From NCBI GenBank assembly GCA_032718475.1, contig JAUCBJ010006254.1, forward strand, positions 1-64,000: a DNA stretch of 64,000 bases. The letters are read 5' to 3'. The position numbers were made by a program, and so were the translations under genes. The stretch is from Nemertoderma westbladi. Taxonomy: Eukaryota > Animalia > Xenacoelomorpha. The notes below the pieces were generated by a model that was given only the letters and a program-made list of their open reading frames with translations, was not told the DNA's origin and did not search any database. This document shows, piece after piece, positions 1 through 64,000 of the stretch (the stretch's first letter is position 1; the number at the start of each line of letters is the position of its first letter).

Positions 1-1681
1 AACATAGCGCGATAGCTTTCCCACCCAACAGGGCAGATGCTGAGGTATGAAGTTGGTATAAACAGAATGTTTTCCAAATGTAGTTGTAGTGGAAACACAA
101 AAGTAGGCCTATATTAATTATATGTAATTTTTTTTAATGTTTAAAGACAACTATTAGCTAAAGTTTTAAAGATTTAATTAATTAATAATTCTAAACAAAA
201 CAATAGTATATGATTAAATTCTAAAAAAAATGCAACAACTAGCTTTAAAATTTAAAAATTACTAGTCAAAAAAGGCAGTACAATATAGGCCTACTCATTT
301 TAAATCGAAAAAGCTAGCTAGTCTCTTTTATCAAACTATAGTTTTTTTAAGTTTCAAAATTATGAAATCAGGTTTACAGTAGGCCTACTATTAAAATAAG
401 GAACCAGTACGCCTTTAAAGCGTAGGCCTAAACTGCATTAAATCAAGCATAATTAAAAGCAACATACTGTATTGTTTTTTTTATCAAGCGGCTATATCAG
501 GGTTTATTGTTGAAGTTACTTAAATCTCGATGCGAGTGTATGAACCTAGTCTGCCGCATTCACGAGCATTAATTAGTAATTATTGTACTATTATTATGAA
601 CTTTAGAAACAAATACCGCAACTCAATTTAACACTAATTTCGTATAACTTCATTAATAATCGTTCTGCTATATTAATTGTCTATCGTCGATGCCTTCTCC
701 TCCAGTTCCACCACCGGCGCCCGCCCCCATCACGTTGATGAGTGGCGGCGTTCCTCGTTCGAGAAGAAGAACCCCCAGTGGAGGCAGCGTTACTAATGAT
801 GTTAGTACAACGGATTCATACTCATTATAAATAACAGTTAATAAAATTATATGATATATGAAGGCCATAATAAACCATAATGTACTTCATTGCCTTATTG
901 TGTTGTATATATATTATATATTTTATAGGTGAGTTTGTAAAATTTCCATATTGGGTGACCCATATCGAACCAGTGCCTCTCTTCCTTCCTTATTGGGCTA
1001 GCAAACATTTTTATTTTTGCTAACTCTGTGTGTGTGTATTTATTAAATAGAATAAATTGCCTCCACCGCACGCCGCACCCGCACGCAAAAACATGGAGCT
1101 TTCAAACGCTCATATCCAGATATCTCAGGATTTCAAAATTTAGATTAGAATATTTATTACACATTTGGAATCCTGGCAAAGTTTTCTCTATCCGTATCAA
1201 CGAACAACTTTACGATCTGACAACTGGTGTAATATTGACGAAAGCACATTTATTGAGAGCTTGCAGCTAAAGTTAATTAAAACAAAAATAACAATACTGG
1301 CTTACCCGGGAGGGAGGAGGGAGGTGAAACTATCTCTTTTTCAAATTTAATGCTATCTAATTACGATGTAGACAAATTTAGGGGTCGAGTGGGGGAGTGT
1401 GGGGGGGGGGGAGTTGGTGTACCTGAATTTACGACACTAAAAAAGATTAATATTGGTTATTTATATATTTATATAGATTAAGGGGTGAGTCACAGAATAG
1501 TGACACTATCTATATTCGAAGACATTCTGTATTGAATTAATTATTACTAATCCACAGAATGATGTTCCATCAACGGACTCACCCTCGGGCGTCCCAGTAC
1601 CGGATATCCAAATAACAACAGGGTAATTAATACTTATATCACATCCGCAATAATTTTTATTGTCCGTTTAAATCACTCATG

Positions 1682-3065
1682 ATGTCCTTTTTTTTTTACT
1701 TTTTATGTCCTCCAGAAATTTACCGTTAGGTTCCATGCTACCGATTTCTCTACTGCTGTTTTTTCAGGCTATCAGTACCGGTATTAGTTTTTTTTTACTT
1801 TTTATGTCCTCCAGAAATTTACCTTTTTAGGTTCCATGCTACCGGTTTCTCTACTGCTGTTCTCTCAGGCTATCAGTACCGGTATTAGTATATAGAGCAC
1901 TATTTTGCAGTATTGCTGTATTGTATGTACAAATGTAGGTATAAAGCAGGTATTTTAGTACCGGTACCGGTACCGGCACCGGTACTGCTGTAGGCCTACT
2001 GTGTAGCCTACCATTTAAATACGGTAATGGTAGGCCTACCACTCGCTCGCCTCTGTAACCCACTCCTTTCCTTCAATTAGTTAAATGATCGTTTATTGTT
2101 TTGGTTAGAAAATCCCGCCTCTGTAACCTGCTCCTTTCCCTGATTTGGTAAAGTTACCGTATATTGTTTTGGTTAGAAAGGCCCGCCTCTGTAACCTGCT
2201 CCTCTCCTTCATTTTGTAAAGTGACTGTTTATTGTTTTGGTTAGAAAATCCCGCCTCTGTAACCTGCCCCTTTCCTTCAATTAGTTAAGTGATCGTTTAT
2301 TGTTTTGGTTAGAAAATCCCGCCTCTGTAACCTGCTCCTTTCCCTCAATTAGTTAAGTGATCGTTTATTGTTTTGGTTAGAAAATCCCGCCTCTGCAACC
2401 TGCTCCTTTCTCTCAATTGGTAATGTTATCGTTTATTGTTTTGGTTAGAAAAGACCATCTATGTAACCTGCTCCTTTCCTTCATTTGGTAAAGTGATTGT
2501 TTATTGTTTTGGTTAGAAAATCCCCCCTCTGTAACCTGCTCCTTTCCCTGATTTGGTAAAGTGACCGTTTATTGTTTTGGTTAGAAAGGCTAGCCTCTGT
2601 AACCTGCTCCTTTCCTTCATTTGGTAAAGTGACTGTTTATTGTTTTGGTTAGAAAATCCGGCCTTAACCTGCTCCTTTCCATCAATTGGTAATTGTTTTT
2701 GGCTATAAAATGAGTGTTTTGCTACGTCATGTGGTAATCGATTATCGACAACAACCACAAACTATTAAATTTAGAGTCTTTTACCACAGGCGCATATGGA
2801 AATCTATCTCATAGTCTATAAATCATGGAATTTTGAATGTTTTGGCACAGGCATAGTGAAACCAACTGTCCGACAGACCAGAAATCAACAAATTTTGAAT
2901 GTTATGGCATAGGCATGTTGAAATCAACTGTCTGACAGTCCAGAAATCAGCAGTCTCCTGACAGTTTGAAGAAATACATATATAAAAAGTCATTAAAGGA
3001 CAACAAAAGTCATTATGCACAATTCGTAAAAAAAGGAGGACTTAAAAAGTCAAATAAAAGGACAT
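1682..3065. mobile_element. Putative degenerate foldback/MITE-like element with ~31-bp imperfect inverted repeats
   Basis: atgtcc(t)nactttttatgtcctcc at 1682-1713 matches the reverse complement of ggaggacttaaaaagtcaaataaaaggacat at 3035-3065. It encloses a ~100-bp duplication and a 68-bp tandem array. Confidence 0.5.
2048..2705. repeat. 68-bp tandem repeat, ~9-10 copies
   Basis: cgcctctgtaacctgctcctttcc...gtttattgttttggttagaaaatcc recurs at 2048, 2116, 2184, 2252, 2320, 2388 and onward. Confidence 0.95.
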
Positions 3066-3080
3066 AAAAAATCACTGCCT

Positions 3081-3815
3081 ATCATATCATACAGTTGTTA
3101 TAGCAACAGGGTAAATAATACTTATATCTTATCATACAGTTGCTATAGCAACAGGGTAATTAATACTTATATCATATCATGCAGTTGTTATAGCAACAGG
3201 GTAATTAATACTTATATCATATCATACAGTTGTTATAGCAACAGGGTAATTAATACTTATATCATATCATACAGTTGTTATAGCAACAGGGTAAATAATA
3301 CTTATATCATATCATACAGTTGCTATAGCAACAGGGTAATTAATACTTATATCATATCATGCAGTTGTTATAGCAACAGGGTAATTAATACTTATATCAT
3401 ATCATACAGTTGTTATAGCAACAGGGTAATTAATACTTATATCATATCATACAGTTGTTATAGCAACAGGGTAATTAATACTTATATCATATCATACAGT
3501 TGTTATAGCAACAGGGTAATTAATACTTATATCATATCATACAGTTGTTATAGCAACAGGGTAATTAATACTTATATCATATCATACAGTTGTTATAGCA
3601 ACAGGGTAATTAATACTTATATCATATCATACAGTTGTTATAGCAACAGGGTAATTAATACTTATATCATATCATACAGTTGTTATAGCAACAGGGTAAT
3701 TAATACTTATATCATATCATACAGTTGTTATAGCAACAGGGTAATTAATACTTATATCATGTTGTTATACTGTAGCAACAGATTAATTAATACTTATATC
3801 ATATCATACAGTTGT
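3081..3815. repeat. 45-bp minisatellite, ~16 copies
   Basis: Unit atcatatcatacagttgttatagcaacagggtaattaatacttat. A partial unit also occurs at ~1615-1640. Confidence 0.97.
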
Positions 3816-4759
3816 AGTGTGACCGACTACATGTAGCCCGTAGGCTCATTAAACCACCGCACTGCTTCAATTATTGCCGGAATGCATTGCACTTTACGAT
3901 GGAGTGATAATTATTTATTAATTTCATTTTTTTCATTTTTTACTTATATTTTGTTCGATCCGATCAATCTTCCAAAAATACGGAATGGAACAAAATATCC
4001 TCGATCTAGAAGTTTATTCAGTTAATTTCGCATTATTTATTCAAGATCAGTTGGTAATTAATTATTAATAAATTTTGCATTAAAGGTTTTAGTAAAGTAG
4101 GCCATGGTAGAAGGATCTTTTGCTCAAGTAGCTAGTTTAATCAAATTCAAATTTTTGATTTGATTATTTGATTAACGTTCTGGAATATCAACTCACAAAG
4201 TATAGCTAGTACCGGTATTTAGTATAGCTTGAATTATTTAATTAGACAATGGTGCAAAATCTACCTCAAATTTGCTACAGTATAACTTGTTACGTTTAAC
4301 TTCTAAATCAAAAGTAAACGGGTGAAGTGGTCGGCATCGAAATCAAAAGTGAATGTTAAAAAGAAAACAACATCATTTACTCATCTATTTAGTTAAATTG
4401 AGAGTCATTTTCGGATAACACGAATCCCCTCAATATTATTATGTCGTCAAATCTTTATCATAGTGACTGCAATTTGAAACACAACCATTCAACTCACCGT
4501 CGATGTCCACATGGAGCCATTCCTGATATTGTTATCATTAGAAAGCTTGCGTTTCAAGGATTCCAGATTATTTTATGTATAATGTAACTGTAGTATAGGT
4601 ACATAAATATTCAAATATTGCAAGAATTACCGTTCGATGATGGCCATTTATTAATAAGTTTATTATTAATATTATTATTATTATTATTATACAGTAGTTA
4701 TTTGTATATAAAAGCACACTCAAAGTAATATTGATCCCATGTATTTGTTTTGCAGGGAC

Positions 4760-4903
4760 ATGGTGTGGGTTGAGATAATACCTGGGATCTCTATTCCTGT
4801 ACCAGCGCGATTCGCGGGATCCGTACAGAGGTATCGAACACCGATCGCGGTTTTACTCTGCGTTATGGTCGTCATGTTCCTGTACTGTATATTTTTGAAA
4901 TAA
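4760..4903 (+). CDS. Possible small membrane protein or terminal exon (47 aa, C-terminal hydrophobic helix)
   Basis: GC-richer island translating MVWVEIIPGISIPVPARFAGSVQRYRTPIAVLLCVMVVMFLYCIFLK*. It is preceded by acceptor ttttgcag (4755), and AATAAA overlaps the stop. Confidence 0.35.
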   Translation: MVWVEIIPGISIPVPARFAGSVQRYRTPIAVLLCVMVVMFLYCIFLK

Positions 4904-5567
4904 AGTTTATTTGATATATAATATTAATTAAGCGTTAAAGAGACTGTTTATCTTGACTTAATTCAGGATACTGAATTAATAATTGTATAACCTATCTCGG
5001 TTTACTGTAATGTGTACCACATGGGTACCGGTACTGTATAGGAGATATGAGGGAATCTTGACACAATCAAAATGGAAACATTACAAAGTGAATATCGACG
5101 CTAATCATCTCTGATTACGAACTAAAATGAAACTGAAACATGTGATAGGCCTATTGTCTCTCGCTTATTGCTTTGATTAGAATAGCATTCCCAATGTAAA
5201 TAAATATGTAAATTGTAGTCTTCGGCTTGTTTAACCTATACAGTATAAATTAAAGTAACCGCCCAACCCCGGGAACGGGGTTGCCATGTATGTGGATGGT
5301 GCCTGGGGCCACACTTCATTTATTTACTTTTTTTAAAATCATTTAAAAATAATATTCGAACAAAGTTAGATAAAATATGCACAAATTATTGTTTATCGGT
5401 TATTGTTCATTGGAATTTGTTTATTATTATTGTTACAAAAAGTAAAGGCAACAAACTTCCTCCATAACACACCTCGTTTGTTGTTAAACAATGTTTCAAT
5501 TTTCGATTCACAAATAACTTACACCATGGCGAACCAATACAACACGCTATTACGTGAATTGCTACTG

Positions 5568-6834
5568 TCCACGAAGCTAAGGAAAATCAACTACTTTCGC
5601 TAAGAAAGATTTTCCTTAGCTGAGATGGTCTATTCATAGTGGGCTATTTTACTTGTATGGGGCAGATTTAGTGTTTTTTGGTCGGGGAAAAAACTAGCCT
5701 TTAAAAGTACCCTGAAATTTTCCATGTATATACTACTCATCAAGGCGCGTCGTGTGGGATGGGTCTCATCTCCAGGAAAAATCTGGTTTCCATGGCAACG
5801 GACTTAGAAAAAAGTCTATGTATTTCAAGTCAATATTTGTAACTCTATTTGTAGGAAAACTATAATACATATAAACTTGGGGTTTCTCAACACAACTATA
5901 AGGTCCATAGCAGAGCCGATTGAGGTTAAATAGAAAATCCAGTTACCTTGGCAACCGGGCTAAACAGATGTTAAAATTTTTAAAATGTTAATTTGAAGCC
6001 TAAGGTTAAGGTGTGATGACTTGGGACCAATCCCTACCCCCACTATATAACTTATTCTGCGTCCGAATTTGATTGTTCTATTTTGCAGTTACCTTGACAA
6101 CCGCTGAAAACAGATGTTTTTATACGAAAATTATTCATTTGTACATAGACTTCACGATAAAATTTTACGAAACTAGGTATGTGTTATCTGGACCACTAGT
6201 TGGAACTTTTAGTGAAACTCAAAACATTCCAGAAATATCTAGTTACCATGGTAACTGTAGTTTTTTTAAAGTTATATATCATTCAAGTCTATAATCATAA
6301 CTCTATTTGGAGAAAAACTGTAATATATATAAACTTGGGGTTTTGCAACTCATCTATAAGGTCCATATACAAGCCGTTCGAAGTTAATTAGAAAATCCAT
6401 TTACCATAGCAACAAGAGTAAACAGATGTTAAAATTAATAAAATGATAATTTGAAGCACAATTTAATAGTATTATGACTTGGGACCAACACCTACCCCCA
6501 CTATATGACTTATTCTGCATCCGAATTACATTGTTCTATTTTTCAGTTTCCATGACAACCACTGCAAACAGATGCATTTTGATAGAAAATCTGTAATTTG
6601 GACATAAACTACAATATTTTCTGAAACTCGATGTGTTATCTGAAAAACAATCTGGACTGAATCTTTTTTCAAAGGTAAAACCAACAGTTCCAGAGAACTC
6701 TAGTTTCCATGGGAATATAAGTTATTTATTGGCAAATGCTACTAAACTAGGCTAAGCAACGAACCAAATTGTGGCCGTTTGTTTAATTTTCCTTAGCTTC
6801 GTGGTTGCATTTCCTTTAGGAAATGCCTTTCTAG
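5568..6834 (+). mobile_element. Non-autonomous Helitron/Helentron-like element (HINE/DINE-1-like), copy 1
   Basis: 5' TCCACGAAGCTAAGGAAAAT, a nearby partial inverted copy, ~460-bp internal repeats, 3' subterminal ATTTTCCTTAGCTTCGTGG, hairpin GCATTTCCT-tt-AGGAAATGC and terminal CTAG. No TSD. Confidence 0.85.
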
Positions 6835-6886
6835 TATTTTTGTACAAACTTACATTTATTATGAATATACAGAAATAAAAGGCAAA

Positions 6887-7186
6887 GGTTACTGACCTGA
6901 CCCATTGCTCAATTATTAACCGGACCCGTTGACAGAACCCATTGACCGGACCCATTACCATTTAAATGAGCAGGTTCGTAAAGGAGCAAGTTATACAGAT
7001 GGGGTTTGGGGGCACCAAAACAATAAACGAAAGTTAACACATGTTACAAGAATATGGGTCCGGTCACAAAGTTGAGGTAATAAGGGTCCGGTCAATAATA
7101 CACAATAAAATATAATCAAATATAAAGCTTCATTGCGGTATTTAGAGGGTCGGGGTACAGTCAATGTGTCCGCCCGGTCAGTAGCC
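6887..7186. mobile_element. MITE (~300 bp)
   Basis: TIR ggttactgacc / ggtcagtagcc with mirrored internal gaccggaccc / gggtccggtc subrepeats. No clear TSD. Confidence 0.6.
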
Positions 7187-7859
7187 ACTTCCAAAATAAA
7201 ATCTAGATAAACTAAAATGCATTGGGTTTATTAATTAATTGCTCAACAGGAATATGACTCGTCTGTTTTAAGAAAATATACAGATTATAAAGATGGAGTC
7301 TTATTTAGAAACAATAAATGTGTAAGATAATAGTTATGCCCAGGACCTACAGTATTAATCCCTGCAACCAATGTCTTATGGTTTATGGTCTGGCTTTTAA
7401 GAGGGAAATTCAAACAAGTAAACAGGTGGTGTCCAGAAACAGTTAATTGCACAGTCAGCCTGTCTATAGCCGATGCGATAGCCCCTAGTAGTATTTATTT
7501 GAAAGTTTCGGACATTATTGCTGTATTGCACTCAATTACCCAATATAGTTTTATTCAATTCAGTTTAGTGTTTATATTCTACAGTGGTGACTGGTTCCAG
7601 TCTGTTATTAATATAGACGACTGATCTGAATCAGTATTTACCGGTACTGGCATTATTTGTTATTAGTCTGTTAGTTTTGCAATGCAATTAATGATTTTAA
7701 TATTGTATCCGTCTTGTTCGCTGTTTGAATGATTCTCCTTGCTGGCTTTCGTAATGCTCCTTAAATTTAGTATTTAAACCTTCCGGAATTCTCCCTACGG
7801 CATACGGCTGTACGGTGTTTATTGTAATACGTAAGCTGCTGGATTGAGTGCTTAGAACA

Positions 7860-8693
7860 ATGGCAACTAACTACGGCTCGTTACTCTCAGCATTTCTCCC
7901 CCGCCCCGATTTAGCGCCGGTGTTTTCGCCTATTTTTCGCGAACATCAGACGTCGCAACCTAAACACGGCGACATCATCGAACTATCGGGTCTAACTAAC
8001 TCCGGTAAATCCCAACTCACCCTCCATTGGTGCGCCAATATAATCTCGTCACGTGACTTGGCACCTAATAACCACGTGATTGTTGTCGACAGCGACGCGA
8101 AATTCCCTATTGTTAGACTGGTTGAGATATTGACGTCCCGACTAGAGACTGTTAATCTGACAGACGGCGATAAACGACAATATATCGATGAGTGTCTGAA
8201 ACGAGTTCTTGTCGTAAGATGCTTCAACTCTTCGCAATACAACGAGAGTTTAGAGGGAATATTAAAGATACTGAATGATAATGTATCAGTGGCTGCAGTT
8301 ATTGTGGACAGCTTATCTTCTTTTTATTGGGAAGAGCGTGGTTTATCTCAGCAACGGTGTACCTCCTACTGGTCTATCCAACAACAGTACGTAGGTAAAC
8401 TGATACGAATTGCCTCGGACTACAGTGTCACCTTGATCGGGGTCAGACCGTTGTACGAGTCACACAGACCAGACGGTACATCTTTCCTACTGAGAGACCA
8501 TATGTGCCCCTTGTGGTCAAACAACATTACACATTCCTTGATTTTGTCACGCATCGACATCGACACAAGTGTTTGTTACAAACTGAAAGTAATTGGTAGT
8601 TCCAATCCTACTGGAGAAAGTCTTACATTTAGTATAAATAAATTCGGCGTACAATTTCCTGATGTTAATTTTGATAGTGATTTCGTATCGTAA
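7860..8693 (+). CDS. XRCC2: DNA repair protein XRCC2 (RAD51 paralog), intronless
   Basis: Walker A GLTNSGKS and Walker B region VIVDSLSSFYWEER resemble XRCC2 (ILDSLSAFYWIDR). About 277 aa; first ATG at 7860. Confidence 0.9.
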   Translation: MATNYGSLLSAFLPRPDLAPVFSPIFREHQTSQPKHGDIIELSGLTNSGKSQLTLHWCANIISSRDLAPNNHVIVVDSDAKFPIVRLVEILTSRLETVNLTDGDKRQYIDECLKRVLVVRCFNSSQYNESLEGILKILNDNVSVAAVIVDSLSSFYWEERGLSQQRCTSYWSIQQQYVGKLIRIASDYSVTLIGVRPLYESHRPDGTSFLLRDHMCPLWSNNITHSLILSRIDIDTSVCYKLKVIGSSNPTGESLTFSINKFGVQFPDVNFDSDFVS

Positions 8694-9184
8694 AATACTC
8701 CACCTTAATTAAATACTGAACCAGACGGCCTTCCAACCACAAGTTATATCGGACCTTGCCTACATTTCTTTAAATGAATTCGCGATTCGGGTAACTTATT
8801 ATCCATATATTCATGTGGATACACGGAAATAACGCTGTCGGAATGCAAGGACTTCATGCAATGTGAATTCCAATCAAATGTTTACGTAAATCTAATAATT
8901 AATTATTAACACCAACTACCATGGCAACCTTCTCGAGCCGAGTTCCCACAAAATATCTCAGATGATATAAAATTATAAATTATTAAAACCGCATCTAGGA
9001 ATAGTTGCTAAGCAACCTGTGAGCCGTAATTGGTTAGAATAACGACACCTGCGCTGATCAATAAAACTGGAGAGACTTAATGTAACTGGACAAAAAACGC
9101 ATTGAGGTATAATGTAATATCTACAGTTATATTTATTATCGTTCTAATTACACTTATAAATTTCACTCATTAACGCCAATAACC

Positions 9185-10211
9185 ATGCATTGCGTCGCCC
9201 TAGCAACCCTGGGCTTATTGACTATGTTGCCTTGGGTTGCTCGTGGCAACGTTGGTGACCACGGTTTCGGCAACTACGACGGTCTGGATGACCCCAACGC
9301 TTTGGACCCCAACAATAAAAACCCGCTGGAATCCTGCGACATCTTCTACACAAAGTGTCAAGGTAACTCCCACTGCGCGATCACGAGTTACTACCAGCAG
9401 TACTTCGGTAGGTGTCTGTGCGCCGACGGGTTCGTTCTCGACGCTGAGAAACACATCTGTCGCAACTGTACCGACGCGGCCGGGGGTTTCCCTTGCGGGG
9501 CTAACGCAGCCTGCGTTAAGGATGAAGCTTTCGATCCGTACATCACAGAGATTTACCGCTGCCAATGCGACGTGGGGTTCGTCGCGGATATAAACAGTAC
9601 CGAGGGCGCCTGCGTTAAGTGCGACCCCTCGCGGTTGGGCGTGGAACAGAGTTGCGGGCCGGTAGGTAACTGCGTGATAACGGACGGGACAGCGCTGGAC
9701 GACATGGCGGAAGAGACACCGCGTGGCTGCCAGTGCTACGCCGGGTACATAGAGGACGGGTTCGTACGCTCGTGTCGCGCGTGCAATGAGCGTCTCGTAC
9801 CGGTGAACAAGGACGAGTGCGTCGACCTCAATGCGGTCTGCGAGTACTCGCTAGAGGCGCAGCGCTACAAGTGTCTGTGCGAGTTCGGTAACTATACGTG
9901 GAACGCGGGGAATACTTCGTGCGTTCGTTGCACCATCGACGAACCGGTAGCGGAGAACCGCGCCTACTGCCCCCAAGGGCAGACGTGCGTGGCCCCGCTG
10001 AACTACGAGGACGGACGGACGCTCTGCTACAAGCTGTGCAACCCCACCTGGGTGGTGGACCCGTGTAACAACGGACAGACATCCCAGATATGTACCCCCT
10101 CCGTCGACGCTATCTGGCACATGAGCAACAGGAACCGCGTTTGTGAGTGTCAGGAGGGCTACGAACGCTCCAGGGATGGGACCTGCATCCCCACAGGGAA
10201 CCGTCTCACCT
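9185..10211 (+). CDS. Exon 1 of a secreted cysteine-rich EGF-like repeat + LU-domain protein
   Basis: Signal peptide MHCVALATLGLLTMLPWVARG, repeated CxC..G(F/Y) EGF-like modules, and donor t|gtgagt at 10212. Confidence 0.85.
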
Positions 10212-10273
10212 GTGAGTATTTCTATTGTATAGGAAGTAATACCTTGTTACTATTCTGTGCCAATATCAAAGGT

Positions 10274-10406
10274 ATGCGAAATAACTATTTAAGCTGTGGC
10301 AAAAAAAGTGTACTTCTTTGTCGAGCGATATTATTTGGCGAGCGTAGCGAGGCAAATAAGACAAAAAATATTACTTTTTACCACCACTTAAATAGTTATT
10401 TCGCAT
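10274..10406. mobile_element. Small palindromic non-autonomous element in the intron
   Basis: Perfect 20-bp inverted repeat atgcgaaataactatttaag / cttaaatagttatttcgcat flanking a gcgagcgtagcgag core. Confidence 0.55.
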
Positions 10407-10683
10407 GGTATTTTTTCCAAAAAATGTTCTAGAAAAAAAATATGTTCTAGAAAACAATATTTATCAAAATTGATAGCTAACACGTGTTCTATAACATTTA
10501 TAAAAAAATAGCAAAAACTAGCCAGTATAAAAAATGGAAATTACTTTGAAATTTAATTTAGTTCTTTTGACAAAAATAATGACTTACTACAAATAAAAGT
10601 TATTATTTGTCTACCAATTATTAAATTTAATGCACCAACACAATCACCCTATTACCATAACAACGTTCTGCGTCTACCTCCAG

Positions 10684-11096
10684 GTTACACGTGCGAACAT
10701 GGCGATCACAAATGCAACGAGATTCAGGACACCTCCAAGAACTTCTACAAGCTGTGCGAATACGACGAGGTCTGTTACACCGAGATGCTTCACTGGGTCG
10801 AGGATGAGGGGGGCACGGGGGTCGAGGGGTCAACTCTGCGATGGAGTTACCGACGCGACTGTCGCAAGGACCCCTGCGACTGGATCAACCCGATCACCGA
10901 CTGCGTCGACGTCGGGGGTCGTCTCCATTGCGAGTGGTGCATCTGGTTCGGGCCCCAGAAGCAGTGCCTCAGCTGCTGCGAGGATCCACTCTGCAACTGG
11001 TACGAACTCGATCGTGGCGGCTCCCAGCCAATCAGAGGCCATCAGCTAGGGGTTGTTTACCTCGTTGTCATGGTAGCCGTCGTAATCCACTCATAA
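10684..11096 (+). CDS. Exon 2: Ly6/uPAR (three-finger) domain and GPI-anchor-like hydrophobic tail
   Basis: Acceptor ctccag|g at 10683/10684. The phase-1 splice gives LTCYTC...CCEDPLCN then GVVYLVVMVAVVIHS*, in frame with ORF 10785..11096. Confidence 0.85.
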
Positions 11097-11607
11097 TAAA
11101 TTCGTTACAGCTTCGAGATAGAACTTTATTTTTGAACATTAATATATTTTGTTCCCTGGAAGCACCTCAGTTTCTATTTATTTCACACCATAAATCATTA
11201 TTGTATTCAAAAATTATTGTTTTCAAAATAATTATAATTCATCCGACGAATAGGATTGCACATTGGTTAGACTGGCGGGAGATGTTTATAAGAATTTCAG
11301 TTGAAGTAGAGTATCGGACCCGATATGGCACGCCACGTCAACCTCATCTTAAAATAATTCACGTTTAACGTATCGTTAGTGTTACAACGTGTAATAACAC
11401 TGCGCTGAAATCTAGTCTAATCTAGCTTTTGTACTTTCTATCTAATTTAGTGATGGAAAGTAATAATATTGAGTGATAAAAGTATAGCCATGATAGCACG
11501 TGTTACGTGCTGGCCCGTTACGGCCTATTATGGGGACGGGAGGGGGCTACTTCGGTCTTAAAAGACATGGAATTCAATTTATGTTAGTTTTAGGTTAGCC
11601 TGGTGTA

Positions 11608-13337
11608 CTAGAAAGGAATTTCCTAAAGGAAATGCAACCACGAAGCTAAGGAAAATTAAACAAACGGCCACACTTTGGTTCGTTGCTTAGCCTCGTTAAG
11701 TAGCAATTGTCAATAATTAACTTCTATTCCCATGGAAACTAGAGTTCTCTGGAACTGTTGCTTTAAGCTTTGAAAAAAAATTCAGTACAGATTGTGTTTC
11801 AGATAACACATATACTGAGTTTCAGAAAATATTGTAGTTTATGTCCAAATTACCGATTTTCTATCAAAATGCATCTGTTTGCAGTGGTTGTCATGGAAAC
11901 TGGAAAATAGAACAATGTAATTCGGATGCAGAATAAGTCATATAGTGGGGGTAGGGGTTAGTCCCAAGTCATAATACTATTAACTTGTGCTTCAAATTAT
12001 CATTTTATAAATTTTAACATCTGTTTAGACTTGTTGCTATGGTAACTGTATTTTCTAATTAACCTCAAACGGCTTGGATATGGATCTTATAGATGAGTTG
12101 CAAAACCCCAAGTTTATATATATTACAGTTTTGCTACAAATAGAGTTATCAATATAGATTTGAATGATATAGAGTTTAATAAAACTACAGTTACCATGGT
12201 AACTAAATTTCTGGAATAATTTAAGTTTCACTAAAAGTTCCAACTAGTGGTCCAGATAACACATACCCAGTTTTGTAAAATTTTATCGTGAAGTCTATGT
12301 CCAAATGAATAAGTTTTGAATAAAAACATCTGTTTTCAGCGGTTGTCACGGTAACTGAAAAATAGAACAATGTAATTCGAATGCAGAATAAGTTATATAG
12401 TGGGGGTAGGGGTTGGTCCCAAGTCATAATACTATTAACTTGTGCTTCAAATTATTATATTTTAAATTTTGACATCTGTTTAGTCTTGTTGCTATGGTAA
12501 CTAGATTGTGTAATTATTCTCGAACGGCTTCTATATGGACCTTATAGATGAGTTGCAATACCCCAAATTTATATATATTACATTATTTTGTAACAAATAG
12601 AGTATTGAATTTAGACTTGAATGATATAGACTTTAATAAACTCCAGTTACCATGGTACCTAGATATTTCTGGAATGTTTTGAGTTTCACTAAAAGTTCCA
12701 ACTAGTGCTCCAGTCCTGATAACACATACCCAGTTTCGTAAAATTTTATTGCGAAGTCTATGTCCAAATGAGCTAATTTTCTATAAAAACATCTGTTTTC
12801 AGCGGTTGTCATGGTAACTGCAAAATATAACAATCAAATTCGGACGCAGAATAAGTTATATAGTGGGGGTAGGGGTTGGTCCCAAGTCATCACACATTAA
12901 CCTTAGGCTTCAAATTAACATTTTATAAATTTTAACATCTGTTTAGCCCGGTTGCCAAGGTAACTGGATTTTCTATTTAACCTCAATCGGCTATGCTATG
13001 GACCTTATAGTTGAGTTGCGAAACCCCAAGTTTATATCTATTATAGTTTCCCTACAAATAGAGTTACAAATATTGACTTGAAATACATAGACTTTTTTCT
13101 ATGTCCGTTGCCATGGAAACCAGATTTTTCCTGGATATGAGACCCATCCCACACGACGCGCCTCGACGAATAGTATATACATGCAAAATTTCAGGGTACT
13201 TTTAAAGGCTAGTTTTTGCTGGACTTAAAAAAAACTAATCTGCCCCATACAAGTAAAATAGCCCACTATGAATAGACCATCTCAGCTAAGGAAAATCTTT
13301 CTTAGCGAAAGTAGTTGATTTTCCTTAGCTTCGTGGA
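11608..13337 (-). mobile_element. Helitron/Helentron-like element copy 2 (long variant, three internal units)
   Basis: Same termini as copy 1 in reverse orientation; 1730 bp. Confidence 0.9.
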
Positions 13338-13339
13338 TA

Positions 13340-14593
13340 CTAGAAAGGCATTTCCTAAAGGAAATGCAACCACGAAGCTAAGGAAAATTAAACAAAGGGC
13401 CACAATTTGGTTTGTTGCTTAGCCTAGTTTAGTAGCATTTGCCAATAAATAACTTATATTCCTATGGAAACTAGAGTTCTCTGGAACTGTTGGTTTTACC
13501 TTTGAAAAAAGATTCAGTCCAGATTGTGGTTCAGATAACATACCGAGTTTCAGAAAATATTGTAGTTTATGTCCAAATTACCGATTTTCTATCAAAATGC
13601 ATCTGTTTGCAGTGGTTGTCATGGAAACTGAAAAATAGAACAATGTAATTCGGATGCAGAATAAGTCATATAGTGGGAGTAGGTCTTGTTGCCAAGTCAT
13701 TATGCTACTAACTTGTGCTTCAAATTATCATTTTATAAATTTTAACATCTGTTTAGTCTTGTTACTATGGTAACTGGATTGTGTAATTAACCTCGAATGG
13801 CTTGTATATGGCCTTATAGATGTGTTGCAAAACCCCAAATTTGTATATATTACATTATTTTGCTACAAATAGAGTATTGAATGATATAGACTTTAATAAA
13901 CTACAGTTACCATGGTAACTAGGTATTTCTGGAATGTTTTGAGTTTCACTAAAAGTTCCAACTAGTGGTCCAGATAACACATACCCAGTTTTGTAAAATT
14001 TCATCGCGAAGTCTATGTCCAAATGAATAATTTTTATATAAAAACATCTGTTTTCAGCGGTTGTCATGGTAACTGCAAAATAGAACAATCAAATTCGGAC
14101 GCAGAATAAGTTATATAGTGGGGGTAGGGGTTGGTCCCAAGTCATCACACATTAACCTTAGGCTTCAAATTAACATTTTATAAATATTAACATCTGTTTA
14201 GCCCGGTTGCCAAGGTAACTGGATTTTCTATTTAACCTCAATCGACTCTGATATGAACCTTATAGTCGAGTTGAGAAACCCCAAGTTTATATCTGTTATA
14301 GTTTTCCTACAAATAGAGTTTTAAATATTGACTTGAAATACATACGACTTTTTTCTAAGTCCGTTGCCATGGAAACCAGATTTTTCCTGGATATGAGACC
14401 CATCCCACACGACGCGCCTTGATGAGTAGTATATACATGCAAATTTCAGGGTACTTTTAAAGGCTAGTTTTTGCTGGACTTAAAAAACACTAAATCTGCT
14501 CCATACAAGTAAAATAGCCCACTATGAATAGACCATCTCAGCTAAGGAAAATCTTTCTTAGCGAAAGTAGTTGATTTTCCTTAGCTTCGTGGA
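13340..14593 (-). mobile_element. Helitron/Helentron-like element copy 3
   Basis: ctagaaaggc...cttcgtgga, separated from copy 2 by only TA. Confidence 0.9.
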
Positions 14594-14619
14594 ACTTGTA
14601 AATCATAAGTTACCACCTA

Positions 14620-15886
14620 CGAGAAAGGCATTTCCTAAAGGAAATGCAACCACGAAGCTAAGGAAAATTAAACAAACGGCCACACTTTGGTTCGTTGCTT
14701 AGCCTCGTTTAGTAGCAATTGTCAATAATTAACTTCTATTCCCATGGAAACTAGAGTTCTCTGGAACTGTTGCTTTAACCTTTGAAAAAAAATTCAGTAC
14801 AGATTGTGGTTCAGATAACACATATACTGAGTTTCAGAAAATATTGTAGTTTATGTCCAGATTACCGATTTTCTATCAAATTGCATCTGTTTGCAGTGGT
14901 TGTCATGGAAACTGAAAAATAGAACAATGTAATTCGGATGCAGAATAAGTCATATTGTGGGGGTAGGGGTTAGTCCCAAGTCATAATACTATTAACTTGT
15001 GCTTCAGATTATCATTTTATAAATTTTAACATCTGTTTATACTTGTTGCTATGGTAACTGTATTTTCTAATTAACCTCAAACGGCTTGGATATGGATCCT
15101 ATAGATGAGTTGCAAAACCCCAAGTTTATATATATTACAGTTTTGCTACAAATAGAGTTATCAATATAGATTTGAATGATATAGAGTTTAATAAACTACA
15201 GTTACCATGGTAACTAAATTTCTGGAATAATTTAAGTTTCACTAAAAGTTCCAACTAGTGGTCCAGATAACACATACCCAGTTTTGTAAAATTTTATCGT
15301 GAAGTCTATGTCCAAATGAATAAGTTTTGAATAAAAACATCTGTTTTCAGCGGTTGTCATGGTAACTGAAAAATAGAACAATGTAATTCGGATGCAGAAT
15401 AAGTTATATAGTGGGGGTAGGGGTTGGTCCCAAGTCATAACACCTTGCCCTTAGGCCTCAAATTAACATTTTATAAATTTTAACATCTGTTTATCCCGGT
15501 TGCCTAGGTAACTGGATTTTCTATTTAGCCTCAATCGGATCTGCTATGGACCTTATAGTTGTGTTGCGAAACCCCAAGTTTATATCTATTATAGTTTTCC
15601 TACAAATAGAGTTATAAATATTAACTTGAAATACATAGACTTTTTTTGAAGTCCGTTGCCATGGAAACCAGATTTTTCCTGGATATGAGACCCGGCCCAG
15701 AAGATGCGTCTCGTTGAGTAGTACATACATGCAAAATTTCAGGGTACTTTTAAAGGCTAGTTTTTTCCCCGACCAAAAAAAACCAAATCTGCCCCATACA
15801 AGTAAAATAGCCCACTATGAATAGACCATCTCAGCTAAGGAAAATCTTTCTTAGCGAAAGTAGTTGATTTTCCTTAGCTTCGTGGA
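14620..15886 (-). mobile_element. Helitron/Helentron-like element copy 4
   Basis: cgagaaaggc...cttcgtgga (CTCG 3' end variant). Confidence 0.9.
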
Positions 15887-16079
15887 TTTCCCATTTTCCC
15901 CATGGCATGCTGAAGGCCCGTGATTGATTTACTTTGGGTAGAAATATGTAGTGAATGTGAGAATCATCTTATATTTTTTAACAAATGATTTTTCACTTAT
16001 CCGTTACCATAGTGGTGCAAGGGCGCTGTAATTATGACATTCTGACTCAAGACAAAATCTGAAAACGACTTATGACTTA

Positions 16080-17346
16080 CGAGAAAGGAATTTCCTAAAG
16101 GAAATGCAACCACGAAGCTAAGGAAAATTAAACAAACGGCCACACTTTGGTTCGTTGCTTAGCCTCGTTTAGTAGCATTTGTCAATAATTAACTTCTATT
16201 CCCATGGAAACTAGTGTTCTCTGGAACTGTTGGTTTAACCTTTGAAAAAAAAATCAGTACAGATTGTGGTTCAGATAACACATATACTGAGTTTCAGAAA
16301 ATATTGTAGTTTATGTCCAAATTACCGATTTTCTATCAAAATGCATCTGTTTGCAGTGGTTGTCTTGGAAACTGAAAAATAGAACAATGTAATTGGGATG
16401 CAGAATAAGTCATATAGTGGGGGTAGGGGTTAATCCCAAGTCATAATACTATTAACTTGTGCTTCAAATTATCATTTTATAAATTTTAACATCTGTTTAG
16501 ACTTGTTGCTATGGTAACTGTATTTTCTAATTAACCTCAAACGGCTTGGATATGGATCTTATAGATGAGTTGCAAAACCCCAAGTTTATATATATTACAG
16601 TTTTGCTACAAATAGAGTTATCAATATAGACTTGAATGATATAGAGTTTAATAAACTACAGTTACCATGGTAACTAAATTTCTGGAATAATTTAAGTTTC
16701 ACTAAAAGTTCCAACTAGTGGTCCAGATAACACGTACCCAGTTTTGTAAAATTTCATCGTGAAGTCTATGTCCAAATGAATAATTTTTGTATAAAAACAT
16801 CTGTTTTCTGCGGTTGTCATGGTAACTGAAAAATAGAACAATGTAATTCGGATGCAGAATAAGTTATATAGTGGGGGTAGGGGTTGGTCCCAAGTCATAA
16901 CACCTTGCCCTTAGGCCTCAAATTAACATTTTATAAATTTTAACATCTGTTTATCCCGGTTGCCAAGGTAACTGGATTTTCTATTTAGCCTCAATCGGAT
17001 CTACTATGGACCTTATAGTTGTGTTGCGAAACCCCAAGTTTATATCTATTATAGTTTTCCTACAAATAGAGTTATAAATATTGACTTGAAATACATAGAC
17101 TTTTTTTGAAGTCCGTTGCCATGGAAACCAGATTTTTCCTGGATATGAGACCCGGCCCAAAAGATGCGCCTCGCCGAGTAGTATATACATGCAAAATTTC
17201 AGGGTACTTTTAAAGGCTTGTTTTTTCCGGAATCAAAAAAAACCAAATCTGCTCCATACAAGTAAAATAGCCCACTATGAATAGACCATCTCAGCTAAGG
17301 AAAATCTTTCTTAGCGAAAGTAGTTGATTTTCCTTAGCTTCGTGGA
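16080..17346 (-). mobile_element. Helitron/Helentron-like element copy 5
   Basis: cgagaaagga...cttcgtgga (CTCG 3' end variant). Confidence 0.9.
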
Positions 17347-17443
17347 CCAGTGGAGCACGGGCCTAATGCATTTCATAAAATATCTTAAGAATGACAAAAG
17401 GTTCAACATGTAAATTAAGCCGGTTGTAAATGGTATATTAATA

Positions 17444-18711
17444 CTAGAAAGGCATTTCCTGAAGGAAATGCAACCACGAAGCTAAGGAAAATTAAACAAA
17501 GGGCCACAATTATGGTTTGTTGCTTAGCCTAGTTTAGTAGCATTTGCCAATAAATAACTTATATTCCTATGGAAACTAGAATTCTCTGGAACTGTTGGTT
17601 TTACCTTTGAAAAAAGATTCAGTCCAGATTGTGGTTCAGATAACACATACCAAGTTTCAGAAAATATTGTAGTTTATGTCCAAATTACCGATTTTCTATC
17701 AAAATGCATCTGTTTGCAGTGGTTGTCATGGAAACTGAAAAATAGAACAATGTAATTCGGATGCAGAATAAGTCATATAATGGGGGTAGGTCTTGGTCCC
17801 AAGTCATAATACTATTAACTTGTGCTTCAAATAATCATTTTATAAATTTTAACATTTGTTTAGTCTTGTTGCTATGGTAACTGGATTTTCTAATTAACCT
17901 CGAACGGCTTGGATATGGACCTTATATATTAGTTGCAAAACCCCAAGTTTATATATATTACAGTTTTGCTACAAATAGTGTATTGAATTTAGACTTGAAT
18001 GATATAGACTTTAATAAACTCCAGTTACCATGGTAACAAGATATTTCTGGAATGATTTGAGTTTCACTAAAAGTTCCAACTAGTGGTCCAGATAACACAT
18101 ACCCAGTTTTGTAAAATTTTATCGCGAATTCTATGTCCAAATGAATAATTTTTGTATAAAAACATCTGTTTTCTGCGGTTGTCATGGTAACTGAAAAATA
18201 TAACAATGTAATTCGGATGCAGAATAAGTTATATAGTGGGGGTAGGGGTTGGTCCCAAGTCATAACAACTTGCCCTTAGGCTTCAAATTATCATTTTGTA
18301 AATTTTAACATCTGTTTAGCCCGGTTGCCAAGGTAACTGGATTTTCTATTTAGCCTCAATCGGATCTGCTATTGACCTTATAGTTGTGTTGCGAAACCCC
18401 AAGTTTATATCTATTATAGTTTTCCTACAAATAGAGTTATAAATATTGACTTGAAATACATATACTTTTTTTGAAGTCCGTTGCCATGGAAACCAGATTT
18501 TTCCTGGATATGAGACCCGGCCCAAAAGATGCGCCTCGTCGAGTAGTATATACATGGAAAATTTCAGGGTACTTTTAAAGGCTAGTTTTTTCACCGGTCA
18601 AAAAAAACCAAATCTGCCTCATACAAGTAAAATAGCCCACTATGAATAGACCATCTCAGCTAAGGAAAATCTTTCTTAGCGAAAGTAGTTGATTTTCCTT
18701 AGCTTCGTGGA
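17444..18711 (-). mobile_element. Helitron/Helentron-like element copy 6
   Basis: ctagaaaggc...cttcgtgga. Confidence 0.9.
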
Positions 18712-18827
18712 CTATAGTAGGTGATGTAACAGAATCGCGTCAGCAGATGATAGTGGCAATGGTGGAATTGGTCTATTGATGAATCCAACTGCACATGCAG
18801 CATTGGACAAAATAGACCAAATCTCTA

Positions 18828-20098
18828 CTAGAAAGGCATTTCCTAAAGGAAATGCAACCACGAAGCTAAGGAAAATTAAACAAACGGCCACAATTTGGTT
18901 CGTTGCTTAGCCTAGTTTAGTAGCATTTGCCAATAAATAACTTCTATTCCCATGGAAACTAGAGTTCTCTGGAACTGTTGGTTTTACCTTTGAAAAAAGA
19001 TTCAGTCCAGATTGTTTTTCAGATAACACATCGAGTTTCAGAAAATATTGTAGTTTATGTCCAAATTACAGATTTTCTATCAAAATGCATCTGTTTGCAG
19101 TGGTTGTCATGGAAACTGAAAAATACAACAATGTAATTCGGATGCAGAATAAGTCATTTAGTGGGGGTAGGTGTTGGTCCCAAGTCATAATACTATTAAA
19201 TTGTGCTTCAAATTATCATTTTATTAATTTTAACATCTGTTTACTCTTGTTGCTATGGTAAATGGATTTTCTAATTAACTTCGAACGGCTTGTATATGGA
19301 TGGACCTTATAGATGAGTTGCAAAACCCCAAGTTTATATATATTACAGTTTTTCTCCAAATAGAGTTATGATTATAGACTTGAATGATATATAACTTTAA
19401 AAAAACTACAGTTACCATGGTAACTAGATATTTCTGGAATGTTTTGAGTTTCACTAAAAGTTCCAACTAGTGGTCCAGATAACACATACCTAGTTTCGTA
19501 AAATTTTATCGTGAAGTCTATGTACAAATGAATAATTTTCGTATAAAAACATCTGTTTTCAGCGGTTGTCAAGGTAACTGCAAAATAGAACAATCAAATT
19601 CGGACGCAGAATAAGTTATATAGTGGGGGTAGGGATTGGTCCCAAGTCATCACACCTTAACCTTAGGCTTCAAATTAACATTTTAAAAATTTTAACATCT
19701 GTTTAGCCCGGTTGCCAAGGTAACTGGATTTTCTATTTAACCTCAATCGGCTCTGCTATGGACCTTATAGTTGTGTTGAGAAACCCCAAGTTTATATGTA
19801 TTATAGTTTTCCTACAAATAGAGTTACAAATATTGACTTGAAATACATAGACTTTTTTCTAAGTCCGTTGCCATGGAAACCAGATTTTTCCTGGAGATGA
19901 GACCCATCCCACACGACGCGCCTTGATGAGTTGTATATACATGCAAAATTTCAGGGTACTTTTAAAGGCTAGTTTTTTCCCCGACCAAAAAACACTAAAT
20001 CTGCCTCACACAAGTAAAATAGCCCACTATGAATAGACCATCTCAGCTAAGGAAAATCTTTCTTAGCGAAAGTAGTTGATTTTCCTTAGCTTCGTGGA
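18828..20098 (-). mobile_element. Helitron/Helentron-like element copy 7, nested in the LINE endonuclease domain
   Basis: Nearly identical to copy 1. Removing it restores the LINE frame ...DKIDQIS-N-RIIRCHF.... Confidence 0.92.
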
Positions 20099-20157
20099 AC
20101 CGCATCATCCGTTGCCACTTCTCATGTTCTGGAAGACTGGCTAAGAAGTTTCCTAAG

Positions 20158-22779
20158 GTGGTTCTGATTGTGTGCTACTCTCCAACTAGTGTTGCCCCTG
20201 TAGAGGAGGTGGAAAATTTCTACCACAATCTACAAGCAGCTACTGATGGAGTGGATCAGCATGCATTCTTAACATTCCTGGGAGACTTTAATGCAAGTCT
20301 GCATCAATCACCGACATCACCCTGGGTCTATAGCAATAGTGTTAACCGAAATTCTGTCCATCTTCAGGATTTTATCTCTGGAAATGGATTGTTTTCGGCT
20401 GGAACCCAGTTCAAGAAGCGAACTGGAAAGCTATGGACTCATAGTGGACCCAGTGGTCACAAGTCCCAGATAGACCATATTCTGTTTCGTAGGAAATACA
20501 GGAGCTCTATACAAGACTGTAATGCATTTACACTTCGACCCTTCTCCAGTGATCACCGCCTTATTGTGGCCAAGGTAAGACTTAGTCTGCGTGCTAGCAG
20601 AACAACGAAATCTGCCTTGCCACGGCATGACTGGTCCTCTCTGTTGCAACAGCCAAGTGTGAGATCCAGCTTCACACTACAGCTGAGCAACAGGTATGAG
20701 GCTCTTGCCTCTGAGGCGGCAGATCACTGTGAGGGCTATACTGCCTTTACAGAAGCAGTTAAGTTAGCAGCTGCAGAAACAGTTCCTGTATACCCTCGAA
20801 ACAGGAAAAGGGCCCCCTGGACTGACAACAAAATTCAGAAGTGCCGAAATGACCTTCATAAGGCGCAGAAAGAGTCCCGACTCAAACAGACTACAGCGGC
20901 CAAGAATGCAGTTAAAGCTGCATCTAGGTCCCTGAACAGGCAGTACTCTGTTAATCTACAGGAGCTAATAAACCAACAGGTTGATGCCATCAATGATGCT
21001 GACGACAGCAGGCAATCATCCCAGGCATGGAAATCGATCAATCTGCTTACTGGGCGGAAAAGCCAACCAACCACCAAGGTTAAGGCTGAATCACCAGCAA
21101 TAGCATGCATGGATCGCCGCAATGGTTGGAAAGCCCACTTTGAAAAGCTCCTCAATAATGACAGGGTATTGCCTGATAACTTTATAGAAGTAAAAGTGTC
21201 TGAGTCTGTACTCCCAGATATTCCCATTGGCGATATCTCCTTTGCAGAAGTGAATGCTGCTGCAAAGAGCATTAAGACCAATCGTGCCAGTGGAGTAGAT
21301 GGTGTTCCCCCTGAGGTCTTTAAAATACCTGAGTGTTTAAAGCTCATCTATCCCTTCATAGTAGACATGTACCGTACAACAAGAGTCCCACAAGAAATGA
21401 AAACAAATAAGTTGGTGCCAGTTCCCAAGAAAGGCAACCTAACACTCTATGGTTCTTTTCGGGGAATCTCATTGATCTCGATTGCTGCAAAACTATACAA
21501 TAGAATTCTATTAAATCGCATCAGGGATCCCATTGAGAGACTGCTACGTGGAAATCAGAATGGGTTCCGTAAAGGTCGTGGGACCATGGAGCCCATTTTG
21601 GCACTTAGAAGGATAATTGAAGAGTTATCAAAAAAGAAAGACAGGCATCTGGCTGTTATCTTTGTTGACTTCTTCAAGGCCTTTGATTCAGTCTCTCGCT
21701 CACGTATGTTCAGCATACTTTCATTATATGGGATTCCTGATGAAATTATTGCAGCAATCAGATCAGTATACGATGGTTCAACAACATTTGTGTCTACTGT
21801 TGACGGTGACACAGAACCATTTGAAGTGTTATGGGGCGTCCTCCAAGGAGACACACTTGCACCATTCTTGTTCATTATTGTGGTTGACTATGTTCTACGC
21901 ATGTCCTTAGATCATCATAATGATGATGGGGTGATGATAACTCCACCTACTGGCTCCAGAAGTCGAGGAAATCCTGCCAAGTACCTAACTGATCTAGACT
22001 TTGCTGATGACTTAGGAGTACTCTCAGAATCATTAGAGGGAGCCCAGCGGCTCCTCAGCTCATTAGAACATGCTGCTTCTAGTGTTGGTCTTTTTATTAA
22101 CTCCAGAAAGACCAAAATTCTGACTGTTAACTTTGAAAGTCCTCAGCAAGTCTCTGATCGGATGAGCATAAGCTCAAAGGATGGTATGCTTGAGCATGTG
22201 GACGACTTCTGTTACCTGGGATCATGGATCCGGAAGTCAGGTGAGGACCTTCGAATACGTAAGGGAAAGGCATGGGCAGCCTTGAATAGGCTTTCCAGGA
22301 TTTGGAAGTCACCTAGAATTAATCGGAAACTTAAGGTCCGATTATTTAGAGCAGCAGTAGTTCCAGTACTCCTCTACGGGAGTCCATGCTGGGCTCTAAC
22401 TGCTGAGGACACCAAATCTCTGGATGGCACATTCACAAGAATGCTACGCCGGGTACATTGTGTCAAGTACAATGCACACATCTCCAACCAGACACTATAT
22501 AACATTGGAGGTGTCTCATTGGTTCCCCCAAGCTTGACACTAGAACAAAATCGGCTCCGCTTTGCAGGACATTGCTTTCGCCGTGAGGACCAGCCAGTGC
22601 ATAATCTTGTACTTTGGCAGCCTCATGGAGTGAATAAGCATGGTGGACAACCCATGACTTTCTTGAGACGCATCTTAAAGGACACTGGCCTTGAAGATGC
22701 GGATGATCTAGCAAATGTCATGGGTGATAGGGAGTTGTGGCGGTGCGATTTTGTCGATAAGCCGGCACAGCATTCTTAA
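20158..22779 (+). CDS. LINE ORF2 (C-terminal part of AP endonuclease + reverse transcriptase), N-terminally disrupted
   Basis: APE motifs GDFNA, QIDHIL, SDH; RT motifs QNGFR, FVDFFKAFDSV, GVLQGDTLAP, DFADDL, YLGS; RTE-like C-terminus RLRFAGHCFR. Confidence 0.93.
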   Translation: MVLIVCYSPTSVAPVEEVENFYHNLQAATDGVDQHAFLTFLGDFNASLHQSPTSPWVYSNSVNRNSVHLQDFISGNGLFSAGTQFKKRTGKLWTHSGPSGHKSQIDHILFRRKYRSSIQDCNAFTLRPFSSDHRLIVAKVRLSLRASRTTKSALPRHDWSSLLQQPSVRSSFTLQLSNRYEALASEAADHCEGYTAFTEAVKLAAAETVPVYPRNRKRAPWTDNKIQKCRNDLHKAQKESRLKQTTAAKNAVKAASRSLNRQYSVNLQELINQQVDAINDADDSRQSSQAWKSINLLTGRKSQPTTKVKAESPAIACMDRRNGWKAHFEKLLNNDRVLPDNFIEVKVSESVLPDIPIGDISFAEVNAAAKSIKTNRASGVDGVPPEVFKIPECLKLIYPFIVDMYRTTRVPQEMKTNKLVPVPKKGNLTLYGSFRGISLISIAAKLYNRILLNRIRDPIERLLRGNQNGFRKGRGTMEPILALRRIIEELSKKKDRHLAVIFVDFFKAFDSVSRSRMFSILSLYGIPDEIIAAIRSVYDGSTTFVSTVDGDTEPFEVLWGVLQGDTLAPFLFIIVVDYVLRMSLDHHNDDGVMITPPTGSRSRGNPAKYLTDLDFADDLGVLSESLEGAQRLLSSLEHAASSVGLFINSRKTKILTVNFESPQQVSDRMSISSKDGMLEHVDDFCYLGSWIRKSGEDLRIRKGKAWAALNRLSRIWKSPRINRKLKVRLFRAAVVPVLLYGSPCWALTAEDTKSLDGTFTRMLRRVHCVKYNAHISNQTLYNIGGVSLVPPSLTLEQNRLRFAGHCFRREDQPVHNLVLWQPHGVNKHGGQPMTFLRRILKDTGLEDADDLANVMGDRELWRCDFVDKPAQHS

Positions 22780-22945
22780 AAATGCAGCTGCAATGCAGCA
22801 TGCCGATCCTAGTAGTAGTAGTAGTAGTAGATGTAACAGAATATGGTGGGACAATTTTTTTGGAAATGTGTTGCTTACCCATCAAGACTGAATTCACTTT
22901 AAAAAACGGGGATGCAATTAATTTTCCCTCGTTACAGGTCAGTTA

Positions 22946-23128
22946 GGTTCCACCTTGGTGAAGTGGTTTCATTGAACCATCGTCATTCAGGAGGTCGTGG
23001 GTTCAATCCCCGCATGGACCGGGGCACTTTTCGTTTCGGCACGAATGCTTTGCAGGGACAAGCCAGGGCGCATCTCTACCTTGCATCCTTAAATGGTAGC
23101 TCTAACGGCCGAAGAAAACTTTAGTTTA
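22946..23128 (+). mobile_element. tRNA-derived SINE (internally deleted copy)
   Basis: A box tggtgaagtgg (22956), B box ggttcaatccc (23000). The body ccttgcatccttaaat...taacggccgaag and ttta-type tail are shared with 62870-63056. Confidence 0.75.
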
Positions 23129-23632
23129 GGCCTTCTTCTTTTGTTTTTTTACAAGTCTTGAAATTAAGTATCTTAAACTAATTGGTAAGTATATGTTAAA
23201 ACAAATATAAATTTTGATAATAATTTAACAAACTAATTGCAACGATCAAACTATTTAGGTACCTGGTAATTCCGGCCGGAATTGACCCCATTCTGGCAAT
23301 TCCTGTCGGAACCGCAATCGTGCAAAAATCGCCGCAATTCCGGCCGGAACGGAATTCCGGGACATCCCTAATAGAGACTTCCATCTCTTTGACAGTACTG
23401 CAGAAAGTCTCTGTGGAATAAACAGCTTGAAACACTGCGAAAAATCCCTGTTCGGTCAAAATGGCTCACGTACGTTTATTAATATAATTAGTATAGGGTA
23501 CTTAACGTACTTGTACTCTATGTAATTTTTCTCGCTACTTTAGGGAGAATGAATTAATTTTTCTCGCTATTGTTAGGAAGAATTTATTAATATTTTCTAA
23601 ATAAATAGAGTTGAGCTGTTAAGGCAACTGTA

Positions 23633-23946
23633 ATTAAAGATGTAATATTATGGTTTTGTTCAGAAATGGAAAAAATGAGAAATCGCGTCACCGGGGGTTG
23701 AACCAGCGCTCTACGTACGTTTCAGCCTATCAGGACTCATCAGTAGCGCTAACCAGTTCAGCCACTTGTCCCTGACATTCACTATCCCACCTCATCCACT
23801 TCTATTGAACAGGCAGTCTTAAGTTGCATATCCTATCTCTAACAGCGGACCTACCGGCCTCAAGTATGTATAGCGGTCGTTCAAGCTTGACGCGCTTTTC
23901 TCATTTTTTCCATTTCTGAACAAAACCATAATATTACATCTTTAAT
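23633..23946. mobile_element. Small element with ~58-bp terminal inverted repeats (possible Penelope-like/retrozyme-derived unit)
   Basis: attaaagatgtaatattatggttttgttcagaaatggaaaaaatgagaa...cgcgtca (23633-23690) is inverted at 23888-23946. Confidence 0.75.
23670..23772 (-). ncRNA. tRNA-like Pol III unit containing a minimal (degenerate) hammerhead ribozyme
   Basis: Minus strand: A box tggctgaactgg, then agcgcta-CTGATGA-gtcctgataggct-GAAAC-gtac-GTA-gagcgct, B box ggttcaaccc and a T6 terminator. Confidence 0.65.
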
Positions 23947-24523
23947 ATTTCTGGTTCTGCAAAACACCTTCCATGTATAAATTTATATCCCATAGATGGA
24001 TACCTAGTTTAGGGCAGGAGAGGGAAATTCAAATTATATATTAGGCCTGTTTATTGTACTTCGATAACTGTTGACTACAATTTTGCTTGCTAATGATCAG
24101 ACCAGAACAAGATCGCCATTTCTCTCATTTTAAGTCGTATTCTTATTATAATTGGTCCCCGCCTTAAATGGAATAAATTAACAACAGTAAAAAAAACACT
24201 AGTATTCGGACGTAGCGACCTAGCTGCCTACCGGTACCGCCACAACATTAGTTGAAGGACTGGAGACTGGATCAGTGAACTACCGTGCGTCGTCATAGCA
24301 GTGAAATAAGTATAACTGTTATATGTAAAACTAATCAGTTATATTTATCTAAGCCAAACTACTGTTTTACTGGTACTTGTACTTGCAGTCTGTACCTGGT
24401 ACACTACAGTGTGATATTTTATCTAAGTATCTATTTCTTTGAGTCTCTGACTGACAATTCCTCTGCATTACATTATATACCGTACATTGCCATAAACTTA
24501 TTGTGGAGGTAAATCAAATATTA

Positions 24524-25561
24524 ATGGAATACGCCACAGACTCCGAGGGTTCGGTTCCAACAGATGATGATTCAATGGAAGGGGATTGTAACTGCAACAT
24601 TTGCGATTATTATGGTAGATCCTCCGAAGACTACGACACTTCCCGCGAGCTCCATTGGGCTGCTGCGGATGGTTATATAGAAAAGTGTCGCGATCTTTTA
24701 TTGGAAGGACGCGATCCGAATAGTAAGGTTGACGTGGGTTTCGGGAAGTTAACACCGCTGCATAACTTTCTTAAACGTATCTTCAATTATAGTGATTCTG
24801 AAGAAATTTACAAAGGGGTGAAGATGTTCCTTGAACTTGGATCTAGTTCTAGTTCACATATTCTTATAACTGCAGTCGAATGCATAAATCTCGACAGTTT
24901 CGAACTGATTTTAAAGAATAGCAGTCTCGGTCATATTAACGGCACTGTCCGCGTACATAAACACACACCACTTTCTTGGGCTGTAGAACTCGGTTGCGCA
25001 AAACACGTTGAAATGATCTTAAAATATGGGGCGGAACCGACTAGTAAGCCTTTCGCGTTCGAAACTATCCTTAGCGGGGAATGTTCCGGAACACTGCCTC
25101 TTCCGGTGATGAAACGGTTGTACCGCCGGAGCATTGCCGAACGCCTAAAAAGCCCCAGTCGTTACCAATACCAAATAGGCGATAAATGGGATGAGCTCGT
25201 ACTTTACATCCAGACAGGTTACACCATCTCTACGCCTCCAATGTTTCTGGATGGGACGGGACCTTACACAGGGATTTTACGAAGTGTAATCCCTTATAAA
25301 TACTTAAAGGAACTCATTTACGACCTATGTCCTTCAAGACATAATTACATATGTGAGAACTTTCGCATTCATGAGGAGGTGATTGGTGAGGATTTGGAGT
25401 TGCAATTTTTAAGTCTGCAGCATATGAGTCGAAGGGTGATCCGGGAATGTTTGTTTCGTAGCGGGAAGGAATTTGAAGAAATCAATAAGGCGTTACTTCC
25501 ACCTGTTCTACCTTTAGTATTGCGGAGATACGTGCTTGGCATGTGGGATGATAACTATTAA
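24524..25561 (+). CDS. Ankyrin repeat and SOCS box-containing protein (ASB-like), intronless
   Basis: Ankyrin motifs LHWAAADG, TPLH, TPLSWAVELG..LKYGA; C-terminal SOCS box SLQHMSRRVIRECL...LPLVLRRYV. First ATG at 24524. Confidence 0.85.
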   Translation: MEYATDSEGSVPTDDDSMEGDCNCNICDYYGRSSEDYDTSRELHWAAADGYIEKCRDLLLEGRDPNSKVDVGFGKLTPLHNFLKRIFNYSDSEEIYKGVKMFLELGSSSSSHILITAVECINLDSFELILKNSSLGHINGTVRVHKHTPLSWAVELGCAKHVEMILKYGAEPTSKPFAFETILSGECSGTLPLPVMKRLYRRSIAERLKSPSRYQYQIGDKWDELVLYIQTGYTISTPPMFLDGTGPYTGILRSVIPYKYLKELIYDLCPSRHNYICENFRIHEEVIGEDLELQFLSLQHMSRRVIRECLFRSGKEFEEINKALLPPVLPLVLRRYVLGMWDDNY

Positions 25562-26112
25562 TGATTACTAAAAGGTAGAACGAACCTTGGCAACGACAAC
25601 TAAATAGTTTATCCGTCAATCAAGTGGCAATACTTTATTCCAGTTGTTGCGTTGTTCGTCGTAATTTCTCAATATAAACTCCATAGAGACTGAATATTAA
25701 TACTGATCATTAATCGTCATGTATGGGCAGTCATTGTCTTTAAACAAACTTTGTAAACTCTCCATTATAGTATATATTAGGTAAAAAAAAATTTGAAATG
25801 ATAATTGGTGGTATACCAAAATCAGTGATATTGATTTACATTGCCTGTATATCTTTGCAACGTTGTGAAAATTATTTTGTATTTTCGCTTTAAACATTTT
25901 ATTATTAACTGTCATAATACCACCACCCCCCCCCCCCCCCCCCCCCCCAAATCCCCCATCAATTACAATTACACCAGAGGTACATATACTCTTGTAGTGC
26001 TTTTATGCATGGTCAGACTTCCAAATCTAAAACTTACCAGTGGGCACCACGCTACGATTACTGATAACGATGGGGCGGGTAGACCCATCATTGATAATTA
26101 TTTAAATTTCCG

Positions 26113-27006
26113 TAATTTATCTCCCTTTCTACCCGATCAGCTGCGTTTAATTTATCTCCCTTTCTATAATTTATCTCCCTTTCTACCCGATCAGCTGCGT
26201 TTAATTTATCTCCCTTTCTACCCGATCAGCTGCGTTTAATTTATCTCCCTTTCTATAATTTATCTCCCTTTCTACCCGATCAGCTGCGTTTAATTTATCT
26301 CCCTTTCTACTCGATCAGCTGCGTTTAATTTATCTCCCTTTCTATAATTTATCTCCCTTTCTACCCGATCAGCTGCGTTTAATTTATCTCCCTTTCTACC
26401 CGATCAGCTGCGTTTAATTTATCTCCCTTTCTACCCGATCAGCTGCGTTTAATTTATCTCCCTTTCTATCCGATCAGCTGCGTTTAATTTATCTCCCTTT
26501 CTATAATTTATCTCCCTTTCTACCCGATCAGCTGCGTTTAATTTATCTCCCTTTCTATAATTTATCTCCCTTTCTACCCGATCAGCTGCGTTTAATTTAT
26601 CTCCCTTTCTACCCGATCAGCTGCGTTTAATTTATCTCCCTTTCTACCCGATCAGCTGGGTTTAATTTATCTCCCTTTCTACCCGATCGGCTGCGTTTAA
26701 TTTATCTCCCTTTCTATAATTTATCTCCCTTTCTACCCGATCAGCTGCGTTTAATTTATCTCCCTTTCTACCCGATCAGCTGCGTTTAATTTATCTCCCT
26801 TTCTATCCGATCAGCTGCGTTTAATTTATCTCCCTTTCTATAATTTATCTCCCTTTCTATCCGATCAGCTGCGTTTAATTTATCTCCCTTTCTACCCGAT
26901 CAGCTGCGTTTAATTTATCTCCCTTTCTACCCGATCAGCTGCGTTTAATTTATCTCCCTTTCTATAATTTATCTCCCTTTCTATCCGATCAGCTGCGTTT
27001 AATTTA
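26113..27006. repeat. 35-bp satellite, left part
   Basis: Unit aatttatctccctttctacccgatcagctgcgttt with interspersed 19-bp short units aatttatctccctttctat. Confidence 0.98.
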
Positions 27007-28208
27007 TGTAAAAGCTTTTGTGGGATAACTGATACGTTTGCCTTTGCTGGCCAGTTCCCCCCCAGTCGCTAGAATACTCTCAAAGGGATTTATAACTAAA
27101 ATAGTGCAAGCTACCAGCTTATTGGCTGATGTGCTGTACGGAGATATCTGGGCTCAGTTTAATCGGCCAACTAGCTTAGAGAGGTTGCCTTAGCCTTGCT
27201 GTCCGTATCGGCCAATAGAATTTGAGTGGGCGTTGATTTCGACCTATCCCAGAGCCAGAGCTACTGAACTGAATTTCCTATCTCACTGCTCATCCTCTGT
27301 GTTGGACGGGAGCTTCGGGGAATAAGGGTAGTTGGTATACTCGTATAGTCATTCCAGTCATATGATTTTATATGATTCTGTTGTTGTGTTCCCATTTTCG
27401 CCATAACACCGGCTTTTTGGGAAGAACTCTAGTAAAACTGCTTAAATTATCGAAAGTATAAACTGTTACCTACTCACTTACTTAACTAACTCACTTAATT
27501 TAACTGCATTAATCATATTGTTTGTACTGTTATTTTACTGTCAGTTATTAATTGTATCTATTTGTTGATGGAAATATTGCTCTTTGGAGAATACGGATAA
27601 ATCACCCAAAATTCCCAATTTTCTTGATACACTACAGGTTAGAGAGACGGGCTATATATAACAATTGCGATTTATATTAATGTGGTGTGTATTGAATCTA
27701 ATGTTATTTAGCGGACCCTACATGAGTCAATTGCTGCTCTCTTTATGTGTGATCAAATATACTGACGGTCGGCAGAATAGTGTGCATGATTGTGATTGGT
27801 AACAAAGTATTTCCTAAAGAATGCGCTTTATACTTTAATCATAAGCAGTATCGTTGCGTTTAGTATAAGTCCTAGTTCTGTTTAAATAGATAGAGCGCCA
27901 CGTCCTAAAGGAACTGTTAATATTCCCCGAAAGCCAATAATATCTGTCAGGAATTAATTATTAATGATCTGTCGAATAATACAGTAAGTTTACGCTGCAA
28001 CCTTACACTGCAATAATAAAATTTAAGCATCCGAATTCAGCCTCCCGGGTGTAGATCCATCGGGTGAATGATCGCGCATGGGCTGACTTCGGCTAATGTT
28101 TTGCGTATTAGCATAAAATATTGTCGTATGCTAAAGGTGTTTTAATTAACTAAAAGACATATAAATTTTGGCAGGTTAAACTGCTAAAGGTCTTCAAAAG
28201 CGCGAACA
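27007..28208 (+). repeat. 5' LTR (1202 bp)
   Basis: tgtaaaagc...gcgcgaaca. By eye it differs from the 3' LTR by a 6-bp duplication (ccagag) and one substitution. Confidence 0.97.
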
Positions 28209-28221
28209 GTAACAGTTTATA
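28209..28221 (+). promoter_or_regulatory. Non-tRNA primer-binding site, candidate self-priming PBS
   Basis: gtaacagtttata abuts the LTR and is the exact reverse complement of LTR 27457-27469 (tataaactgttac). No TGG start. Confidence 0.7.
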
Positions 28222-28513
28222 ATCTTATTGCAGTAGGCAATAAGGTTGCAAAATACCGTAGTGACTGGTAAAACTGAACCGGTACTTCTGTAGGTCAGTA
28301 GGCCTAACTGTCATCACCGGTACCGGTACTGCTGTACAAGTACATTTAGTATTATTCGATTTTGATTATTGTATACCGGTAGGCTGTTTAAGAGATTAGG
28401 GACTGTACACCCCTTGTTTCTTTTGGAGCTTACTTATTTCTGTCGGTTTTATTTCCTAGTAAGTTAATATTGAGCTGAAGACGTGTAAGTCTGCTCAGAT
28501 TGTGCAAGTAATT

Positions 28514-29085
28514 GTAGGCTGAACTGCTGTCTGACTGTGTTGAGTTTGGAGAGATTACGGCGTGTGTAGAGTTTGTCTGATAAAGTGCCGTTAGTAAGTT
28601 GGGGCAGCCATATGCGGTAAGGTCAATCCCCTCTTAAAGAATAAGTCGTACTACCGTGTTAGAACGCATACTAACTAACAGTTTCAGAGTCTGCATATAC
28701 TGTAGTTTATTTAGGCTTGATCATAGTCTGCCAGTGTTTTAGTCTGTGTTTGTTTGTGTGGTCTGTTCAGGTACCGTAATAGTTATTACTCAAATATTTT
28801 GTAGGCTGGATTGTTGTCTAGCTATTCTTAGGCCTGAAGGGATTGCTGCGTGTGTAGAGTTGGTCTGATAAAGTGCCGTTAGTAAGTTGGGGCAGCCATA
28901 TGCGGTAAGGTCAATCCCCTCTTAAAGAGTAAGTCGTACTACCGTGTTAGAACGCATACTAACTAACAGTTTCAGAATCTGCACATACTGTAGTTTGTTT
29001 AGGCTTGATAGTAGTCTGCCAGCGTTTAGTTTGTATTTTGTTTGAGTATTCTGTACGGGTAGCGTAATATTTATTATTCAGAGTT
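28514..29085 (+). repeat. ~287-bp tandem duplication in the retrotransposon leader
   Basis: Near-identical core cgtgtgtagag...gccatatgcggtaagg...catactaactaacagtttcag at ~28561 and ~28848. Confidence 0.9.
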
Positions 29086-30404
29086 TATGCGATTATTCGC
29101 AACATTCATGTCCCCAAGTTTATTCCTACAGTAATTGTGCTTGTTATACATACCGTTATAGTTAAATTAACCCCGGTACTACATCAGGGCTGCTCGGCGT
29201 AGGTAAAGACTGGAGATTTTGTGCTTCGGTCACTCCAGCAGATGCCGTGGTTCTTTTAACTGTTCAAGTATATTTAACTACTGATTATTTGTTATACCGG
29301 TACTTGTACCTAATTTAGGGTTTAGTGTACAGTGCTTTCCGAAGTAATTAGTGTAGGCAGTATATTTGTGTTGTAAAGTGGTTGATAGGCACATTCGTTA
29401 GCTCTATTAGCTTCTGGGTAGGCAGGTAGGAACAATCCGTGATACATAACGTAGTACCTATAGCGATACGGTTATAGGTCGTCAGGCGGTGGTATTTTCC
29501 TATCTGGACAGTACAATATATTTACTACTACTTATTATTTCAAATACCGTAGTACCCTGTCCGTTGTAATAACCAGAATTCTAACCCTTTGTTAGGCTGG
29601 TTTGTAGACTTCCTGTAAAATTACCCTAAAAATTTCGTACGTAATATTTTGTTGTGTTTAATTAGAGAATTAATCTCACCCGTATCGTAAGTAATTTGTA
29701 GTAATTAAGTAACTTAGGTAAATTAGAATTATCAGTTTTAGTGTCAAATAAATAGCACTTCACTGAGAGGCGTTCAGCTTCTGTGTAGTGACTCCCCCAG
29801 AAATAATAACATTTATTTCAAATATTGACAAAAACCCATATAAACGGGTATATAAATATTATAAATCAAATCAAACGATTTATAAATAGTAGGCCTGTCA
29901 TACAACAACTAGGTCTCACTACCAGTTGGACTACTGCTTAAATAACGGTAATAAAGTAAGTTAAAGTAACCAAGTAACCTTAAAATATTCAGAAATTCAA
30001 TTATTCTAAAAAATAATTGACATACCGGTACTTACAATAGGCTTTTTATATTTATTTCTATAAATTTGAGCTGAAATCATACCGGTACTCTGTAATTAAT
30101 TCTAGTCCAGAATTATACTTATATACTATAAGTGTAAGCTGCATACCGGTATTCACGATAGGCCTATTATATATTTATATATATTTGTGCTAAAATTATA
30201 TACCGGTACTCTGTGACAAATCTAGTCTGTAATAATACTTATATATATATTATAAGCATACCGGTATTCTAATATATTGTATATATATCACGTTACACTG
30301 AGTAACGGTGTCGGTAATAAATCGCTAGGCTTGCGGTCATACTGAATTACTAGACTTGCTTTAACTGAAACTATAGTAGTAGACATTCAACTGTATAACT
30401 AAAC

Positions 30405-33400
30405 ATGTCTGACACTCAGCAAAACCTGTCAGACAGTCTGATCGATACAACTATCTGTGATTCAGATAGGAGTGTGGAGCGAATAAGAAAGGAGTTCGGC
30501 TCACCTCCTACTGTAAAAAAGGTCATCCCTCCAGTAGTATCAGACCCTAGGCTAGTCCACCATAGGTCCATCATAGGCACTCGGGCACAGGTAAAACGGG
30601 ACCAAGAGGCAGTTGTCCTCTCGCAGCAACATCTTGGTCAAGAACCTACTTCCCAGCGACCCGATAGCTCCAGCAGTTCGGATACTGTAGAGTTGACTCC
30701 CGAACATGGAGTGCAGATGGCTGATACAGTCTACTCGGACCCCCTTCTTACTCTTCCTGCTGCAGTGCTAACTACTATATTCATTGCGGTGGAGGAACAT
30801 CAAGCCGACTGGGCGAAGAATAAGCGAGCGACCCAAGATAATTACGCGGGATACGCCAGGGAAGAATTGATATCTATTGTTGAATCACAATGGAACTTTC
30901 CCGGACTCGGACTTCCGTTGGATCTGTCCGAGGCTACTTGGGAAGATATACACAGGATGGGAGTGGCTAAAGATACAATGGATCCAGCTGTTTGGAAGAG
31001 GTCGGCAGCAGGATATGTGCAGGGATTCTTCGGATCCTTGGATCGATTGGAAGAACAACTGTTTCGACAACCTCACGGACCTCAAGAGCAGGAAGAGCTG
31101 CTATATCAAATACGCGAAAGAACCCTACGCATACGACTAATCCTCTCAGCCTTTGAGGAAACTTCCAAAAGAAGACAGGACACGTCGCTGCAGGTTGTTG
31201 TCAAAACTTGGCTACATCGGGTAGATCTCAAAGTACAGGAAACGGCCCAGTGGAAATCCCAGCTGGCTGAGAGATCAACTTATGAAGAACCAACTGATGT
31301 CACCCTTTCTCAAGCGGAAAGCGAAGAGGCCGCCGAGAAACCGCGAACTAGAGACGCTATCGACATTTATTTGTCCGACTATCAGCGATTCCTAGGAGAC
31401 GAAGAGTTGAGGAGACGGCTGTCTGGACTTTCCCCTAATAGTGAAGGAACCAAGCTTGTATTGGACTCAATCGATGCCGAAATGTTAGCTGCAAACCAAG
31501 CTAAATGTGATGAAAAACTCCGTCTCACTAGAGTCCGAGAAGAACAAATAAAGAAAAGAAGGATAGAGGAACAAAAGGCGGCGGCTATGGCAGATGCAGA
31601 AGCAGAAAAAAAAGCAGCAAAGGCGGCGGCTATGGCAGATGCAGAAGCAGAAAGAAAAGCAGCAAAGGCGGCGGCTATGGCAGAAGCAGAAGTAGAAAGA
31701 AAGGCAGCGGCGGCAGATGCAGAAGCAGAAAGAAAGGCAGCGGCGGCAGATGCAGAAGCAGAAAGAAAAGCAGCAAAGGCAGTGGCAGAAGCAGAAAGGA
31801 GAGCATCTGAGCAGACTACCCAACTGGAGTTGGAAAATCTGCAAGAGACACAAGACAGTATAAATAAACAGTTTACTGCTAATCAAATGCAGATGATGAG
31901 AAAATCTACTCCCAAGCGCCAGGGATACACATCCTCGGAGGAAGGCGATACTACCGATCCTGAAGGCGGAGGAAATAGATCTCATCTAAGTAGGCGTAGA
32001 AAAACATATTACCGTCGCAAATTGCCTGATTTGCCCCCAGCTGTTAAAAGACAGCTAAATAGCACAGACTTAGGTAGTGCAGAACCCATAGAACAATTTA
32101 TCCAGGTCAAAAGACTCCCTACTATAGTCGATGAACCTGAAATAATTAGGCCTGTTGTTCCCAAAGTCACTTCTGTGCTAGAGACCCCTACACTTCCAGA
32201 GCTTAACTCTAAATTCCCTTTACATAGTACTACCCTGCCTGTACCCGGTGGAACAGTCCCTGCAAATACCCCTGTCCAGATAGCAGAGAGAGAAATCAAT
32301 AATTTGTCTCCCGTCGTCCCGCGTCAGCCCGCTACTATGTTGGCGACTCCCGCTTCGGCGGTTGAGTGGGTGGAAGAGGGACGGCGGGGGATGAATCTCC
32401 TGCTGGGACAGATGCAGGAGACTGTCCACCAACTTAAGGGAACAGTGAGGGAAGGTAGAGCAGAGTTGCAAGAGGTGCAGCAAAGTATCGCACTAGAACG
32501 CGACAAATTAGTCAATATCCAAAAGGGCATACCAATACCCCCTGTAACATTGTGTCAACCTGTTAGGTCTGAAGTATTACATGCGCAAGGTGTGGAGCCT
32601 ACACGCATCTATACTGCTAGTGAAGTTGAAACTCCTATAGCAAACCCTATTAAGGGTGATTATAGGCCTGTTATTAATGATATTCCCTATAGAACTGATA
32701 ATGATCCGAGAAATTTATATACCGATAATTCGATATTAAATAACACGATGGCCCAAGAAAGCTTTACGCGTCAGATGGCTAGAACAGAAGCCCGCCAAGC
32801 GGTCAAAGTGGGAGAGATCGTCAAATTCAATGGAGATGAGATGAAATGGTTACCTTTCAACGAATATTACAAAGATAGCATACAGAACTCTGTACTATCT
32901 AACGGAGAGAAACTTAGATTCCTCATCAAGTGCTTGGAAGGACCTCCCAAGTTAATGGCGTTAAAGTTTATTGGACATCCAGATGGATTAAGACAAGTTT
33001 GGGATACATTAAACATCAGGTATGGTAACAAGGATAACATAGCTAAGTATTTGTATGCAAAATTAGTAGCCCCCCGACACTTCCTTAGTAGCGGGATTAT
33101 AGAGTTTTCCGATGAGATTCAAGAGATCTGTAGACAACTGGACTGGTTAGGTAAGTTGCATGAATATCAGAGTTCCATGGTCATTGGAGCCGTAGTCTCT
33201 ACTTTACCAAAAGGTGGAGTATGTACGCGCTGGGACAAGAAAGTGTTGTACATGAATGAACAACAACGACGAAGTCCTACCATGGCTGATCTCATGTCCT
33301 TCTTAGATAGTGAAGTAAAATTACAACTCATAAGGCAGTCCAGAGAGAAAACATCGGAAAATAAGGTAAGTGAGAAACCCGTTTCTAGGAGAAGGATAAT

Positions 33401-35087
33401 ACCAGTGTGTTATACTGACGACGGCGAAAGCCAAGCTTCTCAAGAAGAGGACAGCGGGAAAGACACAGCAAAATCTTACTATGACAACAAGACCTATAAA
33501 GACGTAAGAAAATACAAGTCTCGAACCAGTGACAGGAGAGAACAGGTAACAACAACTCCTCCTACGTCTCCTAAGAGAATTCACGGAAGAAAGCCCGAAG
33601 AAAGAACGAGAGTGCATAACGTTAACCAAGTTAAGGTGAGTAACATCAAACCAAAATGTGCGCTGTGCGACGGGCCCCACCGTTTGAGTGCGTGTGCTGA
33701 ATTTCTAAAGAAATCCCCTGTAGACAGACGTACAGTCCTGTGGAATAAGCGGTTATGCTATAATTGCCTCAGATCAGGACACCAACGGCGAACCTGTTAC
33801 TCCGACGTAAAGTGTGCAAAGTGTGGCGCGAAACATCACATCTTGTTACACAGTGAGTTCGAACGAGACAACCCGAGTCAGGTAAGTGAGCCCGAACTAC
33901 ATGTCCAATTCAGTGATGTGAACGACACTGACCAAGGTTCTGAGTGGGAAGGATTCTATACAGACGAATTCTCCGATGCCAACGAATCCTGTTATCTAAT
34001 AAATACCACAGTGTATCGAGCACTTACGTATGAAAAGGACACTGACGAGTTTACTCCAACTCCTTTTGACAAACAACCATCTTGGAAAGTTCCAACTTCC
34101 AACATAGGAATAAGAGAATTTCCTGTAGTGCAAGTGAGAGTTCATGGTCTCAACAAGAGTTACATAGTGAACGCCCTACTTGACTCCGGCAGCACAGGAA
34201 CATTCATCGATCAAGAACTAGCCGAAGATATCTTTGCTGGACAACCCAAGTTCCGGACTAAATTGAATATGTCAGGAATTATGCAGGTTTGGAAATCTAC
34301 CCTAACGGCAGATTACTATGTAGGTGTGTTGTCCACCCCCCAGGATAAGTTAGGAACACAAGGTATAAGGTCAGTAAAAATGGTGGCTATAAAGAACTTT
34401 GCTACTACTCAAGCAGAACCTTATAATTGGGACGAGGACGAGTGCATCCAACATCTTGAGATACCTCGATTCCAAACCGATTATCCTGGAGTGCAAATCC
34501 TCATCGGCCAAAACGCGCATGAGGCGCTCGAGACATTGGAGAAACGGCCTGCTCAACCGCAGCCATTACAAACTTATGCGGTAAGAACTAGAGTAGGTTG
34601 GTACTTTACTGGCCCTTCCCGCAGAACTCTTGAAGAAAGATTGCCACAAGACCGGCTACTTCAAGTAAAGGATTGGGAAGAGGGGAGCAGTGAAGTGGAC
34701 GAACCCACTGAGGTAACACCATACTCCTCAGATAATGACGATATTAACTCCAATGTAGATCAATGGAGACATCGCCCCGAGATGATTAATCTAGCCGACA
34801 TCGCTTCCAGAGGAGCAACTCCTCAAGAACGGATAGATACTCCCGGCTGGTTAGGTGGACCCTACTCCCTAAGTAAAGAAGAAGATGAATGGCCTCCTCA
34901 TCTTACCACTGCGGAGATTAGACAGGCCAAGGGAGCGGAGGAAGTAACACGACAGCCTAATCGCCCAGCTGGTCGCTTAGGTTTACTGGAAAGAGACCGA
35001 AAACTGTCCGGAAACCATGGAAGGCAAGATACTCTTCCTACGACCACTTCCCTAATTCGACAAAGATCTAGGGACTCCATAACGTAA
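30405..35087 (+). CDS. BEL/Pao gag-protease polyprotein fused to an RNase H C-terminal remnant (1560 aa)
   Basis: DUF1759-like KFNGDEMKWLPF...EKLRFLIKCLEG; knuckles CALCDGPHRLSAC, CYNCLRSGHQRRTC, CAKCGAKHHILLH; protease ALLDSGSTGTFI; WRH...NLADIASRG...W..GP..L...WP. No RT YxDD domain and no integrase. Confidence 0.93.
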   Translation: MSDTQQNLSDSLIDTTICDSDRSVERIRKEFGSPPTVKKVIPPVVSDPRLVHHRSIIGTRAQVKRDQEAVVLSQQHLGQEPTSQRPDSSSSSDTVELTPEHGVQMADTVYSDPLLTLPAAVLTTIFIAVEEHQADWAKNKRATQDNYAGYAREELISIVESQWNFPGLGLPLDLSEATWEDIHRMGVAKDTMDPAVWKRSAAGYVQGFFGSLDRLEEQLFRQPHGPQEQEELLYQIRERTLRIRLILSAFEETSKRRQDTSLQVVVKTWLHRVDLKVQETAQWKSQLAERSTYEEPTDVTLSQAESEEAAEKPRTRDAIDIYLSDYQRFLGDEELRRRLSGLSPNSEGTKLVLDSIDAEMLAANQAKCDEKLRLTRVREEQIKKRRIEEQKAAAMADAEAEKKAAKAAAMADAEAERKAAKAAAMAEAEVERKAAAADAEAERKAAAADAEAERKAAKAVAEAERRASEQTTQLELENLQETQDSINKQFTANQMQMMRKSTPKRQGYTSSEEGDTTDPEGGGNRSHLSRRRKTYYRRKLPDLPPAVKRQLNSTDLGSAEPIEQFIQVKRLPTIVDEPEIIRPVVPKVTSVLETPTLPELNSKFPLHSTTLPVPGGTVPANTPVQIAEREINNLSPVVPRQPATMLATPASAVEWVEEGRRGMNLLLGQMQETVHQLKGTVREGRAELQEVQQSIALERDKLVNIQKGIPIPPVTLCQPVRSEVLHAQGVEPTRIYTASEVETPIANPIKGDYRPVINDIPYRTDNDPRNLYTDNSILNNTMAQESFTRQMARTEARQAVKVGEIVKFNGDEMKWLPFNEYYKDSIQNSVLSNGEKLRFLIKCLEGPPKLMALKFIGHPDGLRQVWDTLNIRYGNKDNIAKYLYAKLVAPRHFLSSGIIEFSDEIQEICRQLDWLGKLHEYQSSMVIGAVVSTLPKGGVCTRWDKKVLYMNEQQRRSPTMADLMSFLDSEVKLQLIRQSREKTSENKVSEKPVSRRRIIPVCYTDDGESQASQEEDSGKDTAKSYYDNKTYKDVRKYKSRTSDRREQVTTTPPTSPKRIHGRKPEERTRVHNVNQVKVSNIKPKCALCDGPHRLSACAEFLKKSPVDRRTVLWNKRLCYNCLRSGHQRRTCYSDVKCAKCGAKHHILLHSEFERDNPSQVSEPELHVQFSDVNDTDQGSEWEGFYTDEFSDANESCYLINTTVYRALTYEKDTDEFTPTPFDKQPSWKVPTSNIGIREFPVVQVRVHGLNKSYIVNALLDSGSTGTFIDQELAEDIFAGQPKFRTKLNMSGIMQVWKSTLTADYYVGVLSTPQDKLGTQGIRSVKMVAIKNFATTQAEPYNWDEDECIQHLEIPRFQTDYPGVQILIGQNAHEALETLEKRPAQPQPLQTYAVRTRVGWYFTGPSRRTLEERLPQDRLLQVKDWEEGSSEVDEPTEVTPYSSDNDDINSNVDQWRHRPEMINLADIASRGATPQERIDTPGWLGGPYSLSKEEDEWPPHLTTAEIRQAKGAEEVTRQPNRPAGRLGLLERDRKLSGNHGRQDTLPTTTSLIRQRSRDSIT

Positions 35088-36709
35088 TTATATATGGAGT
35101 GGGTGTATGTCTATATTATTTTATCTATTTTTATTACATTTTATATGTGAACTTTATTATGTACTTTATTATAATCGTTTTTATTCAATTTTTATTTAGT
35201 AGAATGCTATTTTAGAATGTTTAGTAGATTAGTGCAATATATTAGTGTTTATTACGTACATAATTACTTATAATATATATTTAGTGCGACGGCAAGAAGT
35301 AATTATTTTCTCTTTCCTTACTGTCCGTATTATATTATAAATGCGAGACTATAGTAAGATGACATGTCAGTACTTCTTAAAGTACAATAAAGCCACTACT
35401 ATATTTAAGTATTATTGGTAGGCAGAGTATTAGGAATGCAAAGTTCAGATCCTCGTGTCTCGGCTAAACCAAGCTCTGGGTAGACCTTGGAAACGACTTG
35501 CCTCTTCACACTGACATTGCTTCGTGCGATATTGCTCTTCTACCTTATAACAAATAATACATATAGTAGCGTGATGTCCCTCTAACAGTAGCGTAAATCG
35601 CAAATAAATCTGTTAAACTTTTGACCATCTGTAATTCTAGTCGATTAAGATATCGTGGCACCCACCGATATACTTGAAAGACAAATTCTAGAATCAGTGG
35701 TTAACGTCCCCAGACAAGTTCTGGAATAAATCGGTGCCCATCCTAAATATTAATTTAATATTTATTAAAATCTGTAAAATTCAGATCCGTTAACAATTCT
35801 AGTCGATTAAGATATCGTAGCACTTACCGATACTCTTAAAAGACAAATTTCATAGAATTAAGGATCCTATGTCCCCAGACCTGCTCTGGAATCAAATTGT
35901 GTCAATTTTAACATCAAATAATAAAATTCACGGGAATAAATTTAAATTCATATTCGAATGAATTTCATAAATTGTCATTTTGTGCAATTTATAACATTCC
36001 CAAAATTCCAGTAATTAATAGATCATGGGAGCGGAGATTCATATTGAGTGTACTAGAGTGCGAGAATCTCCAATATATAGTCAATAGCCGATAAAATTTG
36101 TAAAATCATGCATAAAGAGAATATTGACAATTAAAGAATTACTATTAAATAACATCCCAGATCTGTATGCATGAGAAGTACCCTAATTCTACCGCTAGTT
36201 TTCCATAATGTCACCATGGCAACACCCACGCTAGAATTAGAAGCAAGTTAAAGGAACAATAAAAGGCTTGCCCCATTGCGTAGCATAAGAGTATACATAG
36301 CGCACTATTAGTATCCAAGGATACATAGTAATAACGTGACATTCTGGAAGACACTGACTAACGGACAAATGGCATGCATGTGTGCAGTAATTAATGATTG
36401 TATGGAATTTGTGCGTTTGTAGGTGAATGTTACTACTAAAGTGTGTTTACAGTAGCTAATCGCAATTGTAAAGTAGCCCTAACTCTACCGAGATAACCTC
36501 AAGTGGATTCAAGCCTTTGGGACGGACAGTGGTGGGACTTGTGCCGGTTATCGTTGTCGTGCTGTTGCTACATGTTGGCGTAAACACTGCGACAGCGGTA
36601 CATCGGCGCTGAGAAACCCACTGTCCGGGGGCAAAAGCCTAGTAGGCAGCGACGCCCGCTTGCCTAAAATATTAACTTATATTGATATTAATAAACTCAG
36701 ATAACAGAT

Positions 36710-37108
36710 ATGACGGAATTGATAGAAGATGACCTTGGTATCAGGGAGCGATATACTCTACCTTTACAAGCGTTTGTGGATAGCTTGATACGCGGTGAAG
36801 CCGATCCGACTATTACGGAGGACGATGGTCGTTATATCGAACCGCCGAGGTCCCAGGAACAACTTACGCGTGAATTGGACTATAGAAAATTCACCGCTCG
36901 CTATACGCATCGTAATGGTACGTATATGGACTTCTTAACTACCGGCCATCCTATCGATTTACATGATACGGACGATGTAGACACCGAAAGGGAAATGGTT
37001 CTATTTAAATATCATACCCAGCGGCGTCGTAACGATAAACCGAGAATAGATCACGAAAATTCTATTCGTAACAGACTGGGAAGACGAACCAATATGTCTG
37101 GAATCTGA
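36710..37108 (+). CDS. Accessory ORF A of the LTR element, unknown function (132 aa)
   Basis: ATG-initiated, GC-richer than flanks, acidic N-terminus and Arg-rich C-terminus (TQRRRNDKPR...RNRLGRR). Confidence 0.6.
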   Translation: MTELIEDDLGIRERYTLPLQAFVDSLIRGEADPTITEDDGRYIEPPRSQEQLTRELDYRKFTARYTHRNGTYMDFLTTGHPIDLHDTDDVDTEREMVLFKYHTQRRRNDKPRIDHENSIRNRLGRRTNMSGI

Positions 37109-37264
37109 GGAGATTCAGCCTATCGCGCTCGGAACAGCGACAACGATTACATCCTAGAATGGTACCAAGGTCCACAGTGTCTCACTGCGTACGATTATCG
37201 CCATGCCAACTATGTTTCTCGGCAACGTTGTCGGTTATGCGCATCGAGAGACCATGTTACGCCC

Positions 37265-38158
37265 ATGGACACAAACGTCCGCTGTTCCTATTTCCACGAA
37301 CAACCGGCGATGGAAATTTATTGCGCGTATTGCAGATTTAATAATTTGCACATTTTTGCGGTTTGCCCTCAATTTACGACTCAATGTCACCATTGTCAAC
37401 TAAAGGGACATGCCAGTTTCGATTGTCCTTTTAATCACGATTTGGAAAGCGTAGATGAAATGATCACACTACGTTACATCAGAGCTTGGGAAGCGAACAC
37501 TGATTTACATTGTGATTCACGCCATCGCTATTATCCTGGACGCGCTTACGAAGGAGTTTATGCGTTCCATCCTTATTTGTTTGCCTCCGTCGAGCAGAAA
37601 TCGCGCCTATCAAGTTATGAACTATTGAAGCGCGTTGGAGAATGTATTTCAACCAAATATGTACGCAAATTTCTCAGGAGCATTAATCCGAGTGACATCA
37701 ATTCGTACAACTTAATAAACTTTATCCGTCAAGATCCGGCCTATGGAGACTTATTTGTCAACTCACACCCCGAGTTACAAGAAGTATATCGACGGCCTTA
37801 CGAGTACAGAGCCCGCGAACGCGAGTTGGAAAGAACCATTAAACCAAGGAAGTTTCTAACTGCCTATGGTTCACCCACGGCCCTCGTTCAGACCACTCGT
37901 AAAGGACACGTAAGAGCGGCTGTCTTGAAACGAGCTCTCAAAGCCGTTAGACCCCTCTCCCCGGACGTTGATGTCAATCAACCCGGTACTTCGACCGGCG
38001 GATATACCGATCGCAATCCCATACCTTCTGATGCAATCATATTGCACCCTTCACCCAGGAGTTATAGCCCTCCTCGTAAAGCGGCTCGCCCCAAAGAGAA
38101 AAGGACTCTTGCTAGCTTTAAAAAACTGCGTAAACGCCGTCCGCGCAAGAAAGACTAA
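37265..38158 (+). CDS. Accessory ORF B of the LTR element: zinc-knuckle protein with basic C-terminus (297 aa)
   Basis: CAYCRFNNLHIFAVC and CHHCQLKGHASFDC (CX2CX4-5HX4C); NLS-like C-terminal KKLRKRRPRKK. Confidence 0.75.
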   Translation: MDTNVRCSYFHEQPAMEIYCAYCRFNNLHIFAVCPQFTTQCHHCQLKGHASFDCPFNHDLESVDEMITLRYIRAWEANTDLHCDSRHRYYPGRAYEGVYAFHPYLFASVEQKSRLSSYELLKRVGECISTKYVRKFLRSINPSDINSYNLINFIRQDPAYGDLFVNSHPELQEVYRRPYEYRARERELERTIKPRKFLTAYGSPTALVQTTRKGHVRAAVLKRALKAVRPLSPDVDVNQPGTSTGGYTDRNPIPSDAIILHPSPRSYSPPRKAARPKEKRTLASFKKLRKRRPRKKD

Positions 38159-38228
38159 CTGTTTAGAGTATTTTTATATTTTAGAAACTGTGATTTTGTA
38201 TATTTTATAGACTTAAATCCCATTTTCT

Positions 38229-38236
38229 GGGAGCGG
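38229..38236 (+). promoter_or_regulatory. Short polypurine tract
   Basis: gggagcgg immediately before the 3' LTR, preceded by a T-rich run. Confidence 0.6.
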
Positions 38237-39432
38237 TGTAAAAGCTTTTGTGGGATAACTGATACGTTTGCCTTTGCTGGCCAGTTCCCCCCCAGTCGCT
38301 AGAATACTCTCAAAGGGATTTATAACTAAAATAGTGCAAGCTACCAGCTTATTGGCTGATGTGCTGTACGGAGATATCTGGGCTCAGTTTAATCGGCCAA
38401 CTAGCTTAGAGAGGTTGCCTTAGCCTTGCTGTCCGTATCGGCCAATAGAATTTGAGTGGGCGTTGATTTCGACCTATCCCAGAGCTACTGAACTGAATTT
38501 CCTATCTCACTGCTCATCCTCTGTGTTGGACGGGAGCTTCGGGGAATAAGGGTAGTTGGTATACTCGTATAGTCATTCCAGTCATATGATTTTATATGAT
38601 TCTGTTGTTGTGTTCCCATTTTCGCCATAACACCGGCTTTTTGGGAAGAACTCTAGTAAAACTGCTTAAATTATCGAAAGTATAAACTGTTACCTACTCA
38701 CTTACTTAACTAACTCACTTAATTTAACTGCATTAATCATATTGTTTGTACTGTTATTTTACTGTCAGTTATTAATTGTATCTATTTGTTGATGGAAATA
38801 TTGCTCTTTGGAGAATACGGATAAATCACCCAAAATTCCCAATTTTCTTGATACACTACAGGTTAGAGAGACGGGCTATATATAACAATTGCGATTTATA
38901 TTAATGTGGTGTGTATTGAATCTAATGTTATTTAGCAGACCCTACATGAGTCAATTGCTGCTCTCTTTATGTGTGATCAAATATACTGACGGTCGGCAGA
39001 ATAGTGTGCATGATTGTGATTGGTAACAAAGTATTTCCTAAAGAATGCGCTTTATACTTTAATCATAAGCAGTATCGTTGCGTTTAGTATAAGTCCTAGT
39101 TCTGTTTAAATAGATAGAGCGCCACGTCCTAAAGGAACTGTTAATATTCCCCGAAAGCCAATAATATCTGTCAGGAATTAATTATTAATGATCTGTCGAA
39201 TAATACAGTAAGTTTACGCTGCAACCTTACACTGCAATAATAAAATTTAAGCATCCGAATTCAGCCTCCCGGGTGTAGATCCATCGGGTGAATGATCGCG
39301 CATGGGCTGACTTCGGCTAATGTTTTGCGTATTAGCATAAAATATTGTCGTATGCTAAAGGTGTTTTAATTAACTAAAAGACATATAAATTTTGGCAGGT
39401 TAAACTGCTAAAGGTCTTCAAAAGCGCGAACA
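38237..39432 (+). repeat. 3' LTR (1196 bp)
   Basis: tgtaaaagc...gcgcgaaca followed by TSD attta. Confidence 0.97.
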
Positions 39433-42400
39433 ATTTATCTCCCTTTCTACCCGATCAGCTGCGTTTAATTTATCTACATTTCTACCCGATCAGCTGCGTT
39501 TAATTTATCTCCCTTTCTACCCGATCAGCTGCGTTTAATTTATCCCCCTTTCTACCCGATCAGCTGCGTTTAATTTATCTCCCTTTCTACCCGATCAGCT
39601 GCGTTTAATTTATCTCCCTTTCTATCCGATCAGCTGCGTTTAATTTATCTCCCTTTCTACCCGATCAGCTGCGTTTAATTTATCTCCCTTTCTACCCGAT
39701 CAGCTGCGTTTAATTTATCTCCCTTTCTACCCGATCAGCTGCGTTTAATTTATCTCCCTTTCTACCCGATCAGCTGCGTTTAATTTATCTCCCTTTCTAC
39801 CCGATCAGCTGCGTTTAATTTATCTCCCTTTCTATAATTTATCTCCCTTTCTACCCGATCAGCTGCGTTTAATTTATCTCCCTTTCTATAATTTATCTCC
39901 CTTTCTACCCGATCAGCTGCGTTTAATTTATCTCCCTTTCTACCCGATCAGCTGCGTTTAATTTATCTCCCTTTCTATCCGATCAGCTGCGTTTAATTTA
40001 TCTCCCTTTCTACCCGATCAGCTGCGTTTAATTTATCTCCCTTTCTACCCGATCAGCTGCGTTTAATTTATCTCCCTTTCTACCCGATCAGCTGCGTTTA
40101 ATTTATCTCCCTTTCTACCCGATCAGCTGCGTTTAATTTATCTCCCTTTCTACCCGATCAGCTGCGTTTAATTTATCTCCCTTTCTATAATTTATCTCCC
40201 TTTCTACCCGATCAGCTGCGTTTAATTTATCTCCCTTTCTATAATTTATCTCCCTTTCTACCCGATCAGCTGCGTTTAATTTATCTCCCTTTCTACCCGA
40301 TCAGCTGCGTTTAATTTATCTCCCTTTCTACCCGATCAGCTGCGTTTAATTTATCTCCCTTTCTATCCGATCAGCTGCGTTTAATTTATCTCCCTTTCTA
40401 CCCGATCAGCTGCGTTTAATTTATCTCCCTTTCTACCCGATCAGCTGCGTTTAATTTATCTCCCTTTCTACCCGATCAGCTGCGTTTAATTTATCTCCCT
40501 TTCTACCCGATCAGCTGCGTTTAATTTATCTCCCTTTCTACCCGATCAGCTGCGTTTAATTTATCTCCCTTTCTATAATTTATCTCCCTTTCTACCCGAT
40601 CAGCTGCGTTTAATTTATCTCCCTTTCTATAATTTATCTCCCTTTCTACCCGATCAGCTGCGTTTAATTTATCTCCCTTTCTACCCGATCAGCTGCGTTT
40701 AATTTATCTCCCTTTCTACCCGATCAGCTGCGTTTAATTTATCTCCCTTTCTACCCGATCAGCTGCGTTTAATTGATCTCCCTTTCTACCCGATTAGCTG
40801 CGTTTAATTTATCTCCCTTTCTACCCGATCAGCTGCGTTTAATTTATCTCCCTTTCTACCCGATCAGCTGCGTTTAATTTATCTCCCTTTCTATAATTTA
40901 TCTCCCTTTCTACCCGATCAGCTGCGTTTAATTTATCTCCCTTTCTATAATTTATCTCCCTTTCTACCCGATCAGCTGCGTTTAATTTATCTCCCTTTCT
41001 ACCCGATCAGCTGCGTTTAATTTATCTCCCTTTCTACCCGATCAGCTGCGTTTAATTTATCTCCCTTTCTACCCGATCAGCTGCGTTTAATTGATCTCCC
41101 TTTCTACCCGATTAGCTTCGTTTAATTTATCTCCCTTTCTACCCGATCAGCTGCGTTTAATTTATCTCCCTTTCTACCCGATCAGCTGTGTTTAATTTAT
41201 CTCCCTTTCTACCCGATCAGCTGCGTTTAATTTATCTCCATTTCTACCCGATCAGCTGCGTTTAATTTATCTCCCTTTCTACCCGATCAGCTGCGTTTAA
41301 TTTATCTCCCTTTCTACCCGATTAGCTGCTTTTAATTTATCTCCCTTTCTACCCGATCAGCTGCGTTTAATTTATCTCCCTTTCTACCCGATCAGCTGCG
41401 TTTAATTTATCTCCATTTCTACCCGATCAGCTGCGTTTAATTTATCTCCCTTTCTACCCGATCAGCTGCGTTTAATTTATCTCCCTTTCTACCCGATTAG
41501 CTGCGTTTAATTTATCTCCCTTTCTACCCGATCAGCTGCGTTTAATTTATCTCCCTTTCTACCCGATCAGCTGCGTTTAATTTATCTCCCTTTCTACCCG
41601 ATCAGCTGCGTTTAATTTATCTCCCTTTCTCTCCGATCAGCTGCGTTTAATTTATCTCCCTTTCTACCCGATCAGCTGCGTTTAATTTATCTCCCTTTCT
41701 ACCCGATCAGCTGCGTTTAATTTATCTCCCTTTCTATAATTTATCTCCCTTTCTACCCGATTAGCTGCGTTTAATTTATCTCCCTTTCTACCCGATCAGC
41801 TGCGTTTAATTTATCTCCCTTTCTACCCGATCAGCTGCGTTTAATTTATCTCCCTTTCTACCCGATCAGCTGCGTTTAATTTATCTCCCTTTCTACCCGA
41901 TCAGCTGCGTTTAATTTATCTCCCTTTCTATAATTTATCTCCCTTTCTACCCGATCAGCTGCGTTTAATTTATCTCCCTTTCTCTCCGATCAGCTGCGTT
42001 TAATTTATCTCCCTTTCTACCCGATCAGCTGCGTTTAATTTATCTCCCTTTCTACCCGATCAGCTGCGTTTAATTTATCTCCCTTTCTATAATTTATCTC
42101 CCTTTCTATAATTTATCTCCCTTTCTATAATTTATCTCCCTTTCTATAATTTATCTCCCTTTCTATCCGATCAGCTGCGTTTAATTTATCTCCCTTTCTA
42201 CCCGATCAGCTGCGTTTAATTTATCTCCCTTTCTACCCGATCAGCTGCGTTTAATTTATCTCCCTTTCTACCCGATCAGCTGCGTTTAATTTATCTCCCT
42301 TTCTACCCGATCAGCTGCGTTTAATTGATCTCCCTTTCTACCCGATCAGCTGCGTTTAATTTATCTCCCTTTCTATAATTTATCTCCCTTTCTACCCGAT

Positions 42401-45400
42401 CAGCTGCGTTTAATTGATCTCCCTTTCTACCCGATCAGCTGCGTTTAATTTATCTCCCTTTCTACCCGATCAGCTGCGTTTAATTTATCTCCCTTTCTAT
42501 AATTTATCTCCCTTTCTACCCGATCAGCTGCGTTTAATTGATCTCCCTTTCTACCCGATCAGCTGCGTTTAATTTATCTCCCTTTCTACCCGATCGGCTG
42601 CGTTTAATTTATCCCCCTTTCTACCCGATCATCTGCGTTTAATTTATCTCCCTTTCTACCCGATCAGCTGCGTTTAATTGATCTCCCTTTCTACCCGATC
42701 AGCTGCGTTTAATTTATCTCCCTTTCTATAATTTATCTCCCTTTCTATCCGATCAGCTGCGTTTAATTTATCTCCCTTTCTACCCGATCAGCTGCGTTTA
42801 ATTTATCTCCCTTTCTACCCGATCAGCTGCGTTTAATTTATCTCCCTTTCTACCCGATCAGCTGCGTTTAATTTATCTCCCTTTCTACCCGATCAGCTGC
42901 GTTTAATTTATCTCCCTTTCTATAATTTATCTCCCTTTCTACCCGATCAGCTGCGTTTAATTTATCTCCCTTTCTACCCGATCGGCTGCGTTTAATTTAT
43001 CTCCCTTTCTATAATTTATCTCCCTTTCTACCCGATCAGCTGCGTTTAATTTATCTCCCTTTCTACCCGATCAGCTGCGTTTAATTTATCTCCCTTTCTA
43101 TAATTTATCTCCCTTTCTACCCGATCAGCTGCGTTTAATTTATCTCCCTTTCTACCCGATCGGCTGCGTTTAATTTATCTCCCTTTCTATAATTTATCTC
43201 CCTTTCTACCCGATCAGCTGCGTTTAATTTATCTCCCTTTCTACCCGATCGGCTGCGTTTAATTTATCCCCCTTTCTACCCGATCATCTGCGTTTAATTT
43301 ATCTCCCTTTCTACCCGATCAGCTGCGTTTAATTTATCTCCCTTTCTACCCGATCAGCTGCGTTTAATTTATCTCCCTTTCTATAATTTATCTCCCTTTC
43401 TACCCGATCAGCTGCGTTTAATTTATCTCCCTTTCTATAATTTATCTCCCTTTCTATCCGATCAGCTGCGTTTAATTTATCTCCCTTTCTACCCGATCAG
43501 CTGTGTTTAATTTATCTCCCTTTCTACCCGATCAGCTGCGTTTAATTTATCTCCCTTTCTACCCGATCAGCTGCGTTTAATTTATCTCCCTTTCTACCCG
43601 ATCAGCTGCGTTTAATTTATCTCCCTTTCTACCCGATCAGCTGGGTTTAATTTATCTCCCTTTCTATCCGATCAGCTGTGTTTAATTTATCTCCCTTTCT
43701 ACCCGATCAGCTGCGTTTAATTTATCCCCCTTTCTACCCGATCATCTGCGTTTAATTTATCTCCCTTTCTATAATTTATCTCCCTTTCTATCCGATCAGC
43801 TGCGTTTAATTTATCTCCCTTTCTACCCGATCAGCTGCGTTTAATTTATCTCCCTTTCTACCCGATCAGCTGCGTTTAATTTATCTCCCTTTCTACCCGA
43901 TCAGCTGCGTTTAATTTATCTCCCTTTCTACCCGATCAGCTGCGTTTAATTTATCTCCCTTTCTACCCGATCAGCTGCCTTTAATTTATCTCCCTTTCTA
44001 TCCGATCAGCTGCGTTTAATTTATCTCCCTTTCTACCCGATCAGCTGCGTTTAATTTATCTCCCTTTCTATCCGATCAGCTGCGTTTAATTTATCTCCCT
44101 TTCTACCCGATCAGCTGCGTTTAATTTATCTCCCTTTCTACCCGATCAGCTGCGTTTAATTTATCTCCCTTTCTATCCGATCAGCTGCGTTTAATTTATC
44201 TCCCTTTCTACCCGATCAGCTGCGTTTAATTTATCTCCCTTTCTATCCGATCAGCTGCGTTTAATTTATCTCCCTTTCTACCCGATCAGCTGCGTTTAAT
44301 TTATCTCCCTTTCTACCCGATCAGCTGCGTTTAATTTATCTCCCTTTCTACCCGATCAGCTGCGTTTAATTTATCTCCCTTTCTACCCGATCAGCTGCGT
44401 TTAATTTATCTCCCTTTCTACCCGATCAGCTGCGTTTAATTTATCTCCCTTTCTACCCGATCAGCTGCGTTTAATTTATCTCCCTTTCTACCCGATCAGC
44501 TGCGTTTAATTTATCTCCCTTTCTACCCGATCATCTGCGTTTAATTTATCTCCCTTTCTATAATTTATCTCCCTTTCTACCCGATCAGCTGCGTTTAATT
44601 TATCTCCCTTTCTATAATTTATCTCCCTTTCTACCCGATCGGCTGCGTTTAATTTATCTCCCTTTCTACCCGATCAGCTGCGTTTAATTTATCTCCCTTT
44701 CTACCCGATCAGCTGCGTTTAATTTATCTCCCTTTCTATAATTTATCTCCCTTTCTACCCGATCAGCTGCGTTTAATTTATCTCCCTTTCTACCCGATCG
44801 GCTGCGTTTAATTTATCTCCCTTTCTACCCGATCAGCTGCGTTTAATTTATCTCCCTTTCTACCCGATCAGCTGCGTTTAATTTATCTCCCTTTCTACCC
44901 GATCAGCTGCGTTTAATTTATCTCCCTTTCTACCCGATCAGCTGCGTTTAATTTATCTCCCTTTCTACCCGATCAGCTGCGTTTAATTTATCTCCCTTTC
45001 TACCCGATCAGCTGCGTTTAATTTATCTCCCTTTCTATAATTTATCTCCCTTTCTACCCGATCAGCTGCGTTTAATTTATCTCCCTTTCTACCCGATCAG
45101 CTGCGTTTAATTTATCTCCCTTTCTATAATTTATCTCCCTTTCTACCCGATCAGCTGCGTTTAATTTATCTCCCTTTCTATAATTTATCTCCTTTTCTAC
45201 CCGATCAGCTGCGTTTAATTTATCTCCCTTTCTACCCGATCAGCTGCGTTTAATTTATCTCCCTTTCTATAATTTATCTCCCTTTCTACCCGATCAGCTG
45301 CGTTTAATTTATCTCCCTTTCTATAATTTATCTCCCTTTCTACCCGATCAGCTGCGTTTAATTTATCTCCCTTTCTACCCGATCAGCTGCGTTTAATTTA

Positions 45401-48400
45401 TCTCCCTTTCTACCCGATCAGCTGCGTTTAATTTATCTCCCTTTCTACCCGATCATCTGCGTTTAATTTATCTCCCTTTCTATAATTTATCTCCCTTTCT
45501 ATAATTTATCTCCCTTTCTACCCGATCAGCTGCGTTTAATTTATCTCCCTTTCTATAATTTATCTCCCTTTCTACCCGATCAGCTGCGTTTAATTTATCT
45601 CCCTTTCTATAATTTATCTCCTTTTCTACCCGATCAGCTGCGTTTAATTTATCTCCCTTTCTACCCGATCAGCTGCGTTTAATTTATCTCCCTTTCTATA
45701 ATTTATCTCCCTTTCTACCCGATCAGCTGCGTTTAATTTATCTCCCTTTCTATAATTTATCTCCCTTTCTACCCGATCAGCTGCGTTTAATTTATCTCCC
45801 TTTCTACCCGATCAGCTGCGTTTAATTTATCTCCCTTTCTACCCGATCAGCTGCGTTTAATTTATCTCCCTTTCTACCCGATCATCTGCGTTTAATTTAT
45901 CTCCCTTTCTATAATTTATCTCCCTTTCTATCCGATCAGCTGCGTTTAATTTATCTCCCTTTCTACCCGATCAGCTGCGTTTAATTTATCTCCCTTTCTA
46001 TAATTTATCTCCCTTTCTACCCGATCAGCTGCGTTTAATTTATCTCCCTTTCTACCCGATCAGCTGCGTTTAATTTATCTCCCTTTCTACCCGATCAGCT
46101 GCGTTTAATTTATCTCCCTTTCTACCCGATCAGCTGCGTTTAATTTATCTCCCTTTCTACCCGATCATCTGCGTTTAATTTATCTCCCTTTCTATAATTT
46201 ATCTCCCTTTCTATCCGATCAGCTGCGTTTAATTTATCTCCCTTTCTACCCGATCAGCTGCGTTTAATTTATCTCCCTTTCTATAATTTATCTCCCTTTC
46301 TACCCGATCAGCTGCGTTTAATTTATCTCCCTTTCTACCCGATCAGCTGCGTTTAATTTATCTCCCTTTCTACCCGATCAGCTGCGTTTAATTTATCTCC
46401 CTTTCTACCCGATCAGCTGCGTTTAATTTATCTCCCTTTCTACCCGATCATCTGCGTTTAATTTATCTCCCTTTCTATAATTTATCTCCCTTTCTATAAT
46501 TTATCTCCCTTTCTACCCGATCAGCTGCGTTTAATTTATCTCCCTTTCTATAATTTATCTCCCTTTCTACCCGATCAGCTGCGTTTAATTTATCTCCCTT
46601 TCTATAATTTATCTCCTTTCTACCCGATCAGCTGCGTTTAATTTATCTCCCTTTCTACCCGATCAGCTGCGTTTAATTTATCTCCCTTTCTATAATTTAT
46701 CTCCCTTTCTACCCGATCAGCTGCGTTTAATTTATCTCCCTTTCTATAATTTATCTCCCTTTCTACCCGATCAGCTGCGTTTAATTTATCTCCCTTTCTA
46801 CCCGATCAGCTGCGTTTAATTTATCTCCCTTTCTACCCGATCAGCTGCGTTTAATTTATCTCCCTTTCTACCCGATCATCTGCGTTTAATTTATCTCCCT
46901 TTCTATAATTTATCTCCCTTTCTATCCGATCAGCTGCGTTTAATTTATCTCCCTTTCTACCCGATCAGCTGCGTTTAATTTATCTCCCTTTCTACCCGAT
47001 CAGTTGCGTTTAATTTATCTCCCTTTCTATCCGATCAGCTGCGTTTAATTTATCTCCCTTTCTATAATTTATCTCCCTTTCTACCCGATCATCTGCGTTT
47101 AATTTATATCCCTTTCTATAATTTATCTCCCTTTCTACCCGATCAGCTGCGTTTAATTTATCTCCCTTTCTACCCGATCAGCTGCGTTTAATTTATCTCC
47201 CTTTCTACCCGATCACCTGCGTTTAATTTATCTCCCTTTCTATCCGATCAGCTGCGTTTAATTTATCTCCCTTTCTACCCGATCAGCTGCGTTTAATTTA
47301 TCTCCCTTTCTACCCGATCAGCTGCGTTTAATTTATCTCCCTTTCTACCCGATCAGCTGCGTTTAATTTATCTCCCTTTCTACCCGATCGGCTGCGTTTA
47401 ATTTATCTCCCTTTCTACCCGATCAGCTGCGTTTAATTTATCTCCCTTTCTATCCGATCAGCTGCGTTTAATTTATCTCCCTTTCTACCCGATCAGCTGC
47501 GTTTAATTTATCTCCCTTTCTACCCGATCAGCTGCGTTTAATTTATCTCCCTTTCTACCCGATCAGCTGCGTTTAATTTATCTCCCTTTCTACCCGATCA
47601 GCTGCGTTTAATTTATCTCCCTTTCTACCCGATCAGCTGCGTTTAATTTATCTCCCTTTCTACCCGATCAGCTGCGTTTAATTTATCTCCCTTTCTACCC
47701 GATCAGCTGCGTTTAATTTATCTCCCTTTCTACCCGATCAGCTGCGTTTAATTTATCTCCCTTTCTACCCGATCAGCTGCGTTTAATTTATCTCCCTTTC
47801 TACCCGATCAGCTGCGTTTAATTTATCTCCCTTTCTACCCGATCAGCTGCGTTTAATTTATCTCCCTTTCTACCCGATCAGCTGCGTTTAATTTATCTCC
47901 CTTTCTACCCGATCAGCTGCGTTTAATTTATCTCCCTTTCTACCCGATCAGCTGCGTTTAATTTATCTCCCTTTCTACCCGATCAGCTGCGTTTAATTTA
48001 TCTCCCTTTCTACCCGATCAGCTGCGTTTAATTTATCTCCCTTTCTACCCGATCAGCTGCGTTTAATTTATCTCCCTTTCTACCCGATCAGCTGCGTTTA
48101 ATTTATCTCCCTTTCTACCCGATCAGCTGCGTTTAATTTATCTCCCTTTCTACCCGATCAGCTGCGTTTAATTTATCTCCCTTTCTACCCGATCAGCTGC
48201 GTTTAATTTATCTCCCTTTCTACCCGATCAGCTGCGTTTAATTTATCTCCCTTTCTACCCGATCAGCTGCGTTTAATTTATCTCCCTTTCTACCCGATCA
48301 GCTGCGTTTAATTTATCTCCCTTTCTACCCGATCAGCTGCGTTTAATTTATCTCCCTTTCTACCCGATCAGCTGCGTTTAATTTATCTCCCTTTCTACCC

Positions 48401-51400
48401 GATCAGCTGCGTTTAATTTATCTCCCTTTCTACCCGATCAGCTGCGTTTAATTTATCTCCCTTTCTACCCGATCAGCTGCGTTTAATTTATCTCCCTTTC
48501 TACCCGATCAGCTGCGTTTAATTTATCTCCCTTTCTACCCGATCAGCTGCGTTTAATTTATCTCCCTTTCTACCCGATCAGCTGCGTTTAATTTATCTCC
48601 CTTTCTACCCGATCAGCTGCGTTTAATTTATCTCCCTTTCTACCCGATCAGCTGCGTTTAATTTATCTCCCTTTCTACCCGATCAGCTGCGTTTAATTTA
48701 TCTCCCTTTCTACCCGATCAGCTGCGTTTAATTTATCTCCCTTTCTACCCGATCAGCTGCGTTTAATTTATCTCCCTTTCTACCCGATCAGCTGCGTTTA
48801 ATTTATCTCCCTTTCTACCCGATCAGCTGCGTTTAATTTATCTCCCTTTCTACCCGATCAGCTGCGTTTAATTTATCTCCCTTTCTACCCGATCAGCTGC
48901 GTTTAATTTATCTCCCTTTCTACCCGATCAGCTGCGTTTAATTTATCTCCCTTTCTACCCGATCAGCTGCGTTTAATTTATCTCCCTTTCTACCCGATCA
49001 GCTGCGTTTAATTTATCTCCCTTTCTACCCGATCAGCTGCGTTTAATTTATCTCCCTTTCTACCCGATCAGCTGCGTTTAATTTATCTCCCTTTCTACCC
49101 GATCAGCTGCGTTTAATTTATCTCCCTTTCTACCCGATCAGCTGCGTTTAATTTATCTCCCTTTCTACCCGATCAGCTGCGTTTAATTTATCTCCCTTTC
49201 TACCCGATCAGCTGCGTTTAATTTATCTCCCTTTCTACCCGATCAGCTGCGTTTAATTTATCTCCCTTTCTACCCGATCAGCTGCGTTTAATTTATCTCC
49301 CTTTCTACCCGATCAGCTGCGTTTAATTTATCTCCCTTTCTACCCGATCAGCTGCGTTTAATTTATCTCCCTTTCTACCCGATCAGCTGCGTTTAATTTA
49401 TCTCCCTTTCTACCCGATCAGCTGCGTTTAATTTATCTCCCTTTCTACCCGATCAGCTGCGTTTAATTTATCTCCCTTTCTACCCGATCAGCTGCGTTTA
49501 ATTTATCTCCCTTTCTACCCGATCAGCTGCGTTTAATTTATCTCCCTTTCTACCCGATCAGCTGCGTTTAATTTATCTCCCTTTCTACCCGATCAGCTGC
49601 GTTTAATTTATCTCCCTTTCTACCCGATCAGCTGCGTTTAATTTATCTCCCTTTCTACCCGATCAGCTGCGTTTAATTTATCTCCCTTTCTACCCGATCA
49701 GCTGCGTTTAATTTATCTCCCTTTCTACCCGATCAGCTGCGTTTAATTTATCTCCCTTTCTACCCGATCAGCTGCGTTTAATTTATCTCCCTTTCTACCC
49801 GATCAGCTGCGTTTAATTTATCTCCCTTTCTACCCGATCAGCTGCGTTTAATTTATCTCCCTTTCTACCCGATCAGCTGCGTTTAATTTATCTCCCTTTC
49901 TACCCGATCAGCTGCGTTTAATTTATCTCCCTTTCTACCCGATCAGCTGCGTTTAATTTATCTCCCTTTCTACCCGATCAGCTGCGTTTAATTTATCTCC
50001 CTTTCTACCCGATCAGCTGCGTTTAATTTATCTCCCTTTCTACCCGATCAGCTGCGTTTAATTTATCTCCCTTTCTACCCGATCAGCTGCGTTTAATTTA
50101 TCTCCCTTTCTACCCGATCAGCTGCGTTTAATTTATCTCCCTTTCTACCCGATCAGCTGCGTTTAATTTATCTCCCTTTCTACCCGATCAGCTGCGTTTA
50201 ATTTATCTCCCTTTCTACCCGATCAGCTGCGTTTAATTTATCTCCCTTTCTACCCGATCAGCTGCGTTTAATTTATCTCCCTTTCTACCCGATCAGCTGC
50301 GTTTAATTTATCTCCCTTTCTACCCGATCAGCTGCGTTTAATTTATCTCCCTTTCTACCCGATCAGCTGCGTTTAATTTATCTCCCTTTCTACCCGATCA
50401 GCTGCGTTTAATTTATCTCCCTTTCTACCCGATCAGCTGCGTTTAATTTATCTCCCTTTCTACCCGATCAGCTGCGTTTAATTTATCTCCCTTTCTACCC
50501 GATCAGCTGCGTTTAATTTATCTCCCTTTCTACCCGATCAGCTGCGTTTAATTTATCTCCCTTTCTACCCGATCAGCTGCGTTTAATTTATCTCCCTTTC
50601 TACCCGATCAGCTGCGTTTAATTTATCTCCCTTTCTACCCGATCAGCTGCGTTTAATTTATCTCCCTTTCTACCCGATCAGCTGCGTTTAATTTATCTCC
50701 CTTTCTACCCGATCAGCTGCGTTTAATTTATCTCCCTTTCTATAATTTATCTCCCTTTCTACCCGATCAGCTGCGTTTAATTTATCTCCCTTTCTACCCG
50801 ATCAGCTGCGTTTAATTTATCTCCCTTTCTACCCGATCAGCTGCGTTTAATTTATCTCCCTTTCTACCCGATCAGCTGCGTTTAATTTATCTCCCTTTCT
50901 ACCCGATCAGCTGCGTTTAATTTATCTCCCTTTCTACCCGATCAGCTGCGTTTAATTTATCTCCCTTTCTACCCGATCAGCTGCGTTTAATTTATCTCCC
51001 TTTCTACCCGATCAGCTGCGTTTAATTTATCTCCCTTTCTACCCGATCAGCTGCGTTTAATTTATCTCCCTTTCTACCCGATCAGCTGCGTTTAATTTAT
51101 CTCCCTTTCTACCCGATCAGCTGCGTTTAATTTATCTCCCTTTCTACCCGATCAGCTGCGTTTAATTTATCTCCCTTTCTACCCGATCAGCTGCGTTTAA
51201 TTTATCTCCCTTTCTACCCGATCAGCTGCGTTTAATTTATCTCCCTTTCTACCCGATCAGCTGCGTTTAATTTATCTCCCTTTCTACCCGATCAGCTGCG
51301 TTTAATTTATCTCCCTTTCTACCCGATCAGCTGCGTTTAATTTATCTCCCTTTCTACCCGATCAGCTGCGTTTAATTTATCTCCCTTTCTACCCGATCAG

Positions 51401-53576
51401 CTGCGTTTAATTTATCTCCCTTTCTACCCGATCAGCTGCGTTTAATTTATCTCCCTTTCTACCCGATCAGCTGCGTTTAATTTATCTCCCTTTCTACCCG
51501 ATCAGCTGCGTTTAATTTATCTCCCTTTCTACCCGATCAGCTGCGTTTAATTTATCTCCCTTTCTACCCGATCAGCTGCGTTTAATTTATCTCCCTTTCT
51601 ACCCGATCAGCTGCGTTTAATTTATCTCCCTTTCTACCCGATCAGCTGCGTTTAATTTATCTCCCTTTCTACCCGATCAGCTGCGTTTCATTTATCCCCC
51701 TTTCTACCCGATCAGCTGCGTTTAATTTATCTCCCTTTCTACCCGATCAGCTGCGTTTAATTTATCTCCCTTTCTACCCGATCAGCTGCGTTTAATTTAT
51801 CTCCCTTTCTACCCGATCAGCTGCGTTTAATTTATCTCCCTTTCTACCCGATCAGCTGCGTTTAATTTATCTCCCTTTCTACCCGATCAGCTGCGTTTAA
51901 TTTATCTCCCTTTCTACCCGATTAGCTGCGTTTAATTTATCTCCCTTTCTACCCGATCAGCTGCGTTTAATTTATCTCCCTTTCTACCCGATCAGCTGCG
52001 TTTAATTTATCTCCCTTTCTACCCGATCAGCTGCGTTTAATTTATCTCCCTTTCTACCCGATCAGCTGCGTTTAATTTATCTCCCTTTCTACCCGATCAG
52101 CTGCGTTTCATTTATCCCCCTTTCTACCCGATCAGCTGCGTTTAATTTATCTCCCTTTCTACCCGATCAGCTGCGTTTAATTTATCTCCCTTTCTACCCG
52201 ATCAGCTGCGTTTAATTTATCTCCCTTTCTACCCGATTAGCTGCGTTTAATTTATCTCCCTTTCTACCCGATCGGCTGCGTTTAATTTATCTCCCTTTCT
52301 ACCCGATTAGCTGCGTTTAATTTATCTCCCTTTCTACCCGATCAGCTGCGTTTAATTTATCTCCCTTTCTACCCGATCAGCTGCGTTTAATTTATCTCCC
52401 TTTCTACCCGATCAGTTGCGTTTAATTTATCTCCCTTTCTACCCGATCAGCTGCGTTTAATTTATCTCCCTTTCTACCCGATCAGCTGCGTTTAATTTAT
52501 CTCCCTTTCTACCCGATCAGCTGCGTTTAATTTATCTCCCTTTCTACCCGATCAGCTGCGTTTAATTTATCTCCCTTTCTACCCGATCAGCTGCGTTTAA
52601 TTTATCTCCCTTCCTACCCGATCAGCTGCGTTTAATTTATCTCCCTTTCTACCCGATCAGCTGCGTTTAATTTATCTCCCTTTCTACCCGATCAGCTGCG
52701 TTTAATTTATCTCCCTTTCTATCCGATCAGCTACGTTTAATTTATCTCCCTTTCTACCCGATCAGCTGCGTTTAATTTATCCCCTTTCTACCCGATCAGC
52801 TGCGTTTAATTTATCTCCCTTTCTATCCGATCAGCTGCGTTTAATTTATCTCCCTTTCTACCCGATCAGCTGCGTTTAATTTATCCCCCTTTCTACCCGA
52901 TCAGCTGCGTTTAATTTATCCCCCTTTCTACCCGATCAGCTGCGTTTAATTTATCTCCCTTTCTACCCGATCAGCTGCGTTTAATTTATCTCCCTTTCTA
53001 CCCGATTAGCTGCGTTTAATTTATCTCCCTTTCTACCCGATCAGCTGCGTTTAATTTATCTCCCTTTCTACCCGATTAGCTGCGTTTAATTTATCTTCCT
53101 TTCTACCCGATCAGCTGCGTTTAATTTATCTTCCTTTCTACCCGATCAGCTGCGTTTAATTTATCTCCCTTTCTACCCGATCAGCTGCGTTTAATTTATC
53201 TCCCTTTCTACCCGATCAGCTGCGTTTAATTTATCTCCCTTTCTACCCGATCAACTGCGTTTAATTTATCTCCCTTTCTATCCGATCAGCTGCGTTTAAT
53301 TTATCTCCCTTTCTACCCGATCAGCTGCGTTTAATTTATCTCCCTTTCTACCCGATCAGCTGCGTTTAATTTATCTCCCTTTCTACCCGATCAGCTGCGT
53401 TTAATTTATCTCCCTTTCTACCCGATCAGCTGCGTTTAATTTATCTCCCTTTCTACCCGATTAGCTGCGTTTAATTTATCTTCCTTTCTACCCGATCAGC
53501 TGCGTTTAATTTATCTCCCTTTCTACCCGATCAGCTGCGTTTAATTTATCTCCCTTTCTACCCGATCAGCTGCGTT
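39433..53576. repeat. 35-bp satellite, main array (~14 kb, roughly 400 units)
   Basis: Same 35-bp unit. The 19-bp short units are frequent at 39.8-47.1 kb; there is a near-invariant tract at ~47.5-51.7 kb. Confidence 0.99.
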
Positions 53577-54785
53577 CTCCCTCGAAACACTACGTGGATC
53601 GATCAATCACTAACCTCAGGAAAAACTCCATATCTCCGTCGGTGTTTCAAAAGCAAAGATTTCTGGTAAGATATTAGTCACAAATACTTTATTACTAAAA
53701 TGATAACTTCTCAAATAAAATATTACTTTCAGGGTAAATTCATAATGACTACATTAAGCACAAACTCAGCACAAACAATAAAATTCGTAATGAAAAAAAA
53801 AGGTAATCTTGCATTAGAATATAAGATAACAAACCTGCACATCCGTGCGACATAGGTATCGCATTATAAGTATAATGCAGAGGCTCAATTGATTTGCATA
53901 AAACAATGCAGACACAATGACTGCAATGATGTCGCATAAACTAGACTAGAATAGTTGGAAATAAGTAGATGAATCCAAGGATTCATCTTTATTAAAATCG
54001 TTGTTTTAACAGCTATAGTATTAAATTGCACCCACAATTAATTAATTAACACATAAATTACCTATGTATTCGTGGGTAATCCATTACAATTGACACGTAG
54101 CTAATTGTTGAAACTCAAAGCCGAGTTTCCGCAGCGGAAAAATAAAATAAAAATAAATTTAGTATCCAATAAAATAAAAAGTATAATATGGATATATTAT
54201 GAATACTTATTCCAATATTAATAGAAGTATTATAGAGATTTATAGTTCCTAATATTATCAATTAAACTGGGTAATTAACAAATATCTAACCAACTATTTA
54301 ACATTGCAGGGCAATTATTTATACCAACAAAATATAAAAGCAATTATATTATAAAATATCAATCGAGTTCGCGAGCTGCAAACCAATTCAGTCAGAAGGA
54401 GAGGTGTCTGAGTTCGAGTTCGAGCATCGCAAATAAATAAAAAAGAACAATAAATATACACCAACCAATTAGTAATAGTTAGAAGCGAAAATCAATATGT
54501 CGCAGTGAAAGTTTATTCGACACGGGAACCAAACTTAGAACTTCTGCTAGAGTAAATCGAAACATCCATCATGTATTTACTCGTTCTTTCGGAATATTAT
54601 TGTTCAATATTTAACTGGTTTCTTTACGCAACGTGTTTGTAAATGTTTGGGTGTGGTGCGGCCCATCAGGCGGTAGAGTAGCTACTGTTGGCGGCTCACG
54701 CACCAACAAATACAGCACACAATCGGGATAAATATAAAACAACAAGGAGATAATTACTCTAGACAGACAGACAGGAACAGCGGCG

Positions 54786-55670
54786 TCACAGGGTGTGTTC
54801 GTCCAATCCTAGACTGGCTGCACCCCCGACTAGAGCGTTAACAACATCGTCGTCGTCATCGTTACCGGATGAGGGGTTGTCAGACTCGGATTGCGGTTCG
54901 TCGAGATCTTCCAAGGAGAAGTGGAGGATCTCCTTAATGACGACGGGGAGGTTGTGAGACTGTTGTTGTAGCTGGAGGAAGAGGGACTCGGCCTTAACGA
55001 GAATCGATTCCACATCCAGCCTCATCGAGAGCTCGTTAATGTGTTTGAGAATCTCGTTGAAACCATAGTTCTTGGAGATCATGGTGTCCTTCTCCTGCAG
55101 GAGTATAGCCAACGAGAACAAAAGATGGAAGTTCTTACAGGGTAAGTCGGTGAATAAGACTTCCCATAGGAGCATCGTGTCCGGGAAAGAGAACTCCCGC
55201 TTAAATAGGATGAGGAGCCATCGGAAACAGAAGAAGAGGTTGGAGGACTCCTTGCGTTCCAGGTAGTCGTAGAGGGCGGGGTCGATGTGGTTGATCAGCA
55301 GGTTGAGTTGGTCCAACTGGGTCCGCATTCCGGTCTGGTCGATCTCGAAGTTCCGATGTATCCGCTCCATCAGTCCCACGAAGCACCAGAAGGTGTCCAC
55401 CTCCTCGCGTTGCACCACTAGGATCACGCTGAGGAGGTCCGACATGCCCTGCACGTAGCCGAGGTCGAAGTCGTACATACAGTAGGTCATTAGGACGTCG
55501 TGGAGGGTGGCGAGGTTGGGTGAGTTCTCCCCGGAGTAGTGCGAGTGCGTGCGGTCCGTTCGCATCACGTCCTTCTCGATTAGGGACTTGCGCTCCCGAA
55601 TGTACTGGTTACGGTATTCCTGTTCTGGGGTCATCGACTTCCACTGCAGTTTCATCGAGTAGTAGAATTC
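54786..55670 (-). CDS. TBC1D15: TBC1 domain family member 15/17 (Rab-GAP), exon 2
   Basis: Acceptor ttccag|gaattc at 55670; TBC motifs IEKDVMRTDR, GYVQGMSDLL, FCFRWLLILFKREF. Confidence 0.9.
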   Translation of the reverse strand, partial: EFYYSMKLQWKSMTPEQEYRNQYIRERKSLIEKDVMRTDRTHSHYSGENSPNLATLHDVLMTYCMYDFDLGYVQGMSDLLSVILVVQREEVDTFWCFVGLMERIHRNFEIDQTGMRTQLDQLNLLINHIDPALYDYLERKESSNLFFCFRWLLILFKREFSFPDTMLLWEVLFTDLPCKNFHLLFSLAILLQEKDTMISKNYGFNEILKHINELSMRLDVESILVKAESLFLQLQQQSHNLPVVIKEILHFSLEDLDEPQSESDNPSSGNDDDDDVVNALVGGAASLGLDEHTL

Positions 55671-55843
55671 CTGGAAGACGGAGATATAAGTAAAAAATAT
55701 GTCAAACCGTAACCAACATTTAGTTGTTTTGCTTAAAGCCTAATTGTTTATTCCTAACCCAATTACCCTGGAATCCGGGAGCTAAGGAATTACAATTATT
55801 TTCTAAAGAAGTTGAATTAAGAAAATAAACACATAATAATTAC

Positions 55844-56854
55844 CTGTCGTTGTTTCACGTGTTCCTCCCGTTCCTTACCGACTACGTTCCAAGGAATGTA
55901 ACCGAGTAGGAACTTCCACCCCTCGTTCCTCGCGTCCTCCCGAAGTCCCCCTCGGAACACCGAGTCGAGAACGCGGGAACGATCCAGACCGGTGGCGGGA
56001 TTCGAGTACCTCATCCAGCGATCGAGCGAGATGGTGGGGCCCCGGACCACGTCGATGTCCGGACCCAGATCGAGGTCCGGACGGGAGACCAACTCGAACT
56101 CCTTGAGGTCGGGTGGGTTGGGGGGCGGTTCGAGAGGGAAGGCGGGGTCCCCTGTCTGCGGAGGAGAGCGATGAGTAGGCCCGCGTCCCCACACCAAGTC
56201 CTTAACTTTTGAGAACGAGGCGAGCGTGGCGGGAACGGGATCGTTAAAAAATCGCGTTACGAGGTTAGAGGAAGTATCGACGTCGAATAAACTCAACTCG
56301 TTGAAAGACTCCGAAAGAGCCTCCCGATTGTGTGGCGCTACGTTGAACAGCCGTCGGTCCTGGAACGATCTCTTCATGCTGACGTACTTCGCCATGCCTC
56401 GCATCATCTCGCGAGAACCGCCGTTGTGAAATGCGAATTCCGGAAGGGAAGATCCGTCTCGGAGGGTGAAGGTTAAACTAGCCCAACCCTGGGTTGGAGA
56501 GGATCTCTTAACACTCTTCAGATTGTTAAACCCGAATCTGACTATATTGTGGTCGTTCACGAGTTTCCTGTTGCTAAGAGGCCCGGGTGACACAGTGTCG
56601 CCTAGGTCGGACTTCTTAAAGGACATCGAGGTTACCATAGTCCAGTCCGCGGACGAAGGGGGTCCCGTAACCGTTACAACGTCACCGTAACCCGGGTCGA
56701 TCGAGTCATCCTCATCCTCGTAATCGGCTGAGAGCCAGACAACCAAAGGGCCGCGCTGGGAAGTCTCCTCGATCCGAATGCGGCCGCCCTGCAGAGAGTA
56801 CTGCGGCTGAGATTGGATGAAAACGCCGTCCTTCTCAAATACAACAGACATCAT
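55844..56854 (-). CDS. TBC1D15: TBC1 domain family member 15/17, exon 1
   Basis: N-terminus VVFEKDGVFI, FHNGGS, VFRGGL...WKFLLGY. Donor cag|gtaatt at 55843, phase 0, joining exon 2 in frame (~631 aa). Confidence 0.88.
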
Positions 56855-58115
56855 TTAAACATTATAACTTTAAATATCGATATTAAACTTTAATTAAACT
56901 ACTTTTACACTTCTTATTTCAGTATTTTTCGAATTATATAATCTGGGAGTCTGGTACCGTAAATTACTGAATTATGAATAATAGCTGTGCCCTACTGATT
57001 GGATAATTGTTTACTGTTGGTTAAGCTGGTAATCTGTACGGTACCGGTACTGATGACGTTGATGTATGAAGTATGTGCGTAGCACTGTCTGACTACTAAT
57101 GTTTGTACAACGATCAGTACACGAGATCAGTTATATCATCACAATGTAATTTTATTACACAAACATGACAGATGATAGGACCATTTAATCCAATATGTAA
57201 ATAATGCTGATATGGTTGCCACTTGCCAGACTTTTGGTTGCAGCACGTTGAGCAGGGCACACACGCAGAAATTAATCATCAGCTAAATTCGTAATTAGCC
57301 GAATAAAATTTTATAATTGTTATGATTACATTGGTAGTAACTCACTAAACACGAGTGCACATGGCTGTAAAATTGGCAGACTCGAGATGCTGCTATTACG
57401 TTGCTTACAGATTTGTTGAAAAATATTCCCAAAGTAAACACAATTAAATGTAACAAGACATTGATCAAGGTACATAGAGATTCCAAGTCCAACGTTTTGT
57501 ATTTTGTATTTAGAACTGTCTTTCACTAATTTTCAGGTATTTATTTGTTTTTGCTTTGAAAATGATTATTGTTTAATAAATCGAAACGTCAGCTGTTTTT
57601 TAGAATCTTTATTTCTCAAATCATGAAGTTTAAGCTATTTGCGCTGTTTATTGTTGCCTTAATAAGTCCAACGTTCTACCAACTTCGCCACTGCGACTGC
57701 GCCGTATGAAGCATTATAAAACTAAAACCACAACAACAACGGAGTGAATACTAGCGGTCTCCCTATGCGGACCTGAAACATCATAAAGTGGGAGTCAAAA
57801 TTTAGGAGGGAAATTTAAATTATTTTGATTTCAATAGGATACTTAATTTGCAATATCGCCGGGATGTTTGGAAGTACTTTATCTGTAGGTGTGTCGAGGC
57901 GCTATAAATACTCCGTTCCAGGGGTTGCAAATAACTTAACCTACAATTATTTTTTTTATTTACCTGGTGTCCATTCCCATGGATTCCAGCGTATGGCAAA
58001 GTTTTCGACTCAAAGACAAACCGTCAATGAGTTTATTTGGAGAGTTTCTTCAGGGCCTATTTTAAAATAATAAATTAGTTTATTCCAATTAAACCAAGAC
58101 CGTTAGGACCATTCC

Positions 58116-58501
58116 CGGGGTACGCAGCAAACTTCGCCCGCGTCTAATCTTGGCCCGGCCCGGAGCAATCTTCGCCCTCAAAATGGGCGTCTATCGCCCG
58201 GCGGAAACATTCGCCCGCGAGCAGCCTTCGCCCAATAAACAATTATTGTTTTGGTTAGAAAAAGCCGTCTCTGTAACCTGCTCCTTTCCCGCAATTAGTA
58301 ACACCATCGTTTATTGTTTTGGTTAGAAAAAGCCGTCTCTGTAACCTACTACATTCCCTCAATTTGTTACTAAAATGGTTACTAACACAAACTTATTGGG
58401 CGAAGGTTGCTCGCGGGCGAAGATTGCCTTGCGGGCTAAGGTTTTCCCCGAGCGAAGATTGGACCCGGGTGAAGGTTGTAGGCGGGCGAAGATTGCACCC
58501 A
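58116..58501. mobile_element. MITE with long imperfect TIRs made of ttcgccc subrepeats, 8-bp TSD
   Basis: ttcgcccgcgagcagccttcgcccaataa / ttattgggcgaaggttgctcgcgggcgaa, flanked by accattcc (58108-58115, 58502-58509). The centre holds ~2 units of the 68-bp repeat. Confidence 0.75.
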
Positions 58502-59184
58502 ACCATTCCTGGGCCAGGTAAGGCATGAAGGTGAGTGTAATTGCGTACCGCGGGATCCCTCAACCTGTACTGAGCGGCACCGATGCTGAAGCTGACCTAT
58601 CAGTATAAGAATTCTGTTACCGCCACCGCAATGCAATTAGAGAAAGCAATGTGTGATAATTTATCCCTATCCGCAACCTGGGAAACGGCCACAAAGAACT
58701 GTTTACTCTGCAAAGGGATTGGTCAATTACAGTCAGTAGGTCAATAAGTCTGTCAATCAGGTCATTAATATTTCTAAAAATTAAACAACAAACTGCGAAT
58801 GAATATAAATATGAATAACGAGCATAATCTCCTTACACTTTCCTATTTTTATATTTACAAATAATAATTATACATAGATTATAGATAGATAATAAATTAG
58901 TTCTCAAAATTAGTGACATAATTAATTACAATTAATAACATCTGACTTCATACAATCACATTTTAAATATATATTATAAATAATTTTAGATTTAAATTCG
59001 AAAGTTGAAACATTATTTCATTCGGTGGTTTAAACGTGACTCGTAACTTTATAAGATACTGATCACTTTATATTACAACTATATTCACATCATATTAAAA
59101 TGAATGTAAATATTTAAATTTTCACATAACATCGTGGGTATTCTATAGCTACTTAATAGCTTTAGTATAGTTAGGAGACATTAG

Positions 59185-62022
59185 CTATGCTACTATAATA
59201 TCTTGAATATAATAATAAAATCTGGTTAATATTGGCCAATAATCTGTAGCCATCCGAAACACTGAATTATCTTTGTTCAAAAATATTTTGAGCAACAAAT
59301 TGTACTGCCCGGGTAACGCAATACCTACAAAGTACACCACAGATTCGGTGGCGATATCTGAGGACGGATCGGGGTGGGATTCATCCGTATGGGATGTCTT
59401 GCCTACGAGGAAACGTCCCAGATGGGTCAGCACATTGGGTTCGCTTACACTCCGTCCGTAGGGAACCACACAGACCGACTCCATAGACTGACCGCCCTCG
59501 GTGGCACACTGCTCGGAATCCGCCTCGATCCACTGCCACAACTCGTGGAACACCTGCGCGAGACCGCCGCAGGAGGGCTCCGCCAACGGAAGGAAGAGAT
59601 CCGACAAGGAAACCGCGACGGGAGGCATCGAGAAGCAGACCGTAGTGCCGCGTCTACTAGTAGCCGTGCACGCGCAGGCTATCTGCACCGGGACGGGGTA
59701 CGGAAGAACCAGAGAGATTCCCAGAGGTACCGGCGACTCGGAGAACCTAACGCTCGAAATAACTCGATCGTCTACTCGGCAATCCTCCCTGGATAAAACG
59801 AACTTCAACTCGACGCCGAATAATATTTGGAATTCCTCAATTTCCTTAAATACCGGGTTAAAAATCAATTGGCAATTCAATTCAAATTCCATAAATAAAT
59901 TTGATTCCTTAACGAATCTAAGATAGGAAGAAAGAATTGGGCTTTTAAACTCGGAATTTTCTTCCATTACGTTTAATCGACTCAAATCATCAACTTTGTT
60001 ATCAACTTTATTTATAAATAACAAAGAATCTTTTAATATTTTAAATTTGTTTTCTATTTCTTTTGCGTCGCTTCCGAGTTCGTAAAGATTCCGGGACACG
60101 ACGTTTGAGATATCCTCGGAATCCGACGAAAATGCTGCGACTTTTGGGCGGGAAAGGAGGAATATCTGTTTGTGGCAGAACTCCGCGCGATCTCTGACGT
60201 CATGATCGGGCCATCGGGTCGCTATCCGGAGGAGGAGTCGGGAGACGTCGTCCATCACCGGAAGCAGCCGGTACAACCGGATGAGTACCCGGAAAACCCG
60301 CAGTAACCGGCAACCGGAAGACCAGTCGGAATCCGAGATGAATTGATCCGTTAAAACGCGACGGAAAAAATCCAAAACTAATTTAGGGGTAACTTGGGAG
60401 CTCTCTAAAGCGACAACAAAAGCATCTATATGAAAGGGGAATCCCAAAGCGAAATCATTAGAATTGAGAGACACAATGTAATTAATATTACTCTTAATTA
60501 ATTCGTTTGCGATTTTATGTTTATTGTTTTTCCTGAGACTCTGCATGAGATGTAAAGCAAAGGGCGTAAAGGTACAGTTGAGTCGCGGTAAGTATTTAAT
60601 TATCGTTAGAAAATCCTTGACTACATAGCGAGAGTCGGTGGATTCATCGCCACACAGAATGCACAACTCCTCGTACAAACTGCTGCTCATCCAACCGGCA
60701 ACTCCAGAACAAACAGCGGTGAATATAAGCGCCAAACATTTAAGCGTTTGTTTCATATACTCGGCGCTGTTATTCGAGTGCAAAGCGACGAATGTTTCGG
60801 CTAAGAACAAATTATCGTTTAAGCGAATAGTTTTGGGCAGAACGTCCGCATTGGCGACTATCCAGGCCCAGACTAGTCGTCTGTGTGCCGCGGACAGCTC
60901 CTGCTGGTTCGAGTAGGTCTGTAGGAAAGCCCAACTCGATTCCACGTTCAAACTGCTCCACGAGATGTCGATTAAACACAAGTTGATCGCGGTTTTCAGG
61001 AAGGCCAAGTTATCCGAGGTGGACGCCTCGCTCAGCAGAGCGTCGAATCGCGTGCTGGACATGTCCGGGACGAAACGAAGAAGCGAAGTTACGCAATCCA
61101 TAACGAAACATATTGTCTCCGTGTTGGAACTCACCAAGTTCTCATTTATTACGTGAACGATGTTTCTCAAGGGTTTTAAATTTAGCCCAGAAGGAAGAAT
61201 TTGGTTTGTTTTCGATTCTGATTGGAAGTTAATAATATCTTCGGTGAATTTCGAAAGTTTAAAATGTTTCGAGGAATCGGATCCACCTCGACTACTGGTC
61301 AATGCATCGAGGCTTTGTTGGACACGAGACGAGTTCCTAGAGGAATGGAATTCGAGGGAGAATTTTATCACGGAATGATTTAAAACGTCGGCCAATAAAG
61401 TAATCAGGTGTTGCAGAACAATACAGTCTTCCTCCTCAGCTATCAGTCGGCAAATAAATGATACTTGGGGCGTCAGTGTAGACGGGTACGTCTCCTCGAA
61501 ACGCCGTAAACAATGGGCAGCCGAGCGTCGTAACAAAACAATACCTTGTTTGGTGGTGTCAGTCTGTCCCAAAGTGTCCAACAAAATCTGTCCGAATTTC
61601 TGAAACACTTTAGGATTGCAACGTTTGCGACATATAATCACGTTGGTTATACAATAAATAAAACGCGAAATAAACTTAGAGACGGATTCCTGTTTGCCTA
61701 TACCAACACTACTGCTATCGGATCGTTTTGATAGTTGCTCAACGATTACATTAACGAAGTTCTCCAAAATTCGCTCAAAATCATCCCCCCCACGAATAAA
61801 AGTATCGTCCTCTTGAACGATTTCAATCAGTTCCGTTTTAACATCCACACTGACATGCCGAGAAACTATTCCCTGGACAACATCGGGAGCTCTGAGCTTG
61901 GTCGCGTCGGTTATTGGTGTAGCCAACCCCGCGCCAATGTCGCCATTTTGGGACCTCCGATGTGACGCGATCTTAGTCTGCCAACAAACGTCTGAATCTT
62001 TGTTTACAACGTCCATCAGCAT
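59185..62022 (-). CDS. AP5B1: AP-5 complex subunit beta-1, intronless (945 aa)
   Basis: Helical solenoid with AAHCLRRFEETYP and the adaptin-like DHDVRDRAEF motif. The C-terminal LPGQYNLLLKI...FRMATDYWPIL resembles the AP5B1 C-terminus. Confidence 0.8.
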   Translation of the reverse strand: MLMDVVNKDSDVCWQTKIASHRRSQNGDIGAGLATPITDATKLRAPDVVQGIVSRHVSVDVKTELIEIVQEDDTFIRGGDDFERILENFVNVIVEQLSKRSDSSSVGIGKQESVSKFISRFIYCITNVIICRKRCNPKVFQKFGQILLDTLGQTDTTKQGIVLLRRSAAHCLRRFEETYPSTLTPQVSFICRLIAEEEDCIVLQHLITLLADVLNHSVIKFSLEFHSSRNSSRVQQSLDALTSSRGGSDSSKHFKLSKFTEDIINFQSESKTNQILPSGLNLKPLRNIVHVINENLVSSNTETICFVMDCVTSLLRFVPDMSSTRFDALLSEASTSDNLAFLKTAINLCLIDISWSSLNVESSWAFLQTYSNQQELSAAHRRLVWAWIVANADVLPKTIRLNDNLFLAETFVALHSNNSAEYMKQTLKCLALIFTAVCSGVAGWMSSSLYEELCILCGDESTDSRYVVKDFLTIIKYLPRLNCTFTPFALHLMQSLRKNNKHKIANELIKSNINYIVSLNSNDFALGFPFHIDAFVVALESSQVTPKLVLDFFRRVLTDQFISDSDWSSGCRLLRVFRVLIRLYRLLPVMDDVSRLLLRIATRWPDHDVRDRAEFCHKQIFLLSRPKVAAFSSDSEDISNVVSRNLYELGSDAKEIENKFKILKDSLLFINKVDNKVDDLSRLNVMEENSEFKSPILSSYLRFVKESNLFMEFELNCQLIFNPVFKEIEEFQILFGVELKFVLSREDCRVDDRVISSVRFSESPVPLGISLVLPYPVPVQIACACTATSRRGTTVCFSMPPVAVSLSDLFLPLAEPSCGGLAQVFHELWQWIEADSEQCATEGGQSMESVCVVPYGRSVSEPNVLTHLGRFLVGKTSHTDESHPDPSSDIATESVVYFVGIALPGQYNLLLKIFLNKDNSVFRMATDYWPILTRFYYYIQDIIVA

Positions 62023-62675
62023 CGGTTTATAACTAACCGTGTAAATTCAATTATTTAGTTCAGCAGCAAATGGAGGGAACTGTAATCAAAATACATTGCA
62101 TACCATACCTGCGTTCATCTATTAGCAGCATACAGAGTAGGCCTACCGTAATCATAGTATAGACTGTGCTGTGCAGAAGGCTGGAAGGCCTAATGCAAAC
62201 TACAATGATAAGAATTATAACTTCCAGTTGTAAATAAGTACAGTAATACCGGTGTATATATTTAATTAATCCGCAACCAATTAAGGTCATTGGAACTATA
62301 TGATACTAGTAATGCACCGTACCCAAATAATTCTAATAATTTATTGCATTTTAATTAATTACTAACAATTTTTAATTCGACACAAATTTATATTTCACAA
62401 AAATTTTAAATCGCGCGTTTTTGGCTTCATTGATATATTGAGACAAATTGATCAGACCTACATTGCTACATTTAGAAGAAACAGTGAGTAATTAACGAAA
62501 CTTATACATAGAGGGAGAACTGTTTTATTGTAAACCTAAAAACTGTGCCCGAATATCAGAATAAGCATCACAACCTCATAAAAAGTGATATTCATCATCT
62601 ACCTCCTACCTAGAACAAAAAACGCAAACGATTATATCTGGAAATGTTGTACCATCTCCCAGATTCAATACTTAG

Positions 62676-62833
62676 CCGTCCGTCCGTCCGTCCGTCCGTC
62701 CGTCCGTCCGTCCGTCCGTCCGTCCGTCCGTCCGTCCGTCCGTCGTCCGTCCGCCGTCCGTCCGTCCGTCCGTCCGTCCGTCCGTCCGTCCGTCCGTCCG
62801 TCCGTCCGTCCGTCCGTCCGTCCGTCCGTCCGT
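62676..62833. repeat. (CCGT)n microsatellite
   Basis: About 38 tetranucleotide units with two interruptions. Confidence 0.97.
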
Positions 62834-62869
62834 TGCATAAGTTTATTAACATAAGTTTGTTAAGTGTAT

Positions 62870-63056
62870 CTGCTTTGGCCCGAATGCTTTAAGGAACTAC
62901 CCAGGGCATCTATGCCTTGCATCCTTAAATACTGTAGTATCTAAATGAGTATTGGAGTTTCCTTTGGGAGTTATAGTTCGGGGGGGACCGCACTGGAAGT
63001 CGTCAGACTTAGTGCGTAATCCCTGGCGTAACGGCCGAAGTAAACTTTACTTTACC
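62870..63056 (+). mobile_element. 5'-truncated SINE, same family as 22946-23128
   Basis: Shared cgaatgcttt...ccttgcatccttaaat...taacggccgaag.aaacttta. Confidence 0.7.
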
Positions 63057-64000
63057 TTGAAAAAATCATTGTACTTTTGCTGAAGGGGGGGGGGGGGGGC
63101 GTGGGGCATCACTTTTTATAGGCCAAATTTGTAGATTTTTTCTGCAGAATTTCATGGTGATTCCGAATATGTCAGTTATTACTTCTTATCATGTTTCGTT
63201 TTACAGATATGACGATTTTACTATTGTATGTTTTCAAAAAAATTAAAATGAACAATATTTAACTGAAAAAATGTGCGAGGTTCCCCTACCTAGACAAACA
63301 TCTGCAAACGTCTACCTCAATGATTGCGGCAATAGAAAAATCCTTTCTCCGCTCCCTTATCACCGAATTTTGGGCTTCCCTAATTTCGCTTCGCCTACAT
63401 AACACCTCAGAGTAGACTCCATTAAAGGCTTGCAGACCAACATACCTCTCGTACTGATCCTCTATATTTGGCGAGAGCTCTCTCCATATAGGCCACCCAG
63501 GCGTGTCAGCCTCAACTCAGGAATTCCATCCCAGACTTAACTGAAACACGGGAAAGGTGATGTTTTAGAGCGTTTTAGAACAGGAAAGGTGAGATTTCGA
63601 CGCAATCTAAATTCATCCTCCAGGGGAAAATTGAATTCAAATGACAGAATTCAAGTAACACCTGATTTTTCTTCAGCAACAAGTATCACATCGTGTGGGT
63701 AGTCCAGCTCCAGAAACAAGTTACTCCGTGTGAGGGGAGCCTATAATACTCATATCTCAGGAACTGTAATTAGTGTAATTATGATCCAAATTTTACAAGT
63801 TTATAAACATATTTCATTTGGAATCCTTGCAACTTATATTCGTCCTGTCGACACCCCTGCCATTTTATATACCTGTCATTTTTTAGTGTTTTTTAGTGCT
63901 TTTTTGATATTGATGAATGTTCTAGAATATTAGTAGATATGTTTTTTTTATGGTAGCCAGTGTTTTTTTTACTAGCTAGCATTTTTTGGAATTTAAAAAA

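Follow-up and report, generated by a model that had tools for sequence, protein, structure and literature searches.

A recently inserted BEL/Pao element in the genome of Nemertoderma westbladi, which carries neither a reverse transcriptase (RT) nor an integrase, likely primes minus-strand synthesis from its own RNA and not from a host tRNA, a reading to which we assign a probability of roughly 0.65 from sequence comparisons. The mode is most probably like the self-priming of Tf1, and the element itself is not a member of the Tf1 group. Self-priming had been put forward in the preliminary description of this DNA. The proposal is strengthened by comparative evidence: nine or more distant BEL/Pao families have this geometry although their letters differ, and a conservation edge is present among copies of the element's own family. 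The part that found no support is a primer confined to the 5' tip of the RNA.

The element and its insertion site

The window, the whole stretch of 64,000 nt that was analysed, contains an LTR element of BEL/Pao type at 27007-39432 (12.4 kb). Its 5' LTR (27007..28208, +) is 1202 nt long with TG...CA ends, and its 3' LTR (38237..39432, +) is 1196 nt long and directly preceded by the polypurine tract GGGAGCGG (38229..38236, +). The two LTRs differ by a single 6-nt indel (27249-27254) and a single substitution (27713), and the target-site duplication ATTTA is intact on the left (27002..27006, +), within a 35-bp satellite array, and on the right (39433..39437, +); the insertion is therefore recent. 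The sole AATAAA of the LTR (28015..28020, +) is a candidate polyadenylation signal. The satellite array surrounds the element (26113-27007 and 39432-53576), with about 399 copies on the right side, including 19-bp variant units. Elsewhere in the window (54786-62046, -; 20080-22779, +; 24455-25561, +) are long-frame host genes (like AP5B1, 953 aa, and like TBC1D15/17) alongside a LINE-type RT frame and a frame with an ankyrin-SOCS box. The TBC1D15/17-like protein is 51-64% identical to its counterparts in many phyla, and a search with the AP5B1-like protein returned no match.

The Gag-protease open reading frame (30399..35087, +; 1562 aa from stop to stop) encodes a DUF1759 domain (E 9.6e-12), zinc knuckles, an aspartic protease with a weak Pfam match (E 0.007) and, at its end, a remnant of about 50 residues that corresponds to the terminal part of BEL/Pao RNase H. 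The element has neither an RT frame nor an integrase frame, which is to say that the Pol of BEL/Pao elements, with RT, RNase H and integrase, is not present as such. The element is a non-autonomous BEL/Pao derivative, an incomplete member of the family, and since it has no RT or integrase it relies on a partner for RT. With the Belpaoviridae (genus Semotivirus) it shares LTRs of about 1.2 kb with TG...CA ends, a 5-bp target duplication, a polypurine tract, a DUF1759 Gag, zinc knuckles, a protease, the RNase H remnant and an extra 3' ORF; it differs from them in that this copy has no tRNA-type primer-binding site (PBS), no RT, no integrase and only a small part of RNase H. Homologues of the Gag-protease carried PF03564 (DUF1759) in seven of seven cases and PF05380 in six of seven, at 21-32% identity. 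Protein searches returned no close relatives (identities mostly 21-38%), and the element's own Gag-protease as query found no match in the viral contigs or metagenome contigs scanned. Viral contigs scanned with alignments yielded one weak locus in one scan and none in another.

Between the 5' LTR and the Gag frame lies a leader of 2.2 kb (28209-30398) that contains a duplication spaced 288 bp and many copies of a ATACCGGTA-like motif, possibly a packaging or protein-binding signal. A comparison with Rfam found no known RNA in the element sequence. A tRNA-like primer encoded by the element itself was also considered and set aside, as ARAGORN found no tRNA-like RNA in the element or in 29 BEL/Pao loci.

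Complementarity between the PBS and the LTR

The 13-mer at the PBS position (28209..28221, +), GTAACAGTTTATA, does not begin with TGG. As the preliminary description had stated, it is the exact reverse complement of LTR positions 27457-27469 and of their second copy in the 3' LTR (38681-38693); this complement occurs nowhere else in the 64-kb window. The LTR segment (27457..27469, +) opens with the six letters TATAAA and would provide the candidate primer 3' end at C27469. Two further statements of the same description proved correct. Pairing stops at the LTR boundary, where A28208 is mismatched with C27470 (on the other side, A28222 is mismatched with G27456), and a tRNA-type PBS is absent, with no TGG anywhere in 28209-28260, the first 52 nt past the 5' LTR. 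The ICTV describes the Belpaoviridae as primed by host tRNA-Arg or tRNA-Gly through an 18-nt PBS, and their replication as poorly understood (PMC8742986). With no TGG in 28209-28260, an 18-nt site for a host tRNA 3' end was not found in this element; what was found is the arrangement of the Tf1 type, a PBS complementary to the element's own LTR with a duplex that ends at the LTR boundary.

We compared this match with chance expectation. When the LTR was shuffled 5000 times with dinucleotides kept, none of the shuffles gave a complement of at least 12 nt at offset 0, and 2 gave one of 13 nt when offsets of 0-5 were permitted. When start positions from 28209 to about 38206 were compared, 13 nt were reached at 28209 alone. 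Chance falls far short of explaining the self-complement at the PBS position, which is a genuine feature. A coincidental match in AT-rich DNA, or a functionless relic, could draw on the further 13-nt perfect inverted pairs (I18 and I19) that occur within the 12.4-kb element. Against it stand the position-specific probability of less than 1 in 2500, the conservation edge in family copies and the recurrence of the arrangement in distant families (both described below). We consider this explanation highly improbable and already largely refuted.

A perfect 8-bp hairpin adjoins the PBS (28224..28244, +; arms 28224-28231 and 28237-28244), as had been noted. The near-copy in U5 that had been proposed to support an alternative fold is indeed present (28175..28187, +; 9 of 13 matches), but the fold itself was populated in none of six ensembles. 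The near-copy pairs weakly (-6.8 vs -13.9 kcal/mol) and is preceded by a candidate acceptor AG; being one of five 9-of-13 near-copies in the LTR, it does not rise above chance and was dropped as a meaningful alternative partner. In the folding of one window, the duplex of PBS and 13-mer and the hairpin both formed. Of 20 choices of ends, 3 gave a minimum-energy structure that included the predicted duplex and in the others it cost 1-15 kcal/mol, and its probability ranged from 0.99 to 0 depending on the ends chosen. RNA folding, as modelled, gives no stable support for the duplex and is not counted as evidence.

Family copies and the start of transcription

Six of the seven listed sequencing runs contain the element or part of it, and four of these, all in the form of contigs, were compared. 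Within 27370-27570, 26 of the 33 substitution rows from the four runs fell inside 27471-27502 and none inside 27452-27470, although this count runs too high where depth drops away, the threshold being set as a fraction of the local depth. Summed depth in run X1 fell from about 504,000 at 27454-27460 to about 9,000 at 27475-27481, a collapse just past the 13-mer which means that most family copies diverge from this copy right there. The variable tract (27471..27502, +), defined by these rows and by the depth collapse, lies directly 3' of the candidate primer end. The resulting conservation edge, just after 27469-27470, coincides with the end predicted for the primer and speaks for self-priming. 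Loose ends of contigs revealed a variant in which the last base of the 13-mer changes from C to T, which would give a G-U pair, and a diverged relative that shares with the 13-mer just its six final letters. All four runs also contain a minor deletion of one base at 27462, which was counted against self-priming. Under self-priming, strong-stop DNA would end in the variable tract past 27470, and changes could enter there during strand transfer.

The preliminary description had placed the transcription start at 27455-27457 on an initiator-like AGT. The letters AGT are there, but they do not fit the YYANWYY pattern. The proposed start finds no support, given the missing initiator match, the TATAAA with which the 13-mer opens and a weak hint from sequencing depth that points instead to about 27433-27440.

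This hint comes from run X4, which looks like RNA because it holds a splice-joined contig and an excess of A>G changes. In that contig, position 27637 is joined to 36493, which identifies a splice donor in the LTR (27638..27643, +; GTTAGA). An AG stands just before 36493, where the acceptor in this copy reads GAG. The joint suggests that the 3' frames are carried by a spliced subgenomic RNA. The candidate 3' exon of this RNA (36493..38158, +) contains open frames of 137 aa and 349 aa (36695-38158), with a single in-frame TGA between them; the 349-aa frame is rich in Cys and His, has a basic tail and bears a weak likeness to zinc knuckles, and its Atlas matches all scored below 0.9 and serve as leads only. 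The two frames form a putative accessory gene in a non-autonomous element. No intron internal to the LTR (27637 joined to 28175) was among the joints listed for the compared runs. Across 26950-28700, run X4 had 87 A>G places vs 33 T>C; A-to-I editing of RNA from the element is a possible source of this excess. The ratio of X4 to X1 depth, computed by hand from the tables, was 0.0015 at 27426-27432, 0.015-0.028 over 27433-27467, 0.026 at 27524-27530 and 0.0005 at 27658-27716, beyond the donor. In bins of U3 the ratio reached 0.005-0.018, and X4 has a loose end at 27435. These ratios carry limited weight, as contig depth cannot rank parts of a gene; they are a weak hint, consistent with a first exon that begins near 27433-27440 and includes the 13-mer.

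The letters TATAAA at 27457 are the only match to TATAWA upstream of the splice donor at 27638, which counts against self-priming: if they are a TATA box, the 13-mer lies outside the 5' end of the RNA. Transcription would then start at about 27485-27490, and the partner of the PBS would be the copy in the 3' LTR (38681-38693), on the same RNA or on a second one, amounting to self-priming or circularisation unlike that of Tf1. The position of this sole TATAWA ahead of a donor that is used, and the lack of an initiator match at 27455, both agree with such a box, and the variable tract at 27471-27502 would equally mark the point of strand transfer near such a start. However, conservation continues seven letters beyond TATAAA, to the end of the complement, and variants without TATAAA still keep the 3' end of the 13-mer. 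The X4/X1 depth, again as a weak hint, is alike on either side of 27488 (about 0.02-0.03) and falls at 27433 (0.0015). In the spliced relatives considered below, moreover, the intron is kept in both LTRs, which would fit a primer taken from the 5' copy. We regard a TATA box at this place as unlikely, and a primer from the 5' LTR remains the preferred reading.

Distant BEL/Pao relatives and a proposed mechanism

A scan of part of a metagenome collection with an 18-protein alignment gave 79 BEL/Pao loci, drawn from the best 80 of 571 confirmed stretches. Of these loci, 45 were inspected for terminal repeats and 43 for PBS candidates. The scan rule asked for ACA or ATA, then 0-4 nt, then GT-A/T, with at least 10 nt complementary to upstream sequence, either contiguous or across GT-AG; it was set after a first look at the same loci, which we counted against self-priming. 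A self-complement of 10-13 nt was found in 15 of 38 scannable loci (39 were given, one of which was too short), compared with 0.125 expected from shuffles, and many of the negative loci are without a whole 5' LTR. For loci in which a terminal repeat fixes the start of the 5' LTR, and with the GT requirement dropped, 11 of 12 were positive (10-13 nt) against 0.4 expected. The 11 represent nine families, seven of them spliced, with the complement formed across an LTR intron junction, and two contiguous; the twelfth locus, L070, has a TGG-type (tRNA-type) site. All 11 positive loci have a duplex whose end lies 0-6 nt away from the LTR end, and in three loci (L018, L019 and L055) the site lies 0-3 nt past an LTR end that was fixed independently through the 3' LTR.

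Across 14 loci and the window, a set that had been selected for GT, the PBS letters share the first two positions and differ from position 3 onwards, while each site is complementary to the LTR of its own element. GT as a universal start of the PBS does not hold, since L003 and L047 begin with AT. TGG-type sites were seen in L033, L067, L070 and L078, and the self-complement of L046, which probably lies outside an LTR, was counted against self-priming. Identical PBS letters recur in related families (L015, L019, L020 and L054). Between L015 and L019 the interior of the LTR intron has diverged and the donor, acceptor and primer halves are kept.

In a Pol tree (quick search, 36 rows), all 11 self-pairing rows fell into a single clade of 29 (SH-aLRT 100), and both TGG rows lay outside it. 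The window element, in a Gag-protease tree, was a long branch that fell into no starred set; a tree that forces it into the self-pairing clade is not rejected (p-AU 0.061). As the element is not placed in that clade, the relatives are not its close kin. They mark the self-pairing geometry as a selected trait of BEL/Pao, and do not bear on whether it came down to this element from them.

Selection on the pairing could also be structural, for packaging, dimerisation, control of splicing or translation, or shielding of the PBS, with a host RNA such as an internal tRNA fragment as the primer. Half-tRNA primers do exist in Ty1/copia lineages, according to the available passages of PMC6317226. Yet each family has PBS letters of its own that match its LTR, a correspondence not to be expected if a few host RNAs were the primers, and the duplex ends within 0-6 nt of the LTR end in 11 of 11 loci, just where a primer must end. 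A structural role combined with a host primer is in our view unlikely.

Three relatives (L019, L029 and L055) have a TATA-like box 122-144 nt upstream of the pairing segment, so the primer there would be the internal end of a longer 5' piece, unlike in Tf1. The strict version of the earlier proposal, a Tf1-like primer of 11-13 nt at the very 5' end, is not supported, given this spacing. In L055 (145-326 compared with 6924-7103), the acceptor AG is present in the 5' LTR and the 88%-identical 3' LTR runs through the primer segment without interruption. This suggests intron-bearing and intron-free versions of one LTR; the assembly may be chimeric, and the donor was not found in the contig.

For the window element, we propose that transcription would begin at or upstream of 27457, with the segment 27457-27469 folding back to pair with 28209-28221. 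Cleavage after C27469 would fall to a nuclease, which by analogy with Tf1 would be the RNase H of an RT that an autonomous partner provides, and this 3' end, opposite G28209, would extend directly into the terminal CA of the LTR. The primer may exceed 13 nt, with its last 13 nt alone paired. The predicted strong-stop DNA of 739 nt (from 28208 back to 27470) would jump to the 3' LTR within R, and the 3' LTR copy would supply the 13-mer anew in the progeny. In relatives with a spliced primer segment, cleavage just downstream of the junction would exclude the spliced joint from the DNA copy, and the intron would for that reason stay in the LTR.

Self-priming has been shown for Tf1, whose first 11 bases pair with the PBS and are separated by an RNase H cut between bases 11 and 12 (available passages of PMC7175516 and PMC4600332), and has been put forward for Tj1, Tcn1 and the TAR lineage of copia (available passages of PMC7175516, PMC4600332 and PMC6317226). 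As far as these passages go, the likeness of our element to Tf1/Tf2 of S. pombe, Tj1 of S. japonicus and the Tf1/sushi group lies in a PBS that is complementary to the element's own LTR and not to a tRNA. It differs from that group in superfamily, as its proteins are not those of Ty3/gypsy chromoviruses, the Gag being of BEL/Pao type (DUF1759). It differs from Tf1 also in pairing 13 nt and not 11, in a paired segment that lies about 740 nt from the PBS and in a position at the RNA 5' end that is only putative; many BEL/Pao relatives, again unlike Tf1, form the paired segment across an intron junction. For Tcn1 (Ty3/gypsy) and the Ty1/copia elements TAR, Houba and Osr-1, from plants and fungi, self-priming was predicted from complementarity alone (available passages of PMC6317226), the same level of evidence as for this element. 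Those elements differ from the present one, which is of BEL/Pao type and from an animal, and in the passages available they are without a splice-junction form. Self-priming is already proposed, on these sources, in two superfamilies, Ty3/gypsy and Ty1/copia. For BEL/Pao we found no description of it in the openly searchable full-text literature; a term search found no mention of the PBS in the BEL/Pao or LTR surveys PMC3118150, PMC554778, PMC6238403 and PMC2774666, and BEL/Pao self-priming is absent from the available passages of PMC3601003, PMC13524379, PMC3286476, PMC8220671, PMC6934838 and PMC9873768.

A wider reading, for which we see the balance as even, is that a large part of BEL/Pao gave up tRNA priming and uses the element's own RNA; its primer would end within the transcript and not at the 5' tip, and many families would assemble it by splicing out an LTR intron. 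This element would be a deeply diverged intron-free form, perhaps with an origin of its own, that reached a very high copy number while having no RT. The prediction can be tested at exact coordinates, as a cut after C27469 and a strong-stop DNA of 739 nt. Should the signature stand for priming, a third superfamily of LTR elements would join those with self-priming, and many animal elements would have a PBS that tRNA-based annotation has missed. In the relatives, host splicing would be tied directly to the start of reverse transcription. The signature also bears on which of the two is ancestral, tRNA priming or self-priming.
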